DNA of 64,000 nt from an uncultured Acidobacteriota bacterium (GTDB lineage Bacteria; Acidobacteriota; UBA6911), in contig CAVZBT010000018.1 in assembly GCA_963773605.1 (NCBI GenBank), forward strand, positions 65,071-129,070, in the 5' to 3' direction. Shown piece by piece: positions 1 to 64,000 of this stretch (position 1 is the stretch's first letter; every line of letters begins with the position of its first letter). Under the pieces are notes generated by a model, which was not told the origin of the DNA, searched no databases, and saw only the letters and a list, made by a program, of their open reading frames with translations. The translations under genes were made by a program, and so were the position numbers.

Positions 1-36
1 ACCCACACAGCGGTACCGAGGCACCGCACTCCATAC
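1..36 (-). repeat. Partial inverted copy of the REP-like GC-rich palindromic element, cut by the window edge
   Basis: 'caccgcactccataca' at 21-36 matches the end of the minus-orientation copy at 2541-2556 ('gccgcactccataca'). It is head-to-head with the copy at 56-116. Confidence 0.4.
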
Positions 37-55
37 ATTGCCCGACTGTGCTGCT

Positions 56-116
56 TTGGAGTGCGGCGGCTCGACGCCGCTTTGGGGTCGGCGCCTGGGC
101 GCCGACCTTTCGCAGC
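56..116 (+). repeat. REP-like element, consensus TGGAGTGCGGCGGCTYGACGCCGCTTTGGG..GGCGCCTGGGCGCCG
   Basis: The near-identical sequence recurs at 2497-2553 (reverse complement) and 38942-39003. It contains two internal GC hairpins (GCGGCG..CGCCGC and CGGCGCC..GGCGCCG). Confidence 0.7.
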
Positions 117-249
117 CGCCGGATCGGTTGTGAGCCGCCCGACAGCGTCAGTTGGAGACGATGGGCGTCACTTCGATTCGGCGTTCTCGAGCAGGGCGAT
201 CGGCGCACCCATATGTCTAGGTCCCCGGTCGCATGCGGCACGCTGCTTT

Positions 250-852
250 GTGGATAGCGTGGACGAGATCCCGCCCGGCGGGGAGGAGCTGCCGCGCAAG
301 CGCAGGGAACGCCCGGACCCCACGATATTGGTTCCCCGCCTCCCCGAAGGTCCGGTCGGCTTGCAGGAGTACTGGGAGCACATGGCAGCCCGGGGGGATG
401 AACGGCTTTCCCGGGCTTTCGAAACGGCGGCGGCGAATGGCTGGCAGCTCGTCGTGAAGCATCGCGCCGGTTCGGTCGAAGCCGCCGTGGCCCGGATACG
501 CCGGAGGAATCTTTACGTGCGGTTCGCGATCCTGGGCGTGCTTGCGGTGAGCCTCGTCGCGCTGATGATCGGGGTGCGGCGGGCGCATCGGCTCGCCCGT
601 CAGCAGATGGAGTTCGTCGCCGGCATATCACACGAGCTGCGTACGCCGGTGACCGCGATCTGCTCGCTGTCGGAGAATCTTGCGGATGGAGTCGTGCAGC
701 CCACGGACAATATCAGGAAATACGGCCGGATGATTCTCGACCAGGGGCGGCGGCTGGGGACGCTTGTAGAACAGACCCTCGAATTCGCGGGGATAAGTTC
801 GGGCCAGAACACGCATCGTCTCGAACCCGTCGCAGTCAGGGCCGGGGTCTGA
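250..852 (+). pseudogene. Truncated sensor histidine kinase: TM segment plus HisKA H-box, no HATPase_c domain
   Basis: The ORF contains a TM helix (FAILGVLAVSLVALMIGV) followed by the H-box 'FVAGISHELRTPVTAICSLSENL'. The frame stops at 852, right after the dimerisation helix. No ATP-binding G1/G2 boxes follow in any frame before the next gene at 1032. The N-terminal part of the ORF runs through the REP-like repeat. Confidence 0.5.
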
Positions 853-1031
853 AAAAGGTGGACGGCTTCCTCGAGGAGTTGTTCGATTTCGAGCTATCCG
901 TGGCAGCCGCACCCGCGGGCCGGCACGGGCCGCCAATAAAACCGGAATCCTCTTTCGCGTACAAAGAGAGGCCCGATATACCGAACTCGCATTCGTGTTG
1001 GTACAATTGCCGGCACAAGTCAGGAGGGCAT

Positions 1032-2294
1032 ATGCCGAAGCGCGATTGGATGGTGGAGTTTCGCGACAATCTCTTGCACGGCATCCTGCAATTCTGGATT
1101 GACCATGGCATCGACCGCCAATACGGAGGCGCTATGGGCTGGCTCGACCGCCAAGGCAACCCGCTCTCTCCCGGAACCAAATCCGTGGCGCAGCAAGGGC
1201 GACTGTTGTGGACGTTCGCCGAAGTCTATCGGCGTCATCCCCAGCCCGTTTACGCGGAAGCTGCCGCACACCTTCTGAAGTTCCTGCGCGCCAGAATGTG
1301 GGACGCGAAGCACGGCGGCTACTACTGGCTGGTGGATCGCCAAGGTCAGTTGTGCGACGGCATGAAGCTTCTGAATCCGATGTCCTATGTGCTCGAGGGA
1401 CTGGCCGAGTATGCGCTGGCGTTCCATGACGCGCCAGCCCGCCAGGAAGCGCTGGACCTGTTTGAAGTCATGGACCGCCGCGCCCATGATGACGTGCACG
1501 GGGGCTACCACGTCGCCTTCACCGAGGACTGGCAACCGATCCTGGACTATCAAAGCGGTCCAGGCACCGCTGCCTCATCATGTGTCGCGCCGGACGAGGA
1601 AGTTCACCCGGTCCTGGTCGATTCATATGGCCGAAAGTCCTCGGACTGGCACCTCGGCATTCTCGAGGCATTGGCCACGCTCTACGACGTGACGGAGGAA
1701 GCCGATGTCCGCGCTCGCGTTGAGGAACTGGTGACTATCTTCGCGGAGAGAGTTGTCGATTTCGAGCAGGGCTATGCTCGATTGTATTTCACGGACGATT
1801 GGCAGCCCGCCGACCGGCACGGCGATTCGACCCGGTGTGTGTACGGCCTCGACATGGAGATGAGCTGGCTGCTGACAGAAGCCGCGGCGCTCGTGGGGCG
1901 CGGCCGGGAGCCGACTGTCGAGCGAGCTTGCCTGGCGTTGGTGGATCACGCTCTGCGCGACGGTTTTGACAACGAGCGCGGCGGGCTTTACCTGGAGGGA
2001 CCGGCCTCGGGCCCCGCTGACAGGATGCGCAAAGAATGGTGGCAACAGGCCGAGGCGCTTGTCGGGACTCTGAACGCCTACCAGTTGACGGGCCAGCCGA
2101 GATATTGGCGGGCGTTCGAGCGCGAGGCACAGTTCATCCTCGATGACTTCGTGGACCGTGAGTATGGTGAATGGTACGCGGCAATAGACCCCGACGGAAA
2201 AATCGACGGCACCAAGGCCGGCCCCTGGCGCGGCCCTTACCACGCTTCGCGGGCCTGCCTCGAAGTCGTTCGACGTCTGGCGCGCACGCTTTGA
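1032..2294 (+). CDS. N-acylglucosamine 2-epimerase (AGE) superfamily protein (cellobiose/mannose 2-epimerase-like)
   Basis: ATG at 1032 is preceded by AGGAGG (1023-1028). Family-typical motifs are present: 'FWIDHGIDRQYGG', 'SVAQQGRLLWTFAEVY', 'WWQQAEALVG', 'GPYHASRACLE'. Confidence 0.8.
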   Translation: MPKRDWMVEFRDNLLHGILQFWIDHGIDRQYGGAMGWLDRQGNPLSPGTKSVAQQGRLLWTFAEVYRRHPQPVYAEAAAHLLKFLRARMWDAKHGGYYWLVDRQGQLCDGMKLLNPMSYVLEGLAEYALAFHDAPARQEALDLFEVMDRRAHDDVHGGYHVAFTEDWQPILDYQSGPGTAASSCVAPDEEVHPVLVDSYGRKSSDWHLGILEALATLYDVTEEADVRARVEELVTIFAERVVDFEQGYARLYFTDDWQPADRHGDSTRCVYGLDMEMSWLLTEAAALVGRGREPTVERACLALVDHALRDGFDNERGGLYLEGPASGPADRMRKEWWQQAEALVGTLNAYQLTGQPRYWRAFEREAQFILDDFVDREYGEWYAAIDPDGKIDGTKAGPWRGPYHASRACLEVVRRLARTL

Positions 2295-2496
2295 AACCAA
2301 CCGCGAAAGATCTTGAAGAAGTCTTCAGGGGGTACTCATGGAGAGAGTGCCTCAACGACTTCGCCGCACGGTCGATCGACGTTCTTTCCTGAACCTCTTG
2401 TCCGCAGTTTTTTGACGTGCGCCCCGGGCCTGGACCCTCATGTCCGCGAGAACTTCGGCACCCTGGCATTCGAGAAGGCGATTCTCGTGAAATAGC

Positions 2497-2553
2497 CCAA
2501 AGTGCGGCGCCCAGGCGCCGCACCCAAAGCGGCGTCAAGCCGCCGCACTCCAT
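2497..2553 (-). repeat. REP-like element (reverse orientation)
   Basis: Its reverse complement reads 'tggagtgcggcggcttgacgccgctttgggtgcggcgcctgggcgccgcac', matching 56-116. It sits in the gap after the epimerase gene. Confidence 0.7.
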
Positions 2554-2664
2554 ACAAGCTGGTTGTGGCTCGAGTTATCTTTCAATGTAACATTAGAGGA
2601 CCGGCAGGCGATCGCACCCGCGTTCGGAGGTGGCTTCCAGCCCTATCATAAGGAGAACGGCCAT

Positions 2665-3138
2665 ATGCAGAAGATCAGCCCATTTTTGTGGTTCGACACT
2701 CAGGCAGAGGAAGCGGCGAATTTTTATGTCTCCATTTTCAGGAATTCAAAGATCCTGAAAATCGCCCGCTACGGAGAAGCAGGACCCGGCCCTCACGGTG
2801 GCGTGATGACGGTCGCCTTTGAGCTTGAGGGGCAGACCTTCATAGCGTTGAACGGTGGACCTCAGTTCAGATTTACCGAGGCCGTCTCTTTCTCTGTCGC
2901 CTGCGAGACACAGCAAGAAGTAGACGAGCTCTGGGAAAAGCTCTCCGCGGCCGGAGAACAAGGACCGTGCGGCTGGCTGAAAGACAAGTATGGATTGTCA
3001 TGGCAGATCAATCCAAGAATTTTGGGCGAAATGCTGAGCGATCCCGATCCTGTGAAATCGAAAAGGGTCATGGAAGCGATGCTTCAGATGAAAAAGATCG
3101 ACATTGCAGCGTTGAAGAAGGCCTACGACCAAAGATGA
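2665..3138 (+). CDS. VOC-superfamily protein, PhnB/YjdN-like (3-demethylubiquinone-9 3-methyltransferase-domain family)
   Basis: ATG at 2665 follows AGGAG (2651). The sequence '[25 protein letters not shown]...[13 protein letters not shown]' is typical of this family. Confidence 0.8.
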
Positions 3139-3247
3139 TTCAAAATGGATCCGGATTTCGTCAGGCAGCTACGTGATTGAGTTTTCGTTACCTGAGGCGG
3201 GGGTGCAATGGCTCCACTCGCGACTCAGGCTGGCCGCGCATCTGACA

Positions 3248-3814
3248 TCAAGTGTGCCTACCGGAACGAGGAGGTTCGGTACCCGGCCGCGTGTGATCCT
3301 TCCCCTTCGTGCGAGCGAACAGACGCAGGGCCAGTTTCTCAAGCTGGCTGACTCCCAGGCTAATCCATTTCTTCTGTTCTTTCTGTCGCTCGATGACTTC
3401 CGGTTCGATGAAGGCGTCGGTGAAGTCCGCGCCTCTTAAATCAGCGTCCCTGAGGTTGGCACCGATTAGGTTCGTCCCGCGCAATTTTGCATTGCGCAGG
3501 ATCGCGCCTCCCAAGTCAGCACCTTTGAGAATGGAATAGCTCAGGTCTGCTTCACTGAGATCGGCCTTCTGAAGACTCGTTGAACTGAGATCTGTGTGCT
3601 GCAGAGTCGCATGATGGAGGTTTGTCCGGCTGAGGTCAGCATGGCTGAGGTCCGTGTGGCTCAGGTCTGCGAAACTCAGGTTTACGTCCGGGAGTGCCAC
3701 ACCCAAAAGGTCAGGGAGGATATTCGGGTGCTCCATCCTCCAAAGATTCCACGGTGTCATGCTCATCGACGCAATTGCTGCTATCAGCGGTTGGATGTGC
3801 TCTTTACTGGCCAT
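3248..3814 (-). CDS. Pentapeptide-repeat protein
   Basis: A long run of A(D/N)LXX pentapeptides is present: 'ADLSHTDLSHADLSRTNLHHATLQHTDLSSTSLQKADLSEADLSYSILKGADLGGAILRNAKLRGTNLIGANLRDADLRGADF'. Confidence 0.85.
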   Translation of the reverse strand: MASKEHIQPLIAAIASMSMTPWNLWRMEHPNILPDLLGVALPDVNLSFADLSHTDLSHADLSRTNLHHATLQHTDLSSTSLQKADLSEADLSYSILKGADLGGAILRNAKLRGTNLIGANLRDADLRGADFTDAFIEPEVIERQKEQKKWISLGVSQLEKLALRLFARTKGKDHTRPGTEPPRSGRHT

Positions 3815-4019
3815 TTCAACGATCTCCTGACAGAGCCGACGCAGAAATCAGCCGCAGAGACAAACAATCCCGCCCAATTGGAGCAATTTGCTGGCCACAG
3901 CCCGAGGATGGCAGTTGCTTCTTGGGCGAGAAACGGTGTGAACTGCTCTCGTATCAATGACTTGGGATGACATAGAGGGGGTGGCCACTTTGGCGAGCCC
4001 GACGAGCAACCCAACCGGA

Positions 4020-4063
4020 AACCTGTAAAGCCCTCGTACACAACCTGTAAAGCCCTCCTACAC
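4020..4063. repeat. Perfect-but-one tandem 22-bp direct repeat (AACCTGTAAAGCCCTC[G/C]TACAC x2)
   Basis: Read directly from the sequence at 4020-4041 and 4042-4063. It lies in the 470-bp divergent intergenic region between the pentapeptide gene and the small membrane-protein gene. Confidence 0.8.
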
Positions 4064-4218
4064 CAGCATTTTCGAAAGGCCGCTTCAGTACTCCAGAGGT
4101 CTGAGGTATAGCGAATAGTAATTCTGCGCGTAAGACCGGCATTGTCACCCCTCCGTTTCGATTCCGTCACGGTGAGTAACTGATACCCTGGCCGGATTGC
4201 GCGCTCCGCCGTCGAGAG

Positions 4219-4250
4219 GTAAACTGCGATCACTCGGGTGCGCAGTTTAC
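4219..4250. promoter_or_regulatory. 10-bp perfect inverted repeat GTAAACTGCG-N12-CGCAGTTTAC (operator or 5'-leader hairpin candidate)
   Basis: Read directly from the sequence. It lies 36 nt upstream of the TTG start at 4286. Confidence 0.35.
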
Positions 4251-4285
4251 TCGCTGACACCGCAACACGGAAAGGAGCGCACGCA

Positions 4286-4618
4286 TTGTTCGACCCTATC
4301 CATAACCTGCTCCATCTGCTTTTAGACCCGTTCGAGAAGGCCCTGAACTCTTTGGGATTGGGCTTTCCTGAGGTGGTTACCATCCTGTTCATAGTTGGGG
4401 TACTGATTACCATTCCATGGGTCAACATATTCATGAGAGTGGGGTATAGCCCGTTGAAGGGATACCTCATGTTCATCCCTGTCCTGAACATTTTCGTGTT
4501 TTTCAAATTTGCCTTCGGCGAGGAGTGGCCGATCGAGCGCGAACTGCGGAACGTCGGCCGGCCTGTGCAAAATCACGAGCGCACTTCAGCACGCGGTTCG
4601 CGGCCGCCGCCCGCGTGA
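4286..4618 (+). CDS. Small membrane protein (DUF5684-like motif, family uncertain)
   Basis: TTG at 4286 lies 8 nt after GGAAAGGAG. There are two hydrophobic segments ('VVTILFIVGVLITIPWVNIF', 'GYLMFIPVLNIFVFFKFAF'). Confidence 0.5.
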   Translation: MFDPIHNLLHLLLDPFEKALNSLGLGFPEVVTILFIVGVLITIPWVNIFMRVGYSPLKGYLMFIPVLNIFVFFKFAFGEEWPIERELRNVGRPVQNHERTSARGSRPPPA

Positions 4619-4898
4619 CCTCATCTGCAAATCTGCAGGTTTTATCGTAATGTGGGGCCCCTACCCCGGCCCTTTCCGAACCTCGCGCAAGAAGCGTAGC
4701 GGGCCTGCCGCGCAGGCAAAGGAGGAAGAATCTGCCCGGGGGCCGGAAACCGCCCTCAGGCGGCTCTCGCGGCAAATTGGTTGTGAATCCAGACCCCCGG
4801 GGTCGATAATCGGCGCAACTCTCGTTAAGCTCTCGCGTTTGTTTCTTTTCCCGGATTGAGGGCGAACTGGTCCGAGACAATTGAAAAGGGAGGCTCAC

Positions 4899-5288
4899 AT
4901 GGCAGTCATGAACCTGTTCAAGACAACGACAGCTGCGGACTCCCCCCTGGACGCTTCAGGTGGCACTGACCCAAAGTCCGCGGTAAGTGATTTCTTGACG
5001 GTGCAAGCGCTTGCGAACTTTGCGGCGATGACCGGAGCAATTTCGGCAGCATGGCACGCGCTACAGAGGATAATTCCGTCGAGCTCAGCACTCTGGGTCC
5101 CTCTTGTGTTCGCCGTCGCATGGGGCATCGTTTCAATCCTGATTTCGTTCGAAGGGCTCAAGAAGGGATCAAAGAGAGAGCCCGGCACCATTGCCGGGGC
5201 AGTCTTTGTGGCCTTGATTAATTCGTTAGTCTTGGCTGGGGCCGTGATCGGAACAGATGTCGCCACGAGCCAAACTCCTCCCGCATAA
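4899..5288 (+). CDS. Hypothetical membrane protein
   Basis: ATG at 4899 follows GGGAGG. There are three predicted TM helices ('LANFAAMTGAISAAW', 'LWVPLVFAVAWGIVSILISF', 'IAGAVFVALINSLVLAGAVIG'). Confidence 0.55.
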   Translation: MAVMNLFKTTTAADSPLDASGGTDPKSAVSDFLTVQALANFAAMTGAISAAWHALQRIIPSSSALWVPLVFAVAWGIVSILISFEGLKKGSKREPGTIAGAVFVALINSLVLAGAVIGTDVATSQTPPA

Positions 5289-5296
5289 ACCCGGCC

Positions 5297-5839
5297 ATGA
5301 TGACCTATGTGGCGCTGCTGAGAGGCATCAATGTTGGCGGGTACAAGCAGGTCGCGATGGCAGACCTGCGCGATCTCCTTGCCCGCCTCGGCTTGCTCGA
5401 CCCACGGTCGCTGCTTCAGAGCGGTAACCTCGTTTTTCGAACGGACGCCAGATCTGGAGCGCAGCTGGAGCGCTCCCTGGAGGTGGAGGCGGCAAGGCGG
5501 CTCGCCCTTCAGACAGACTTTTTCGTCCGCTCCGCCGCGGAATGGAAGGCCGTGGTTGCTGCCAATCCGTTCCCCGAGGAGGCCGCACGCGATCCTGGTC
5601 ATCTCATCGCCATGTTTGTAAAGGATTCACCCCCGGCCGGGGATATCGACGCACTTCGGACAGCCATCACGGGTCCCGAGTTCGTTCAGGCCGGAGGAAG
5701 ACAGCTCTACATCCTTTACCCGGCCGGTATCGGACGCTCCCGTCTGACGAATGCGCTCATCGAAAAGAAGCTCAAGACACGATGCACAGGCCGCAATTGG
5801 AATACCGTTCTCAAACTGGGAAAGCTCATCGCTGATTGA
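5297..5839 (+). CDS. DUF1697 family protein
   Basis: The N-terminus 'MMTYVALLRGINVGGYKQVAMADLRDLLARLGL...LQSGNLVF' is the family signature. Confidence 0.8.
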   Translation: MMTYVALLRGINVGGYKQVAMADLRDLLARLGLLDPRSLLQSGNLVFRTDARSGAQLERSLEVEAARRLALQTDFFVRSAAEWKAVVAANPFPEEAARDPGHLIAMFVKDSPPAGDIDALRTAITGPEFVQAGGRQLYILYPAGIGRSRLTNALIEKKLKTRCTGRNWNTVLKLGKLIAD

Positions 5840-6020
5840 AGTCAGGCGGGCCACTCAGCGCGTCTCTTTGCCGTAACGGGCAGACCGAAATCCGTTCGCC
5901 GGTACGGACGAAATACTCCTCGACCCCGCTTTTTCAGCTCCGCGTGGAAGCCCGCTGCCGGGCCGAACTCGGGCTGGGGTGGAGCGTTCGGGGACTGCGG
6001 CTGCCGCCTCCCGGCTGGCC

Positions 6021-7247
6021 CTACGCCCCGTGCCGGGGTCGGTAGGCCTCGCAAAATCGCGCGATGCGCCGCATTGCTTCGGTGAGCTCGTCGACATGGG
6101 GCAGGAAGACGAGGCGCAGGTGGTCATGGTTCGGCCAGCTGAAGCCGGTGCCCTTGGTGACGAGAACCTTCTCCTGTTGGAGCAGCTCGAGGATGAACTG
6201 TTCGTCGTCGGCGATCGGATAGACCTTCGGGTCGAAGCGCGGAAAACAGTAGAGCGCCGCCCTGGGCTTCACGCAGCTGACCCCGGGGATCTCATTGAGC
6301 AGCTTCCAGGCGAGGTCGCGCTGCCGTGTCAGCCGCCCGTCCGGTGCGACGAGATCGTTGACGCTCTGATAGCCCCCCAGCGCGGTCTGGATCCCGTACT
6401 GTGCCGGCACATTTGCGCACAGGCGCATGGTGGAAAGGATGTTCAACCCCTCGATATAGTCCTGCGCGTGCTTTTTCTGGCCGGAAACAATCATCCACCC
6501 CGCGCGGAAGCCGCAGCTGCGGTAGTTCTTCGAGAGGCCGTTGAGGGTGATGAACAGGACATCCTCCGCCAGCGAGGCGATCGAGACGTGCCGGGCGCCG
6601 TCGTAGAGCACCTTGTCATAGATCTCGTCGGCGTAGACGATGAGTTCGTTCTGCCGCGCGATCTCGACGATCTCCAGGAGCAGCTCGGGCGGGTAGAGGG
6701 CGCCGGTCGGGTTGTTGGGGTTGATGATCACGATGGCGCGCGTGTTCAGCTTTACCTTCGCGCGGATGTCGGCTAGGTCGGGGAGCCAGTCGGACTGCTC
6801 GTCGCAGATGTAGTGGCGAGGCGTGCCGCCAGCGAGGCTCACCGCCGCGGTCCAGAGCGGGTAGTCCGGGGCCGGGATGAGGACTTCGTCCCCATTGTTG
6901 AGCAGCCCCTGCATCGCCATGACGATGAGCTCAGAGGCGCCGTTGCCGATGTAGATGTCGTCGACCTGCACGCCGGCGATCCTCTTCTCCTGCGTGTAGT
7001 GCATCACCGCCTTGCGCGCCGGGAAGATCCCCTTGGAGTCGGAGTAGCCCGAGGCCGCGGGCAGGTTGTGAATGATGTCCTGTACGATTTCCTCGGGGGA
7101 CTCGAACCCGAAGGGCGCCAGATTCCCGATGTTCAGCTTCACGATGCGGTGCCCCTCCTCCTCCATCTGCCGCGCGCGGTCCATGACAGGGCCGCGGATG
7201 TCGTAGCAGACGTTGGCGAGCTTAACGGACTTCAGGATCGGCTGCAC
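6021..7247 (-). CDS. alaA: Glutamate-pyruvate (alanine) aminotransferase, AlaA-type class I PLP aminotransferase
   Basis: The product is collinear with E. coli AlaA as I recall it: 'KLANVCYDIRGPV', 'LNIGNLAPFGF', 'IYIGNGASELI', 'PDYPLWTAAVSL', 'NPNNPTGA', 'LSKNYRSCGFRAGW', 'MRLCANVPAQ'. I prefer the GTG at 7247 (AGGGAGG 8 nt upstream, aligns to the AlaA N-terminus) over the ORF-track start at 7301. Confidence 0.9.
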   Translation of the reverse strand: MQPILKSVKLANVCYDIRGPVMDRARQMEEEGHRIVKLNIGNLAPFGFESPEEIVQDIIHNLPAASGYSDSKGIFPARKAVMHYTQEKRIAGVQVDDIYIGNGASELIVMAMQGLLNNGDEVLIPAPDYPLWTAAVSLAGGTPRHYICDEQSDWLPDLADIRAKVKLNTRAIVIINPNNPTGALYPPELLLEIVEIARQNELIVYADEIYDKVLYDGARHVSIASLAEDVLFITLNGLSKNYRSCGFRAGWMIVSGQKKHAQDYIEGLNILSTMRLCANVPAQYGIQTALGGYQSVNDLVAPDGRLTRQRDLAWKLLNEIPGVSCVKPRAALYCFPRFDPKVYPIADDEQFILELLQQEKVLVTKGTGFSWPNHDHLRLVFLPHVDELTEAMRRIARFCEAYRPRHGA

Positions 7248-7597
7248 CTTCAGTTCCTCCCTGATCGTCAGGCTGGCTCCTCTCAGAAGCAGCTTTCCCA
7301 CACTGCATGGGGATTAACACGAGACAGGTGAGTGGCGGACTGCCTACCCGCCTGAGCCTGCTTCAAGGGAAATGCGGAGCGGCAGTATCCTACAACGGAA
7401 ACGGGCAGGGGAGGAGAGGATTTCGTCTTTTAACGTGAAACGACGGTTGAGAGCCAAAGACAAGGGCCGCCCCGAAGGGCGGTCACGCACGTGCAGGATG
7501 TCCAGCCGCAAACAAGTGGCACTCAGGAACCTCAGGGCCGGCTTCATCGCGGCAAACCGATCCGAATAGGGCAAGGGACTTGACACCGCACTTCTAG

Positions 7598-7735
7598 GTT
7601 AATTCAGTACGGCGCTCGGATAGCCTACGGATCAGCGATGCGGAACGGCTGGCCCGGTTTCAGCGCGAAGCCGAAGTCCTCGCGTCGCTGAACCAGCCCA
7701 TAGCCACAGCGTGCGGGCTATGCCATAACCGATGA
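7598..7735 (+). pseudogene. About 45-codon relic of a Ser/Thr protein kinase (subdomain III-IV region only)
   Basis: An isolated frame reads 'SDAERLARFQREAEVLASLNQPIATACGL', which is the Hanks-kinase motif 'ERFxREAxxLAxLNHPNIaxxyg'. It is bounded by stops at 7595 and 7733, with no other kinase subdomains nearby. Confidence 0.5.
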
Positions 7736-7976
7736 AGCGGGCTTATTCGCGTTCCAGGCACGCTACTGAGGCCATCGACAAGCCCTATCAATGGCCCTTC
7801 ACGACCTGCACAATGCCGTCGTGACAGTAGCGGCCGATGGGGCGGTCGCAGCGGCAGCGTTAATCAGGGAATAGTCACCGTAAATTATGAAATGCGACTA
7901 AGGAGGCGCACATTTTCGGACGATGAGTATGATGGCGGGCAAATCCGCTGTCACGAAACAGGTCTGAATAAGTCTC

Positions 7977-8900
7977 ATGAGCAGTCCAACAGGTATTGTC
8001 AGTCTCAAATCGAAATTGAAAGTCGACTATAATTCCGACCTGCCGACCATCCCCGCGATGATGGTCCGCATCATACAGATATTGGATGACGAAAAAGCCA
8101 CGGCAGGGCAGATGGAGGAGCTTATACTCCATGATCAGTCCCTCTCGGCCCGGCTACTGAAGTTTGCGAATTCTCCCTTGTATTGCTTCCGTTCCGAGGT
8201 GAAATCCATAGCGCATGCAATCACGCTGCTCGGTCTGAACCTTGTAAAGGGTATGGCGATCGGAATGAGCATTTTCGACACCTTTCGGCGGGGCGCGAAG
8301 TACGAAGCCGCACACATCAACGGCCTGTGGATGCATTCGTACGGCGTGGCCATGCTGTCGCAGGAAATCTGGAAGAAGAGGGCTACCCGGAAGGAATCGG
8401 ACTTCGCGTTTCTCTGCGGCCTGTTGCACGACCTGGGAAAGGTGGTGTATTTCAAAAAGGAGCCGATGCACTACAGCCTGCTTTTCGCCCAGGAGAGGAA
8501 CGAACGGGATCCTGACCTATCGGCGCTCGAGCAGGAGTATTACGGAATCAGCCACGCTCCCCTGGGAGCGGCCCTGGCCGAGCGCTGGGGATTCCCGTCC
8601 GCCCTGTCTGCCGTAGTCCGGAAGCACCACTCGGCCGCGGACCCGAGTGTCCCTATTGCTGCCGCCGTCTCCATCGCCGACAACATTGCGCGGCTGTCCG
8701 GTGTGGGATATGACGGCGATCGGCGCCCCAACCAGGATGAGCGCAATGTGCTAGAGCTGTTGCGGATGGGGGATGAGGAGTACCAGCGGTTGAAATCCTA
8801 CGCAGAGTCCAAACGGAAGGAGATCGAGGATTTCTTTCAATTCGCCGGGCCCCTCCAGTCGCCGGCCGCCCCCGCCCTCACGCGATTCAAACGCGCCTGA
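7977..8900 (+). CDS. HDOD domain-containing signalling protein
   Basis: HDOD-typical sequences are present: 'LPTIPAMMVRIIQILDDEKATAGQMEELILHDQSLSARLLKFANSPLY' and 'LCGLLHDLGKVV'. Confidence 0.8.
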   Translation: MSSPTGIVSLKSKLKVDYNSDLPTIPAMMVRIIQILDDEKATAGQMEELILHDQSLSARLLKFANSPLYCFRSEVKSIAHAITLLGLNLVKGMAIGMSIFDTFRRGAKYEAAHINGLWMHSYGVAMLSQEIWKKRATRKESDFAFLCGLLHDLGKVVYFKKEPMHYSLLFAQERNERDPDLSALEQEYYGISHAPLGAALAERWGFPSALSAVVRKHHSAADPSVPIAAAVSIADNIARLSGVGYDGDRRPNQDERNVLELLRMGDEEYQRLKSYAESKRKEIEDFFQFAGPLQSPAAPALTRFKRA

Positions 8901-9248
8901 CAGAGCAGCAAAGCACGCATTCAGATATGCCCCGAGGTCATGCGGGAGTATTCCGCGTCGGCAAGGGAGGCTGGTAATGCAAGCGCAGTGCTGGCCCCAA
9001 CGTTGTTTCGTTGGTTACCTGGACGAGCGTTTCCGCCAAAGATGCAGTCGCGCCGACAGGCAGATTGAGCTCCGCCGGGAGGGCGTCGTTCCAGACGACC
9101 TCATGACCTCAAGCCAAAATCTCGGCCGCCAGGCCGCATGAATCGATTTCGCCTGCACTGGGCAGCTTCAGGTAGGTGCCTCAATGAGGCGCTGTGGACC
9201 ATGCAGGGTTCGCGAACCAAGAACGGCCCGTCCCAGTTGTTCCATTGA

Positions 9249-9749
9249 TCCCGCAGACGATCCGAATCATCGAACTACACGCCAAGGAAGGAGAGGAGCA
9301 GCGCCAGCGGCGGGAAAAACGCGGTCACAACGCGCCTTTTGACTCTGCTGGCGCTTTATCAGCAGGGCTACGATGTCGGCCGCTATGTGAGCCTGCAACG
9401 TTTGGTCGAGCAGACAAAAGAGAGCTACTACGAGACTCTCAAAATCAGTTCCGGCGGCTGGCATGAGGGAAAGCACGATGTCCTGCCATGGTTCAATTAC
9501 TTCCTTTCCACGCTGCGCCTCGCCTATCGGGAATTTGAAGATCGAGCGGGCCGACAGAGGCCTGCCCGCGGATCCAAAGCCGAGCTTATAGCTTACGCCC
9601 TCGAAAATCTGCAGAGCCCCTTCGGAATCGCGGACGTTGAGCGGTTATGTCCGAACGTGAGCCGGGACATGATCCGCGTGAATAAATCACAAGGCCCTGT
9701 TCAGCGGCGCGCTTCGGATACGTACCCGGCGGGAGGCCGACACGCTTGA
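9249..9749 (+). pseudogene. Fic/DOC-family remnant (C-terminal winged-helix part only; Fic motif degraded)
   Basis: 'LLTLLALYQQGYDVGRYVSLQRLVEQTKESYYETLKISSGGWHEGKHDVLPWFNYFLSTLRLAYREFEDR' matches the region downstream of the Fic core. No HPFxxGNGR motif is present upstream (the frame opens at a stop at 9246). The 3' end runs into the convergent GH18 gene. Confidence 0.55.
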
Positions 9750-10804
9750 ATGGGCTTGGCCAGGTCGCCGAGCCCGTCACCGTCTTCATCTCTGAAAAAC
9801 GTCCTGACGTCGCAATCTCCGGCGTGCAGTGTCTGGTCCAGCGCCCTGAGCAGGGACAAATCACCGCGCGCGTCGCACGCGATCTCCCATATCATCACGC
9901 CGCCGAGTTTTTCTCTGGCCAGACGCGTCTTCTTCACGATCGTGGGTATGCCGTTGTAGAACCTCATGCCCGCCGAGTCCTCGTACGCCAGCTTCGGGTC
10001 CGCTCCTATGATCTCGCTGAAATCGATGTAACGGGCGGGCGGCGTGAAATCGAATCCGTAGAACGGCACACCGAGAACGATACGTTCGGCCGGGATCTTC
10101 AGCGTCGCGGTCCAGAATACGATCGCTTCCTCGGCGTAGCTGTACGGGGAATGCGGGCCGATTTCATCCGGCTTCCATATGCCCGTCTTGTCGTAGACCA
10201 TCACATTGATGAAGTCGTAAGCCTCGAGGGCTGCGTGGCTGATCGCCGGATGCAGTTGTGTTGCTCCGAGCGCAGACGTTATTCCCTTCCCCTTCGCATG
10301 CAGGGCATTCCCGAGTTCGACGACAAAAGGGTTGTACAGTTCGCCGATCGTCGGCAGAAGATTCCATTCAATATCGACATCCACACCGTCCAGGCTGTTC
10401 TGTTCGGCGTAATCCAGGACGTGTTTCACGAATGCCGGCCTGTTTTCCGGCAGCAAAACGGATTTCCAGATCGCGGTGTCCGGGCGGCCGCCTCCTGCGA
10501 GCGATATGAATACCTTCAATCCGGCCTCGTGAGCCTTCTTTACGACGGGGGCAATATCGAAGCGTCGATCGAAAACCAGATTGCCTTCCTTGTCCGGGTT
10601 GGCGAACGCGAGGTTCAGATGGGTGAGCCTGTTGAGTTCCAACTCGTCGATACGCTGGAAACTCCTACCCGACAGGTAGCCAACTACTTTGAACGGGGTG
10701 GCTTTTGTTTGTGCGTCCGGTCCATGGGGGACGCTGTATGAGCGGCATGAGGCAGTGAAAATCGTCACGCAAAGAACAGTCAGGCAAACGCAGGTTGATT
10801 TCAT
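9701..10804 (-). CDS. Glycoside hydrolase family 18 (chitinase-like) lipoprotein
   Basis: The start at 10804 gives 'MKSTCVCLTVLCVTIFTASC' (signal peptide plus lipobox Cys). The GH18 catalytic motif 'LDGVDVDIEW' (DxxDxDxE) is present. The C-terminus has a Cys/Asp-rich tail 'GDCDVRTFFRDEDGDGLGD'. Confidence 0.85.
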   Translation of the reverse strand: MKSTCVCLTVLCVTIFTASCRSYSVPHGPDAQTKATPFKVVGYLSGRSFQRIDELELNRLTHLNLAFANPDKEGNLVFDRRFDIAPVVKKAHEAGLKVFISLAGGGRPDTAIWKSVLLPENRPAFVKHVLDYAEQNSLDGVDVDIEWNLLPTIGELYNPFVVELGNALHAKGKGITSALGATQLHPAISHAALEAYDFINVMVYDKTGIWKPDEIGPHSPYSYAEEAIVFWTATLKIPAERIVLGVPFYGFDFTPPARYIDFSEIIGADPKLAYEDSAGMRFYNGIPTIVKKTRLAREKLGGVMIWEIACDARGDLSLLRALDQTLHAGDCDVRTFFRDEDGDGLGDLAKPIQACRPPAGYVSEARR

Positions 10805-10989
10805 GGTGATCCGTCGTTCGTGAAAAGAGATCTTCAAAATAACACGGGTTTCACGGGTTCCCGCTCGTTAAATTCGTGGCGTGGTCCGCCAGTGTCGCGG
10901 GCCTTGCCGGATTAGGCGGAGAAAGCGGAGTTACAGCTGTGACACCAATGGCCGGCTGAGTCGCGGAAATGATCCTGCAGGTGGTTCCC

Positions 10990-11345
10990 AGGCTCTGTCC
11001 CAACGTCGCCCACCCGACGGGGCGGCGCACTCCTTTGGTGGACAAGGATCTCAGCCAGTGCGTCTCCGGGGACTCGGATCGTTCAGCTCGACCGGCGAAC
11101 CAACGTCGTCCGGGATGAGGCGGGCGTGGTCGCGAAGTTCGGCGTCAGGCCCCGGTCGATTCCGGACGCCGTCGTCTGTCCGAAATCCCCGGCTGCTCGC
11201 CTCGACGTTGTTTGATGCATCGAACGAAGCGCTGCTGTTTCGGACTCTCGCCACATTGGGGACCGATGTCCCGGTGTTCGACACAGTCGAAGAACTCCGC
11301 TGGCGGGGAGAGCGGCCGGAATTCGAATCGACGTATGGCCGGGTT
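10990..11345 (+). pseudogene. Degraded 5'-3' exonuclease (FEN/Pol I N-terminal family) remnant
   Basis: Pieces lie in three different frames: 'LVDKDLSQCVSGD', 'EAGVVAKFGVRP.SIPD' and 'ALLFRTLATLGTDVPVFDTVEELRWRGERPEF'. The N-terminal half and the H3TH region are absent. Confidence 0.5.
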
Positions 11346-11463
11346 ATGCCGGGTTATTCGCTCCGGGTGAGCATCGCCGGCTCGGAGCCCGAAGTAAACC
11401 TCGGCTGCGGGCTGCCAAGGCCCAGGCCATGCGCCTGAAGCTGAACGGTGTTGAGGACGCGGC

Positions 11464-11916
11464 CTACCCTCTCCTCCGAACGGCCTGGATGGTCTCGTCG
11501 AGACGCTGAAGGAAACGGGATCGGTCGCGGTTCCCGAACGGAGCGGGCCCACCGGTTATTGTTCCGAGTTCCCGAACATGGGCCAGCAACGCCCGGCTTG
11601 CCACGGCCTCGCCGATGGAATCCTGGGTGAACGCATCACCTCGGTGACCGAGCGCGAGGGCCTCTTTTTCGAGACAGCGCGCAGCCAGAAGGATGTCGGC
11701 CGAGATGACGATGTCGTTCTCCGCCACGTGCTCGACGATCCAGTCGTCCACGGCGTCGAACTGCCCTTCGACGATCACGAGGTCGACCCAGTCGCCGTGT
11801 GGGATACGAAGCCGCGAGTTGGCAACAACAATCACGCGCAGGCCGTATCGCTTGGCGACGCGGAAGGTCTCCTGCTTTACGGGACAGCCATCGGCATCGA
11901 TGAATATGTCGAGCAC
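11464..11916 (-). CDS. yaiI: YaiI/YqxD family protein (UPF0178, DUF188)
   Basis: 'MLDIFIDADGCPVK...VIVVANSRLRIP...DAVDDWIVEHVAENDIVISADILLAARCLEKEALALGHRG' is collinear with E. coli YaiI. Confidence 0.85.
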   Translation of the reverse strand: MLDIFIDADGCPVKQETFRVAKRYGLRVIVVANSRLRIPHGDWVDLVIVEGQFDAVDDWIVEHVAENDIVISADILLAARCLEKEALALGHRGDAFTQDSIGEAVASRALLAHVRELGTITGGPAPFGNRDRSRFLQRLDETIQAVRRRG

Positions 11917-12297
11917 GTCGAACCTCGCTCGTGAGCCCGGCTGGATCCGGGTCTTGCGATCCAGACTGCGTTGCTCGTCTGCACCCGAGGGCGGAGCGCC
12001 GCCCTTCCCTCAGCGAGGGAGGCATGTTATACCGCAACCCCGATGAAACTGTACTACATGAACCGGCAGCTCTTGACACCGCAATAGACGTCCGATACCT
12101 TTCTCCAAGTCTTTCTCGGGTTAGATTACAGGAAACAGACAAATATCCTCACGGCCCGCTAACGACCCGACGGTAGGGCGGTGCGCCACACGCATGACGA
12201 CTTCAGCGTCCGCACGGATGAATCCGTGATCAAAGGCGGATGACGGACGGGTAGCACGCTGTGAATCAAGCGATTTCCATTTATAAGGAGGTAGACC

Positions 12298-13326
12298 TTG
12301 GCATCCCGGCCCCAGGCACCGGCAGAGCCTTCGCCCGCGCTTGTATTCGACACCCTGACGGCTCACCAGCGCACGGCAGCGTTGCGTGCGGCAATTGAAT
12401 TGGATCTGTTCGGCGCACTGGGCGAAGGTCCAGGGAGCGTCGTTGCACTCGCGCGTCGCTGCTCGGCTTCCGAGCGCGGCATACGCATTCTTTGCGACTA
12501 CCTGACGGTGATCGGCCTCATCTCGAAACAGGATGGCCGCTACAGCCACACCACCACGAGCGCGATGTTCCTCGATCCGCGCTCCCCAGCCTGCATCGCA
12601 TCCACGGCGCGATTCATGGGTAACCCGGCCATGATCGAGCCCTACCTGCACCTCGCGCACATCGTTCGTAACGGACGTACGGTACTTCCCGGCGAGGGAA
12701 CGGTGGAACCGGAAAACCCCGTGTGGGTCGAGTTCGCCCACAGCATGGCGCCAATGATGGCGCCCATGGCCGGACCGCTCGGCTCCATCGTGCTCGGGGG
12801 ACGCTCCGGCCCGATGGCCGTGCTCGACATCGCTGCGGGTCACGGCTTATTCGGCATCGAAGTCGCTCGACAGAACCCAGAGGCGCGCATCGTGGCGGTC
12901 GACTGGGCGGCGGTACTCGAAGTGGCGCAAGCGAACGCGCACAAGGCGGGCGTTGGCGGCCGCTATGACATTCTGCCGGGTAGCGCTTTCGAAGTCGAAT
13001 ACGGAGGCCCTTACGACATCGTCCTGCTTACGAACTTCCTCCACCACTTCGATGCACCCACCTGCGTCAGCCTTCTCCAGAAGGTGCACGCCTCGCTCAA
13101 AACGGGAGGCCGCGTCGCCGCTCTCGAATTTGTGCCCCACGAGGACCGCGTCTCCCCGCCCATGGCCGCATCCTTCAGTCTGACGATGCTCGCGAGCACC
13201 GCATCGGGTGATGCCTACACATTCAGTGAACTGGAAAGGATGTTCCGCGAGGCCGACTTCGGAGACATAACGGCCCACCCAGTCCCTACAGGCCCTCACA
13301 CCGTCGTTCTGGGCCACGCTCTCTGA
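12298..13326 (+). CDS. Class I SAM-dependent O-methyltransferase (Methyltransf_2 type with N-terminal dimerisation/wHTH domain)
   Basis: TTG start follows AGGAGG. The SAM motif 'VLDIAAGHGLFGIEVA' and 'IVLLTNFLHHFD' are present. Confidence 0.8.
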   Translation: MASRPQAPAEPSPALVFDTLTAHQRTAALRAAIELDLFGALGEGPGSVVALARRCSASERGIRILCDYLTVIGLISKQDGRYSHTTTSAMFLDPRSPACIASTARFMGNPAMIEPYLHLAHIVRNGRTVLPGEGTVEPENPVWVEFAHSMAPMMAPMAGPLGSIVLGGRSGPMAVLDIAAGHGLFGIEVARQNPEARIVAVDWAAVLEVAQANAHKAGVGGRYDILPGSAFEVEYGGPYDIVLLTNFLHHFDAPTCVSLLQKVHASLKTGGRVAALEFVPHEDRVSPPMAASFSLTMLASTASGDAYTFSELERMFREADFGDITAHPVPTGPHTVVLGHAL

Positions 13327-13387
13327 GAGGAGTGCTGTGTTCGCTCCGTCGTACCACCCGCAAATCAGCCGTAAACCCGAGGAGAAA

Positions 13388-13765
13388 ATGGCCATGTGTC
13401 GCGGTTCCGCTGCATTGCTCGTCCTGGCGCTTGTGTTGACCGGTGCGGTTATAGCCGGGGCAGTGTCCCAAAACGCCGAGTTTCCTGTCGGCTCCTACCA
13501 GAGCGACCCTTTCACGATCACCTTTCAGGAAGGCGGAGCCTTTCGGGTGCTGCATTCGAGCGGTGCCGGAGTAAACGGAACGTACAAAATATCGGGTGAC
13601 CGGATCGAACTTACCGACAAGGACGGAGAATTCGCGTGCCAGGGGCCGGTCGGCACGTACACGTGGAAGGCCGACGATAACAAGCTGATCTTCACCGTCG
13701 TCGAGGATGAGTGCGACGGGCGCAGGCAGGCTTTGACGTCACGCGCGCTCGTAAGAAAGAGCTGA
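13388..13765 (+). CDS. Small secreted hypothetical protein
   Basis: ATG at 13388 follows GAGGAG. The signal peptide is 'MAMCRGSAALLVLALVLTGAVIAGA'. No family was recognised. Confidence 0.55.
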   Translation: MAMCRGSAALLVLALVLTGAVIAGAVSQNAEFPVGSYQSDPFTITFQEGGAFRVLHSSGAGVNGTYKISGDRIELTDKDGEFACQGPVGTYTWKADDNKLIFTVVEDECDGRRQALTSRALVRKS

Positions 13766-14195
13766 CAGTCGGTCACGATATTGGGCCCGCTGTGCAGCGG
13801 GAGCGGCACAGCGGGCATGACGTCGGGGCGCTCCGTTGGGCCCGAAGTCGGGTTGGGGCGACTGGCGTACCCGCCCGCTGCCATGACGAGACGTGGGCCG
13901 CCGAGCGTTCTGCTGCCCCGTTTTCAACGCGCGGGGAGCGGAGGGTCACGCATCCCGCGCAACGCAGCGCTTCTACTTCCTCTCGAGTGGATATGGTCTG
14001 ACTTGAACTCTATGCGCCAGGGACCTGCCGCGGAACAGAATTGAGCGGCAACCCTGGGCCTATCGGCAGCTGCGAGAGGGGGTGCGAGCTTACTGGTCGG
14101 CGAGCCGCGAGTTGGCGCCCAGCAAGAGTTGCCTGAAAAGCGTCTTGCCTTTTCAATGGGGTTCAGTGCAAAGGCAGAACGCCGATGTCCCGAAT

Positions 14196-15284
14196 TTAAG
14201 GTCTCTTCAGCGACGGCACCATATTGGCCTTCTCGGCGTCTTCTGCGAGCATCGGCCAATTCCAGAAAATAACCCCGGCCGAAGGTGGTTTGCGAACTTC
14301 TTCGAGGTATCGTGCAAATTCTTTAGGGGTCAGCTTCTCCGTTAGGTATGCCTCCTTAACCTGGACGCTGGGGATGACCGGCTTGTTCACTCTTCGCGCG
14401 ATATCCCGCACAACGGAACCGATCCAGGACCCATCCTGCTTGACCATGTGTGCGTAGCACATGGGAGAGAGATAATCGACAAGCGGAGCGATGGCCTCTA
14501 CATCCTGGCCGGCAATGGACCGGGCTCCCTGGTTGAAATCATTCTCCCTCCAAGGCACCAGGTGGACATTCAGCAGGATACCGGGCTTGAGTCTGCGTGC
14601 TTCCGCTGCGATGGCGGCGACCATGGAAGTAATGGTCCTGCATTTCCACGAAACCCAGGCTTGCTTGTGCTCGCGGAGGATCCATTCTGCTTTCCGGCTG
14701 ACCGTGTCCAGTTCCGGCGGAATCACCAGACCGGCGTCTGACTGGAACTTTTGCAGGCAGACGGAACAGAAGCAGGCGTAATCGAGAGGGTCCAGCCGAG
14801 CGTCGGGATAGACTTTCTCCCAGAACACGAAGTAGCGGATGAAATCGATGCTCAATCCGTCGGGCTGACAAGTTCTGATCAGTCGTCGGACGTATTCAAG
14901 CCTTTCGGACCGGTAGACCTCGCGATTGGGACAGACGAACTTGACCCAGTCGTCCTCGGCCCGCTTTCCGCGCCCGGTGATGGCGTGCTCTTCAGGATTA
15001 GCGGCCAGTCTCTCCGGATTCTGGAAGACCGGCAAAATGATAAAGGTCGCGATCCCATTTTTCCTGGCAAGGGCCATCAATTCCGGTTTCGCCGCAAGGT
15101 CGGCGCTGAGGAATGCCGTGTTGATTCCGATCCTCCTCCAGTCCGCGACCAGGGACGAAAAATCGCCCTTATATTCGTAGATCTTCGCGCCCACCATGAA
15201 CTTTCCGCTCTCGGCGGCTCGCTGAAAATCGACAAGGGAAAAACAAACCAGGAGAACGAGGCAAAGCCTGCGAATCACTCTCAT
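14196..15284 (-). CDS. Secreted TIM-barrel glycoside-hydrolase-like protein (GHL10/DUF4015-like; family uncertain)
   Basis: Signal peptide 'MRVIRRLCLVLLVCFSLV', 'GLSIDFIRY' and the Cys cluster 'YACFCSVCLQKF' are present. The 362-aa ORF is uninterrupted. Confidence 0.6.
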   Translation of the reverse strand: MRVIRRLCLVLLVCFSLVDFQRAAESGKFMVGAKIYEYKGDFSSLVADWRRIGINTAFLSADLAAKPELMALARKNGIATFIILPVFQNPERLAANPEEHAITGRGKRAEDDWVKFVCPNREVYRSERLEYVRRLIRTCQPDGLSIDFIRYFVFWEKVYPDARLDPLDYACFCSVCLQKFQSDAGLVIPPELDTVSRKAEWILREHKQAWVSWKCRTITSMVAAIAAEARRLKPGILLNVHLVPWRENDFNQGARSIAGQDVEAIAPLVDYLSPMCYAHMVKQDGSWIGSVVRDIARRVNKPVIPSVQVKEAYLTEKLTPKEFARYLEEVRKPPSAGVIFWNWPMLAEDAEKANMVPSLKRP

Positions 15285-15740
15285 GATGCGACTCCGCGTA
15301 GGTCGTCAAACAGTCGTTTTGCGTAGATTAGTCGGTCGGCAGGACGTCTCTCAACGAAAAATCCACCGTTACCGCACTCCTGTCGTGTGCCGGCGGCCAA
15401 TTTCTGTCCAAGAGTTCCCGGGATCGGGCTTTCGAGTGATCCCCACTACTTTTGTCGGCTGCGGAGCGGCGGCAGCCAGAGAGGTTGGTGGCTCAGAAGC
15501 GCGCCACCCAAGGACCGCCCCCAATAGCGTTGGCCAAACCCACACTTTGCGTGACGCACGCCTGTGGCAGCCGCCTTTGCCGTTGCCCCCGAAGGGGGCG
15601 GAACAGGAGAGTCCTGGTTCGCTTGAACCGAGAGCGAAGCAGGATTGCACGAAATAGCTTCTTCCACCCGTTTCCACCCGCTGTCCTTCTCGAGTTCCTC
15701 ACGGTGCTCCCAGATTATGTCGCATTTACACCGGAGTCCG

Positions 15741-17105
15741 TCAAATCCAAGGGGATACCAGGAGCACCCAAAGCGCCCACAGCGTTGCCAGTGGCAGGAA
15801 GCGGGCAAAGGAGGTTTGGAAGCGCTCCCTCCAATCGTCGGTGGAGGCGCGGAACTGGCTGATCGTGATTGATGACAGGATGCAGAGGGTTACCACATTC
15901 CAGCCGATGGTCGCGTGGCGGTTGGGGGAGAGCCCGTAGCGCAGCGTGCGGACAACCACAGCTGACAGCGAGTAGAGGTTCAGAATCATTGCCAGAGCGC
16001 AGACAGCCCGGATCCCTCGCCGGAGCGACTTTGACCAGAAGGCAGAGATCTCCTCGTTCAGATACGGCACCGACAGGACGACCAGAAGGAGAACCGCGGC
16101 CAGGCTCGCGTTGTAAATGATAAGCACCGCCCGCTCCTCGAACGGCCGCCAGAAATAGCGGGGAATAAACCAGAGGACATAGACCGCCAGGACTCCTAAT
16201 ACCGGTGTGAGGAGCAGGCGGGTCAACAGGCGCATCAACCGGGCCGTGCCAGTGGAATAGTCCTGCCCGGCCGGCGATCGACCCGGATCGATGGTGCTGG
16301 CAATCCCCAGAACCGGGATCATTCCGAGCGCCAAGGCCGCGCATCTGCTGATCCAGCTTTCGGGGAAATGCACACCGAGGACCTCGAATATTCCCACGGT
16401 TAGCGCTCCGAATATTCCTGCGCCCGCCACGTATATGCCGGACGCTACCAGGGCCTCTGCGGATTTGAGGATGAAGGCAATGCGCTGGGCCGGGCGCTCC
16501 TGAAATCGAGCGGTGGAGGCTACCCCGACAGCCATCCAGGCCAGGATGGGAAGGTGCAGCGCTGCCAGGATCGACGCCGAATCCTTCCTGCCCCCAACCA
16601 GCCACCAGGATACGAACAACAACGCGATAATCACAGAACAGGAAGCGCCTATTGCCCGGCGCCGCTCGGGATCTCGGGATGCGGCGCCAATAAAGGCCAG
16701 GATCACTACTGCGGTCGCAGGTGCCCATCCCAGCCAGAACAGCGGGGAAGCAACCTCAGGCGAGGGCACAGGCGGCCTGGCTCCTGAGAATACGAGCCAT
16801 ATCACGCCCAGGATGACGCTCAGCGAAATCGCAAGACCCCATACCTGGGCTGGACCACGTTGAGCTGTTTCAGCCTCCGCCACGGCTTGCTCTAGCGGCA
16901 GGATGTCGAGGCGACAACCCCAGGCGTCAAGCAGTGCGCTCTTTTCGCTCAAAGGAAGTGCTCGTGCAATGGCTTGACGAAAAGCATCCGCTTGCCCCGC
17001 CTCCCTGGCCCGGCGATAGAGGCGTTCTAAAGCCAGGGCTCCCTGCCGGAAAGGAGCCACGGTTGCGGCCCGGAGTTGTGCATCAAAGTCGGTGGGTGAT
17101 GGCAT
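15741..17105 (-). CDS. Polytopic inner-membrane protein (DUF4153-like; family uncertain)
   Basis: An uninterrupted 454-aa ORF with a soluble N-terminus of about 85 aa, followed by at least 9 hydrophobic helices. Confidence 0.6.
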   Translation of the reverse strand: MPSPTDFDAQLRAATVAPFRQGALALERLYRRAREAGQADAFRQAIARALPLSEKSALLDAWGCRLDILPLEQAVAEAETAQRGPAQVWGLAISLSVILGVIWLVFSGARPPVPSPEVASPLFWLGWAPATAVVILAFIGAASRDPERRRAIGASCSVIIALLFVSWWLVGGRKDSASILAALHLPILAWMAVGVASTARFQERPAQRIAFILKSAEALVASGIYVAGAGIFGALTVGIFEVLGVHFPESWISRCAALALGMIPVLGIASTIDPGRSPAGQDYSTGTARLMRLLTRLLLTPVLGVLAVYVLWFIPRYFWRPFEERAVLIIYNASLAAVLLLVVLSVPYLNEEISAFWSKSLRRGIRAVCALAMILNLYSLSAVVVRTLRYGLSPNRHATIGWNVVTLCILSSITISQFRASTDDWRERFQTSFARFLPLATLWALWVLLVSPWI

Positions 17106-17194
17106 TGGGGCCCCTTGGGTTGTCTGTCAGCGGCGAAACCCATCGTCTCACACAAGCATTATCGTGTCAAGTACTTTACATAACAAAGCAGAGC

Positions 17195-17560
17195 CTATGC
17201 GCTCTTATTAGCTGCCGTACGTGATCGCGATCCATCTCGTTCCGGGCAATGACAGTGCCGCGCGCGCTCCGTTCGGGCTGCAAAGAAGGTTATGAGTTTC
17301 ATCAAGGAGTGCTGCGAAGAACCTCCTCTATGGTCAGCGGTACCTAGAACAGCGATCACCTCGCCCAGGCGGAATACAACTTGAAGTCCACTGCAAGACA
17401 ACCCGGTGGAGGTGTCAGGGTGATAGGGTCTGATAGTTGCCCCCGCCCAGGCCTGACCACCTGCAAGACTTCCAGACAAAGCCAGCGATTTGACGCCGAA
17501 CTCTCGCGCCAGCTTCTCGCGATGCGACCTCACGATCTGGTGCAACTGGTCGCGATCCAT
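17195..17560 (-). pseudogene. Degenerate MNT/MntA-type nucleotidyltransferase (antitoxin-like) remnant with a second partial N-terminal copy
   Basis: 'MDRDQLHQIVRSHREKLAREFGVKSLAL.GS' is the NTase N-terminus, but the GSx10-15DxD catalytic motif is lost. A second 'MDRDHVRQLIRAHR' fragment lies near 17255-17215. Confidence 0.4.
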
Positions 17561-17662
17561 GCCGTTTCCGGGTAGCGATTATTGTAGGATAGAACCTCTT
17601 CCTCACATTCGCGACAGCAATTTGGGGAGCGGCGGCCTGCCGCCGCTTTAGAGGGACAACGA

Positions 17663-17900
17663 ATGACCTGCCCGCTGCATTTCGGAATTTACGAAGCCCT
17701 GCTCGACCGCGACCTGAAGGACACGGAAGACTACCGTGTCGGGACTCGTAGAGGATCTCCTTCGTTCCGTACCTATTTCCGGCGAGAAGAGGAGTTCCTT
17801 CGTGGAGCGCTGGACCGGAAAGTTCAGCATCGCCGATTCCCCACACGATGATCAACGCGTGGCGTATCTCAAAGCCAGGTATAGGTTAGACGACAAGTGA
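17663..17900 (+). CDS. VapB-type antitoxin candidate (DUF6364-like), interrupted by one frameshift near 17734
   Basis: One frame reads 'MTCPLHFGIYEALLDRDLKDTEDY'. The continuation 'VSGLVEDLLRSV...FVERWTGKFSIADSPHDDQRVAYLKARYRLDDK' is in the next frame. Its TGA overlaps the GTG start of the PIN gene (GTGA at 17897-17900). Removing one C near 17734 restores a 78-aa protein. Confidence 0.45.
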
Positions 17901-18292
17901 GAGCTCTGCTGGACACCGATCTTCTGCTCGACGTGGCCCTCCACCGCGCGGAGTTTTTCGAAAGCAGCGCGGCGGTGCTGCATTGGGCGGAATCCGAACC
18001 CGGCCGAACGGCCGTTGCATGGCACTCGATCGCCAATCTGAGCTACCTGTTACGCCCGGACGCCCGCCCGTTCATCCGCGAACTACTGGAGTTCGTGGAG
18101 GTCCCCCCGACAGGGACTGACGCCGCCGTGCAAGCCCTGGAATTCCCCATGCATGACCTCGAAGATGCTTTGCAGGCTGCCGCGGCTCTGGCTTTCGGCG
18201 CCTCTTTCATCGTCACCCGCAACACCGCTTATTATCGGAGATCCCCGGTACCTGCCCTCTCGCCAGTCGACTTCCTGAAACGAATCGAGTGA
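17897..18292 (+). CDS. vapC: PIN-domain toxin (VapC family)
   Basis: 'MRALLDTDLLLDVAL...' carries the N-terminal acidic PIN motif. 'DLEDALQAAAALAFGASFIVTRN' is the C-terminal PIN motif. Confidence 0.75.
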   Translation: MRALLDTDLLLDVALHRAEFFESSAAVLHWAESEPGRTAVAWHSIANLSYLLRPDARPFIRELLEFVEVPPTGTDAAVQALEFPMHDLEDALQAAAALAFGASFIVTRNTAYYRRSPVPALSPVDFLKRIE

Positions 18293-18496
18293 GTGTGGAA
18301 ATCACCTCGATGACCACTGCGTCCGCGACCGCCGCTTCAAACGGGCAGCGCCTGGAATGCGCGGGACGTGCTCGCTGGGGCGCCCGCACAAAAGTGCAGG
18401 AGCGCCGGTCAGAACCGAGCGGCAACTGTCGAACCCATGTGAGGCAGCCCGAGCCCCCCGTTCCCGGACGGAGCGGGGGACAGAGACAATGATGCT

Positions 18497-19954
18497 TCAG
18501 ACCTTGTCCGCCGCGGGCACTTCGAAGCCGGGACGGTGCGGGTCCTTCACCAGCTTGTTCGCCTCGGCGGCGAATTCGCCGGTGAACCGCTCGGTCTGGG
18601 CATCGAAGGTCAGCCACGGGCCGACGACGTATTCGGCCTTGTCCTCCGGCACGCCGACGCCGTCGCGCATGATGGCGTGCAGTTTCATGAAGTGCTCGTA
18701 GGCGTCCTTGTTGTCGCCGAAGCGGCCGGCCTTGGCGTTGAACGGCACCTTCTGGCCCAGCCGGTACGAGTTGTTGATCAGGTGGCCCAGCGTGCAACTG
18801 TAATGCGCCTGGGCCGCGTTGCCGTTGGCCATCTCGGGGTTGCCCGCGCGGCAGGCGGCGATGAAGGCGCCCCAGTTGCCGCCCGGCGTGACCTTGCCGG
18901 GCGGCACCGAGACCTTCTCGCCCTTGTCGCTGCCCTTGGCGTAGTACTGCCCCCGCACGATCTTGCCGCCGTCCTCGAAGTAGTACTCGTTCTCGACCTG
19001 GCTGCTGATAGCCCTTGTAATTCACGTTGCGGACGTTGAAGAACACGTATTGGCCGTTGGGATACTCGGCGATGCCGAACAGCGTGTTGGGCGTCTCGCC
19101 CTGGTCGTTCCACTGGAACCGGCCGCCGATGGCCATGGCGCGGCAGCGGATGCGTCATCTTCGGATCGATCGCCCAGAAGGCCATGTCGAGCTGGTGGGT
19201 GCCCTGGTTGTTGAGTTCGCCGTTGCCGGTGACCCAGAACCAGTGCCAGTTGTAATGGACGAAGTTCCCGTGGAACTGGTCGATGACCGCCGGGCCGCGC
19301 CACAGGTTCCAGTCCAGGTTGGCGGGCGGATCGGAGGGCTCCTTGAAGCCGATGCCGTCGCGCGGCTTGCAGGCGTAGACCGTAGGAGATCTTCAGCTTG
19401 CCGAACTTCCCCTCGTGAATGGCCTGGTGCAGTCCCGCGTTGTCCGCGCTGCTGCGGCTCTGGGTGCCGTGCTGGACCACCACCTTGTACTTCTTCTGCG
19501 CTTCCCAGGCGACGCGGCCTTCGGCGATGTCGTGGCTCATCGGCTTCTCGACGTAGACGTGCTTGCCGGCCTGGGCCGCCCAGATCGTCATCAGCGAATG
19601 CCAGTGGTTCGGGGTGGCGATGGAGATGGCGTCGAGCGTCTTGTCTTCCAGCGCCTTGCCGCACGTCGGCCACGCCTTTGCAGGTGAATTTGCCCTGGAC
19701 CTTCTGCTCCAGGGCCTTCAGCCTCCGATCCAGCACGTTCTGGTCGGGATCGACCAGGTAGGCGATTTCCACGTTGGGTTGTTCCAGGCAGCCGCTGATG
19801 TGGCTGCTGCCGCGGCCGTTGACGCCCGCCACCGCGATGCGCAGGCGTTCGTTGGCTCCGAACACGCGGGATGTGGCCGCGGTGCCGCAGATCAAAACGC
19901 CGGCTCCGGCGGCCGAAGAATCTTCAAGAAATTACGACGAGTGACTTTGGACAT
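18497..19954 (-). CDS. Tat-signal Gfo/Idh/MocA family oxidoreductase, broken by at least 4 frameshifts
   Basis: The start at 19954 (RBS AAGGAG) gives 'MSKVTRRNFLK'. The pieces follow in other frames: 'SSAAGAGVLICGTAATSRVFGANERLRIAVAGVNGRG', 'KALEDKTLDAISIATPNHWHSLMTIWAAQAGKHVYVEKP', and the C-terminal piece 'GNWGAFIAACRAGNPEMANGNA...HFMKLH'. One shift is a missing G in 'aag(g)attct' at about 19920. Confidence 0.7.
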
Positions 19955-20314
19955 GTCGTTATCTCCTTGGTTAGTGGTTACCGTGCGAACTTCGATCCAA
20001 GCCACGGTTCAGAGTCGACCATGGCGGCGATTTTACTACAAGAATCTCGTGTTGGACCGCTCAGGCGATGCCGTGATTAGAGCAACGGCGCGGCAGAAGG
20101 TGTTGACAACGGAAAGTCGACGGGCAGAAAGTAACCTGGACGTACAAACCCGAATACCAGGGCAGCCCTCTTAACCTGACGTACACGGGTACGCTGGAAT
20201 CACCGACCCGGATCCGCCGCCACTGTGTGACACTCCCGCGTTGAATCTGTGGCCAGCAGGAAGAAGATCGCATAAGATCGAGCGGACCAGACTTAGACCA
20301 GAAGGAGATTCTGC

Positions 20315-21166
20315 ATGACCCGTGCCCTATGCATTGCTTTTTTGTTCGTGACCGCGCTCCTCATTATCCCGAGTTCGCTGCTGCAGGCGGCCGCGCAGGC
20401 CCCACAAGCGGATGCCGCGGGCTGCAAAGACCACCCGCTATTCACCCGTATGCAGAACATGTACGTCGTGTCGTGCAAGGCAATCGATTTCGACCGCGTG
20501 GTATTCAAGACCGGCAAAGCAACGCAGGTCCCCGTCGAGGGAAAACGCTTCGACGTCAGATATCAGACCACGACCGGGAATTTGGCGCCGAGCCCGCTGG
20601 CCATCATCCGGAATCACCAGCAAGCCATAGCGAAGATTGGCGGGAGCGTGCAGTACGAGGACCAGCGTTACACGGTCCTGAAAGCTTCGCGGGACGGCAA
20701 AGAGATCTGGGCACAGGTCGACACGGCCTGGGGTAAGGGCTACGTGCTGACCATCGTCGAGAAGCAGTCGATGGCCCAGGATGTGGTCGCAAACGCCGAG
20801 TTGTTTCAATCTGGGTTGAAGGCCAGCGGTCACGTGGAGGTACCGGGCATCTACTTCGATACCGGCAAGTCCGAGCTGAAGACCGAATCGGATGCTGCGG
20901 TGGAGGAGATTGCGAAACTGCTCAAGGCGGATCCGGCCCTCAAGGTCTACGTCGTGGGCCACACCGACAACGTCGCCTCGCTCGACCTGAACACGAAGCT
21001 GTCCCAAGCCCGTGCCGAGGCGGTGGTGCAGGCGCTCGTAACCAGGCACGGGATTGCCGCGGCTCGCCTGATTGGGCGTGGCGTGGGCCCGCTGACGCCC
21101 GTAGCCAGCAACGACTCGGAGGAGGGCCGTGCCCGCAACCGCCGCGTGGAACTCGTGAAGCAGTAG
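20315..21166 (+). CDS. OmpA-family protein (N-terminal DUF4892-like domain plus C-terminal OmpA peptidoglycan-binding domain)
   Basis: Signal peptide 'MTRALCIAFLFVTALLIIPSSLLQAAA' is present. The OmpA_C motifs are 'IYFDTGKSELK', 'VVGHTDNVAS...NTKLSQARAEAV' and 'NRRVELV'. Confidence 0.85.
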   Translation: MTRALCIAFLFVTALLIIPSSLLQAAAQAPQADAAGCKDHPLFTRMQNMYVVSCKAIDFDRVVFKTGKATQVPVEGKRFDVRYQTTTGNLAPSPLAIIRNHQQAIAKIGGSVQYEDQRYTVLKASRDGKEIWAQVDTAWGKGYVLTIVEKQSMAQDVVANAELFQSGLKASGHVEVPGIYFDTGKSELKTESDAAVEEIAKLLKADPALKVYVVGHTDNVASLDLNTKLSQARAEAVVQALVTRHGIAAARLIGRGVGPLTPVASNDSEEGRARNRRVELVKQ

Positions 21167-21182
21167 CGCGGCCAGACGACCT

Positions 21183-21663
21183 ATGGTCCAAGACGGCTAC
21201 GTGAGAGTCTCGCTCGACCAGCTGGTCGAGTGGATCAGGGGTGTGCTGGGGGTTGGACGGCGAAGGACGGCCGACGGATGACCCCGCAAAGATCCTCGCG
21301 AGCGGCAGACTCCTTCCCAGTGGCGCTCACAAGGGAGCCGGCCTTGCGCTCATGATCGAGCTGCTCACGGCGGGCTTGTCCGGCGGCCCGCTTTCGCAGG
21401 AGATGATCGAGGTCGACAGCTCGGGACTGGACCCGGGCTCGACCAAGTTCTTTCTCGCAATCGACCCGGAAGCACTGGGCGCGCCGGGCACACTCGCGGG
21501 TCGGGCCGACGACCTCGCTCGGTGGCTGCACGCGCACGCCGGAGTCCCGATCACGCTGCCCGGCGAGCGTGGTCTCGAGGCGCGGCGCAGGAATCTCGAG
21601 GAGGGAATCCCGGTCCACCCGGAGATCGCGGCGGCCCTGGCGAGCCACGGATTTCGGTTTTGA
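21183..21663 (+). pseudogene. Ldh_2 (malate/L-lactate/ureidoglycolate dehydrogenase type 2) gene with a large internal, out-of-frame deletion
   Basis: A family-like N-terminus 'MVQDGYVRVSLDQLVEWIRGVLG' (21183-21251) abuts, in another frame, the C-terminal 140 aa ('GWGLDGEGRPTDDP...GAHKGAGLALMIELLTAGLSGG'). About 200 central codons are missing. Confidence 0.6.
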
Positions 21664-21683
21664 ATCCGTGAAATCCGTCGTGT

Positions 21684-22079
21684 TCAGATCGCTGCGATCA
21701 CGGTGATTTCAACGTGAGCCCCCGCAGGTAGCGCCTGGACCTGAACAGTGGTGCGTCCGGGCGGAGAGTTGCGGAAGTACTCCGCATAAACCTGATTCAT
21801 CTGCTGGAATTCCCGGAGATCCGTCATGTGCACCGTGCACGCGACGGCATCGTCAAACGTGGCCCCGGCTTCGGCCAGGATATTCCCGATATTCTCGAGG
21901 GTCTGGCGGGTTTCCGGCACGATCCCTCCCGGGACGATCTTTTCGGTTTTCGGATCGATACCTTTCTCGCCTGCCACGAACACGAGGTTCCCAACCTGGA
22001 TCCCCTGCGAATAGGGCCCAACCGGCGCAGCTGCCTTTCCGGTCTTCAAGACGCGTTTTCTTACGGTATCACTCGCCAT
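21684..22079 (-). CDS. ridA: RidA/YjgF family reactive-intermediate deaminase
   Basis: 'APVGPYSQGIQVGNLVFVAGEKGIDP...ENIGNILAEAGATFDDAVACTVHMTD...RTTVQVQALPAGAHVEI' matches the family. ATG is at 22079. Confidence 0.9.
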   Translation of the reverse strand: MASDTVRKRVLKTGKAAAPVGPYSQGIQVGNLVFVAGEKGIDPKTEKIVPGGIVPETRQTLENIGNILAEAGATFDDAVACTVHMTDLREFQQMNQVYAEYFRNSPPGRTTVQVQALPAGAHVEITVIAAI

Positions 22080-22235
22080 GTTGCCTCCATTCATGCAACC
22101 ACTAAATACACGAAAACCACAAAACTCATAACTATAATTCGTGCGTCTTCGTGTGTTTCGTGGCTGCGTTGTTTTTGCCAAGATCCTCGTTTCCGATGGT
22201 TCCGGCACCGCCGGTCGTGTGCTGTCCTCGCGAAC

Positions 22236-22540
22236 ATGCGCACGGCCCTCGCACTCGTGCTTCTCGGCACTGTGCTCGCATCCGCGGGGCGGGCGCCCGG
22301 ATCCGCGCTCGCGGACCTGAAGACGCGGGCGGAGCGCACCGCCTACACGGAGACCAGCCGCTACGACGACGTGATGTCTTTTCTGCGCGCCGTCGAAAGA
22401 GCAACGCCGCGGGTACACCTGACCACCTTCGGGTACTCCTTCGAGGGGCGCTCGTTGCCCCTGGCTGTCGTGGGCAGGGTCGCCGATGCGCGGCCCGAGA
22501 CCGTGCTGGCTTCGAACAAACCCCACGTGACCTACGAGCC
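22236..22540 (+). pseudogene. N-terminal about 100 codons of an M14-family zinc carboxypeptidase, truncated at a repeat junction
   Basis: A signal peptide is followed by 'LKTRAERTAYTETSRYDDVMSFLRAVERATPRVHLTTFGYSFEGRSLPLAVVG'. Similarity ends at about 22535, where the 92-bp repeat region starts. No HxxE zinc-binding motif follows. Confidence 0.5.
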
Positions 22541-22564
22541 ACCGCCGCACCCTAGTACGGCGCC

Positions 22565-22656
22565 TGCAATAAGGCGGAGTGTACCCCAAAGCCCACACCC
22601 AGTGATTCTGTTAAGGTGTACAATAGGGCCGCAGGCGAAGCGGTAGCATCACAGTC
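22565..22656 (+). repeat. Left copy of an about 92-bp direct repeat
   Basis: 'tgcaataaggcggagtgtaccccaaagcccacacccagtgattctgttaaggtgtacaatagggccgcaggcgaagcggtagcatcacagtc' differs from 29758-29847 at about 7 positions by my manual alignment. Weaker similarity extends about 25 bp further left. Confidence 0.85.
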
Positions 22657-22688
22657 AACATAATGCCCCCTTATCGGAAGGGGAGGAC

Positions 22689-22889
22689 GTGGTCTGGGAG
22701 GAGCTCTGCCGGAGGTGTCGGCAGCTTATTCAGACTATCCTTATGAGCACCGGCAAGTACAAATCGAGCGAGCTGTACGGCCGCCCGAGCGATCCCGAGC
22801 TGATAAAACAGCGCAGAGAATACATTCGCAACAAGACCGGACGCGACGGGCCGGAGCCGCGGGCGGCGGCCAAGAAGCCGCGCCCGTGA
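22689..22889 (+). CDS. Possible small basic protein (48-66 aa), unknown function
   Basis: GTG at 22689 follows AAGGGGAGGA; an internal ATG lies at 22743. Third-position GC bias favours this frame over the overlapping 5' extension of the 553-aa ORF. The sequence is 'MSTGKYKSSELYGRPSDPELIKQRREYIRNKTGRDGPEPRAAAKKPRP'. Confidence 0.3.
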   Translation: MVWEELCRRCRQLIQTILMSTGKYKSSELYGRPSDPELIKQRREYIRNKTGRDGPEPRAAAKKPRP

Positions 22890-22924
22890 CGATCGAGAAG
22901 CGTCCATCGAAAGCGGGTCTCGCG

Positions 22925-24376
22925 ATGAAAGTTCCTTTCGGCAGGTTCGTTGAGAAGATGCATTTCGCTCCGGTGAGCCGGATCCCCATTCTGGCGCTGG
23001 TCCTGGCTGCCGGCGCAGTCCCGCTCTTCGCCCAGGGCACCGCCGCGGAAAAATGCACGGTGCAAACCGTCACCTGGAACGGCTGGAAGACGGTGCAGAT
23101 GGCGAACCCCTGGGTGAAGCTCTCGATCGTCCCGCAGCTGGGCGGCCGGTTGATGCAGGTCACGTTCGACGGCTACGACTACCTCTGGGTGAACGAGCAG
23201 CTGAAGGGGCAGTATTTCCCGCCGGAGGTGTCGGCGCAGCAGCGGCGCTGGTTCAACTACGGCGGCGACAAGATCTGGCCGATGCCCGAAGGCTCGCAGG
23301 ACGAGCAGCACTGGGCGGGCGCGCCGGGCAATCTGCTCGACTGCGGCGACTTCCGCTACGCAATCCTTTCGCAGGGTGAAAAGTGCACGGTCAGGCTGAC
23401 GGGCCCTCCCGACCCGCAGATCGGGCAGCAGTACATCCGCGACATCACGATCGGCGCCGATGCGCCGGAAATCGCCTTCCGCGCCGTCATGAAAAACACG
23501 AGCGGTTACCCCCAGGAATGGTCCGAGCAGTCGGTTTCGCAGTACAACATGCACGATCCCAAGGACCCGGCCCAGTTCAACACCGACTACTGGGCGTTCA
23601 CCCCGGCGCACCCTCACAGCGCGTATCTGAATTCCTACCACGTCCGGACGGGACCGGCGAGCAATCCCACCTATTCGGTGCGCGATGGCATGTTCACCGT
23701 GCACTATGTCGGGCTCGGCGGCGAGGTGTGGGTCGATTCCCCGGCGGAATATCTAGCCGTAGTCGACGGCCTCAGCAAATACGCGATGGTCGAGCGGTTC
23801 CGTTACGACAAGAACGCGGAGTATCCCGGCAAAGGCACGGTGATCTTCTATACCAGCGGGCTGCCTACAGCACCGCGGTCGAGACAGGGAGCGGGGCCGC
23901 CGCAGCAGCCACCGGCCGGCGCCCAGGAGGGCACGCGTCCGCCGATCTATTACATCGAAGCCGAGCTGAACAGCCCCATGGTGCGGCTGGCCCCGGGTGA
24001 GAGCTACGCAATGGAGACCCAATGGTATCCCACCCGCATGGGGAGCAACTTCAAGGAGGCAACCTACGCGGGCGCAATCGGGCAACCGCTGGCCGCCGCG
24101 AGGACCTCGGATGGTCTGGCACTCTCCGGCGAATTTGGCGTCTTCTATGCAGGCAAGCTCGAGGCGCGCTTTTACGGCCGAGGCGGGATGCGCGTCGGTT
24201 CCGCGAATCTTGCCGAGGTGACGCCGGCCAGGCTGGTTACGCTTCAGCAAACGGTGAAGGCGCCGGACGAAACGGCCCGTGTCTCGCTGCACCTCGTCGA
24301 TCGGAACGGACTCGACCGGGGGCCGCTCGGCGAGGTGATGGTGGCCGGTTCACCCGAGGCCGCGGGGAACCATTAG
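22925..24376 (+). CDS. Secreted hypothetical protein (beta-rich; DUF4380/aldose-epimerase-like resemblance, uncertain)
   Basis: The ORF is uninterrupted. The signal peptide is 'MHFAPVSRIPILALVLAAGAVPLFAQG' (start 22925 or 22958). The motif 'LSIVPQLGGRLMQVTFDGYDYLWVN' is present. Confidence 0.65.
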   Translation: MKVPFGRFVEKMHFAPVSRIPILALVLAAGAVPLFAQGTAAEKCTVQTVTWNGWKTVQMANPWVKLSIVPQLGGRLMQVTFDGYDYLWVNEQLKGQYFPPEVSAQQRRWFNYGGDKIWPMPEGSQDEQHWAGAPGNLLDCGDFRYAILSQGEKCTVRLTGPPDPQIGQQYIRDITIGADAPEIAFRAVMKNTSGYPQEWSEQSVSQYNMHDPKDPAQFNTDYWAFTPAHPHSAYLNSYHVRTGPASNPTYSVRDGMFTVHYVGLGGEVWVDSPAEYLAVVDGLSKYAMVERFRYDKNAEYPGKGTVIFYTSGLPTAPRSRQGAGPPQQPPAGAQEGTRPPIYYIEAELNSPMVRLAPGESYAMETQWYPTRMGSNFKEATYAGAIGQPLAAARTSDGLALSGEFGVFYAGKLEARFYGRGGMRVGSANLAEVTPARLVTLQQTVKAPDETARVSLHLVDRNGLDRGPLGEVMVAGSPEAAGNH

Positions 24377-24527
24377 GCGGAAAACTACGGATTCGATTTC
24401 CGTGTCTTCGCTGTCTTCCGTGGCAGGTCTTTCCGCACGATAAAATCGAAGCCCCAAAAAACGCCCGGGCCGCATGCGGGCGGCCCGGGCAAAGAGTGGA
24501 TCCAGACAGGGGAGAGTTGCAGGCTCC

Positions 24528-27500
24528 CTACCACAGGATCTTCATGCTCACCTGTCCGATCCTGGGAGCCCTCGCGCTTGTGACCCTGCCGAAATTCGAG
24601 CTGGTAAAGCTCCCCGACGGAGTGCCGAACTGCGCGTGGTTGAACGCGTTGAAGAACTCCGCACGGATTTGTACAGACCACCTCTCCGTGACCCGGGTGT
24701 CCTTGTGTACGGCAAAGTCCCAGTTGTTGGTGCCCGGCCCGTGGAAGAACCGCCGATTTGCATTGCCGAACCTCCCCAGCGGCGCGGCAACAAAAGCACC
24801 CTTATCAAAGTAGGTATGGGCCGTCGTCTCACGCGGCTCGTGGAACACGGGGTCTCCGACACGGTCCGGCACATCGATGCCCGACGCGCCCACCAGCGAC
24901 CGGTCGCCGCTCTGCGACAGCGTTATCGGGAAGCCGGTGGCAAACCGGGTGATGCCGTTGAGGCTCCAGCCCTCGACCAGGCGCCGCGGCCCACCGCCGA
25001 AGAGCCTGGCGAAGGGGAGCGTGTAGTTGTAGCTCACGACGAAATTGTGCGTGGCGTCGAAAGCGGAAAGGGACCGGCTCAAGGCGTAGTTCGAGTAATT
25101 CATCCGCGCCGTGAACGCAGACGAATTATCGATCGACTTGCCGAAGGTGTAGGCGGCCAGGAAGCTCAGGTTCGCGGCCCGCCGCTCGAGGGTCAGCTGC
25201 ATCGAGTTGTAGCTGGAGTTGGCTGCCGCAATCTGATAGTCGTTATGGCCGAAATCGTTCCCCAGAATGGTGCGGGTTCCGTACACCTTGCTGCCGTCGG
25301 GCCTGGTAAAGATCGTGTTCTCCTGGTTGGGACCGCATTGCACGGTCCCTGCCATCACGCCGGAGCCGCGCAGGCTCATGCAGAGGTTCGGGTCACCGGG
25401 GTTGGCCTCGATAAAGGACATGAGCTTGTGTCCCTGGGTGCCCACGTACGCCATGGTCATCACCATGGAACGGCTGAGCTGTCGCTGGATGGATAGGTTG
25501 TAGTGCTCCGCGTAGGGAAGCCCGTTGCTCGGAACGATTCCCGGTGAGCTGGAAATCGGGAGGAAGACCGAATAGTCCATGGTCTTGTTTTTCAGATCGC
25601 CGGGAGCTGGGAGAACGAAGGGGAATCGCTGCGTCTGGGAAGTGCCGTCAGCACGGGTGAGGAACGGTGTCTCGAAGAGCGGCGGTGAGATCGAAACCCA
25701 GTAGAGGCCGTAGGGAGCGTCACCCCAGATCTGGAACGTACCCGAGTCTTCGACCGCCGTGTAGTAGAGGCCAAAGGACGCCCGGATACTGGTCTTGCCA
25801 CCACCCAGTATTTTCCCCAGCACGCCGTCCTTGGTCTGCGGAGACCAGGCGAGGCCGAGCCGGGGCGCAAGGTTCTTGTAGTCGGTGGGTGCAATCGTCC
25901 TGGTCAGGGTACCGCCTTGGCCATCGGGATCGCCCGGCACAAGCCAACCCTTCGGCGCGGTTGGGAACTGAGTCGATTGCACGCCCGGAATGATCGCGTT
26001 GAGCCGATCGTAAATGTCGTACCACGGCATGCTGAATTCCCAGCGCAACCCGTAGTTGAGGGTGAGGTTCGGCCGCACCCGCCAGGAATCCTGGCCATAG
26101 ATGCCTAAGTACCTCGTCCGGGAGTCTATAACCTGGAGGCTCGACTGTGTGTAGTCGCGGGGAGCTCCCAGGAAGTAGTCGGCGTAATCGCTGCCTGTTT
26201 CGGAGCCGTCGAATGCGAAAATGCCGTTCGGCGCATAATAGTTGCGCCCGTTGATCTGGAGATAGCGGCCTTCCACGCCGAATTTCATGGTGTGGGTCCC
26301 GTGGAGCCTCGAATAACCTTCCGAGAAGCTCCAGCTGTTGTTCGGCTGGACCAGAGTCGGGTTCGCTCGTCCGAAACTGAAGGTGTTCGTGGAGATGATC
26401 GGCACGGCTTCCTCTCCGGTTCCGGAATTTACAATGCCGAGCGTGTTAGCTCCGGTTACAAATCCCAGGCTGGAGAGCGAGACGCTCGGATCCCCGGGAT
26501 TGAGCTGGTGAACCGATGTCCGCATGAAACTCACGCGGGCCTCATTCACCGCATTCGGGCCGAAGGTCTTGATGTTACTGAGCACAGCCTGCTGGGCCCG
26601 TCTGTCCGTGGTAGCCGGGAAGCCACCCAGGCTGGAACCGGCATTGGGATTGGCATCGGATGAGTCGTCGAAGTGATAGTAAACGAACCAGTTGCCGACC
26701 TTCTGGGTCATGATGTCGATACGTTGACCCATCTTTTCGTCCGTGATGCGGCGATTCGCACCTGCGCTCGCATACGAGCTTGCGCCGGAGTTGGGAAGAG
26801 GGATGTACTTCATCGTACCCTTCGCCGCCGCAGAATAGGCTTCGGCAGGAATCACGCCGTCCGGGAAGACAGAACTGTACGGGTCCCCGGCGGCGACGGT
26901 ACGCCCAAGGCGCTGGCTGAGCACCTGTGCCCAATGAGGGCCGCTCACCGTCCCTGTCAGGTTGCTGACGCCGATGTCCCCCCCCCGTTGCGCGGCTGTC
27001 GGAACCGTAACCAGGCCGGTGCTCACCCCCTGTATTTCCCTTGTGCCCTGATAATCGGTGAACCAGAAGACCTTGTTCCTGATCAGGGGACCGCCCATCG
27101 CGTAGCCGAACTGATTACGTTTCAGATCCGCGCGATTGGGATCGAAAAATCCGCGTGCGTCCAGCTGTTTGTTTCTCAGAAACTCGAACGCCGTGCCGTG
27201 GAAGCTGTTGGTCCCGTTTTTCGTGATGGCGTTCATGATCGCGCCGCTGAACCGGCCGTACTCGGCATCGAAGCTGTTGGTGATCAGCCGGAACTCGGAC
27301 ACGGCGTCGAGATTCGGAATGACCGCCGTACCGAAGTTTCTGCCTTCCCCCACGTCTCCGCCGTTCACCAGGAAGGAATTTGCCTGCTCGCGCTGCCCGT
27401 TGACGGACTGGTTACCCGCGGAGAGTCCGCCCGACACGCTGGCACTCGAACCTGTGCCGGCGCTTGACGGAGCAACCCCGGCCTGAAGCCCGAGCAGGTC

Positions 27501-27965
27501 GACAAAGCTGCGCCCGTTGAGCGGCAGCGTGAGTATCTTTTTATCGTCGACCACCTGTCCCATCTGGGTGTTGGTGGTCTCGACCTGAACCGGATTGGCC
27601 GTCACCTCAATCGATTCACTGAGGTTTCCAACCTGCATGGAAATGTCCACGCGGCGCTGCTCGTTGACGGTAAGAACGACGTCGTTGGCGGCGTACTTCT
27701 GGAATCCGCTCGCCGTGACCTCGATCCGGTAACGGCCCACCGGCAAGGCCAGGAAACGGTACTGGCCCTGATGGTCCGTAGCCACTCTCGTCGTCACGCC
27801 GGTAGCCGTTTCCGTAGCCACGACTGTGACTCCGGGGAGAACTCCGCCTGATGCATCATTCACAACGCCGAGGATGGAGCCGCCCGTCTGCTGAGAGAAC
27901 GCCGGCACGGCAAATGCGAGTATCAGGCCCAAAAAGAGGATCGTCCTGCGGGTATCGGGATTCAT
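24528..27965 (-). CDS. Oar-like TonB-dependent outer-membrane receptor with N-terminal CarboxypepD_reg domain
   Basis: An intact 1145-aa ORF with a signal peptide. 'GSILGVVNDASGGVLPGVTVVATETATGVTTRVATDHQGQYRFLALPVGRYRIEV' is the CarboxypepD_reg domain. It is followed by a plug and a long beta-barrel ending in an aromatic residue ('...GQVSMKILW'). Confidence 0.85.
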   Translation of the reverse strand: MNPDTRRTILFLGLILAFAVPAFSQQTGGSILGVVNDASGGVLPGVTVVATETATGVTTRVATDHQGQYRFLALPVGRYRIEVTASGFQKYAANDVVLTVNEQRRVDISMQVGNLSESIEVTANPVQVETTNTQMGQVVDDKKILTLPLNGRSFVDLLGLQAGVAPSSAGTGSSASVSGGLSAGNQSVNGQREQANSFLVNGGDVGEGRNFGTAVIPNLDAVSEFRLITNSFDAEYGRFSGAIMNAITKNGTNSFHGTAFEFLRNKQLDARGFFDPNRADLKRNQFGYAMGGPLIRNKVFWFTDYQGTREIQGVSTGLVTVPTAAQRGGDIGVSNLTGTVSGPHWAQVLSQRLGRTVAAGDPYSSVFPDGVIPAEAYSAAAKGTMKYIPLPNSGASSYASAGANRRITDEKMGQRIDIMTQKVGNWFVYYHFDDSSDANPNAGSSLGGFPATTDRRAQQAVLSNIKTFGPNAVNEARVSFMRTSVHQLNPGDPSVSLSSLGFVTGANTLGIVNSGTGEEAVPIISTNTFSFGRANPTLVQPNNSWSFSEGYSRLHGTHTMKFGVEGRYLQINGRNYYAPNGIFAFDGSETGSDYADYFLGAPRDYTQSSLQVIDSRTRYLGIYGQDSWRVRPNLTLNYGLRWEFSMPWYDIYDRLNAIIPGVQSTQFPTAPKGWLVPGDPDGQGGTLTRTIAPTDYKNLAPRLGLAWSPQTKDGVLGKILGGGKTSIRASFGLYYTAVEDSGTFQIWGDAPYGLYWVSISPPLFETPFLTRADGTSQTQRFPFVLPAPGDLKNKTMDYSVFLPISSSPGIVPSNGLPYAEHYNLSIQRQLSRSMVMTMAYVGTQGHKLMSFIEANPGDPNLCMSLRGSGVMAGTVQCGPNQENTIFTRPDGSKVYGTRTILGNDFGHNDYQIAAANSSYNSMQLTLERRAANLSFLAAYTFGKSIDNSSAFTARMNYSNYALSRSLSAFDATHNFVVSYNYTLPFARLFGGGPRRLVEGWSLNGITRFATGFPITLSQSGDRSLVGASGIDVPDRVGDPVFHEPRETTAHTYFDKGAFVAAPLGRFGNANRRFFHGPGTNNWDFAVHKDTRVTERWSVQIRAEFFNAFNHAQFGTPSGSFTSSNFGRVTSARAPRIGQVSMKILW

Positions 27966-28311
27966 GCATCCCTCCTGAGGATCTGGAGTAAGGAACTTTC
28001 ACGTGAGTTTGGGGCCATCTTCGGGGGATGGAACGGCGTAAGTCAAGAGAAATCCCGGTTCCTTTGACGCGAAGACGCGAGGGCGCGAAGGCTCAAAGGG
28101 ACTACTCGGGAGCGGGGCGGGCTTACCAGGATGCGGTGCGCGAGGTCTTGGCGGCGAACGCGAAACTTCTGGCGTTGGCACGCAGGCAACGGCTGATTTG
28201 AAACGCCCGGGGACACGACAGTGCCTGCGCTAAGCGGCCCGGTATCGGGGATGGGCGAGCTGTCTGCGGGGGCCGGGGGACGTCAGGCTTCGCCCGGAGA
28301 TTGCGGCGGGT

Positions 28312-28470
28312 GTGTTGTTGCGCGCTCTGCTGGCAGCGCGGCTGCTGCGGGAAGTCGGTTTTCGTGCCGTGGAGGCGCTGGTCCGATCGTCGGCTCGGCG
28401 GGGGATGACCGTGCGGCGCTCCTCCGGAGACGACACGTTGAGCTACTTCACGGAGCGGCTGGACGTGGTA
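28312..28470 (+). pseudogene. Possible N-terminal remnant of an IS4-like DDE transposase
   Basis: 'VLLRALLAARLLREVGFRAVEALVRSSARRG...RRSSGDDTLSYFTERLD' resembles the conserved N-terminal region of DDE transposases as I recall it. No DDE catalytic domain follows. Confidence 0.3.
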
Positions 28471-28471
28471 T

Positions 28472-28730
28472 TCATGGTCCGAGCTGGGTTAGGTGGTAGG
28501 TCCATCCGGGTTGCCACTGCCAGGGTGCGGTAATCGCCATTTCCATCGGCAGCCCGCTAATCCAGTGCTCCAGGCCGTACTGGGTAGCACGGTGACCGAT
28601 GATCATCACGGTTTTGCCCTCGTAATCGACAGGGCCGCAGATGCCGCAGGCAAATCCACCGGACTGTTTACGCCCGTGCAGCGTCGCGGCCCGAGCGGCT
28701 GGAGAATCATCCATGACCAGGCCAGCGCGC
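28472..28730 (-). pseudogene. Possible C-terminal fragment of a GFA-family (glutathione-dependent formaldehyde-activating-like) protein
   Basis: 'GGFACGICGPVDYEGKTVMIIGHRATQYGLEH...' resembles the C-terminal 'FCxxCG' half of GFA proteins. The N-terminal CxC/CxxC half is missing, and its position overlaps the methyltransferase start on the other strand. Confidence 0.25.
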
Positions 28731-28739
28731 AGTGAGGAC

Positions 28740-29540
28740 ATGCTGCGGTTCGTCTGCGTAGCCCTGCTTTCGTTTCTTCCGTTCTCGTCCTGGATTATAG
28801 CCGGCCAGAGCCAAACCCGCGGCCGAGCCGAATTTGAAGCGTTCCTGCAGTGGAAGGAAAAGCCGGCCAACGCGAAGCTCAAGTGGAATGAAGCGCTGGA
28901 GAATTACAGGAGCAAGCTCAAATCGGACGGTCTGAGCGAGGAGGCCGCCGAAAAAACAATGCGGCTGGTTGTTGCGTACGACGAAGCGGAGCTGTACGAC
29001 CAGGTCTACTCCGGTCAGCCGAAGTTCAATACGAAGCCGAATGAATTTTTGGTCCGAGCCGTCGAAGGACTTGCGCTGGGGGACGCGCTCGACGTCGGGA
29101 TGGGGCAAGGTCGAAACTCGATTTTTCTTGCCCGAAAAGGCTGGAAGGTAACCGGCTTTGATGTCTCCGAAGTGGGAGTGAGGAAGGCAAGGGCCGAAGC
29201 AGCCCGCCTCGGCCTTTCGATCAATGCGGTCCACGCCGCGGATGAGGAGTTTGACTTCGGAATGAACCGGTGGGACCTTATCGCCATCATTTATGCGATG
29301 GAGAAGCACAGCGTGGTTCGCGTGCGCGACGCGTTGAAGCCGGGCGGGGTTGTGGTGATTGTCGCCAGCCACATAACGCCGGGAGGCTATCCCTTTGGAT
29401 ACGAATCCGGCGAGCTGCCGAAGATCTTCGAGGGCTTTCGCGTCCTCAAGTACGAGGAAAAGCCCGGAGTCCCCGATTTTGGCAAGGACAGGAACACCCG
29501 TGAGCCCCTGGTGGGTTTTGTTGCTCAGAAGCCGCGGTGA
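28740..29540 (+). CDS. Class I SAM-dependent methyltransferase with N-terminal signal/anchor sequence
   Basis: 'MLRFVCVALLSFLPFSSWIIAG' is followed by SAM motif I 'ALDVGMGQGRNSIFLARKGWKVTGFDVS' and 'GGVVVIV'. Confidence 0.75.
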   Translation: MLRFVCVALLSFLPFSSWIIAGQSQTRGRAEFEAFLQWKEKPANAKLKWNEALENYRSKLKSDGLSEEAAEKTMRLVVAYDEAELYDQVYSGQPKFNTKPNEFLVRAVEGLALGDALDVGMGQGRNSIFLARKGWKVTGFDVSEVGVRKARAEAARLGLSINAVHAADEEFDFGMNRWDLIAIIYAMEKHSVVRVRDALKPGGVVVIVASHITPGGYPFGYESGELPKIFEGFRVLKYEEKPGVPDFGKDRNTREPLVGFVAQKPR

Positions 29541-29757
29541 ACGCTCCCCGTGTGAATTCGTGTTCCAATCGGGGAGAGTGTCCTGCGGCGTACCAGTCAG
29601 GCAGCAGGGAGATGAGGGCGAGGAAACCCATGACCCAGAAGGGGGATGAGAGGGACAAGCAGCGATGTCACCTTCGGAGTCTCCGTCATAACTGCGGTTG
29701 TGGTCTACGTCTAGGCCCCATCGCTGGATGCAGTTTTGGGGACACCACCACACCTGC

Positions 29758-29847
29758 TGCAATAGGCGGAGTGTACCCCAAAGCCCGCACCCAACGATTC
29801 GGTTAACGTGTACAATAGGGCCGCAGCCGAAGCGGTAGCATCACAGT
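29758..29847 (+). repeat. Right copy of the about 92-bp direct repeat
   Basis: It matches 22565-22656 and ends 88 nt from the 3' (CCA) end of the tRNA gene. Confidence 0.85.
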
Positions 29848-29935
29848 CTGGTCGGCTGGAAGTCCATTCGAGCTTAGAAAACGCCGCGTTGATGCCAAAA
29901 TCCCAAATAGTATGGCTACAAACTATTGATTTTAT

Positions 29936-30012
29936 TGGTGGGCCCAGCAGGACTCGAACCTGCGACCCGCTGATTATGAGTCAGCTGCTCTAACCAACTG
30001 AGCTATGGGCCC
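29936..30012 (-). tRNA. tRNA with CAU anticodon, most likely tRNA-Ile2 (lysidine type); elongator tRNA-Met not excluded
   Basis: The reverse complement 'GGGCCCATAGCTCAGTTGGTTAGAGCAGCTGACTCATAATCAGCGGGTCGCAGGTTCGAGTCCTGCTGGGCCCACCA' folds as a 77-nt cloverleaf with encoded CCA. The acceptor stem has C4/C5 as in E. coli tRNA-Ile2. Confidence 0.9.
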
Positions 30013-30105
30013 GTGCGGGGGTGCGCTGCAACGTCGCGTAGGTTAGCACGCCTGCAGGCGGCGGTAAAGGCAGTTCAGCCCCGAACGGCGACTGCAAGGC
30101 GTGAC

Positions 30106-32199
30106 CTAAAACAGGCTGGCACCGCGCCGGAGCAGGTGAAAAAGATTGCTGTAGTCGTCGGTCCAGAGTTCCGTCGGTCGATCATCTTCGGTCCAGGGCC
30201 GGATCGCCCGCCGGACTGCCGCGGTCCTCAAGAACTGCGCATTTGCGGTCAGCAACACCCAATCCGAGGCCTCGATCCCCTCGTCCACGCGGCGCGCGCC
30301 TGACACCAGCGACGCCTCGGCCCTCTCCCACGGAATCCCGTGCGCCAGGCCGCGCGCGACCGGGGTCAGATCGAAGTACCTGCTGCTGACGTGGAGCGCC
30401 AGAATGCCGTCCGGCTGCAGATGGGAACGGTAAACCTCCGCGCACTCGCGCGTCAGCAGGTGAACCGGGATGGCGTCGCCGCTGAACGCATCCACGGCAA
30501 GGACATCGAAGCGCCAATCCTCGCCCCGTGCGTTTTCCTGCTGCATCGAGATCCGGGCATCTCCCAAGACAATAGCCGCCTGCGCGGCGCTGCCCGTCAG
30601 ATACGAAAAGTACTTTCGGCAAAGGCGCACGACATCGGGGTTGAGTTCATAGAAGCGCATGGTGTCGCCCGGCTGGGCATAACTTGCCAGTGTCCCCGCC
30701 CCCAGTCCGACGACGCCGATCCGGAGACTCTTCGAGCCTTCGGCCCGCTTCGGGTGATAGCGCAATGCGAGGCCGATGCCGCTTGCGGGACCATAGTAGG
30801 AAGTGGGCCAATTGCGCCTGAACGCGGACTGGTACTGGAACCCGTGCTGGACGCGGCCGTGCATGAGGGTGACGCGGTGCAAGCGCGGGTCGCCGCGGTT
30901 GGTCTCGAACACGCGCAGGACGCCGTAGAAGCTCCGCACCATCTCCAGATTCCCGGTCATGGCAAGTTCGAGGTACGATCCAAGCGTCACCGCAAGGACC
31001 GCCAGCGGCACGCAAAGCAGGATCCAGGCTCGGACGGACGTGCCGCGATACGCGAACCGGGTGCGCTCCACATACGCCACGGCGACGACCACCCCGCCCG
31101 CAGCCAGCAGCGCAGCGGGATACTCCCAGTATCCTTTGAAAACGACAGGCGCCACGAGCGTAACAAACAGCGCGCCGACCGCGCCGCCGGCGGCGATCAT
31201 CCCGTAATAGGCGGTGAGGTGCCGTGTCCCGGGCTTGATCCGCACCAGCTCGCCATGGCAGACCATGCAGGCGGCGAAAAGAGTGAGCGAGGCGGAGGCG
31301 AGCTGCCGCCCGAGCGGGGCAAACACGCCGTCCAGCAGCACGTCGCAAGACCAGGCCAGACCTGCAGCCAACAGGATGCCGAAGAGTGGGCGTACATACC
31401 ATTCCGGCTTGTGAAAGCACAGGATGAAGGACAACAAATAGACCCCGAGCGGCAAAACCCACAACAGTGGAATGGCGGCGACGTCCAGGCAGAGCTGATT
31501 TGTCGCGGACAACAGCATGAGCGAGCTGCATGCGGGCAGGAGCATCCAGAGGGTCCGCTGCGCCACGCTCGGTTCCCGCTCGGCGGGAGCCCGCATCGGA
31601 CCCGTGCCCTCGCTGACGCTCGTCCGGGCCACGCGCACGTAGCCGAGGGCACACCACCCGCAGAGGGCGGCAAATAAGCCGTATGCCCCCGCCCAGATCC
31701 AGGTCTGGCTCCGGAGCGGGATGGAAGGCTCGATCAGGAACGGGAACGCAAGAATGGCCAGCAGCGAGCCCGCGTTCGAAAGTGCATAGAGCCTGTAGGG
31801 CGATGCGCCCGGGCGGCTCCGGCCGAACCAGGACTGCAACAACGGGGTGGTCGCGGCGAGCATGACGTACGGGAAACCGACGCCGACAGCCAGGAGCCCC
31901 AGGATCCGCAGGAGCGGATGGCTCGCACTTGCGGGTTTCCATGCCGTGGCCGCAAGCACCGGGAGCGTCGCCAGCGACAGCGCGAGCATCAGGGCGTGCA
32001 GCACGGTCTGGGTCCCGTGTGAACGGCGGGCCAGGACGTGCGCGTAGCCGTACCCGGCAAGCAGGAGCACCTGGAAAAACAGCATGCAGGTGGTCCAGAC
32101 GGCCGGGCTCCCGCCAAACCAGGGGAGGAGGCGCTTTCCCAGCAGGGGTTGAATCCAGAAGAGCAAAAACGCGCTCAGAAACAGCGTCGAGCCATACAC
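30106..32199 (-). CDS. Fused polytopic membrane domain plus spermidine-synthase-like (class I methyltransferase fold) protein
   Basis: An intact 697-aa ORF. The N-terminal region of about 420 aa has many TM helices. The C-terminal part carries 'IGVVGLGAGTLASY...FDVLAVDAFSGDAIPVHLLTRE...GILALHVS', typical of spermidine synthase-like domains. Confidence 0.8.
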   Translation of the reverse strand: MYGSTLFLSAFLLFWIQPLLGKRLLPWFGGSPAVWTTCMLFFQVLLLAGYGYAHVLARRSHGTQTVLHALMLALSLATLPVLAATAWKPASASHPLLRILGLLAVGVGFPYVMLAATTPLLQSWFGRSRPGASPYRLYALSNAGSLLAILAFPFLIEPSIPLRSQTWIWAGAYGLFAALCGWCALGYVRVARTSVSEGTGPMRAPAEREPSVAQRTLWMLLPACSSLMLLSATNQLCLDVAAIPLLWVLPLGVYLLSFILCFHKPEWYVRPLFGILLAAGLAWSCDVLLDGVFAPLGRQLASASLTLFAACMVCHGELVRIKPGTRHLTAYYGMIAAGGAVGALFVTLVAPVVFKGYWEYPAALLAAGGVVVAVAYVERTRFAYRGTSVRAWILLCVPLAVLAVTLGSYLELAMTGNLEMVRSFYGVLRVFETNRGDPRLHRVTLMHGRVQHGFQYQSAFRRNWPTSYYGPASGIGLALRYHPKRAEGSKSLRIGVVGLGAGTLASYAQPGDTMRFYELNPDVVRLCRKYFSYLTGSAAQAAIVLGDARISMQQENARGEDWRFDVLAVDAFSGDAIPVHLLTRECAEVYRSHLQPDGILALHVSSRYFDLTPVARGLAHGIPWERAEASLVSGARRVDEGIEASDWVLLTANAQFLRTAAVRRAIRPWTEDDRPTELWTDDYSNLFHLLRRGASLF

Positions 32200-32353
32200 C
32201 GTGCCAGATTAGTCTGGACCGGGGAGGCGGCGCAACCGGTTCAAGGAGGGCGCAGCGGTCCAGCGGGGACTCGTGAAGCAAGAAAACTCCGTTTCCTGGT
32301 GGTTGAATTGCCATTTCTTACGTTCTTGTACATAGGCAGCGGAGGATTTCGTC

Positions 32354-33052
32354 GTGGACTTGTCAATCGCTCACGTAAAGTACGGTCTGCGCCCCATCGA
32401 CCAGAATCCCGGTGAAGCCCTGTGGGAAGCGTGCAACCAGCACGCCCACGCCATAATCCTTTTGATCGACGATGTCGCGGCTTACCGCCACGCCCGCCTG
32501 GTTCTGCTGTCAGGGCAGCTCGTCAAACTGCATGTCTTGGAACCGACCCGGGAACTGACCAGCGGAACTCAAGCGCTGGTATTTTTCTCCTACCGCGGCG
32601 AATCTCGCGCCTTTTTCTCGACGCTCGTGGATCATCGTCCGGAAGGGGCTTCGGTGGGCGCCGAACTGGTCCTGCGGATGCCCTCGGAACTCTTCGGCCA
32701 TGAAGCCCGGAGAGCCGCGCGGGTGGCTGTGGACAGGAGCAGCGGCCTGTCCGCCCGGGTTTCTGTTGCGCAACGGGGCGGCACCCTGCTTCCCATCCCG
32801 ATTAATCTGAGTTTGACCGGGATCTTGCTCGAGTTTCGGCCTGAAGACGACCCGGAACTCCCACGGGGAGCGACGGTCCAGATCGAGCTGCAACTGGGGG
32901 AGGATGCCGTAGCCCTTCCTGCTGAAGTTCGCCGCCGCACCGGCCACCGATATGGCCTGATGTTCGCCGGTATCGTCAAGAACGAAACGGTTGATCCACC
33001 TCCCGCCCTCGGGAAGATCGCGGCCGCGCTGAAGGCGCTCCCCGCCGGGTAG
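32354..33052 (+). CDS. PilZ domain-containing protein (putative c-di-GMP receptor)
   Basis: GTG follows GGAGGA. The PilZ motifs are 'RRAARV' (RxxxR) and 'INLSLTG' ([D/N]xSxxG). Confidence 0.7.
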   Translation: MDLSIAHVKYGLRPIDQNPGEALWEACNQHAHAIILLIDDVAAYRHARLVLLSGQLVKLHVLEPTRELTSGTQALVFFSYRGESRAFFSTLVDHRPEGASVGAELVLRMPSELFGHEARRAARVAVDRSSGLSARVSVAQRGGTLLPIPINLSLTGILLEFRPEDDPELPRGATVQIELQLGEDAVALPAEVRRRTGHRYGLMFAGIVKNETVDPPPALGKIAAALKALPAG

Positions 33053-33124
33053 GCCGTCACGAGCGCAGGGACAGGGGCGCTGCACGGCGGCCCGCCGTGC
33101 AGCGTTGATCCGGCCCGCCCCCTG

Positions 33125-33358
33125 TCACTGTATGGAATGCCCTCGGCATCCGGCCATCGCGTACTCGCCCGAGTGGATCATCTCGTTAAACTGCCGGATG
33201 TATTGACGACAAAAAGCGCAACTGGCAGCATGTTCCTCCAGAATCTCCACCATCTCCTGGCTCAGCCTGCCGCAGTGCATCTCGTAACAAATCACGTCGA
33301 GGGCTATCTGCACACACTCTGAGGGCACGGGTCCATGCATATGTACTCCGCTGGGCAC
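33125..33358 (-). CDS. Small soluble zinc-finger protein with ZAS (HxxxCxxC) anti-sigma-type motif
   Basis: A 77-aa protein with no TM segment. It carries 'EEHAASCAFCRQY' (H-x3-C-x2-C) plus additional Cys/His residues (C15, C24, H28, C29, C71, H74). Confidence 0.6.
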   Translation of the reverse strand: MPSGVHMHGPVPSECVQIALDVICYEMHCGRLSQEMVEILEEHAASCAFCRQYIRQFNEMIHSGEYAMAGCRGHSIQ

Positions 33359-33364
33359 TGTACA

Positions 33365-33877
33365 TTACGGCCACTGCGTTGACATCAACTGCAGGGGAGA
33401 CACGGTGTCGACGAACGTGACTTTTATGTACAGCCGACCGTCGGTGATCCAGAGCAGATTCAGCCTGTCCAGCTGTTCTGGCGTGAGCCGGTGACGGGGT
33501 TGCTGGAAAAGTCGTGTCTCCTGAACCGCGATCAGTCCGTCGTCCTGAGCCGCAACGGCAGGCCGTGCATCCTGATCCGCCAGGTTAATGACATTCTGGG
33601 AAGTCATCACGATTGAGACCGGCCTTCCCGGCAGCATGACCTCCGACACACGATCGATGAATTCGGTCGGGGTGATTCCCTGGCGTTGCAGCATGGCCCG
33701 GGGGACGATGAGCTCGCTTTGCACCGGTTGTGGAGCGGCCGGCTCTTCTGTGAGGGTGGGGATCGGCTCGGGTGACCGTGGGCAGCATTTCGGCGGCGGA
33801 TTGTCTTGCGCCGGTAGCGCAACGGAGATCAGCACGATGGATAGCGCAACCATAAGCAGCGATTTGGGACCAAACAT
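33365..33877 (-). CDS. Secreted hypothetical protein (170 aa)
   Basis: The signal peptide is 'MFGPKSLLMVALSIVLISVALPAQD', followed by a Pro-rich linker. No family was recognised. Confidence 0.6.
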   Translation of the reverse strand: MFGPKSLLMVALSIVLISVALPAQDNPPPKCCPRSPEPIPTLTEEPAAPQPVQSELIVPRAMLQRQGITPTEFIDRVSEVMLPGRPVSIVMTSQNVINLADQDARPAVAAQDDGLIAVQETRLFQQPRHRLTPEQLDRLNLLWITDGRLYIKVTFVDTVSPLQLMSTQWP

Positions 33878-34162
33878 ATCGGACTCCAGAAAAAAGCCCA
33901 GGCAACCGGGGGTCTCGCCGACGTGCGGACTCGCCTGTCCTCTCGATGCCTGGAGAGTTGTAGAAGCGCCGGGACCGGCAACCGCTCCGACGCGACCTCA
34001 TAGCCGCTAAGTGGGCCTACATCTACCAAGAACGGAATTCGGCAGAACTCGCCTACCGGAGAATTGCAGCACCGCGATTTTGTCGGGGCCCGGAGGCGAG
34101 AGACTGCTGCAGGGGCCGGCAGGAAGGATGGGGTTAGACTTGCAGGCAGGTGCCGGAGCGTA

Positions 34163-37100
34163 CTATCGGGGATCCCCCACCAGGACAAAGGGGGCCCAGG
34201 TGATGGGGCGACTGTCCTCCGGACGGGATGCGCCCCGGATAAGACTCAGCTGCGCATCCCGCAACGCGCCGGCTTTCGAAACACCACCTTGCGCGAGCAA
34301 TTCATAGAAGCGCGACGTGAGCCTGGACGTATCCGCATCTTCAGCGGGGAGGACGGTGGCAAGGACGGCGGGGGCGCCGGCACTCAGAAACGCCGGCACA
34401 AGTCCCCAGGGCATCTCTCCCCCAGCGACAGGTCCGATCCCCGTGTTGCAGCCTGCCAGTGTGACCAGCCGGTTGTGCGTCAAGCGCCATCGATGGATTA
34501 CCGAACTCTCCAGATGCGATTCATGCGGCCGCGCTCCGAACACCAGTGCGGGCATGCCGTGGCGCACCTCCGCGTGCCCGGAGAAGTGGATGATCTCGAA
34601 CATCCCCAAGGACGAATCCAGGGATCGCAGGTCGGCAAACGTCGCAATCCTGCTGTTCCGTTCAAAGAGCGCGCCGATCCGGGCCAATTCTCGTGCAGCC
34701 CCGGAGAGGTTCGAGGTGCCGTCCATCAGCAGAACCGTGGCACGCCGGGTGAAGTTTGCGGCCTTACCGGCAGCAAGGCAGGCATTCAGGACAGAGCGCG
34801 AAGGGGCAAACGACAGCGCATACCTCTCCAGCAGGTACCGACCGGCAGGATCGATCAAGCTGCCGAACGGCAGGAGATGGAGGGGACCGTCCGGCAGAAT
34901 AACCAAAGCCTGTACCGACGGCACCCCGATCGCCGGCAAAAGGGGACCGATCAGCGTTTCATACAGTCCCCGGGACAAAGTTGAGAATGACTCGGTGCTG
35001 CCAGTCCGGATACTCTCGGCATACTCTGCGGCAGAGGACTCCAATTCGTTCAGGGAAACATCCAGCCGAACGACCTTCGTCCCATTCTCGCCGGAAACAA
35101 ATGCGAAAGCCTGATCGGGGCAGAGGAAATACTCCACGGTGGCGGTGTGGGGCGGCAAGGGAATGGGCGTCCGGTTGACTGGCCGGGATGGGTTCGGCGC
35201 ATCCTGGGCATCGGCCCGGGCGCGAAGAGACTCCCGCAAGGTCATGGACTTGGCGCGATCGACGGCGGCGAGGATCTCGTTCGGCGCTTTCCGCAGATTG
35301 AGCAGCAACGGGATCATCTCGCGATAGGGATCGAAACGCCGGGCCAAAAAGGACCGGCGGAGGTCCGGCGAGGCTATGCGGGTCCGCATCCGTTCCAGAA
35401 CCCCGGCGGCGGTCTTGAAGTGCCGCAGCGCAGCCTCCTGATCCCCCGCCCGCACCAGGAGAAATCCGGACAGGCTATGGGCCTGCCAGGCCACTTCCGG
35501 CAGTGTGGTGGCGGCGATCTCCAGGGCTCTTTTCACCTCGCCCTCAGCTTCGGAGAGCCTACCCTTTTCGATGAATACCTGGGCAAGGCCGATGCGTGCT
35601 CGGGCCTCCACCTCCCTCATGCTCCCGAGGGGACGCTGCAACGCCTGCTCGAAATGGGACTGCGCCTCGGAGAAGTCCCTCAATTGCAGAGCCAGGGATC
35701 CTTCTTTGGTCAGCAGGTTCAGGCGGCGCGCCTCCGTCTCCGGCGTCGTCCGCAGCGTGCCATCGGAAAGCAGAGTGGTCTGGAGATACCCCGCCTCCGC
35801 ATAATACCTGCGCGCTTCCGGATATCGGGCCATCCGTTCCATGACGACGCCGAGGTTCTCAAGCGCAAGGACAAGCGACTCGTGATCCATCGTCCGGTAA
35901 GCTCCGGCCAGGGCGGTCGAATATTCCTGCAGACTGTTATGAAGCTGGTTGAGCTTGAGATAGGTTGCCCCGAGGGAGTTGCACGCAAATGCCGCCCAGG
36001 ACTGCAATCCGGAGGAATCGGCCAGTTGCTTCAGCCGGGAGAGTACCGCAAGAGCCTCGTCGTAGCGTGCCTCCTCGCCGTAGGACGAACTCAAAGCGGC
36101 CAGAGCGCGCGCAATGAGGTCGGGGTCCGTGGACAGTTCGGCCCGATGCAACATCCTCCCATACTCGACGCTGGCCCCGTTATAGTCGGACAGGCCATAA
36201 AATCGCGCGGTACCCCGCAGTTGATACAGTCGCACGAGCTGCCAGTGGTCTCCCATCCGCTCGAATCCGCTGACGAGTGCGTCGCTTCCTTTCAGGGCCG
36301 GGAGCATGCCGCCCCGGGAGAACGACGCTATGAGTTGTTCCAGGCGGGTATTCAGCTCGTGCCGGACCTTTCTCCGGGATGGGGGGAGACTTCGGCAGAA
36401 TTCCAGCAGCGCGTTTCCGCTGGTGTCGTCTGTAGCGGTGCGCCGCGCCGCCTCCAAAGTGGCGGCGGCCCACTGCGGGCCGGACGGATCTCCGGCGGTT
36501 TCCTGCGCTAAGGTCAACGATTCGAGGAGGAGGCTGCGGATTAAAGGAGGGATTTTCTCGGGGACGATGCGCGCGAGGCGTTCCAGGGCGGGTGCGTCCC
36601 TGGCCCTTGCGGCGCGTCGGACCTCGCGCTCCAACAACTCCGAGCGGTTCATGAGGATTCGGGTTCTGAGGTCTTTGAGTTTCCTGGCCCAAATCGAGTC
36701 GGGGTCCCGGCCGAGGTACACGTCAATCTCGCGCACGGCCTGTTGATGACGCCCCAACTCGAATAAGGTACGGACCTTGTTGAACCGGGCTTCGTTTGAA
36801 TCCGGTTTGAGCTGCAGTATGCCTTCAAAATCGGCCAGGGCGCCATCCAGTGAGCTGCTCCGCACACTGGGGTCGGTGGTGGCCATCGCTGCCTCAAACC
36901 GCGCGACCCCGCGACCCGACAGCGCCTGAGCATCCGCGCGCCCGGAATCGAGTATGTGCTGAAACTGCTCGATCGCCGGCCCGAAACGATTTTGCCGCAG
37001 GTAAATGTACCCCAAACCCAGCAAGGGTTCCCGCAGGCCGTTCTGGACTCCGAGCGCCCGGTTGAAAAACGTCTCCGCGTGCTCCAGGCTGCCGGCAGGT

Positions 37101-37591
37101 TCAGCACTCCGCTGCGACGCATCGGAGACGAAGGGTAGATCGAGCCGGAGGTCGTTTGGACTCCGGGCCGTGTAATCGTGTTGCAGGGCCGCACGCGCCT
37201 GTGCCGACAGAGTCTCGGCCTTCGCCGACTCGTAGAAACGGAGCGACACCGCGGCCAGGCAGAGAATGACTGCGGCCGCAGCCGCCACACCCCAATAGTA
37301 CCAGCGGCGCCGGGGCCTCTTGTTTGCCGCATCCGCGGACGTTGAGCGGATCAGGTCAAGGTTCCGTTGAATCTCGGATGACGCGCACTCCGGTTCTGCC
37401 TCAAGTGTGTCGCCGGCTTCCGGGTGAAGCAGCTGGAGCAGCCCGGCCAACTCCTCCCGGCACGCGGAGCAGCGCACCAGGTGCAGTTCGAGCTCTTCTA
37501 CGGACCGCGCTCCGGGGGATCCGGTCACATAGCCGTACAGATCGCCTTCGTCGAGGCAAGCGCTCTCCATTACCCTGATCTTTCGAGTCAT
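34163..37591 (-). CDS. Membrane-anchored anti-sigma (zf-HC2/ZAS) - TPR - CHAT (caspase-like protease) fusion protein
   Basis: An intact 1142-aa ORF. The N-terminus has 'HLVRCSAC' (H37-x3-C41-x2-C44). There is a single TM helix, 'WYYWGVAAAAAVILCLAAVSL' (aa 97-117). A helical TPR-like repeat region of about 650 aa follows. The C-terminal CHAT domain has 'IIHFSGHAEV' (His) and 'LVTLAGCNTG' (Cys). The start ATG overlaps the sigma-gene stop (ATGA at 37588-37591). Confidence 0.85.
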   Translation of the reverse strand: MTRKIRVMESACLDEGDLYGYVTGSPGARSVEELELHLVRCSACREELAGLLQLLHPEAGDTLEAEPECASSEIQRNLDLIRSTSADAANKRPRRRWYYWGVAAAAAVILCLAAVSLRFYESAKAETLSAQARAALQHDYTARSPNDLRLDLPFVSDASQRSAEPAGSLEHAETFFNRALGVQNGLREPLLGLGYIYLRQNRFGPAIEQFQHILDSGRADAQALSGRGVARFEAAMATTDPSVRSSSLDGALADFEGILQLKPDSNEARFNKVRTLFELGRHQQAVREIDVYLGRDPDSIWARKLKDLRTRILMNRSELLEREVRRAARARDAPALERLARIVPEKIPPLIRSLLLESLTLAQETAGDPSGPQWAAATLEAARRTATDDTSGNALLEFCRSLPPSRRKVRHELNTRLEQLIASFSRGGMLPALKGSDALVSGFERMGDHWQLVRLYQLRGTARFYGLSDYNGASVEYGRMLHRAELSTDPDLIARALAALSSSYGEEARYDEALAVLSRLKQLADSSGLQSWAAFACNSLGATYLKLNQLHNSLQEYSTALAGAYRTMDHESLVLALENLGVVMERMARYPEARRYYAEAGYLQTTLLSDGTLRTTPETEARRLNLLTKEGSLALQLRDFSEAQSHFEQALQRPLGSMREVEARARIGLAQVFIEKGRLSEAEGEVKRALEIAATTLPEVAWQAHSLSGFLLVRAGDQEAALRHFKTAAGVLERMRTRIASPDLRRSFLARRFDPYREMIPLLLNLRKAPNEILAAVDRAKSMTLRESLRARADAQDAPNPSRPVNRTPIPLPPHTATVEYFLCPDQAFAFVSGENGTKVVRLDVSLNELESSAAEYAESIRTGSTESFSTLSRGLYETLIGPLLPAIGVPSVQALVILPDGPLHLLPFGSLIDPAGRYLLERYALSFAPSRSVLNACLAAGKAANFTRRATVLLMDGTSNLSGAARELARIGALFERNSRIATFADLRSLDSSLGMFEIIHFSGHAEVRHGMPALVFGARPHESHLESSVIHRWRLTHNRLVTLAGCNTGIGPVAGGEMPWGLVPAFLSAGAPAVLATVLPAEDADTSRLTSRFYELLAQGGVSKAGALRDAQLSLIRGASRPEDSRPITWAPFVLVGDPR

Positions 37592-38286
37592 CTCAGCTCC
37601 ACCGTTCCAACCGAACGCGCCGCCGCGCTTCGGATTCGGTTCTTGAGACGATTGAGCACCTTTTCCACGCCCGTCTTGGACAACTTGAGGCCTCTGCAGC
37701 CGGCAATCTGGGCCACCGACAGATCATGGGCGAAGTAGAGTTTGAAGATCACCAGATCGCGCGCCGAATCCTGGCCGGAATTGCTTCTTATGGAGTCGAC
37801 ACTCATTTCGGTCAGCTCGCGGACCAGAATACCGCGTTCGATGGCGTGATGAGGAGCCAACGGGCCCGTGAGGTGTCGGGCCGTGTCCGCAAACTCCGCT
37901 GTCGCCACGATTTTGGGGCCGGGAACGCGTTTTTGGGCTCGGGTGCGGCGAAGATAGTCTCGAACTACGGAGCGGGTGATGACCGCCAGGTACGCCAGCA
38001 GCTCGGATTCCGTGCTCCCGGAAAAGCGTTTTATAGCCGCACAATCGTGTTCTATGAGCCGGACAATCACGTTCTGAAACAGGTCGTTTTCCTGTACCGC
38101 GTCCGGCAAGCCGGTGGGACACGAATACGATTTGTTGCCTTCCTGGCGGAGCGTACCCCGGATAAAGATCTTGATCTTCGGAGTGAAGCGCCGGAGAAAT
38201 TCCGACCAGAGTTCGGTGTCGTCCCTGTTTTCGGCACACAAAAGCAGCAACTCCACCGAGTCAAGTTGCGCAGGATCAGTCGCCAC
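37588..38286 (-). CDS. ECF-type RNA polymerase sigma-70 family factor
   Basis: The sigma-2 region is 'DLFQNVIVRLIEHDCAAIKRF...LLAYLAVITRSVVRDYLRR'. The sigma-4 HTH is 'DLVIFKLYFAHDLSVAQIAGCRGLKLSKTGVEKVLNRLKNRI'. Confidence 0.85.
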   Translation of the reverse strand: MATDPAQLDSVELLLLCAENRDDTELWSEFLRRFTPKIKIFIRGTLRQEGNKSYSCPTGLPDAVQENDLFQNVIVRLIEHDCAAIKRFSGSTESELLAYLAVITRSVVRDYLRRTRAQKRVPGPKIVATAEFADTARHLTGPLAPHHAIERGILVRELTEMSVDSIRSNSGQDSARDLVIFKLYFAHDLSVAQIAGCRGLKLSKTGVEKVLNRLKNRIRSAAARSVGTVELR

Positions 38287-38329
38287 GGCAGGTCCGGTCT
38301 AGTTGTTTTGGGTCACCGCTTCCGCCCTT

Positions 38330-38358
38330 AAGCTAGTGTAGACCGGCTGTTTTGTCAA
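38330..38358 (-). promoter_or_regulatory. Candidate sigma-70-type promoter for the ECF sigma operon (TTGACA-N17-TAGCTT)
   Basis: The minus strand reads 'TTGACAaaacagccggtctacacTAGCTT', 44 nt upstream of the GTG at 38286. The -10 hexamer is weak. Confidence 0.25.
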
Positions 38359-38450
38359 ATAGGTAAGATGCGTGGGGTGCGCGACGCGGAAAGCGGAAAC
38401 CGGGAGCCTGAGCCGGAAGTCCGGAGCCGGAAGCGGCGGGAGGTCCGGAA

Positions 38451-38723
38451 TCAGCCGTGAAGCGGCCGGGTTTTCGAATAACGGGCCAGGCTGCGCAGGA
38501 CCTGGGTGATCCAATTTTCCGTGTCTCTGCGTTGCCTCTGGTGATTGGATTGGAGACCCTCCACCACTTTCTGCGACACGAGGGCGCGCGTCTTCCGGCC
38601 CGTCCAGTGCAGCCACAATTCGTAATCCGTATCGGAGCCATCAGCCTCGGCCCAGGTTACGTTTTCGAGCGGGAAACCTAGTTGTTCCGCCTTGCTTCGT
38701 GTGGTCTGGGTAATCCAGTTCAT
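38451..38723 (-). CDS. Hypothetical small protein (90 aa)
   Basis: ATG at 38723 follows GGTGGAG. The sequence is 'MNWITQTTRSKAEQLGFPLENVTWAEADGSDTDYELWLHWTGRK...'. No family was recognised. Confidence 0.4.
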   Translation of the reverse strand: MNWITQTTRSKAEQLGFPLENVTWAEADGSDTDYELWLHWTGRKTRALVSQKVVEGLQSNHQRQRRDTENWITQVLRSLARYSKTRPLHG

Positions 38724-38941
38724 CGGCTCCACCGCCGAAGGTTTCTTTCTCAATGGGTTTTGCCTCGCTTTGTCAGGATTTCTGCAGCGCCTGATCGCGA
38801 CGCCAGCTACGGATATGCAAACAGGGGGCCAATGCCGGGGGTGGCTCAATTGGCGGTTTTACGGCATCGTCCGCGGGCTGGCGCCCGGGAAATATTCCAC
38901 TCCGGGGGCGGGCCGACGACCCGCGCTATTTTCCCGGAGTT

Positions 38942-39003
38942 TTGGAGTGCGGCGGCTCGACGGCTCGACGCCGCTTTGTGGGCGGCGCCCCGGCGCAGCC
39001 GCT
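38942..39003 (+). repeat. REP-like element, third copy, with internal 8-bp duplication (ggctcgac x2)
   Basis: 'ttggagtgcggcggctcgacggctcgacgccgctttgtgggcggcgccccggcgcagcc' matches 56-116. Confidence 0.7.
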
Positions 39004-39169
39004 GTCAGGGTCCGACGATGTCTTTGGGTGTTCTTTGTAACTTGTGATCCTCCGCCCCAACCCAGGGCAGCGGCCGCTTCGAGGCCTTCGCCGTGGGCTG
39101 TCCTGTCGCGCGCCCTTCGCGCTCCGGATCGTGGTACGCCGCCAATATCACTACTACCGTTACGTGCCA

Positions 39170-40875
<1,706 letters not shown>

Positions 40876-40895
40876 AACCGATGTCTCCTTTCCTG

Positions 40896-42698
40896 CTATT
40901 TCCTGGACAGGCTGACCAATTCGCGATCGACGAGAACGCGCTGCTCGATGAGCCGGTTCAGCGTCTCATCGTCCTTCCGCTGAGCCGCATCGGCGATCTG
41001 TAGCGAGGATCTTTTGCTTGTATGATGCCAGTCCAGGAGCGCGTACAGCGCGTTGTAAAAGCTCTCCGCGGCGTTTCCGCTGACAGAGTCTCCGGCACTT
41101 CTTCGATCTGCAGCTGGGCCAGAAGCACCTGCTCCGCTCCGCCGGCAAACGACCGGTGAAGACGCTCAAAGCTGCAAATCCTGCTGTTGCGGTGAAACTC
41201 TTCCATAACGACGGCAAATATCTTTTCGGTCGCCAGTCCGTCGAAATCCCGCTCCGAACAATGCGGCAGGATTTCCGGCTGAAGCTCCGTATTGCTCAGC
41301 AGCAACTGGAGGAGCCGTCTTTTCAGCGAACTTCATCGGCGCCGAGGGACGCGAGCGGCACCTCGGGCAGCCGGGTCCGTCTCTGCTGGGCGGCCCGCTT
41401 CACTTCCGCGAGCAGCTGCTGATCTTCGATGTGCAACTTGCGGGCGAATCGGAATACGTAGTCGGATCGTTCAACGGCGTTGGGCAACTTTGCCAGGTAC
41501 GGCAGAACGGCATTTAGAACCTGAATTTTGCTCCTGGGGTTATCCAGCACTGCCCTGGCTGCTGAATTGCCGTATCGAGCACAAAGTCCAGGTAGGGCGC
41601 GGACTCGCGCAGTCGGTTCCGGTATTCGGCTCGCCCCCGCCTTCCGGATGAATTCGTCCGGATCCTGCCCGTCGGCAGCCGGAGTACCTTGACCCGAAAA
41701 TCCTCCTCCAAAAAAAGATCGAGCGACCTCTGCGTTGCGGCAAGCCCAGCGGAATCAGGATCGTAGCTGACGACCACTTCGCGCGTGTAACGACCCAGCA
41801 ACTGCACCTGTTGGGGAGTCAGACTGGTTCCAAGCGAGGCAACCAGATTCTCGATCGCCGTGCTGGAAGGGGATAATAAAATCCATGTAGCCTTCGACCA
41901 GTACGGCGAAGTCCAGACTTCTTGATTCCCTCCCGGGAGAAGCTCAAGCCGAAAAGGTTTCGACTTTTATTATAGAGCCTCGTCTCCGGTGAATTCAAAT
42001 ACTTCGGTTGCCGGTCGCCCATGCGCGCGCCCGCCGAAAGCGATGACTCTTCCGCGCACGTCAGTGATGGGAAACATGATCCGTCCGCGGAACGCGTCGT
42101 AAGGCGTCTGCCGTCCTCGGAGCGTCTTGATCAGTCCGCATTCCTCGAGACTTCGGGCATATGATCCCAAGCTTCGACAGCCGTTGGAGTAAGCGCGTCT
42201 GCCGTCGGCGGGGAGAATACCCCAGAGCAAACCGGTCGATCGTGTCGCCGGCGTCACGCCCCGTCCCTTCCAGATACTTCAGCGCGGGGCGTCCTTCTTC
42301 GGATTCCAGCAGCATGCGGCGGAAAAAGCTGCAGCGCCTCCTCCATGGCCCGCGCAATGACTTCGGTGTCGCCCGCCGCATCCTCGCCCGGCGCGGCATC
42401 GCTCGGGGAGCGCGACCCCGTACCGCTCCGCGATGAAGCTGCACCGACTCCGGGAAAGGTCAGGTGCTCGACCTGCATTACGAACTTGAAGACGTCGCCG
42501 CCGACCCCGCATCCGAAGCACATGAAGATCTGCTTCTCTTCGTTGACGTTGAACGACGGGGTCTTTTCGGTGTGGAAGGGGCAGCGGGCGACGTGGTTCC
42601 GACCGCGCTTCTTCGAGCGCCACGTACTCGGAGACCAGCGATACGATATTGACGGCATTCCGCACTTCATCCAGGACGCCGTCAGAGTACAGGGGCAT
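40896..42698 (-). CDS. dnaG: DNA primase DnaG, reading frame broken by many frameshifts
   Basis: The start at 42698 gives '[28 protein letters not shown]'. The zinc finger is '[34 protein letters not shown]'. '[19 protein letters not shown]' and the TOPRIM piece '[15 protein letters not shown]' are present. The pieces are spread over all three frames. The stop at 40896 lies 20 nt before rpoD. Confidence 0.85.
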
Positions 42699-42786
42699 AC
42701 AGTTCTCGCCTGGAGTTGAGTGCCGGAATAATAACCAAAGTGCCGCACCCAGACCGAAAATGGCGCACGAATTGCAGCGAATTTCG

Positions 42787-43635
42787 TCAAGTGGACGAAT
42801 AGTCGACGTGAAGCGCGGCCGCTCTCGATGCGCTCGCCTGACCGAGGCGGGAAGCGGGAGGCGCGGCCGGCTCCGAGACGGGTTTACGCTTGCGGTTGAT
42901 GAGGCTGGCGACATAGCCGGCGCCGAAACCGTTGTCGATGTTGACCACGGAGACGTTCGAGGCGCAGCTGTTGAGCATCGCGAGCAGGGCGGTCATCCCG
43001 CCGAAGGCGCTGCCGTAGCCGACGCTGGTCGGCACGGCGATGACGGGAACGCTGACCAGCCCGCCGACGACGCTGGGGAGCGCGCCTTCCATGCCGGCGA
43101 CCACGATAACCACGCGCGCCCGCACCAGAGCTTCGCGAGCGCTGAGCAGGCGGTGGATGCCGGCGACACCCGCATCAAAGGTTCGCTCGACGGCGTTGCC
43201 CATGAGCTGCGGCCGTCAGCGCGGCCTCCTCGGCGACGGGGATGTCGGAAGTGCCGGCGCACACGATGTGGATCGTGCCGTCGCCGTAGATCGTGGAGTC
43301 CTGGACGATGCTGGCCGCGCGCGCGTCCTCGTGGTAACCGGGCCTTTCGGGCGGACGCGGCGCACGGCGGGCGTAGGTCTCCGGCGTGCAGCGGGTGACG
43401 AGGACATTGCACTTCTGGGGCAGCAGGCTGCGGACGATCGGGCGACCTGATCGGGCTTCTTCCCGAGCCCGAAGATCACCTCGGGAAATCCGTGCCGCAG
43501 GGTGCGGTGATGATCGACGCGGGCAAATCCGAGGTCCTCGTACGGAAGGTTGCCGCAGCCGTTCGACCCCCTCGGCGGGGCTGACGGCACCCGCCCGTAC
43601 CTGCTCCAGCAACTCGAGGATGTTCTGACGATTCA

Positions 43636-43636
<1 letters not shown>
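42787..43636 (-). CDS. larB: Nickel-pincer cofactor biosynthesis protein LarB (AIR-carboxylase-like), broken by at least 3 frameshifts
   Basis: The pieces are '[27 protein letters not shown]', '[29 protein letters not shown]', '[21 protein letters not shown]' and 'VAGIHRLL...[73 protein letters not shown]'. Confidence 0.8.
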
Positions 43637-45934
<2,298 letters not shown>

Positions 45935-45991
45935 GTAATCCTCCATGGATTGTTCCGAGCGGAGGGATGCCGAGCGGGTCATGCGAAGCAG

Positions 45992-46080
45992 GAATTATGA
46001 TTATGAGCCCTGAGTTAAAGGCTATCCGGAGTGGCCCGGGGGTTCTCACGGACTAGCCCTTAACTCATAACTCATAATTC
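45992..46080 (-). promoter_or_regulatory. Long AT-rich imperfect stem-loop in the rpsO-pnp intergenic leader
   Basis: The arms GAATTATGATTATGAG...TGAGTTAAAGG (45992-46021) and CCCTTAACTCATAACTCATAATTC (46057-46080) are complementary over more than 20 bp. The position matches the RNase III-processed pnp leader hairpin known from E. coli. Confidence 0.45.
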
Positions 46081-46277
46081 ATAGACCCTGCAGGCTCCCT
46101 GCCGTTCGCTGTGTTTTGCCCCGGGTGTTGCCGGGAACCGGGAATCTTAAGATTCCCGCGTCTTTCAGGGCACTTCCAGACCCCAGGCTGGAAAACCGGA
46201 TTGCACACGTGAGGAGGGCGAATCCGATCGGATGGGGATACCCTCCCGCCATAGGCAGGAGGATACTGTGGCTGAAC

Positions 46278-46547
46278 CTATTTCCGGATCCCAAGCCTGT
46301 CGATGATCGTCCGATAACGAGCCTGGTCTGTGGCTTTGAGGTAATCCAGAAGCCGGCGTCTCTTGCCGACCATCTTCAACAGGCCCCTGCGCGAATGGTG
46401 ATCCTTGGCGTGAGTCTTGAAATGATCGGTCAAATAGGTGATCTTCTCGCTCAGAATCGCGATCTGCACCTCGGGCGAGCCCGTATCGGTCTCATGGGTT
46501 CGATAAGTGTCCACCAGCTCAACTTTTCTGTCTCTCGTAAGCGCCAA
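46278..46547 (-). CDS. rpsO: 30S ribosomal protein S15
   Basis: TTG at 46547 follows GGAGGA. The sequence '[89 protein letters not shown]' matches S15. Confidence 0.92.
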
Positions 46548-46744
46548 GGCTTCCTCCGAACAAGCAAACCTGGATATGACAAACGGCAACGATACCATAG
46601 GGTCGGGGCTTCCGCAAAACAAAAACCAGGCTGAGGGTGCGCGACGCCAGGGTTGTCCGGCTGTGCCGTCGCGACCTCGGGATATGGAAGCCTGGAGCCG
46701 GTGACGACACTTTCCCTTCAAGGCTCCTCGAAGACGCGAAGAGA

Positions 46745-48677
46745 TCAGGAAGGGCAGGGGCGGAGTCCGAGGATGACGTTGGCGAGCGTCTGCAGGTCGA
46801 TGACATTGACGCTGCCGTCGGTGTTTACGTCGCAGCCTCCCGGATTCGGGGTGGTGCCCAGGATAACGTTGATCAGGACCTGAACGTCGATCACGTTGAC
46901 CGAACCGTCGCGATTTATGTCGCAGCCGCAGCAGTTCACGACGAAATCGGCCGCGCTCACCGCACTCCCGGCGGGGGTGGCGACCGTGACCTTGCCCGTG
47001 GCGGCCCCGGCCGGCACGGTCGTCGTGATCCGGGTCGGTGAGACCACGGTAAATGCCGCGGCGACGGTCTTGAACCGGACGGAGGTGGCCCCGCTGAATC
47101 CGGACCCGGTAATTGCGACCGGGGTGCCGGCGGCGCCGCTCGACGGCAGGAGGCCGGTGATCACGGGCCCGGACGAGAGCGTCGTGGCGGACGCTTCGTT
47201 CGAATATCCCGAGTTGCCGGAAGCGCCCAGGGCCTGGACGCGGTAGAAGTAGGTGGTGCCGGTTGTGCGCCCGGTGTCGGAAAAAGACAGCACGTTGGCC
47301 GGGGTGCTCCCGGCCTGTTGCCACGATCCGGCCCCGTCCCGGCGCTCGATCCGGAACCCGGTCTCGCTCCCGCTGTTGTCCTGCCACGCGAGGTTGATCC
47401 GGGACGTGGAGACGGCCGTGGCCGTCAGCGACGACGGGGCGCGCCGGGACTGTCGGTCCCGAGGTCAGGCATGCCCAGTTTTGCTCGACATGGCTGCCGA
47501 TCTCGCCTTTGGAAAACGGGCAGAATGTGGTCCCGGTCACGACGAAGCTGTTCATGACCGTGTTGGCGCAGTCGGGCTGGGGCGGGTCCGCCTGATCCGA
47601 GTGCGAGGCGCCGAAATTGTGGCCGATCTCGTGCGCCGTCAGGACGTACTTGCCCGGCGCGACGCCGTACTTCTGGGAGATGCCGTAGCTGAAAGATCTC
47701 GTGTCGCAGACGACGCCGAGATATGCGATCCCGACCGTGCTGCCGTCCATGTCCTTGCCGGTCCACATGTGCGCGAAGTCATACGGGATCGAGTAGTAGT
47801 TCGCATTCCAGTAGGACCGGAACTCCTCGAGCATGCTCGACGCGGCGGTCGACTGGTAGGGGTAGGAGTCCGATACGGCAGTCCAGGCGTGCTGGTAGCT
47901 CACCTGGAGCGAAATGCCGAGGTTGGTCTCATAAATCCCGGAGACCTGGTTCATGATGTCGAGTATTGCGGCGTTGGCCGCGGCCGCGCCGCCGCAGTAC
48001 AGGACGTATTCATAATCCGCTTCGGTGGCGACATCGGCCGCATAGCTCCCGGCCTCGAGTTCGCCGGCCTGGGAGGCGGCCCGTTGGCGGGCCGCCCCTA
48101 TCCGGTGAGCCAGGCTGGTGCCGCAAATGCCGATCGCGTCCTCCATGATGTCCGACCGCCGGTAGACCGCGAATTCCGATGCGGGGGCCTCGGGCGAATA
48201 ATTCCGAAGCGATTCGAAGTAGTACCATTCGCCGGGAGTGAGGATCACGCCCTCAAACAGCGCGTCGTCGACCGAGAACCGGGCCTGGGCCCCGGGCATG
48301 CCTGCAACGGTGCCCCTGTAGGTCCGGCGGGGGCTCTCGGAGGCCGGGCGGCGCCGCCCGTCGGCTCCCGTCTCTTCCGCGAAATAGCCGGGCGCCCTGA
48401 GATCGGACGGTTCAAGCTGGACGTCGAACTCGAGGCTGGGGGTCACCAGGTGGAGGCTCCGGCCGGCACGGACCTGGCGGGCGGTCTCGACCGTGTCCAG
48501 GCGCATCGCCTCATGCTGCCGCACGAAGCGCCGGATACCGGCGCCCGTATCCACGTTCCTGCCTCCGCGTGCGGACCCAAATTCAATGCCCCACAATACC
48601 GCGAGGGCCCCTGCCAGCAACATGGCTGGAGACTTCAGTGCGATCCGCGCTATCCGGTTCATGCTTGGCCTCGGCAT
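46745..48677 (-). CDS. Secreted metzincin (reprolysin/M12B-like) metalloprotease with FN3, IPT/TIG and dockerin-type modules; one frameshift near 47440
   Basis: The N-terminal frame carries the zinc site '[16 protein letters not shown]' (HExxHxxGxxH). After a shift at a C-run near 47440 the sequence continues with '[29 protein letters not shown]...YFYRVQA' (FN3), '[32 protein letters not shown]' (IPT) and '[23 protein letters not shown]...[23 protein letters not shown]' (two dockerin EF-hand-like repeats). Confidence 0.75.
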
Positions 48678-48846
48678 TCGTTGGGGGATACGGGCAACTT
48701 ATCGTCATCCGGAGGCCACTACGGTAGGGCTGTCTTGGGTACGGTGCCTCGGCATCGCCTTCCAGGGTTGTACCGGATCGGTACGCTCGGCCGGAGGGCG
48801 GCGGGCCGTGGACTTTATACGCCTCTGACGGTTTCGGCCTTGGTGT

Positions 48847-50244
48847 TCAGTCCGAGGCCCGCACAAGTACCAGGCGGCGGAACCTGCGGGCGCGGAGGTC
48901 CGACATGCACTTCTGGGCGCCTTGGAGGTCGAAAGGGCCCACGGTGACGGCGTACAGGCGGTTGCGCCTGCCCTTGTCCTCCACGCTGGAGTGGGCGCTG
49001 AAACCCAGCTGCTGCAACTCGCGCACAGCCGCGTCCGCCCGCCACTTTTCGCGCAGCGAGTGCACCCGGACGCGGTAGATTGCCGTGCCACCGGTCTTGG
49101 CGGCGGCGACCGGCTTGCTCGCCTTCGACGGCACGACCGGAGGCGGCACCGTCATTACGGCAGGCGCAGGTTGCGGCAGTGCCGACGCGGAGTCCGGAAC
49201 AGGGGAAACCGATGCGGCCACCGTCGCCGACGGGTCTGGCCGGATGCCGGACGAGGTCAGGATTCTGCGGGCTGTCCACAAGATCACCAGGGACGCCAGG
49301 GTGATGAGGGCCAAGGCCAGGGCGGGTTTGAGGCGCCTCGGCAACTTTAACGGCTGCGGCTGCCTGGTGTCGTCCTGTCCGCGCAGCTTGCGCGCCGCCT
49401 CCCGCACCATCTTGCCGGTGATCGTCCAGGAGCCTTCCGAGTATCCCGCGAGCAACGCACGATCGCAGATAAGATTGACCAGCCTTGGGTAGCCTTGTGA
49501 GAACTTGTAGACCTCGTTCAGGGCGCCGCGGGTGAAGTCCAGGCTCGGGGATGCCTGCGCGATTTTCAGGCGGTGGGCAATGTACCGGACCGTGTCGTCG
49601 GGCGACAGGGGTTTGAGCTCGTAGCGAATCGATATCCGCTGATTCAGCGACCGCAATTCGGCTGTCTTCAGCTTCTGCGTGAACTCGATCTGCCCGACAA
49701 ATATGATCTGCAGGAGCTTTTTCTTGGCCGTTTCCAGGTTGGACAGCAGTCTCAACTGCTCCAGGACGTCCGGCGACAAGTTCTGCGCCTCGTCGATGAT
49801 GAGTACGCAAAAGACGTCCTCCTCCGCCCGGTCCACGAGGAAGAAGTTGAGCTCGTCGATCAGCTCCTTCCGGGTCATGCCCTCCATCCAGTTCGGCTCG
49901 TCGGGGGCGGGTTCCAAGTCGGGACCTGGACCCGCGCAGGCGTGCCTGCGCCGCTTGATGCCGAAGTCCTGAATGATGGCGCGGAGCATGTCCTCGGCCG
50001 TCAGCAGCGGGTCGAGTACGAGGGCCGTCTGCAGGCCGTTCTCCAGCCTGCCGAGCAAAGCCCAGCACAGTGTGGTTTTGCCGGTGCCCACGTCGCCCAC
50101 GATGACGGTGAACCCCTCCCTGCGCCGAATGGCGTAGAGCACCTGGTCCATCGCGGCCTGGTAGTTCTGGTTGAGGAAAAGGAACTCCGGATCCGGAGTC
50201 AGGCTGAACGGATTCTCCTTGAGGCAGTAGAATGGTTCGTACAT
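48847..50244 (-). CDS. ExeA/GspA/MshM-like AAA ATPase with a TM segment and C-terminal SPOR (peptidoglycan-binding) domain
   Basis: Walker A is 'GDVGTGKTT' and Walker B is 'VLIIDEAQNL'. 'GYPRLVNLICDRALL' is present. The TM helix is 'ALALALITLASLVILW'. The C-terminal 'YRVRVHSLREKWRADAAVRELQQLGFSA...LYAVTVGPF' is SPOR-like. Confidence 0.8.
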   Translation of the reverse strand: MYEPFYCLKENPFSLTPDPEFLFLNQNYQAAMDQVLYAIRRREGFTVIVGDVGTGKTTLCWALLGRLENGLQTALVLDPLLTAEDMLRAIIQDFGIKRRRHACAGPGPDLEPAPDEPNWMEGMTRKELIDELNFFLVDRAEEDVFCVLIIDEAQNLSPDVLEQLRLLSNLETAKKKLLQIIFVGQIEFTQKLKTAELRSLNQRISIRYELKPLSPDDTVRYIAHRLKIAQASPSLDFTRGALNEVYKFSQGYPRLVNLICDRALLAGYSEGSWTITGKMVREAARKLRGQDDTRQPQPLKLPRRLKPALALALITLASLVILWTARRILTSSGIRPDPSATVAASVSPVPDSASALPQPAPAVMTVPPPVVPSKASKPVAAAKTGGTAIYRVRVHSLREKWRADAAVRELQQLGFSAHSSVEDKGRRNRLYAVTVGPFDLQGAQKCMSDLRARRFRRLVLVRASD

Positions 50245-50296
50245 GCCGGCCCCCTGGCGGGCGGCCGCAGGTCTGAGCGCGTCGCTCCCCTCCCCG

Positions 50297-52843
50297 TCAG
50301 GGGAGAGGGAGGGCGGGGATAGCCGTCATGAACGTAAACCTCGCGTCATGAATGAGGGAGAACCCGAACAGCGGCTTGTCGGCACGCACACGCACGTGAC
50401 CGGTCAACCGCGGCCCGAGGTTCGGGAAGAAGCTGGGCAGGTACAACGCCGTCCGGTGTCCTGCGGCCAGCGTGATCTCCGCGCTTCCATCCAGGGTCCC
50501 TCCCTCCCCCCGGACCTCCAGGGTCAGGTGGGCAGGTTCGGCATTCGCGTTCAGGAGCGCGATGCCCGTTCGATAGACATCGTCCTGGGCGAGAACCGGG
50601 AATAGGAAATTCGCCTGGGGGGATCCCAGGAGTTCAAAAGTCGTCGCGAACGAATTCTGATCGTTCGTGAAGCTGATTGTACCAAGAACGCGGTCCTTTG
50701 TGCTAGTTACCTCCAGCCAGCCGGTGATGTCGGCCACGGCGGGATCGCCCTGAAACAGGGCGGCGAGGTTCTGTTTCAGCTGCTGTCCCTTGACCAGCCG
50801 CTTGTGGTAGGGCTGCCCTACGGCCGACCCGTCGGCCGCGTGCAGGGTAATCGTGATGTCCGCGTCGTCGGGGCTGGCGTTGATGACGTTGAGGATCGTG
50901 TTGTACGCCGGCGTGACCGCAAATTGCGGAGAGTAAACCGTGCTGATGCCGTTGTAGCGGTTGACATCGATGCCGTTCAGCTCGCTCATGGTGTTGGCGG
51001 TGGTCAGGAACTCGCTGAAAATCAGCCCCTTGTTGGACGTGATCCGCATATATCCGTTGCTGACCTCGGCCGGATCAGTGAAGAGGTCGCCAAAGTACTG
51101 GGTTTGCCGGTTGGTGGGGTAGGCGACGTTGCCGGTGCTGGTGTTCAGGACGGTGCCGTCGGCGCCCTGGTACACGGCGTTATACAAAGCCTGGCTGAAG
51201 CCGGGGTTGACGTAGTTGAACTCGAGCAGGGTTCCCTCATGCCTGGCCACCTCCGGGATAACCCAATCGGTCGAAGAGGTGGCTACGAACAGCGGAACGG
51301 CATCCAGCCGGTTGAGGCTATTGTCTCCGATCGAGCTGTAACCCGTCACCTGGGGCTGCTCGCTGTAAACGGAAATCCAGCCGGTCGTCTCTTTGGTGCT
51401 GTCCAGCGTGAACATCTGGGCCACGGTCTTCGAAACCTGGGCATTGGGCTCCAGGACGTATGTGGCGGGATTGGTTACGCCGGTCCCGGCGAGGGGTTGA
51501 CCGTAATTGTCCAAGGCATAAACGGTGAATTTGTTGGTCGTGTTGGACAGGTTGATGAGGGTCAGTCCCGTAAAGAGGTCGGCCGAATTGATGAATTTCG
51601 CGGAGTTGAGGGTCACGGCCGAGGCCAGCAGATCTATGTCGTTGCTGGTAAACTCGAGCACGGCGATCGTCTTTCCGTCGGGAGTGATGGCCATTGCGGA
51701 AGGCTGGTCCAGGTATGTATTGGGGTTGTCGCCGATCAGCATCTGTCCGAGGATCGCATCGTCGTCGATTTGGTGCTCATACACGAGATCATCGGCCGAA
51801 GATGCGTAGTAGGCAAATTTCGAGTCCGGGGTGAAGACGATGTTGGCCGAACCGATCGGCTCACCGTGCGACAGTTGGAGTTCACGGCGCGTCTTGAAGT
51901 CGGCGGTGGAAATCAGCGAGATGGAGAACTCGCAGTAAACGGCCCAGTACCGGCCATCGGGGGTGAGGCCCGTGAAGCCGGGCTCGGATCCGATGCTGCC
52001 GGTGTCCAGAAGCTCGCCGGTCGCCGTCTTGAACAGGTAGACGGAGTCCGATCCGAGTGTCCCGTTGACGTCGCGGCTGGCGACGATGCCCGTCACGCCG
52101 TCCGGCGCCAGCACGGGGCGATTGAAAATCGTAAAATTGATGGCCCGGTCCGACGGTGGTGTAATGGTGGCCCTGCGGTTGAGCGAGGAGGTGTCTACAA
52201 AAACGAGCTCTTCTTTGATGGCGTCCACGACGATGAGGGTGCCGCCGTCGTTCGAAATGGCCAGCTGAGCGGGCGCCTGGAGTCCTGCGAGGCGCCCCTC
52301 TTCTTTCCCATCCGCGATGCGGAACTTGATGACTTCGCCCGTGCCGGTCGAAGAAATGTAGCCGTAGTTGCCGTCAGGCGACAGGACGGGGATGCTGCCG
52401 AACCCGAATTGAGCCCCTGAAAAAGCCCACACACCCGTCTGGAGCGCGCTGTTCTCGTCGACGAGAAACAGCTCGTTGCCGAGCGTGGACGTGTACGCGA
52501 CGGTGTGGCCATCCGGCAACAGCAGTCCCCAGTACGGTTTGCCCCCCGTGTCGATGCGGTTCAGCACGGCCCCGTTCGCGACGGAAAAAACCGCCACGAC
52601 CCCGGAGCCCGGGTAGGCGACAAATCCGCGGCTGGAATCCGCCGTGAAGAGTATGTTCGGCGCGATATTGTCGGTCGAGTCCAGATTGGTGTCGAAGACG
52701 AGCTTGTCGGTGACACCCTCCGGATTGGGCTCGACGCGCGCCCGTACCCTGGTCTGGGCCGAAACCTCTGCTGTCAGCACCCCAAGTACGAGACAATAAA
52801 GAGCGCAGTTCCCGAACCTGCGGAGGCTCTGTGTATGAAGCAT
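50297..52843 (-). CDS. Large secreted beta-propeller (YVTN/lactonase-like repeats) protein with C-terminal beta-sandwich region
   Basis: ATG at 52843 follows GGAG. The signal peptide is 'MLHTQSLRRFGNCALYCLVLGVLTAEVSAQ'. There are repeated blades such as 'GFVAYPGSGVVAVFSV', 'TVAYTSTLGNELFLVD', 'YGYISSTGTGEVIKF' and 'LIVVDAIKEELVFVD'. The 848-aa ORF is intact. Confidence 0.7.
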   Translation of the reverse strand: MLHTQSLRRFGNCALYCLVLGVLTAEVSAQTRVRARVEPNPEGVTDKLVFDTNLDSTDNIAPNILFTADSSRGFVAYPGSGVVAVFSVANGAVLNRIDTGGKPYWGLLLPDGHTVAYTSTLGNELFLVDENSALQTGVWAFSGAQFGFGSIPVLSPDGNYGYISSTGTGEVIKFRIADGKEEGRLAGLQAPAQLAISNDGGTLIVVDAIKEELVFVDTSSLNRRATITPPSDRAINFTIFNRPVLAPDGVTGIVASRDVNGTLGSDSVYLFKTATGELLDTGSIGSEPGFTGLTPDGRYWAVYCEFSISLISTADFKTRRELQLSHGEPIGSANIVFTPDSKFAYYASSADDLVYEHQIDDDAILGQMLIGDNPNTYLDQPSAMAITPDGKTIAVLEFTSNDIDLLASAVTLNSAKFINSADLFTGLTLINLSNTTNKFTVYALDNYGQPLAGTGVTNPATYVLEPNAQVSKTVAQMFTLDSTKETTGWISVYSEQPQVTGYSSIGDNSLNRLDAVPLFVATSSTDWVIPEVARHEGTLLEFNYVNPGFSQALYNAVYQGADGTVLNTSTGNVAYPTNRQTQYFGDLFTDPAEVSNGYMRITSNKGLIFSEFLTTANTMSELNGIDVNRYNGISTVYSPQFAVTPAYNTILNVINASPDDADITITLHAADGSAVGQPYHKRLVKGQQLKQNLAALFQGDPAVADITGWLEVTSTKDRVLGTISFTNDQNSFATTFELLGSPQANFLFPVLAQDDVYRTGIALLNANAEPAHLTLEVRGEGGTLDGSAEITLAAGHRTALYLPSFFPNLGPRLTGHVRVRADKPLFGFSLIHDARFTFMTAIPALPLP

Positions 52844-52983
52844 CCTATTCTCCATTGACTGCAAGCGATAATAAGCGCGGGCCAGCATGTGATAATAGCA
52901 CCAGACGCACCGCTTGGGGAGAGCGGCGGTATTACCGGAAACCCGCTCGCGTCTGAATCGCAGGTATTGGGGCTCCGAAACCT

Positions 52984-53030
52984 CGCGCCTTCGAGCTAAA
53001 CCCGGTTGAACTCAAAGACTCGAAGGCGCG
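52984..53030 (-). terminator. 12-bp perfect GC-rich inverted repeat (CGCGCCTTCGAG-N23-CTCGAAGGCGCG), terminator- or REP-like
   Basis: Read directly from the sequence. It lies 16 nt downstream of the DUF721 gene stop. No clear U-tract follows, so function as an intrinsic terminator is uncertain. Confidence 0.3.
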
Positions 53031-53045
53031 AAGCATCTCCCATCT

Positions 53046-53333
53046 TCAAGTCCGGCGCGGCGCGCACAACTGAAGAGACCGGACTTCGTCGCCCGTCGCG
53101 GTGCGAATTCTGGCCAGCAGTTCCGCCGAACAGGAGCGGAGGGGCTCGAGCCAGGTTTCGTCAAGCACTTCGACCAGGAGCCTGGAATCCTCGAATCGGG
53201 CCGGTCTGCACGCGGCCGCCAGCCTCTCGCCCAGAAGCCCTGGCCATGCGCCTTGCAGGCAGGCGACAACCCACTCGGCGTGCCGGGGAGAACCGCGGAA
53301 CAGCGAATAGATTACGGAAGAGACGGGCTGCAT
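53046..53333 (-). CDS. DUF721 (DciA-like) protein
   Basis: 'MQPVSSVIYSLF...WVVACLQGAWPGLLGERLAAACRPARFEDSRLLVEVLDETWLEPLRSCSAELLARIRTATGDEVRSLQL' fits the DUF721 pattern (W..vG..la....P..l.dg.L.v.v....W..eL). Confidence 0.7.
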   Translation of the reverse strand: MQPVSSVIYSLFRGSPRHAEWVVACLQGAWPGLLGERLAAACRPARFEDSRLLVEVLDETWLEPLRSCSAELLARIRTATGDEVRSLQLCAPRRT

Positions 53334-53341
53334 ACGGGCGC

Positions 53342-54380
53342 TCACCGGCCTCGCTTGAAATCGTCGACGTCCGCCTGGGCCTTTTTGATGAGCGCGCCCA
53401 TCTCCGGGTCGTCGGGCACAGAGCGGTCCAACGGGACGAACCGGGCGTGCACGCCGACGCTCTGGGATTGCTGCTGCAGCACGACCCGAACCTCGCTGAT
53501 CAGACGCCCTTCGTTGGCAGGCATCGAGATCAGGGTGTCCCCCACCAGCTGGGGCTCGGAAATCTCCTCGTAGTTGTGGGCCACGACGATCAGGTTGATG
53601 CTCGGGATGACGGCGGCCAGGCTGATCGCCTTCCCCACGCCCGCATCGATCATGATGACCCGGTAATCGCTCTTGGGCTGCATTTCCGCCATGACCTGCC
53701 GTGACCGCTTCCTGCGGGTCCTGCACCTCGAACTCGTCCCGGGAAATGCGTTCTTCCGGATCGTACAAAACTCCGCTGATGCCGATGCGCAGCTTCTTCC
53801 CGGTCTTGGGATCGACGACGACTTCCTTGAGGATGAAACGCTGGAGAGCCGGGAAGTTGGGCGTCTTCGCCTTCACGTTGGCCGAGACCAGCGGCAGGTC
53901 CAGGAGCTGGCGCGGCACCTGACCGGCAGCCGCCAGATCGGACATCTCCTGCCACCCGGACAGGTCCCAGGCCGTAAGGTTGAGGGCATCCAGGTTGGAG
54001 CGGTATGTCCCTTCGAGCATCCAGCGGTTGACCAAGGCAGCCTCGGCCACCCCGAGGTCGAACACCGAGCCCCCGTCCAGCCGCAGGTAGGGCCGCGCGG
54101 GGAACTTCCTGGCGAATGCTTTCCAGTAGCTTGTCCTGCGGGCGAAACCGCCCATCGGGTTGAACGGTCAGCCGCACGGGCCGTAGTTCCCGCGCAGGTC
54201 ACCCTGAATGAGGAAAGCGAGGTTGAAATCGGGCTCCCCCTCCAGTAGCTTTTCCGGGAACGTCGTCGCCGGGGCGGGCGCCGGTGGTGCGGGAGCCTGC
54301 TGCCGGGCAGTTCCCGGCGTCACCGCGCACAGGGCGGCAAGCAGGAGCGCCAGGGCCGTCGATCGTAATGGTTGTGTCAT
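53342..54380 (-). CDS. Secreted 5'-nucleotidase/metallophosphoesterase-like protein (degenerate metal site) with an in-frame TGA at 54168-54170 and one frameshift near 53698
   Basis: The signal peptide is 'MTQPLRSTALALLLAALCAV'. The frame reads '...FLIQGDLRGNYGPCG[TGA]PFNPMGGFARRTSYW...', and both sides of the TGA are in the same frame (54380-54155 is 225 nt). The later part, 'KSDYRVIMIDAGVGKAISLAAVIPSINLIVVAHNYEE', is in another frame. Confidence 0.6.
54140..54153 (-). other. Short GC hairpin (GGGCG-GUUU-CGCCC) 14 nt downstream of the in-frame UGA; weak bacterial SECIS candidate
   Basis: The minus strand reads 'UGA ccguucaacccgau GGGCG GUUU CGCCC g'. The loop contains GU and lies about 20 nt from the UGA. 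The stem is only 5 bp plus one possible U-G pair. Confidence 0.2.
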
Positions 54381-54495
54381 GCTCAGGTCTAAAGAGTGTT
54401 CGCTCGCGACCGTGGACCCTCAACTCGCGCACATGGCGGGCTGGACCGGTCCGTTATTGGGGACGGCGGAGTTAAATTAACAGAGAGATACCCTG

Positions 54496-55275
54496 ATGAC
54501 AACATCCAGTAGCCCGTGGGTCCTGGCCTCGGCATCGCCGCGCCGCGCGGCGATCCTTCGGGGGCTGGGCATGGATTTCGAGGTCGCGCCCAGCTCGCTG
54601 CGCGAACCACCGCCGCGGCCCGGCGAATCCCCGTCGGCGTATGCGGTCCGTGTTGCTCGCCTGAAGGTGCGCGATGTCGCCTCCGGGCGCCGGTCCGGGC
54701 TCGTCGTTGGGGCGGATACCATAGTGGTGGCCGGGCGCCGCGTGCTGGGCAAACCCGCCTCGAGGTCCGAAGCCGCAGCCATGTTGCGGGCGCTGAGCGG
54801 GCGCTGGCACGACGTGATTTCCGGCATCGCGCTGTTCGACTGCGACTCCGGGCGGATCAGTTCGGCCTTCAGCTGCTCGCGCGTACACTTTCGCCGACTG
54901 AGCGGCCGCGAGATCGCGTGGTATATCGATACGGGCGAATACCGGGATAAGGCGGGGGCATACGCGGTACAGGGGCACGCGGCCCTGTTCATCGACCGCA
55001 TCGAAGGCTGCTATTTCAACATCGTGGGGTTTCCCATCGCCCTCTTCGACAGAATCTGCCGCAAAATGGGCGTCGATCTCTTCAGCGCACAGTGGGCGGG
55101 GGCGGCTCGTCCCGCCCCCGTGAGCTACAACCACGGGGTATCGCGAAATCCACCGGTTGAGATGCATCCCGGGCCGCGGCGGGCCGACGCGGCCCACTCG
55201 GACCCGATGAGCTGCAACCGGCGGGCCACTACGGCTCGGGGGCGTTGCGGCGGATGGCGCCCTTTTTTGAGATGA
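54496..55275 (+). CDS. maf: Maf-like nucleoside-triphosphate pyrophosphatase (septum formation protein Maf), with an atypical C-terminal tail of about 60 aa
   Basis: 'VLASASPRRAAILRGLGMDFEV', 'VVGADTIVV', 'KAGAYAVQG' and 'IEGCYFNIVGFPI' are present. Similarity ends near 55085. The tail may result from an indel in the G-run at 55098-55102. Confidence 0.8.
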   Translation: MTTSSSPWVLASASPRRAAILRGLGMDFEVAPSSLREPPPRPGESPSAYAVRVARLKVRDVASGRRSGLVVGADTIVVAGRRVLGKPASRSEAAAMLRALSGRWHDVISGIALFDCDSGRISSAFSCSRVHFRRLSGREIAWYIDTGEYRDKAGAYAVQGHAALFIDRIEGCYFNIVGFPIALFDRICRKMGVDLFSAQWAGAARPAPVSYNHGVSRNPPVEMHPGPRRADAAHSDPMSCNRRATTARGRCGGWRPFLR

Positions 55276-55434
55276 AGAAGACGCCCGCCCCGACGGCTGC
55301 GATCGAAACTGCGCCCAGCGCCCAGCGCCAGGGACGCCGCAGACGTTTCCCCTTATGCTCGCCGGAATCCGCCTGGCGCGGCGGTTCCGGGTTCTGCTCG
55401 TTGACGTCGTCCTGTGTCGCTCCCGCATCCCCCG

Positions 55435-56296
55435 ATCAACCCCATTTCAGCTTCTCGCGCAGCAGGCGGAAAAAGCTCGTCGCCGGCGGCCTGGACCAGG
55501 CGCACAACGGGAACGGCCTTCCTGATCTTAAGCCGGTCGTTGGGTCCGAAGCGGCACCCCGATCTGGCCGTCGACGGTGAGCATCACATCCGCGCCGCGG
55601 CGCAAGTAAACGCCGATGACCATGCCGTCCGGGACCACCACGGGCCTGTTGGTCAGCGTGTGCGGGCAGATTGGCGTGATGATAAACGCTTCCAGGGTCG
55701 GGTGTAAGATGGGCCCTCCGGCCGAGAGCGAGTAGGCCGTCGAGCCCGTCGGGCTCGAGATGATGAGGCCGTCGGCCCGGATGAGCATCACGGGGTCCTT
55801 GTTCACGGTGACCTCGAGCTCGATGATCCGGGCGAGGGCCCCCTTATTTATGACGGCGTCATTCAGCGCGAGATGGCACCCGTCGGAGCGATCCCCCCGG
55901 AATACCTCCACCTGCAGCAGCATCCGGTCCTCGAGCAGATAATCTCCCGAGAGTAGCCGGGAAAAAACCTGTTGTACCTCTTCGAGCTTGACCTCGGTGA
56001 GAAATCCCAGCGAACCCAGGTTCACGCCGAGAATGGGGACGCCGCTCGCAGCCACCAGCCGCGCCGCATACAGGAGGGTCCCATCTCCGCCGAAGACGGC
56101 GATCACATCGACTCTGCCGGCAAGGTCTTCCGGGGCGGTGATGGTGCAGTTCGGGTATTGGCGCGCCGATTCCTGATCCAGGAAGACCTCGGCCCCCTTT
56201 GCGTGCAGCCATGGGATGATACTCGGCGACGATTGCGGGAACGCGGGGATCGTGACGCTTCAAGACCAGTCCCACTCTGGCAACGGGCGGATTCAT
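55435..56296 (-). CDS. nadK: NAD kinase, broken by at least 3 frameshifts
   Basis: The pieces are 'MNPPVARVGLVLKRHDPRV', 'VIAVFGGDGTLLYAARL...PILGVNLGSLGFLTEV', 'NDAVINKGALARIIELEV', 'DGLIISSPTGSTAYSLSAGGPILHP' and the terminal 'FFRLLREKLKWG' in a different frame. The ATG overlaps the tlyA stop (ATGA). Confidence 0.85.
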
Positions 56297-57079
56297 GCGG
56301 GGGATGATAGATCAGGTGCGAGTTGGAGGTACAACAAAAACTCCTCGTTTCCCTTTGCACCGGCGACAGGCGAAGGGATGCGGCCGCGCGTCAGGTACCC
56401 GGCGCTTCGGGCGAAGGTCGCGACCGCCTCGACGGCTTCGACCCTTTTCTCGGGACTGCGTACGATGCCCCCCTTGCCAACCTCGCCTTTTCCGACCTCA
56501 AACTGAGGCTTGACGAGCAGGGGACAACGGCGCGATCGCATGGGGGCGGACGCCTGTCGGGCCGTCCGAAAGGGCATCACGCAGGGGGATGAGGACCTTC
56601 GTGAGGGAAATGAACGAAAGGTCGGCGGTGATTATGGAGACGTCGTCGGGAGATCCCTGCGCGCTGACGTAGCGGACATTGAACCCGTCATGCACGACGA
56701 CGCGCGGGTCCGAGCGCAGTTTCCAGTCCAGTTGCCCCTTGCCGACGTCATAGGCATGCACCACAGCGGCGCCGTTCTGCAGCAGGCAATCGGTGAATCC
56801 GCCGGTCGAGGCTCCGAGGTCGGCGCAGACGCGACCAGCCACCCGGATCGCGAACGCGTCGAGCGCCGCCTGCAGTTTGGCCCCGGCGCGACTGACGAAC
56901 GGGGCCGGGCCAAGGACGCGGATGTCCGCGTCCGACCGGACCAGGTGTCCGGGTTTTTCCATCTTCTGGCCGTCGACGAGAATCTTTCCCGCAAGCAGCA
57001 GGGCCTGGGCCTTGTGGCGGCTTTCGGCGAGCCCGAGTTCGAACAGCAACACGTCGATGCGTCGCTTTTGCGCACTCAA
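56293..57079 (-). CDS. tlyA: TlyA-family 16S/23S rRNA (cytidine-2'-O)-methyltransferase, one frameshift near 56560
   Basis: TTG at 57079 follows GGAGG. The pieces are the S4-like 'RIDVLLFELGLAESRHKAQALLLAGKILVDG', the SAM motif 'ADLGASTGGFTDCLLQNGAAVVHAYDVG' and 'PLLVKPQFEVGKGEVGKGGIVR' in the second frame. Confidence 0.8.
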
Positions 57080-57105
57080 GAGAAGCCTCCGGCGGACGGT
57101 GCAGC

Positions 57106-57995
57106 TTACGTGGTGCGGCTCAGGATGAAGCGCGCGATCGTGCGGAGCGGCCCGGCGGGTGCGCCGAAATCGCTGAACGTCTTCGAGCGCAGCCGCGACC
57201 AGTTCGCGCGCCTTCGCCTGGATGCCTCGAGACCGTACAGCGCGGGGTAGGTCGCCTTCTTCACCTTCTGGTCCTTTCCTGCTGTTTTCCCGAGCCGTTC
57301 GCTGCTGGCGGTGATGTCGAGGATGTCGTCCACGATCTGAAACGCGAGTCCGACGTTGCGGCCATAGCGGGTCAAGACTCGCGCTCATTCGGACCCGCCC
57401 CGGCGGCAATAGCACCGCAACGCGTGCAGGCGGTCAGGAGCGCGCCGGTCTTGGAGCGGTGAATGTAGTCCAGGACTTCCGGGCCGATCGTCTTCCCTTC
57501 CGACTCGAGGTCGACGACCTGCCCGCCGATCATGCCGTCGCGCGTGCCGGTCGCGAAGCCGCGATTTCACGGATGATGGCAAGCCGCACCGAATCGGAGA
57601 TTCGCCGGGAAGGCAGGCGAGCGCCTGGTAGCTGCACGTCATCAGGGCGTCGCCGGCCAGGATGGCCATCGCGTCGCCGAAGACCTTGTGGCAGGTCGGC
57701 CTGCCGCGGCGCAGGTCGTCGTTGTCGAGCGCAGGCAGGTCGTCGTGGATGAGCGAATAGGTGTGGATCATTTCGATGGCGGCACCAAGGTGAACCAGGG
57801 TCGTCCTGTCGCCGCCGATCCCTTCGCCCGCGGCAACCACCAGGGTCGGGCGGATGCGCTTCCCGCCAGCGAAGATCGAGTAGCGCATCGCCCGGTGAAT
57901 CGTCGGCGGCTCCGATCGTCCTCGGCTGGCAGGAGGGCGTCGAGACACGCGTCGACTTCCTGCTTGATCTGCGAGAGGTAACGGTCAATGTCCAT
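57106..57995 (-). CDS. ispA: Polyprenyl (farnesyl/geranylgeranyl) diphosphate synthase, broken by at least 4 frameshifts
   Basis: '[15 protein letters not shown]', the first DDxxD motif '[27 protein letters not shown]', and the second motif '[12 protein letters not shown]...LGKTAGKD' are present. It sits in the conserved xseA-xseB-ispA context. Confidence 0.85.
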
Positions 57996-58053
57996 CGGAA
58001 CGGGTCCACGGGCGCAGACTGCGCCTGATGAGCTTCGAACTATTCCTGGGCTG

Positions 58054-58302
58054 CTAGGACTGGGCCTCGTCGACGTTGGCCGCGAACGGAACTTCCTTCA
58101 CGGACCCGTCGGCGTTGCGCATAAGCAACTCCACCTTGCGTTCCGCCTCCTCCAGCTTGCCGCTGCAGAAGCGGCTGACGCGCACCCCTTCCTCGAACAG
58201 CTCGAGGGCGCGATCGAGGGGGAGGTCGCCGTTTTCGAGTTGAATGACGATGTCCTCGAGCGACTTCAGCGCGGATTCGAAGTCCTTCACCTTGAGATCC
58301 AT
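58054..58302 (-). CDS. xseB: Exodeoxyribonuclease VII small subunit
   Basis: 'FESALKSLEDIVIQLENGDLPLDRALELFEEGVRVSRFCSGKLEEAERKVELL' matches the family. Confidence 0.9.
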   Translation of the reverse strand: MDLKVKDFESALKSLEDIVIQLENGDLPLDRALELFEEGVRVSRFCSGKLEEAERKVELLMRNADGSVKEVPFAANVDEAQS

Positions 58303-58341
58303 GAATTTCTTTGTCCTTACGATGGATAGACTGCGTGTTCG

Positions 58342-59718
58342 TCACTCGGGCCCGGGCGCACGGGGCTCGGGGATCCGGGTTTCAACAATGTCCTCGACCC
58401 GGCAACGGAGAGCTCCCCGGGCCAGATCGACCCCAACCTCCCGGCCGGGCCTGGTGGAGGCCGCGTCCCGCAGGATTGCGCCGCTCTCGTCGCGGCAGAT
58501 CGCGTAGCCGCGCTGCAGTATGGCCAGCGGGCTCAGCGCGTCCATGCGGCCGGCAGCCAGCGCGAGGCGGGCGCGCTCCTGCCGCAACCGGGCCCGCATG
58601 CACGCGATCAGGGCCTGCCGCTTGCCGGCCAGGACCTCGCGCCGGTGGGCAATCACCTTGCTCAGGTCGAGGCGGACGAGCCGCAGGTGGGCCATTTCCC
58701 GCCTGCGCCCGAGCCTGGACAGGTGGCGCTCGATCGCCTGGTTCATGCGCAGCGCCGTGTCGTCGAACCTCTGCTGCAGATCCCGCACCCGGTTGGGGGC
58801 GGTGACAAAGGCACGGCTGCGGGCGAGCCGGTCGAGCGCCGAGTGCCGTCTCTCGAAACCGAGCTTCATGGCCTGGATCAGCCTGCCCTGCAGGGAGGTC
58901 ACCGTCACCCGCAGGTCCTCGCGCGCTCCCGACACCATTTCCGCCGCCGCCGAAGGGGTGGGAGCGCGCATGTCGGCGACAAAATCCGCGATCGTGAAGT
59001 CGACCTCATGGCCCACCGCCGAGATGACCGGGATTTCCGAGGCGTAGATCGCGCGCGCGACGACCTCTTCGTTAAAAGCCCAGAGGTCTTCGATCGATCC
59101 GCCCCCGCGGCCGGCGATAATCACATCGATGTCGGAGCGTTTGTTGAAGTAGCGGATGGCGGCGGAAATCTCGTCGCGGGCGCCTGCGCCCTGCACGTTG
59201 ACAGGGTACAGCAGGACATGAAGCGCCGCGTTCCGCCTCTTGAGGATGCGCAGGATGTCGCGGATGGCGGCGCCGGTCGGCGAGGTGACGATCCCGATTT
59301 TCCGCGGGAGCAGGGGAAGCGGCACTTTGTGCGCCTCGTCGAACAGGCCTTCCCGGCGGAGCCTCTCTTTTAGCTGGTCGAACGCAAGCTGAAGCGAACC
59401 CAAACCGACCGGCTCCATGTAATCGACGAGCACCTGGTAGTCGCCGCGCGGCTCGTAGACGCTGAGGCGCCCGCGGGCCAGGACTTCAAGCCCGTCTTCG
59501 GGGCGGAATTTCAGGTAGGTGTTGCTGCCGCGAAAGCACGCCGCCTTCACCTGCGCCCGGTCGTCCTTGAGGCAGAAATACATGTGCCCGGAGGAGTGGT
59601 GTTTGAAGTTCGAGATCTCCCCTTTGATCCAGAGTACCCCCATGCGGTCCAGGGTCCGCTTGATCTCGGAGGTGATCTCGAAAACGGAGTATATCCTGCG
59701 CTGCTCGAACAGATCCAC
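58342..59718 (-). CDS. xseA: Exodeoxyribonuclease VII large subunit
   Basis: The OB-fold region is 'VLWIKGEISNFKHHSSGHMYFCLKDDRAQV'. 'IGIVTSPTGAAIRDIL', 'IIAGRGGGSIEDLWAFNEE' and 'PVISAVGHEVDFTIADFVAD.RAPTPSAAAE' are present. The 458-aa ORF is intact. Confidence 0.92.
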   Translation of the reverse strand: MDLFEQRRIYSVFEITSEIKRTLDRMGVLWIKGEISNFKHHSSGHMYFCLKDDRAQVKAACFRGSNTYLKFRPEDGLEVLARGRLSVYEPRGDYQVLVDYMEPVGLGSLQLAFDQLKERLRREGLFDEAHKVPLPLLPRKIGIVTSPTGAAIRDILRILKRRNAALHVLLYPVNVQGAGARDEISAAIRYFNKRSDIDVIIAGRGGGSIEDLWAFNEEVVARAIYASEIPVISAVGHEVDFTIADFVADMRAPTPSAAAEMVSGAREDLRVTVTSLQGRLIQAMKLGFERRHSALDRLARSRAFVTAPNRVRDLQQRFDDTALRMNQAIERHLSRLGRRREMAHLRLVRLDLSKVIAHRREVLAGKRQALIACMRARLRQERARLALAAGRMDALSPLAILQRGYAICRDESGAILRDAASTRPGREVGVDLARGALRCRVEDIVETRIPEPRAPGPE

Positions 59719-59806
59719 GGACCATGTTTATCACGGCGCGGTCGGCGGCGGCAAAACAAAAGCTCACCGCAGAAAACGCGGGGCGCGGAGAAGATTGCGC
59801 GGGAAG

Positions 59807-60508
59807 CTAGCCGGCCGTGGCCGCCTGGTAATGCTCGTCCCCGGACAAGCGGGACGTTACGTGCGGAGCTGCGACCCGGTCGAGCCGCACCAGGTCGATG
59901 CCTCGTTCTTCGAGGTAGCGGAGGGTGCTCTCCATACCGCCCGGAGTTGGATCGCCTTCCAACGCAAGGATCACAGCGTTCGGATCCATGAAACGGATCT
60001 GCAGCGGGTTGAGCATCTCCCTGCCCAGCCAGTCGCTGCCGAGCTTCGCGGGGTCGTCGTTGCAGACCCCGACGACGGCGATTCCCGCGGACTCCAGCGC
60101 ATGGAATGTTATTTCGGCCAGATCTCCGCTGCCGCAAAGCACTACCCGGCGGGGCTTCTCACGGGTTCGCTCCAGGACCAGGGCCACGATGCGTTCCTTG
60201 GCTCGGGCAAACAGGTCGACCATCTCGTGGATCAGTTCGTGCTGGACCGACCTGAGTTGGCCCTCGCCGGCCGGGGTGATGTGGTAGGAAACCGTTTTGG
60301 TGGTTTTGCGGTGGTATTCCAGCCAACCCAGCGCGCAGAGCTCCTTCATGTAATTGTTGACCATCGACACCGACAGATCGCAGCGCCGCGCCAGTTCCGC
60401 CTGCTTCAGGTGCGGATCGGCGGCAAGCTCCTTCAGCAAGTTGAGCTGGTTCAACTTCGGGGCAGCGATAAACAGGGTGTTCGAGCCCTTCGTTCGCATC
60501 GGTCTCAC
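59807..60508 (-). CDS. Winged-helix (MarR/ArsR-like) transcriptional regulator fused to a Rossmann-like C-terminal domain
   Basis: The wHTH is 'LNLLKELAADPHLKQAELARRCDLSVSMVNNYMKELCALGWLEY'. The C-terminal part is 'RVVLCGSGDLAEITFHALESAGIAVVGVCNDD'. Confidence 0.65.
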   Translation of the reverse strand: MRPMRTKGSNTLFIAAPKLNQLNLLKELAADPHLKQAELARRCDLSVSMVNNYMKELCALGWLEYHRKTTKTVSYHITPAGEGQLRSVQHELIHEMVDLFARAKERIVALVLERTREKPRRVVLCGSGDLAEITFHALESAGIAVVGVCNDDPAKLGSDWLGREMLNPLQIRFMDPNAVILALEGDPTPGGMESTLRYLEERGIDLVRLDRVAAPHVTSRLSGDEHYQAATAG

Positions 60509-60589
60509 TCGATCGGATAGGTGTGAAACACACTGCTCTCGCGGAGCACGTCCAACTCATCGGCGCCGGTGTTGGATATCTTTATGGCA

Positions 60590-60945
60590 GGCGGAGAAAC
60601 GGAAGCGGGAAGACAGAAGCCGGAAGCGGAAGACGGAAGCCGGAAGCCCGAAGACAGAAGCCGGAAGCCAGTAAATCGAAGCGGTACTTCCGGCTTCTGC
60701 GTTTCGATTGGAGTGTTGCTGGTGGCCTTACACGAGCTTTCTGGCCTTGTCCCGGAAGCCAGAAGCCAGTAAATCGAAGCCGGCTTCCGGCTTCTGCGTT
60801 TCGATTGGAGTGTTGCTGGCGGCCTTACACGAGCTTTCTGGTCTTGTCCCGGAAGCCAGAAGCCGGAAGCCCGTAAATGGAAGCCGGCTTCCGCCTTCTG
60901 TCTTCCGGCTTCCGCCTTCTGTCTTCCGGCTTCCGCCTTTGGATA
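60590..60945 (+). repeat. Composite GGAAGC-rich repeat array: two full and one partial copies of an about 98-bp unit, flanked by inverted (G)GAAGCCGGAAGAC/A-type arms
   Basis: Units are anchored at 'CAGTAAATCGAAGC' (60669 and 60767; a diverged copy lies near 60872). Each contains 'AATCGAA..TTCGATT' hairpin arms and 'GGAGTGTTGCTGG.GGCCTTACACGAGCTTTCTGG'. The left arm (60595-60665) is the reverse complement of the right arm (60880-60940). Confidence 0.85.
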
Positions 60946-60985
60946 GCTTTGTGCACATGGAGCCGGGGTGTGTTAATTTACACGG

Positions 60986-61405
60986 ATGCGGCGATACACG
61001 GAAGAACACGCGCACGCGGGGCTGGACGCCCCGTTGCCCAGTATCGAATGCTGGGAGAACCAGTTCCCGTCCTATGAAATTCAGGTCGTGATCCCCGAGT
61101 ACACCGCCATCTGCCCGAAAACGGGGTTGCCGGATTTCGGCACCCTGACCATAACCTATATCCCCGGCCAGTGGTGCCTCGAACTGAAGTCCCTCAAGGA
61201 ATACATCAATACCTACCGGAACCTCGGGATCTTTTACGAAAACGCCGTCAACCGCATCCTGAGGGACCTGGTCGCCGCCTCCAGTCCGATCGAAATGAAG
61301 GTGCGGGGCGAGTTTACGCCGCGAGGTGGCCTCCGGAGCAACATCGAAGCGACCTATAAAAGCGGAAGCCGGAAGCCGGGAGCCGGAAGCCGAAAGCTCG
61401 GGTAA
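60986..61405 (+). CDS. queF: NADPH-dependent 7-cyano-7-deazaguanine (preQ0) reductase QueF, type I
   Basis: 'EYTAICPKTGLPDFGTLTITYIP...LELKSLKEYINTYRNLGIFYENAVNRILRDL...VRGEFTPRGG' includes the catalytic Cys and the QueF motif E(S/L)K(S/A)hK(L/Y)(Y/F/W). The last 13 or so codons ('SGSRKPGAGSRKLG') are encoded by the downstream repeat. Confidence 0.9.
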   Translation: MRRYTEEHAHAGLDAPLPSIECWENQFPSYEIQVVIPEYTAICPKTGLPDFGTLTITYIPGQWCLELKSLKEYINTYRNLGIFYENAVNRILRDLVAASSPIEMKVRGEFTPRGGLRSNIEATYKSGSRKPGAGSRKLG

Positions 61406-61530
61406 GGCGGAAGGCGGAACCCGGGGAGCCGAAAGTGAGGCTTCGAGTTACTGGCTTCCTGGCTTCGGGCTTCCGGCTTCCAGGGGACCGTTCCAGAAAC
61501 CTCGTGTAAGCCCGTCCGCAACAGTCTAAT
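61355..61530 (-). repeat. Inverted partial copy of the GGAAGC-rich repeat family, downstream of queF
   Basis: 'GGCTTCGAGTTACTGGCTTCC' is the reverse complement of 'GGAAGCCAGTAAATCGAAGCC' with one mismatch. 'CCAGAAACCTCGTGTAAGCCC' is the reverse complement of 'GGCCTTACACGAGCTTTCTGG' with two mismatches. Confidence 0.75.
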
Positions 61531-61538
61531 CTTACTAA

Positions 61539-63596
61539 ATGTCTGACCACACCCGCGCCAACGCCCTTGCCGGCGAAACGAGCCCGTATCTCCTGCAACA
61601 TGCGCATAATCCGGTAGACTGGTTCCCCTGGTCCGCGGACGCGCTGCGGCGGGCCAGGGAGGAGGACAAGCCGATTCTCCTCAGCATCGGCTACTCCGCC
61701 TGCCACTGGTGTCACGTCATGGAGCGGGAGAGTTTCGAAAACGAGCAGATCGCGGGTCTGATGAACTATCACTTCGTCAACATCAAGGTGGATCGCGAGG
61801 AGCGGCCGGACCTGGACGCCATCTACATGAGCGCGGTCCAGATGATGACGGGCGGCGGGGGCTGGCCGATGACGGTGTTCCTGACCCCGGGGCTCGTCCC
61901 GTTTTTTGGCGGCACCTATTTCCCGCCCGAGGACCGGCATGGGCTGCCCGGCTTTCCCCGCGTGCTGGCGAGTGTAGCCGCGGCCTACCGCGACAAGAAA
62001 GACGCGATTCTGCACGACGCGGTCCAGGTGCTTCGGGCCCTGCAGCAGGCGGCCAGCCCGGAATCGGCCGCCGGCGTCCCTTCTCCCGCCACACTCGATA
62101 CGGCAGCGGCGCACCTGGTGGACAATTACGACGCCGCGAACGGCGGCTTCGGGGATGCGCCGAAGTTCCCGCCGTCCGATGAGCCTCATGTTCCTGTTGC
62201 GCTGCCACGTGCGCACGGGTGACGCGCAGTACCTCCGCATCGTCGAACACACGCTCGACGCAATGGCCCGCGGCGGCATCTACGATCAACTCGGGGGCGG
62301 ATTTCACCGTTACTCGGTCGACGCGCATTGGCTGGTGCCGCATTTCGAGAAGATGCTGTACGACAACGCCCTCCTGAGCAGGACCTACACCGAGGCCTGG
62401 CTCTTGACCGGAAACGCTCGTTTACCGGCGCATCGCCGAGGAGACGCTCGACTGGGTGCTGCGCGAAATGACCTCGCCCGCGGGAGGCTTCTACTCGACC
62501 CAGGACGCGGACAGCGAAGGCCACGAAGGGAAGTTTTTCGTGTGGGACCTGTCCGAGGTGCGTCTCCGCCCTGGGGCGCGACGACGGCCGAGCTGTTCTG
62601 CCGCTATTTCGACATCACCGCGGCCGGCAACTTCGAGGGGCGCAACATCCTGAACGTCCCCGAGCCGGCAGGCTCGTACGCGCGTCAGTATGGGCTCGAC
62701 GAGCACGAACTGCTGGAGCGGATTGCCCGTGGCCGCGCCGCCCTATTTCGCCAGAGGGAGACCCGGGTCAGACCCGGGAGAGACGAAAAGATCCTGACCG
62801 CATGGAACGGCTTGATGCTGCGCAGCTTCGCCGAGGCGGCGAACGCCTTCGACCGCAGCGACTACCGGGAAGCGGCGCTCCGGAACGCGGAATTCATCCT
62901 CGGGAGGCTGCACATCGAGCGGGCGTCTCAAGCGGAGCTACAAGGACGACCGGGCCCTGCACAATGCGTACCTGGAGGATTACAGCTTCCTGATAGACGG
63001 GCTGCTGGCGCTCTACCAGTCCGGCTTCGATGCCCGCTGGGTGCGCGAATCTCAGACGGCTGGCCGGCATCCTGGTCGAACAGTTCTGGGACGAGGACGG
63101 GGGCGGCTTCTATTTTACCTCACGCGACCACGAGGAGCTGATCTACCGGCCCAAGGACTACTACGACAACGCCACGCCCGTCCGGCAACTCGGTTGCGGT
63201 TCAGGCGCTGCTGCGGCTTGCGCATCTGACAGGCGACGAGACGTTGGGGCCGCTATGCCGAGCGCATACTGGGCAGCATGGCACCGCTGATGTCGGCGCA
63301 CCCGTCTGCGTTTTCAAATCTCCTTGTGCGGGCTCGATTTTCTGCTGTCCGGTCCCCGGGATATCGCCGTGTCCGGGGACCCGCGCGCCCCGGAAACCCG
63401 GGCGCTGCTGCGCGAGGTTTTCGGCCGTTATCTGCCGAATGCGGTCCTGGCGTGCGGCGTCGATGCGGACGTCCCCTTGCTGGAGGGGAAAAAACAGGAT
63501 GGCGGACGCCCGACGGCCTATGTGTGCCGGGGTCGCACTTGCAAGGCGCCCGTGGTTGCGCCGGTGGAGTTCGCTGTTCAGCTCGACGAGCCCTGA
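61539..63596 (+). CDS. Thioredoxin-domain protein, DUF255/YyaL (SSP411-like, N-terminal Trx-like plus AGE-fold domain), broken by at least 6 frameshifts
   Basis: '[54 protein letters not shown]', '[13 protein letters not shown]', '[35 protein letters not shown]', '[10 protein letters not shown]' and the terminal '[13 protein letters not shown]' lie in alternating frames. Confidence 0.8.
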
Positions 63597-63618
63597 GAAC
63601 GCGCCACCGGCTGGGCGA

Positions 63619-64000
63619 TCAGGCCGGGAAACGGACCACCCGGAACCCATAATCCGTGTAGCGGTACCCGGGAGGAAGAGAGCTGCGCGCCGAGCTGCGG
63701 GTCACCTTGACGCGGTGGCGCCACGAACCGCCGCGCGAGACTCTGCGCGACCCGGCCGCGGGGCCGCGCGGATTCAGGCGCGGGCTGACCCGGTAGTAAT
63801 CCCGGTCATACCAGTCCGCACACCATTCGTGGACGTTGTCCGCCATGTTGCAGAGACCGAAGTTGTTGGGAGGGCCGCCGACCTCCTCCGGCCTCCCCTC
63901 TTCCCAGCACCGGCCATAGTCGCCGGTATCCCGGGAAGGGGTAATCGCCCCACGGGATAGGCGGCAGGGCTGCCGCCCCGGCAGGCGTATTCTCTTTCCG
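63619..64000 (-). CDS. Formylglycine-generating-enzyme (SUMF1/FGE-sulfatase) family protein, 5'-partial (runs off the window), probable frameshift near 63945
   Basis: '[49 protein letters not shown]...DYGFRVV' is present. Upstream, 'IPWGDYPFPG' lies in a different frame. Confidence 0.75.
   Translation of the reverse strand, partial: GKRIRLPGRQPCRLSRGAITPSRDTGDYGRCWEEGRPEEVGGPPNNFGLCNMADNVHEWCADWYDRDYYRVSPRLNPRGPAAGSRRVSRGGSWRHRVKVTRSSARSSLPPGYRYTDYGFRVVRFPA

Follow-up and report, generated by a model that had tools for sequence, protein, structure and literature searches.

The closest described system is DdvA/DdvS of Myxococcus xanthus, in which a transmembrane anti-sigma factor, composed of a zinc anti-sigma (ZAS) domain, TPR repeats and a CHAT domain, is paired with an ECF sigma factor (PMC6061681; PMC11506125, Sci Adv 2024; PDB 8ROT, 8RW5, 8RLZ). 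No other relative has been characterised. DdvA/DdvS regulates CBASS and type III-B CRISPR-Cas and is able to confer protection against phage Mx4 (PMC6061681; PMC11506125). For binding both sigma2 and sigma4 of DdvS, residues 1-70 of DdvA suffice, and DdvA deprived of its TPR-CHAT part becomes a substrate of RseP (PMC11506125). The DdvA linker (residues 95-143) is turned towards the partner protomer's catalytic dyad, to which V129-P140 come closest (PMC11506125). That the CHAT domain cleaves its own protein is a hypothesis: mutating the dyad (H862A, C907A) gave no phenotype, and no autocleavage was seen (PMC11506125). The authors raised an attack of reactive oxygen species on the zinc site as a second input and reported such proteins only from Myxococcota and one Comamonas (PMC11506125).

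Parts of this arrangement are found in other known systems. Csx29, of the Csx29/Csx30/RpoE type III-E CRISPR craspase, is a protease tied to the control of an ECF-type sigma factor; this cytoplasmic enzyme is switched on by RNA-bound Cas7-11 and cleaves a separate protein. RseA (with DegS and RseP) and RsiW (with PrsW and RasP) are single-pass anti-sigma factors whose bulky extracytoplasmic domain is removed before the site-2 protease acts. The class I zinc anti-sigma domains of RsrA, ChrR, RslA and RsiW carry a C/H...H-x3-C-x2-C signature, and RsrA is a small soluble ZAS protein.

The locus described here lies in the window, the whole stretch of 64,000 nucleotides of an Acidobacteriota contig that was analysed. 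Its four open reading frames, for a sigma factor, a 1142-aa transmembrane anti-sigma factor, a secreted 170-aa protein and a soluble mini-ZAS protein, were found where the original prediction had placed them. The assembly contains indel errors near the module; the module's reading frames nonetheless match their orthologues end to end. The original prediction knew of no characterised example of this architecture, but it is not unprecedented, as it is the same as that of DdvA/DdvS. Because DdvA/DdvS is also the top match, the locus belongs in part to an already characterised kind; new are the Acidobacteriota version with a gene set of four, its own specific promoter and its predicted non-defence targets.

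In a Foldseek search, the AlphaFold2 model of the 1142-aa protein (pLDDT 84) matched DdvA best (8rw5/8rot_A, E 2e-19, target-normalised TM 0.55, ~1020 aligned columns). A 27-sequence profile searched against the PDB found 8rot_B (E 2.5e-12) in four collinear segments, namely the ZAS motif, the scaffold, the TPR region and the CHAT Cys region, and C1048 aligns with C907 of DdvA. The 1142-aa protein and DdvA are only ~18% identical, and a phmmer search with the single sequence missed DdvA. Both proteins have a CHCC-type ZAS domain of ~60-70 aa, one transmembrane helix, a long linker, a helical scaffold, a TPR superhelix and a C-terminal CHAT domain, with 42 residues between the dyad members here and 45 in DdvA. 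Each of the two systems has its sigma gene just ahead of the anti-sigma gene within one operon. The 1142-aa protein is ~150 aa longer and comes from another phylum.

The genes for the sigma factor, the anti-sigma factor, the 170-aa protein and the mini anti-sigma co-occur across ~30 independent Acidobacteriota loci, so the arrangement is not a product of chance. The ZAS-TPR-CHAT family represented here is restricted to Acidobacteriota (~30 loci found). Of the 25 loci with upstream DNA, 24 have the sigma gene right before the anti-sigma gene; one locus (L025) has an anti-sigma gene without a neighbouring sigma gene. The mini-ZAS gene is present in 28 of 31 loci. The two downstream genes, which the original prediction had attached to the system, are thus conserved neighbours. 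The flanks consist of housekeeping genes that differ from locus to locus.

The sigma gene (37588..38286, minus strand) encodes a 232-aa ECF-type sigma factor with sigma2 and sigma4 regions, as judged by TIGR02937 (sigma70-ECF; 48.3 bits against a cutoff of 42.9) and a family alignment; its Pfam Sigma70_r2 match is below cutoff, and the NCBIfam type III-E sigma model gives 16 bits against a cutoff of 100. No close relative was found in the PDB, and no specific similarity to any solved sigma factor was detectable. Cys17, Cys82 and Cys197 are conserved in the 24-member family alignment. The stop of the sigma gene overlaps the start of the 1142-aa reading frame as ATGA, as originally noted (...CTGAGATGACTCGA...).

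The 1142-aa protein (34163..37591, minus strand) is DdvA-like, with ZAS domain, transmembrane helix, linker, scaffold/TPR region and CHAT domain in this order; conservation was judged on 27 orthologues of 41-73% identity. Conservation, alignment with DdvA and the model identify aa 1-60 (37412..37591, minus strand) as a zinc anti-sigma domain of the CHCC type, predicted to be cytoplasmic. The set consists of the H37, C41 and C44 that had been noticed from the start and, in addition, C12, each conserved in at least 90% of the orthologues. Pfam recovers the TPR and CHAT boundaries as expected and zf-HC2 only weakly (E 0.032), and the NCBIfam 'anti-sigma factor' model NF052375 covers aa 21-137 (6e-8, under its cutoff). 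The region was aligned with residues 24-45 of DdvA ('HLADCEKCQVEL'), and helices are modelled at 15-23, 31-40 and 42-55.

A single transmembrane helix, aa 97-117 (37241..37303, minus strand), is marked by a hydrophobic stretch with KRPRRR just before it; AlphaFold2 places a helix (98-138) across this region. By the positive-inside rule, and because the ZAS domain must reach a cytoplasmic sigma factor, the N-terminus is predicted to be cytoplasmic and the TPR-CHAT part periplasmic, in agreement with the topology originally argued. The linker between membrane and scaffold contains a periplasmic motif, S-P-x-D-L-R-L-D-L-P-F (aa 144-154; 37130..37162, minus strand), which is among the most conserved stretches of the protein: R149, L150, L152, P153 and F154 are invariant in the 27 orthologues, and the motif was one of two automatically chosen patterns in the search for related loci. 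The motif may serve for cleavage or docking, since the same region of DdvA faces the partner's catalytic dyad. A helical scaffold and TPR superhelix follow (~aa 166-800; 35192..37096, minus strand). Here Pfam TPR_19, TPR_12, TPR_16 and related families match between ~aa 166 and 740, the model shows nothing but helices between 168 and 796, and pieces of these ~650 aa align with DdvA 192-282 and 426-580. The protein ends in a caspase-like CHAT protease domain (~aa 810-1142; 34166..35164, minus strand), for which the Pfam match is nearly complete (aa 873-1140, E 7e-46, profile positions 4-289 of 289). H1002 and H1006 ('IIHFSGH') and C1048 ('LAGCNTG') are invariant in the 27 orthologues; the catalytic codons are at 34574-34576 (H1006) and 34448-34450 (C1048) on the minus strand. 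The catalytic dyad originally called holds, and its invariance at 41-73% identity argues for catalysis.

The predicted layout is therefore a sigma factor co-translated with a single-pass anti-sigma factor, whose putative periplasmic part of ~1000 aa comprises scaffold, TPR and CHAT with an intact His-Cys dyad. It is moderately probable that this is a transmembrane module of the DdvA/DdvS type in which protease-gated proteolysis frees the sigma factor and leads to a regulatory cascade, with a PPCC protein (see below) and feedback by a soluble anti-sigma. The N-terminal CHCC zinc domain should sequester the sigma factor in the cytoplasm. By analogy with the DdvA model, a periplasmic cue would activate the CHAT domain, the bulky periplasmic domain would be clipped off in the juxtamembrane linker at SPxDLRLDLPF, and an RseP-type site-2 protease would then cut the transmembrane helix and release the sigma factor. 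Single-pass topology and removal of a bulky extracytoplasmic domain ahead of the site-2 protease would be shared with RseA and RsiW; unlike there, the anti-sigma factor itself contains the candidate site-1 protease, as proposed for DdvA.

Beyond an intergenic gap of 285 bp (33878-34162) lies the gene of a secreted 170-aa orphan protein (33365..33877, minus strand), both as first described. A signal peptide is followed by an alpha/beta domain (aa 50-165; pLDDT 75 overall, ~90 in the domain). The mature N-terminus is predicted to read Q-x4-P-P-x-C-C (the 'PPCC' motif); A23, P29, C31 and C32 are invariant in the family alignments and Q24 nearly so. Searches of Pfam, NCBIfam and PADLOC gave no match, a PDB fold search with the model found none either (best E 0.1), and a search of 5.8 billion clusters yielded just 20 homologues. 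The PPCC protein would be sent to the compartment of the TPR-CHAT part, where it may act as feedback ligand, pseudosubstrate or substrate.

Alternatively, the protease may not cut its own linker. With the same anatomy, the CHAT domain could be a sensor or pseudo-protease, or could cleave another periplasmic substrate such as the PPCC protein, while a separate DegS-, Prc- or PrsW-like protease makes the site-1 cut. The silent dyad mutants and unseen autocleavage of DdvA (PMC11506125) fit this reading, as do the usual protein-binding role of TPR domains, the presence of the conserved PPCC partner in every complete module and, in the homologue from locus L079, three tandem 'IQPPPCCNGWIGT' repeats resembling a repeated recognition or cleavage motif. 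It is nevertheless rather unlikely: the dyad is invariant, the juxtamembrane linker is so strongly conserved, and no additional protease gene conserved beside the module was seen among the flanking genes.

The last gene of the operon (33125..33358, minus strand) encodes the soluble mini-ZAS, 77 aa from a GTG start; the ATG at 33340, which gives 71 aa and is used by gene callers, is the more likely start. The domain (C-x27-H-x3-C-x2-C; C15, H43, C47 and C50 in 77-aa numbering) has its four Cys and His residues, together with E20 and E29, invariant across 24 homologues. HHalign relates it to the ZAS domain of the 1142-aa protein (89% probability, E 2e-6), and its profile best matches RsiW (0.009), RslA (0.047), DdvA-Nt 8rlz (0.17) and also ChrR in the PDB, although for both ZAS domains such matches are individually weak. 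On these sequence grounds the mini-ZAS is a predicted second anti-sigma domain, paralogous to the N-terminus of the 1142-aa protein, which bears out the original assignment. Both domains carry the class I signature. Unlike the class I examples, the mini-ZAS, of ~65 aa, is encoded apart from the sigma factor, after a secreted-protein gene and behind the sigma factor's own predicted target promoter, and it coexists with a membrane anti-sigma factor for presumably the same sigma factor. It might re-capture free sigma factor and so reset the switch after the irreversible destruction of the membrane anti-sigma.

The presence of a second small, conserved anti-sigma-like protein invites a comparison with the craspase, in which the TPR-CHAT protease would cleave the mini-ZAS and free the sigma factor, as Csx29 acts on Csx30. 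The TPR-CHAT fold is indeed common to both (8eey_B, E 2e-14, Foldseek), but DdvA is the markedly better match in the same search. The protease lies beyond a transmembrane helix from its ZAS domain and the mini-ZAS has no signal peptide, so the two should occupy different compartments. In the flanking genes checked there are no cas genes, nor any Cas7-11/gRAMP gene; the original prediction had likewise seen no cas genes in the window. Such a mechanism is extremely improbable. The analogy with Csx29/Csx30 drawn originally survives as a distant likeness only: Csx29 is more distant than DdvA, and its mechanism, with a cytoplasmic, Cas7-11-guided protease and a separate target, is mismatched to a predicted periplasmic protease fused to the anti-sigma factor.

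The zinc sites could also form a thiol redox switch of the RsrA type, with oxidants or electrophiles attacking the CHCC sites of both ZAS proteins and releasing the sigma factor; the sigma cysteines and the vicinal Cys-Cys of the PPCC protein would follow the same logic, and TPR-CHAT would be accessory. An RsrA-like C...H-x3-C-x2-C spacing occurs in both domains, three cysteines are conserved in the sigma factor, the CC pair of the secreted protein is invariant, and the DdvA authors likewise consider the zinc site a target (PMC11506125). This is improbable, however. Many ZAS domains are not redox-sensitive, a conserved periplasmic protease of 1000 aa with an intact dyad would be left unexplained, and thioredoxin and thiol-repair genes are absent from the regulon found.

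Where the freed sigma factor would act is suggested by a promoter motif. An ECF-type promoter, with -35 GTAGGC (34051-34056), a 16-nt spacer and -10 CGTTCT (34029-34034), precedes the 170-aa/77-aa operon (34029..34056, minus strand; 42.7 bits by the PWM). A second copy, with -35 GTGGTT (32299-32304), a 16-nt spacer and -10 CGTTCT (32321-32326), lies at 32299..32326 on the plus strand (29.5 bits), its -10 ending 27 nt before the start codon of a convergent gene for a 232-aa PilZ-domain protein, a predicted c-di-GMP receptor (32354..33052, plus strand; Pfam PilZ E 1e-8, 35.9 bits against a cutoff of 22.5; RRAAR (RxxxR) and NLSLTG (D/NxSxxG) visible in the translation). No other match in the window reaches 12 bits, and the functional unit extends to both promoters. 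A strict regex matched 33 times in the window and 30 orthologous loci taken together; unrelated CHAT loci, 1.39 Mb in all, gave 1 match. From this co-occurrence, the module's sigma factor probably recognises GTAGGC-N16-CGTTCT. The 170-aa and 77-aa genes share a dedicated promoter and belong to the system; since that promoter is of the sigma type, they would be outputs, perhaps with a role in feedback, and not, as first proposed, inputs acting upstream. The motif is absent upstream of the sigma gene in 26 loci. The sigma/anti-sigma operon is therefore probably not autoregulated, whereas ddvS-ddvA is DdvS-dependent.

In the window the sigma factor would thus drive the PPCC and mini anti-sigma operon and the PilZ gene, a predicted regulon member; in relatives it would also drive PAS histidine kinases, receiver proteins and small AraC-type regulators. 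In locus L002, which is 72% identical, the corresponding site reaches 32.6 bits, and PilZ genes follow the same promoter there and in L004, L015 and L028. Elsewhere the motif precedes PPCC and mini-ZAS genes, PilZ, PAS-HisK and a pentapeptide-repeat protein, as well as a gene with a weak Sortilin/BNR-like match and one conserved family without a Pfam match. An 18-base version of the motif found 30 metagenome sites, most with high full-PWM scores, some beside module genes and others before HTH_18, HTH_18+PilZ, receiver, PAS and HTH_17 proteins; small AraC-type regulators stand behind the same promoter in relatives.

These targets speak against a role as a phage-attack sensor, in which, as in Myxococcus, the sigma factor would turn on antiviral defence genes elsewhere in the genome. 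The precedent is the control of CBASS and CRISPR-Cas by DdvA/DdvS and the protection against Mx4. Against it, no cas, CBASS or PADLOC-recognised genes occur in the module or the flanking genes checked, the flanks are variable housekeeping genes, and the genes found behind the motif are signalling or regulatory, or lack a Pfam match, apart from the pentapeptide-repeat and weak Sortilin/BNR-like ones, with no recognised defence gene among them. A defence role is very unlikely, and the output appears to be a regulatory cascade. The accessory genes differ too: an unknown protein and a C25-type peptidase accompany DdvA, in place of the PPCC protein and mini-ZAS.

Between the promoter and the 170-aa gene lies a GC-rich, hairpin-forming 5' leader of ~145 nt (33878..34022, minus strand; MFE -59 kcal/mol), which has no family match in Rfam and contains a terminator-like hairpin at 33897-33910. 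Within a subclade of the orthologous loci, 9 of the 12 pairs of its first hairpin show covariation.

The sigma factor and its presumed partner are encoded together on the minus strand, where the ORF of a 232-aa ECF sigma factor (37588-38286) shares an ATGA overlap with that of a 1142-aa membrane anti-sigma factor (34163-37591). A gap of 285 bp separates the latter from the gene of a secreted 170-aa protein (33365-33877, minus strand), and an ORF for a soluble protein of 77 aa lies beyond it (33125-33358, minus strand). These four ORFs, with their coordinates, overlap and gap, are as the original prediction, made from the sequence alone, had described them, and its domain calls for the 1142-aa protein (anti-sigma, TPR, CHAT) agree with the Pfam and NCBIfam scans. 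Pfam places a CHAT domain at aa 873-1140 (E 7e-46) and finds a dozen TPR families, the zf-HC2 match being just marginal (E 0.032), and aa 21-137 match an NCBIfam "anti-sigma factor" model below its threshold. In an alignment of 27 full-length orthologues (41-73% identity), C12, H37, C41 and C44 are each at least 90% conserved, and the N-terminal domain is predicted to be a cytoplasmic CHCC zinc anti-sigma (ZAS) domain with these residues as zinc ligands. The caspase-like residues read from the single sequence, H1006 and C1048, are invariant in the same alignment, as is H1002 (motifs IIHFSGH and LAGCNTG), and the CHAT His-Cys dyad is predicted to be intact and canonical. A single hydrophobic helix, preceded by KRPRRR, spans aa 97-117; we infer an orientation in which the ZAS domain lies inside the cell and the large C-terminal part in the periplasm. 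The linker between this helix and the scaffold contains the stretch SPxDLRLDLPF (aa 144-154), which is among the most conserved of the family and is compatible with a candidate cleavage or docking site.

The closest known system is DdvA, the membrane anti-sigma factor of Myxococcus xanthus, as it is the best match in both structure and profile comparisons, rather than the protease of the craspase. A Foldseek search of the PDB with the AlphaFold2 model of the 1142-aa protein (pLDDT 84, pTM 0.70) returned DdvA first (E 2e-19, TM 0.55 on the target), with an alignment of about 1020 columns at 18% identity, followed by separase (E ~4e-15) and Csx29 (E 2e-14). According to this model, the scaffold, TPR superhelix and CHAT domain would share the DdvA fold. 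The profile of the 27 sequences matched chain 8rot_B (E 2.5e-12) in four collinear pieces: the ZAS motif (aa 31-52 on DdvA 24-45), the scaffold (aa 223-314 on 192-282), the TPR region (aa 484-637 on 426-580) and the CHAT Cys region (aa 1031-1125 on 885-977), where C1048 falls on C907. Single-sequence phmmer against the PDB found generic TPR proteins alone; DdvA was missed in this way and came to light only through a profile and a structure model.

DdvA, a single-pass anti-sigma factor of 991 aa, combines a CHCC zinc anti-sigma domain (about 70 aa) in the cytoplasm with a periplasmic scaffold-TPR-CHAT module that has the dyad H862/C907, and structures from cryo-EM and NMR are available (8ROT, 8RW5, 8RLZ) (PMC11506125). 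The three-helix motif known from separase and craspase is missing from its CHAT domain; dimerisation completes the active site, and each protomer turns its linker towards the dyad of its partner (PMC11506125). The bulky periplasmic domain blocks the protease RseP, and shortened DdvA is degraded in an RseP-dependent manner (PMC11506125). The DdvA operon also encodes an unknown protein and a C25 peptidase. The statement that no characterised example of this architecture exists is thus out of date, as DdvA and its sigma factor DdvS are such a case, and the module is a distant member or variant of the DdvA-type class of protease anti-sigma factors. It differs from its relative in several ways. The DdvS-DdvA operon is autoregulated from PddvSA, whereas the sigma/anti-sigma operon here is without such a promoter. 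DdvA controls a CBASS/CRISPR-Cas defence island, whereas the targets found in the scans of the present module are not defence genes. A further difference lies in two conserved accessory genes, for the 170-aa and 77-aa proteins, which suggest feedback from both sides of the membrane.

The locus had originally been likened to the type III-E craspase, in which the TPR-CHAT protease Csx29 cuts Csx30, a separate soluble protein akin to an anti-sigma factor. Csx29 does appear among the structural matches, after DdvA, but it is a soluble cytoplasmic TPR-CHAT protein, whereas the 1142-aa protein has a transmembrane helix and carries its CHAT domain on the far side. This mechanism was therefore rejected on topology: the protease and the 77-aa protein are predicted on opposite sides of the membrane, which does not allow the one to cleave the other. 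The Cas7-11/gRAMP, CRISPR array and soluble TPR-CHAT protein that define a craspase are not features of the module, cas genes were found neither in the flanking genes checked nor in related loci, and the NCBIfam model of the type III-E sigma factor scores the present one at 16 bits against a cutoff of 100. PADLOC returned nothing for seven proteins of the module and its neighbourhood. Overall, the observations of the original prediction stood, and its interpretation did so in part, since the anatomy and the conserved neighbours held and the lack of precedent and the craspase logic did not.

With one genome per species scanned, about 28 full or near full-length orthologues of the anti-sigma factor were found, all in Acidobacteriota/Terriglobia MAGs; weaker matches in other phyla covered the CHAT/TPR part only. 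With the N-terminal 170 aa as query, an exhaustive phmmer search returned 43 representative clusters (E <= 1e-10); those of full length measure 1107-1154 aa, and the family is compact. DdvA-like proteins had been found solely in Myxococcota and one Comamonas (PMC11506125), so this family in Acidobacteriota extends their phyletic range. The expectation that the four genes travel together was borne out when the four window proteins were used as tblastn queries against all loci. The sigma gene lies directly upstream of the anti-sigma gene in 24 of the 25 loci with upstream DNA, the exception being locus L025. Of 31 loci, 28 carry the gene of the 77-aa protein and the remaining three are truncated; the gene lies either directly 3' of the 170-aa gene or upstream of and divergent from the sigma gene. 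The 170-aa gene is likewise a conserved neighbour: across loci a gene for a protein with a signal peptide and a P-P-x-C-C motif lies 3' of the anti-sigma gene, and in three loci it is instead divergently upstream, followed by the gene of the small ZAS protein. Beyond the module, the flanks vary between loci (rpoD/dnaG in the window and in loci L002 and L081, mfd/surA in L082), which indicates that the module moves as a unit. One MAG, CAZHQK01, holds two odd loci: at 1-1550 of L025 a full-length anti-sigma gene has a HIT-like ORF in place of the upstream sigma gene, and in L029 a sigma gene is followed by just the first ~299 aa of an anti-sigma factor. This could reflect rearrangement, the presence of a second paralogue or a break in the assembly.

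The 232-aa sigma factor matches TIGR02937 (sigma70-ECF superfamily) over aa 31-221 with 48.3 bits against a cutoff of 42.9, and its Pfam Sigma70_r2 score of 21 bits is under the cutoff of 24. It is predicted to be an ECF (group 4) sigma-70 factor with sigma2 and sigma4 regions only. Single-sequence phmmer gave no match in the PDB, and the family profile found weak sigma4/FliA, SigC and RpoE matches alone, with no specific link to DdvS. Among ECF groups, ECF54 has CHAT neighbours and is without an anti-sigma factor; the word CHAT does not occur in the main text of PMC7826278. Two cysteines of the sigma family, C17 and C82, are invariant and a third, C197, is at least 90% conserved, and an N-terminal extension (VELxxxC...W-x-E-F-L-x-R) is also conserved. 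These three cysteines and the extension are unusual among ECF sigma factors, and may have a redox role, bind metal or contact the ZAS domains.

The 77-aa protein probably has a true length of 71 aa, with the ATG at 33340, which is the start used by gene callers. Its family consists of soluble proteins of roughly 65 aa in which C9, E20, E29, H37, C41 and C44 (71-aa numbering) are invariant, and the spacing of its Cys/His ligands is like that of the ZAS domain of the 1142-aa protein. The second anti-sigma motif noticed in this protein reflects homology to that domain, as HHalign aligns it to residues 15-60 of the 1142-aa family with 89% probability (E 2e-6). Its best profile matches in the PDB, which are individually weak, are all ZAS domains of anti-sigma factors (E 0.009 for RsiW, 0.047 for RslA, 0.17 for the N-terminal part of DdvA and 0.6 for ChrR). 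The protein, hereafter mini-ZAS, has the features of a class I zinc anti-sigma domain and is predicted to bind sigma. Residues 1-70 of DdvA alone bind DdvS tightly (PMC11506125), which makes sigma binding plausible for a domain of such length.

The 170-aa protein, called PPCC protein after its motif, has no match in Pfam, NCBIfam or PADLOC, and a search of 5.8 billion clusters yielded only 20 homologues. In an alignment of 18 sequences, A23, P29, C31-C32, P36 and L63 are invariant and Q24 nearly so; signal peptidase would cut after A23, leaving a mature N-terminus Q-x4-P-P-x-C-C. The C-terminal alpha/beta domain models well (pLDDT ~90), and a fold search of the model against the PDB gave no match (best E 0.1). 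Variants of the protein occur in loci L079, L010, L015, L017, L019, L022, L024 and L028. Several homologues of just 109-125 aa share the signal peptide and the P-P-x-C-C motif and nothing more, and in L079 (~6.7-7.1 kb, minus strand) the motif occurs three times in tandem as IQPPPCCNGWIGT, so it is the motif, and not the C-terminal domain, that is constant. The tandem arrangement of IQPPPCCNGWIGT resembles a precursor with repeated core peptides.

A comparison of the intergenic DNA 3' of the anti-sigma gene across loci revealed a shared bipartite element with the consensus aaaattTc.gGTaGGCgatt.cc....tttT.CGTTCTtGt. Its layout is ECF-like, with a -35 element GTAGGC, a 16-nt spacer and a -10 element CGTTCT. 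A strict regular expression finds 33 sites in the window and 30 orthologous loci, and a single one in a 1.39-Mb control set of non-orthologous CHAT loci. When a PWM derived from these sites was run over both strands of the window, exactly two matches reached 12 bits. The first, at 34029-34056 on the minus strand (42.7 bits), is the predicted ECF-type promoter of the PPCC gene. The second, at 32299-32326 on the plus strand (29.5 bits), has a -10 element that ends 27 nt before a PilZ-domain gene (32354-33052; Pfam PilZ 35.9 bits against a cutoff of 22.5). The translation of this gene contains both motifs of a PilZ c-di-GMP receptor, RRAAR (RxxxR) and NLSLTG ((D/N)xSxxG), and the protein is predicted to bind that ligand. 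From the strict co-occurrence of motif and module, we infer that the sigma factor recognises GTAGGC-N16-CGTTCT.

In other loci, the motif precedes the PPCC gene and, where it is separately transcribed, the mini-ZAS gene, as well as one additional neighbouring gene, for a PilZ protein (L002, L004, L015, L028), a PAS histidine kinase (L005, L012, L024, L082) or a pentapeptide-repeat protein (L014). An 18-base version of the motif occurs at 30 metagenome sites, most of which score highly with the full PWM. Some of them adjoin sigma, anti-sigma or mini-ZAS genes; other targets are small AraC-type HTH_18 proteins, an HTH_18-PilZ fusion, a stand-alone receiver, and PAS and HTH_17 proteins. The targets classifiable by Pfam are all signalling or regulatory, except for the pentapeptide-repeat protein and one weak Sortilin/BNR-like match, and no recognised defence gene is among the targets found in locus flanks and at metagenome sites. 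Behind the motif in two unrelated contigs (L019, 12951-13265, minus strand; L101, motif at 3860-3891, minus strand) lies a gene for a protein of ~100-120 aa without Pfam match, MxxLPFxAGDIVSxxxxDGxxRILKILxVDExGxYxxLFAQQ..., which may be a further member of the regulon.

Upstream of the sigma gene, the PWM found no site in any of the 26 loci tested: the best scores there range from -26 to +5, compared with 24-66 for real sites and a null 99th percentile of 0.9. The sigma/anti-sigma operon therefore does not seem to be autoregulated. A sigma-70 consensus scan of 32.2-39.2 kb found no promoter. A TTGACA upstream of the sigma gene is conserved with L002; owing to its poor -10 element, it is not claimed as a promoter.

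The leader of the PPCC gene (33878-34022, minus strand) is GC-rich and contains a terminator-like hairpin at 33897-33910. Across loci such leaders measure ~110-220 nt. Those compared (L008, L012, L014-L017, L019-L022, L024-L026 and L028) include a subclade in which the leader opens, ~35 nt after the -10 element, with a GC-rich hairpin, GCGCCCGG-GTTG-loop-CAAC-CCGGGCGC. Nine of its 12 pairs show compensatory changes, and its loop occurs in both orientations, TTGCCG and CGGCAA. A second, long hairpin follows downstream, and the Shine-Dalgarno sequence could be paired with a segment of the CUCCGC type. The leader in the window itself does not clearly share this structure. A global MAFFT/RNAalifold alignment recovered the first hairpin alone, and a helix sequestering the Shine-Dalgarno sequence is suggested by an alignment of four sequences, too few to claim more than conserved hairpins. 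The leader matched no Rfam family, with nothing credible even at relaxed thresholds, and in the whole window the tRNA alone reached an Rfam gathering threshold.

Sequence, structure prediction and homology together show a sigma factor co-translated with a membrane anti-sigma factor that has a CHCC ZAS domain, predicted to be cytoplasmic, and a TPR-CHAT part with an intact dyad, predicted to be periplasmic. In the mechanism proposed, a periplasmic cue would lead to CHAT-dependent removal of the periplasmic domain, after which a site-2 protease would cut the transmembrane helix and free the sigma factor. The latter would then transcribe the PPCC/mini-ZAS operon, the PilZ gene and other regulators elsewhere in the genome. 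Mini-ZAS would rebind the sigma factor as negative feedback, and the PPCC protein would be exported to the compartment of the TPR-CHAT part, for which it might be a ligand, inhibitor or substrate. A further step, which we regard as unlikely, is that the module acts by itself as an autocrine pulse generator, in which feedback in two compartments, gated by the protease, would set c-di-GMP and two-component signalling in Acidobacteriota. In such a generator, the TPR-CHAT part would have the PPCC protein as its cognate peptide ligand, its pseudosubstrate or its substrate, by analogy with securin and separase, and the PPCC protein would thus exert feedback on anti-sigma cleavage from outside the cell membrane. 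The sigma-induced mini-ZAS would end the response from inside, and a structured PPCC leader RNA controlling translation would form a third layer.

Acidobacteriota are a dominant and poorly understood soil phylum. Here, a distant yet recognisable relative of DdvA, the only studied anti-sigma factor with a built-in caspase-like protease, occurs as a compact conserved unit. Within the module, its neighbours and the motif targets found, the locus is not a defence island; its outputs appear to be regulators and second-messenger proteins instead of antiviral systems, so that the architecture looks like a general periplasmic sensing device and not a defence speciality. The headline architecture was already known, but the family offers a well-defined circuit in which autoproteolysis, still a hypothesis in Myxococcus, can be tested. 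Direct handles on it are the promoter, which is defined, the small regulon predicted from it, the invariant motif of the linker, the secreted partner, which is conserved, and the soluble anti-sigma factor under sigma control.

Further zf-HC2 and CHAT anti-sigma families were seen in metagenomic contigs L084 (708-5815) and L085 (833-4971). Each has a gene directly upstream, that of L084 reading as a sigma factor. The genes downstream differ from those of the present module; in L084 they encode a 321-aa protein of unknown family and a protein with a weak match to Peptidase_C39_2, an arrangement reminiscent of the DdvA operon. The juxtamembrane EPRLTGGF of the L084 anti-sigma factor resembles the DLRLDLPF of the 1142-aa family.

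The wider window was annotated from relatives and our own ORF calls. The genes flanking the module are housekeeping genes, and its surroundings comprise genes for a TonB-type outer-membrane protein, a methyltransferase, a tRNA, a membrane protein and the PilZ protein, as well as rpoD, dnaG, pnp and rpsO. Compared with the intact genes of L081, rpoD (39170-40875), dnaG (40899-42333) and pnp (43813-45934) are each broken over two or three frames; in rpoD, frame -2 encodes aa 1-84, frame -3 aa 68-337 and frame -1 aa 291-563. These splits are most likely assembly indel errors rather than pseudogenes, and ORF-based readings elsewhere in the window call for like caution. The ORF at 24528-27965 (minus strand), of nearly the same length as the anti-sigma factor (1145 aa), was considered as a paralogue and rejected, as it encodes an outer-membrane beta-barrel of the TonB-dependent-receptor type with an N-terminal CarboxypepD_reg domain. 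The tRNA gene is at 29939-30012 (minus strand). The gene at 30106-32199 (minus strand) encodes a 697-aa polytopic membrane protein without Pfam match, which adjoins the PilZ gene in L002 too (82% identity) and whose C-terminal part reads like a spermidine-synthase-type methyltransferase fold.

Follow-up and report, generated by a model that had tools for sequence, protein, structure and literature searches.

A TGA-interrupted reading frame between maf and dciA

The window analysed here, a 64,000-nucleotide stretch of DNA from an uncultured Acidobacteriota bacterium, carries on its minus strand a single reading frame that extends from position 54380 to position 53342 and is broken only by a TGA at 54170-54168 and by a one-nucleotide insertion (A, position 53702). 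The frame lies between genes for Maf-like and DciA-like proteins, and this synteny is conserved in the related loci L042, L043 and L044. The features of the region are listed below.

54496-55275, plus strand: Maf-like protein, divergent neighbour (PF02545, E = 3.7e-55)
53342-54380, minus strand: predicted UshA-like CxU selenoprotein gene (ATG 54380-54378; genuine stop TGA 53344-53342)
54306-54380, minus strand: predicted signal peptide MTQPLRSTALALLLAALCAVTPGTA, about residues 1-25, read directly from the sequence
54174-54176, minus strand: Cys69 codon TGC, putative resolving Cys of the C-G-U motif (invariant Cys)
54168-54170, minus strand: predicted Sec71 codon UGA (from the homologue column)
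54135-54158, minus strand: candidate bacterial SECIS (near-invariant stem, low synonymous diversity)
53702, minus strand: extra A causing a frameshift, probably an assembly indel error (from alignment to L042)
53046-53330, minus strand: DciA-like protein, downstream neighbour (PF05258, E = 5e-12)

The 70-codon ORF on the upstream side of the TGA (54168-54380, minus strand) ends in ...GDLRGNYGPCG, and a second ORF in the same frame opens with PFNPMGGFARRTSYW... directly 3' of the TGA at 54170-54168. An earlier examination of this DNA by its letters alone (the sequence-only reading) had described two ORFs in one frame split only by this codon, which our reading of ORFs and frames bears out. The window gene and its homologues end at a common position. 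When the extra A is deleted the product is 345 amino acids long, one fewer than the 346 given previously.

The predicted signal peptide contains one Arg, has a hydrophobic core and shows no twin-arginine motif. A similar hydrophobic N-terminus is present, in frame and upstream of the TGA, in 40 homologous loci, consistent with export of the product. Cys69 and the predicted Sec71, separated by Gly, would be the sole Cys/Sec residues in the mature protein.

A frameshift had been suspected near 53698, and alignment with L042, a relative that is 82% identical, confirms it as one extra A at 53702, where L042 reads GTC-CGG and the window reads GTCACGG. Without this nucleotide the product reads ...QEAVRQVMAEMQ... 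and is collinear with all homologues. Because the frameshift is present in the sequence as given, and the inserted A lies outside any homopolymer, we considered whether the family encodes a selenoprotein of which the window copy has become a pseudogene. This seems improbable: both halves of the gene are fully conserved and carry no further lesion, the adjacent housekeeping genes ispA, tlyA and nadK each change frame in the contig as well, and in the assembly of L042, the closest relative, this gene contains a separate indel, a typical pattern of assembly error. The earlier caution about indel errors in this contig was therefore well founded, and the frameshift at 53702 most likely reflects an assembly indel rather than gene decay.

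The TGA is conserved and aligns with cysteine

We compared the codon column occupied by the TGA (PCG*P, where the asterisk is the TGA) among 41 homologous loci, taken from MAGs of Acidobacteriota and from soil or sediment metagenomes. TGA is found in 40 of them and neither TAA nor TAG in any; with the window counted, all 41 sequences that keep the region have TGA. It could be argued, given the frameshift at 53702 and the frame breaks in ispA, tlyA and nadK, that the contig is error-prone and that a TGC or TGT codon has been turned into TGA by an artefactual substitution. However, the documented errors of the contig are indels, with no substitutions among them, and the 40 loci are independent and drawn from differing assemblies and technologies (JGI, ENA and NCBI MAGs). 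Conservation of the TGA across homologous loci effectively refutes a substitution error, whose probability we regard as negligible, and this explanation was rejected.

Among 19 non-redundant loci, the Cys69 column is invariably Cys, encoded by TGC in 13 and by TGT in 6. Elsewhere upstream of the TGA the amino acids of these loci are likewise invariant and third codon positions vary, which indicates protein-level selection in the same frame. Conserved protein sequence lies on either side of the in-frame TGA, as expected for Sec-UGA recoding.

A wider search yielded 4,140 hits, among which the 119 best representatives that cover the TGA column were used for counting. C-x-C is present in 114 of these 119, mostly as (T/P)CGC. 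A close Cys form, P0079, has PCDCP with a TGT codon at the TGA column, and a distant one, P0077, has TCGCP in a gapless alignment. Three variants without Sec also lack the Cys, and read GGG (P0001), GGW (P0002) and TGD (P0033). The statement in the sequence-only reading that homologues carry PCGC here, with the TGA opposite a Cys, agrees with the column in the wider family. Judged from these alignments, the C-x-C opposite the TGA is the classic Cys/Sec pair.

The region might alternatively comprise two genes: a small N-terminal ORF for which the TGA is a true stop, and a second, independent gene that starts at the ATG at 54155. Gene calls for L042, L043 and L044 are split in this manner, and about 72 of 78 database homologues begin at MGGFARR. 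Nonetheless, full-length Cys forms have an N-terminus homologous to the N-terminal piece, and the frame is unbroken in all loci. Moreover, in place of the putative start Met codon, three loci (L003, L029 and L028) have TCG or ACG and two others (L030 and L036) have CTG, and a conserved GC-rich hairpin over the start codon would hinder initiation. The N-terminal piece also supplies the signal peptide and, for the fold described below, strand 1 and motif I, so it does not behave as a separate gene. We reject the two-gene model, which N-terminal homology, the continuous frame and the loss of the Met in five loci render hardly credible.

A candidate SECIS hairpin follows the TGA

The TGA is followed by the spacer CCGUUCAACCCGAU and then, 14 nucleotides 3' of the TGA, by the hairpin GGGCG-GUUU-CGCCC at 54153-54140, as the sequence-only reading had described. 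A U.G pair (54154/54139) extends this structure to give the upper stem-loop UGGGCG-GUUU-CGCCCG (54154-54139), which a 2x2 internal loop separates from a lower CC/GG pair (54158-54157 / 54136-54135). The upper helix begins 13 nucleotides past the UGA, and the apical loop begins 19 nucleotides past it, with a G. This spacing falls in the usual range of the bSECISearch model.

The hairpin occurs in all TGA-bearing loci, where it takes the form UGGGCG-G(G/U)UU-CGCCCG, and the G that opens the apical loop is invariant, as expected of a SECIS element. The stem is near-invariant, with two single changes observed, each of which yields a G.U pair, while the second loop nucleotide and an internal-loop position vary freely. 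In the homologues L047 and L048, which have no TGA, the stem is broken. In P0001 and P0002 the hairpin is retained although the TGA is missing, which would fit recent loss.

Neither RNAalifold nor pair counting detected compensatory covariation in the stem, and with so little variation there, shuffle controls for covariation carry no information. We therefore used synonymous-site diversity as the test. The stem doubles as coding sequence for the conserved peptide GGFAR, and across 19 loci its codons are nearly fixed (GGC in 18, TTC in 19, GCC in 18 and AGG in 17). Synonymous diversity reaches its minimum for the gene at these codons, with a mean codon entropy in the best window of 0.57 vs a gene mean of 1.31; among the 17 Gly, 10 Ala and 10 Arg codons of the gene, those with the lowest entropy lie here. 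The predicted stability of the window hairpin is no better than chance (MFE of −13.2 kcal/mol, z = −0.07, with 83 of 200 shuffled sequences folding at least as well), and its significance thus derives from the comparison of homologues only.

The element resembles bacterial SECIS hairpins, such as that of E. coli fdhF, in lying close behind the UGA, within the coding sequence, and in having a four-nucleotide apical loop that starts with G, the conserved guanosine of the bacterial SECIS apical loop (PMC2398784). It differs in matching no Rfam family by sequence and in its short upper stem of 6 bp, a shortness already noted as a caveat in the sequence-only reading. A bulged U as in bacterial SECIS elements could not be shown in the window hairpin. 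Rfam searches of the window gave no match at gathering thresholds, and a search of 54080-54200 at E ≤ 10 gave noise alone; Rfam lacks a bacterial SECIS model that could be used here.

Selenocysteine as the probable reading of the UGA

The column of TGA codons, the Cys residues that replace it and the conserved hairpin together support the earlier suggestion of a possible Sec codon in a C-x-U motif. On this comparative evidence, we regard it as almost certain that the in-frame TGA is a genuine Sec codon accompanied by a recoding hairpin.

Within the window UGA serves as the working terminator of this gene and of dciA, maf, xseA and pnp. UGA is thus not reassigned, and recoding must depend on context; global UGA reassignment was rejected on this ground. 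A scan for further in-frame TGA candidates in the window was swamped by noise in this 62% GC sequence.

Non-Sec decoding of the UGA, by an opal-suppressor or allo-tRNA, by a tRNA(Sec)-like tRNA(Cys) or through a reassigned code, could in principle insert Cys, Ser, Trp or Gly. Suppressor-like non-canonical tRNAs are on record for Acidobacteria, as is selC*-type tRNA(Cys) for other phyla (PMC5389517). In addition, three wider-family representatives have C-G-W at the column, and P0002 has a genuine TGG there. Against this, such decoding would itself have to be context-dependent, as UGA is a normal stop for the gene and its neighbours; the hairpin is conserved, with SECIS-like spacing and a G-initiated apical loop; and the column is Cys, neither Trp nor Ser, in the great majority of wider-family representatives counted above. 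Acidobacteria are also documented users of Sec (PMC1794560; PMC12013277). We consider non-Sec readthrough very unlikely.

We searched for the Sec machinery with ARAGORN, with regular expressions for SelD, SelA and SelB motifs and by comparing some 20 of the window's ORFs with Pfam. No selA, selB, selD or tRNA-Sec was found in the 64-kb window or the flanking sequence examined, a result of little weight at 64 kb, and tRNA scans of 27 related loci were negative for tRNA-Sec.

Taken as a whole, we place the probability at about 90% that 54380 to 53342 encodes one exported protein of about 345 amino acids in which the UGA at 54170-54168 is read as Sec within a predicted redox site, and that the interruption at 53702 is an indel.

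A degenerate 5'-nucleotidase-like fold

A Pfam search of the conceptual protein returned no match, Metallophos included. For the fold we used the AF2 model of P0001, a homologue that is 64% identical and whose model has a pLDDT of 85. Foldseek relates this model to UshA, SoxB and CD73 (E about 1e-16, TMq 0.65-0.70), and the metallophosphatase fold is recovered with 1USH, 1OIE and 3IVD (E about 1e-16, TMq about 0.69). Residues 61-69, the loop equivalent to the CxU site, have pLDDT values below 50, such that no site geometry can be derived from the model.

Sequence searches of the PDB with the single protein gave only E about 0.5, and a four-sequence profile gave one weak collinear match, 2Z1A (E = 3e-4). 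Relative to 2Z1A, most metal ligands have been exchanged (H43→R, D84→S, N116→L and H117→T); the equivalents of D41 and H217 alone are retained. The motifs are correspondingly changed, with GDLRG for NDTHA, LDGGS for LDAGD and NLTAWD for GNHEFD. The protein thus does not have the full dimetal ligand set and catalytic His (D-x-H, G-D, G-N-H, H and G-H). It has no C-terminal PF02872 domain, and stops where the N-terminal domain of CD73 ends. From the homologue model, the fold is 5'-nucleotidase/SoxB-like with degenerate metal ligands. The likeness to UshA, CD73 and SoxB (1USH, 4H2I, 2WDC and 2Z1A) accordingly lies in the N-terminal metallophosphatase fold of the P0001 model, whereas the window protein differs in its ligands, in the missing PF02872 domain and in the predicted Cys-Gly-Sec in the loop after motif I. 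The SoxB model TIGR04486 scores 38.5 bits, far below its cut-off of 550 bits.

The best NCBIfam match is NF041198, the 'UshA_like_PCGU' (seleno)protein (E = 1.5e-22, profile positions 23-272), a model that takes its name from the motif and represents a UshA-like (COG0737) CxU group catalogued since 2008 (PMC2398784; see also PMC9312934 and PMC13188914). The window protein shares with this group a homologous N-terminal 5'-nucleotidase-like domain and, at the same place in it, the P-C-G-U/C motif, which in the window is GPCG-TGA; Sec and Cys alternate in both. Its score of 79.9 bits is well short of the 275-bit equivalog cut-off, and other short forms behave similarly, with 79.7-92 bits for the Sec forms L002, L005 and L031 and 84 bits for the Cys form P0079. 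The profile has 519 positions, and the window protein, of about 345 amino acids, ends at about position 272 and lacks the C-terminal half (about 326-519). The long relatives that we tested have a C-terminal tetrahaem cytochrome c554-like domain (PF13435) with four CXXCH motifs, and forms of 1,200 amino acids add DsbA-like domains; the window protein has neither this cytochrome domain nor any CXXCH. The window form is further set apart by its Acidobacteriota host and its housekeeping synteny (maf / gene / dciA).

NF049981 (UshA-like selenoprotein family 2) is distantly related in its N-terminal region. The window protein scores 18.1 bits against a cut-off of 140 bits and three Sec short forms score 24-31 bits, and the motif of that family is CxxU (PMC13188914) rather than the CxU of the window. 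Similar in length and identical in architecture are short-form C-G-C proteins of about 310-350 amino acids (P0077, P0079 and P0081 among them), which consist of a signal peptide and a single degenerate 5'-nucleotidase-like domain, have the motif in the same column and are collinear with the window protein from end to end. They differ in having Cys in place of the predicted Sec, and neither Pfam nor NCBIfam has a family of their own for them. The window protein is thus a short-form addition to the known UshA-like CxU group and not a new type of selenoprotein.

Proposed mechanism and function

By analogy with the established bacterial Sec pathway, a complex of SelB, GTP and Sec-tRNA(Sec) would be tethered to the hairpin that starts 13 nucleotides 3' of the UGA, and would hand Sec to the ribosome in place of release factor 2. 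Selenium incorporation would, in this scheme, depend on SelB. The product is predicted to be exported by means of its signal peptide and to adopt the 5'-nucleotidase/SoxB-type fold from which most dimetal ligands are gone, with Cys69-Gly-Sec71 in the loop that immediately follows the first metal-binding motif. These residues may form a periplasmic thiol/selenol redox site that cycles via a selenenylsulfide, comparable to the C-G-C of Cys homologues and to the C-G-C/U of tetrahaem-fused relatives. The tetrahaem cytochrome of the longer relatives points to a periplasmic redox role, and their tetrahaem and DsbA fusions provide a concrete lead to electron transfer in that compartment involving the thiol/selenol site. 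If so, the gene is a further instance in which Sec and Cys interchange at a C-x-C redox site, here on an unusual, catalytically 'dead' phosphatase scaffold.

A more speculative proposal, which we think unlikely, is that the acidobacterial short form constitutes an unrecognised third subfamily of UshA-like selenoproteins, stand-alone and periplasmic, in which a Cys-Gly-Sec selenenylsulfide site has taken over functionally from the dimetal centre of a metallophosphatase/SoxB scaffold. Such a protein might act on sulfur-sulfur or sulfur-selenium bonds (in polysulfide, thiosulfonate or protein persulfides), and its nucleophile might be the selenolate instead of metal-activated water. Were this true, the fixed placement between maf and dciA in soil Acidobacteriota would imply a constitutive need for selenium in a dominant soil phylum.

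Annotation of the gene in public databases

The current understanding of Sec decoding is unaffected by this gene, which is ordinary for the field except in how it has been called. A short-form model would correct many annotations in soil metagenomes, and acidobacterial selenoproteomes would gain one selenoprotein. The selenoprotein models now in NCBIfam fail to recover the split gene, as the short form does not reach their cut-offs. All public gene calls that we examined (JGI, ENA, NCBI and Logan) divide the gene into an N-terminal orphan of 68-83 amino acids and a C-terminal fragment of 247-270 amino acids. The latter is labelled 'hypothetical / 2',3'-cyclic-nucleotide phosphodiesterase', and carries neither the signal peptide nor the active-site motif.

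Reading frame of the gene

The gene lies on the minus strand (54380→53342). It had been suggested from the sequence alone that a 70-codon ORF and the ORF that follows share a single frame, split only by a TGA, and that a hairpin sits 14 nt past this codon. Both features are present as described, and the TGA maps to 54170-54168.

54380→54168, minus strand: N-terminal ORF of 70 codons, with a typical signal peptide ahead of '...FNLAFLIQGDLRGNYGPCG'
54170-54168, minus strand: in-frame TGA that closes the 70-codon ORF, after which the frame resumes as 'PFNPMGGFARRTSYW...'
54158-54135, minus strand: hairpin GGGCG-GUUU-CGCCC, with an extra U.G pair, a 2x2 internal loop and then CC/GG

A frameshift suspected near 53698 is real. 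Alignment with the closest relative, L042 (82% nucleotide identity), locates it at 53702, where the window carries one surplus A (GTCACGG versus GTC-CGG). Removal of this A gives a 345-aa product (...QEAVRQVMAEMQ...), which stops at TGA 53344-53342 and is collinear with every homologue. The L042 assembly, too, carries a 1-nt indel within this gene, at the equivalent of window 54092. Moreover, ispA, tlyA and nadK (window 55546-57915) each show frame changes relative to the proteins called on a syntenic JGI contig, L043, which indicates that indel errors occur across the window's contig, as had been suspected. Because these three genes are frame-broken and L042 has an indel of its own, the break at 53702 is best read, on these alignments, as an assembly error rather than gene decay.

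Conservation of the in-frame TGA

The set of related loci comprises 41 DNA sequences: 8 belong to GTDB genomes, every one of them an Acidobacteriota or Terriglobia MAG, and 33 to metagenome contigs of soil, sediment or wetland origin. The column is TGA in 40 of the 41 and TAA or TAG in none, in the setting (G/D)PCG*(P/S)..(P)xGGFARR; an error as the source of the TGA is thus rejected. In each of the 40 TGA loci, the sequence upstream and in frame encodes a hydrophobic N-terminus of the signal-peptide kind. The sole exception, L001, has an ~80-nt deletion that removes the region; this may be genuine, or an artefact of assembling or curating sequence around the in-frame stop. This scaffold is labelled 'curated', and at ~2960-3004 it is missing the PCG-TGA codons, such that '...LLEGM' abuts 'MGGFARR' out of frame.

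Among 19 loci less than 90% identical, the amino acids upstream of the TGA are conserved and third codon positions are free to vary, and therefore the upstream piece is translated in this frame. The Met at which gene callers 'start' the downstream piece (window 54155-54153) is replaced by TCG in L003 and L029, by ACG in L028, and by CTG in L030 and L036; in these loci the downstream fragment has no start codon there. With an in-frame, selected upstream piece and an unconserved internal Met, the alternative of two separate genes is rejected. Public gene calls on the syntenic contigs cut the gene in two, with pieces of 68-83 aa and 247-270 aa. About 72 of the 78 homologues found by protein search are roughly 270 aa long and start at MGGFARR, five codons past the TGA column, the signature of gene callers halting at an in-frame TGA.

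A candidate SECIS hairpin

As a single sequence, the window hairpin does not stand out (-13.2 kcal/mol, z = -0.07), and Rfam holds no family matching it. Its upper helix begins 13 nt and its apical loop 19 nt from the UGA, a spacing within the usual range of the bSECISearch model. The first base of the loop is an invariant G, a feature stressed for bacterial SECIS elements (PMC2398784). The consensus of 31 distinct sequences is the same 6-bp stem with the loop G(G/U/C)UU. Among these sequences there are no compensatory changes in the stem, whose only two substitutions both make G.U pairs, and therefore covariation is silent.

Since the stem also codes for the conserved peptide GGFAR, we measured synonymous-codon diversity over 19 loci of pairwise identity below 90%. 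Codon use in the stem is nearly fixed (Gly GGC 18/19, Phe TTC 19/19, Ala GCC 18/19, Arg AGG 17/19). The entropy of the stem Gly (0.30) is the lowest of 17 conserved Gly columns (median 1.71), that of the Ala (0.30) the lowest of 10 (median 1.64), and that of the Arg (0.59) the lowest of 10 (median 1.59). The lowest 5-codon window of the gene falls on the hairpin (0.57 versus a gene mean of 1.31). Variation is free at the two sites that the predicted fold leaves unpaired, loop nucleotide 2 and base 3 of the CGY codon. In the most diverged homologue lacking selenocysteine (Sec), P0033, the codons have drifted to GGT GGA TTC GCG CGT CGG and the stem is broken; in L048, a Cys form, GGA replaces GGC and creates an A.G mismatch in mid-stem. 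The Gly and Trp variants P0001 and P0002 retain the hairpin though the TGA is gone, which would fit a recent loss.

Cysteine at the TGA column

Four full-length homologues seeded an exhaustive HMM search, which at E ≤ 1e-3 yielded 4,140 proteins. The column is covered by 119 of the best 150 representatives, and 114 of these 119 read C-x-C, mostly (T/P)CGCP...RG(S/G)LAR. A distant Cys form, P0077 (26% identity), aligns its TCGCP gap-free with PCG[U]P, and P0079, the closest Cys form, reads PCDCP, its Cys at the column encoded by TGT. The earlier proposal that homologues carry Cys at this position is thereby borne out. Three representatives (P0207, P0214 and P0221) read C-G-W, which could be a true TGG or a TGA that a gene caller rendered as Trp under genetic code 4 or 25; in the latter case, more Sec forms would be concealed. 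Thirteen of the best 150 start just past the column and are additional Sec candidates.

Close homologues lacking the TGA
Homologue (locus); Cys codon; Sec codon; motif
P0001 (L045); TGC→GGC; TGA→GGA; GGG
P0002 (L046); TGC→GGC; TGA→TGG; GGW
P0033 (L047); ACA; GAT; TGD

The partner Cys is missing from all three of these homologues, as expected if both residues act as a pair. Cys69 and the predicted Sec71 are the only Cys/Sec residues of the mature window protein.

Decoding of the UGA

Within the window, TGA is the genuine stop of this gene and of dciA, maf, xseA, pnp, the DUF5719/propeller gene and further genes. Reassignment of UGA is rejected on these grounds, and read-through must therefore be context-dependent, as in Sec decoding. 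Suppressor-type tRNAs, which are reported from Acidobacteria (PMC5389517), are a formal alternative, but would leave the conserved hairpin and the Cys identity of the column unexplained. Use of Sec is documented in Acidobacteria (PMC1794560), and Occallatibacter riparius is a Sec user of this group (PMC12013277). No selA, selB, selD or tRNA-Sec was found within the 64-kb window or the fetched flanks, a result that speaks for these stretches only. The conserved TGA, the Cys/Sec column and the codon constraint on the hairpin support the selenocysteine originally proposed in the sequence-only reading, and we put the probability that the TGA is a genuine Sec codon with a functional SECIS at roughly 90%.

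Family, fold and possible function

The window protein has no match in Pfam. Its best NCBIfam match is NF041198 ('UshA_like_PCGU, UshA-like (seleno)protein'), at 79.9 bits against a cut-off of 275, over profile positions 23-272 of 519. The Sec short forms L002, L005 and L031 and the Cys form P0079 score 80-92 bits, P0077 scores 58.7 bits, and relatives of 450-540 aa (P0099, P0136 and others) score 190-250 bits. These longer relatives carry, fused to the C-G-C domain, a tetrahaem cytochrome c554-like domain that has four CXXCH motifs and makes up their C-terminal half. Relatives of 1,200 aa (P0093, P0158 and P0166) have DsbA-like thioredoxin domains besides the tetrahaem and C-G-C domains. These haem and DsbA fusions offer a clue to function across the family.

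The full-length homologue P0001, modelled with AlphaFold (pLDDT 85, pTM 0.84), has structural matches to E. coli UshA, the c4898 5'-nucleotidase, Thermus SoxB and human CD73 (E ~1e-16, TMq 0.65-0.70). In a profile alignment with the Thermus 5'-nucleotidase 2Z1A (E = 3e-4), the metal ligands are mostly gone: NDTH, LDAGD and GNHEFD correspond to GDLR, LDGGS and NLTAWD, and just the first Asp and a single His remain. This alignment puts the C-G-U in the loop directly after motif I. The C-terminal nucleotide-binding domain is absent from the window protein. The product is thus predicted to be exported and to consist of one catalytically degenerate 5'-nucleotidase/SoxB-like domain that bears a C-G-U site. 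The Cys/Sec pair, the loss of its two members together, and the fusions to haem and DsbA-like domains lead us to infer a redox role.

In 2008, a 'COG0737, UshA-like' CxU selenoprotein was already counted as a major family in the GOS selenoproteome, represented by 76 Sec and 92 Cys sequences (PMC2398784). Reviews from 2022 and 2026 include the family too and list NF041198 (CxU) and NF049981 (CxxU) (PMC9312934, PMC13188914). Three selenoproteome papers that cover this family do not name it alongside Acidobacteria. The window protein shares homology with NF041198 in the N-terminal domain and would work alike, but it falls below the cut-off, lacks the cytochrome half and fails NF049981 as well. 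For these reasons, we classify the gene by its predicted product as a short-form acidobacterial member of the known UshA-like selenoproteins, presently mis-annotated as two ORFs. Its worth is chiefly for annotation, and it also gives a useful starting point for understanding an uncharacterised redox scaffold.

Genomic context

The gene order xseA-xseB-ispA-tlyA-nadK, maf (opposite strand), this gene and dciA is common to the window and the syntenic contigs L042, L043 and L044, a housekeeping neighbourhood that offers no functional hint. A region of ~3.7 kb (46626-50295), between rpsO and the DUF5719/beta-propeller gene, is missing from the otherwise syntenic L042 and includes an ORF for a Reprolysin-like (M12B) metalloprotease. 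Unrelated to the finding, the window also encodes a 1,186-aa TPR-CHAT protein (34166-37723) and a 1,156-aa TonB-dependent-receptor-like outer-membrane beta-barrel with a CarboxypepD_reg domain (24531-27998). A single tRNA-Met lies at 29936-30012.
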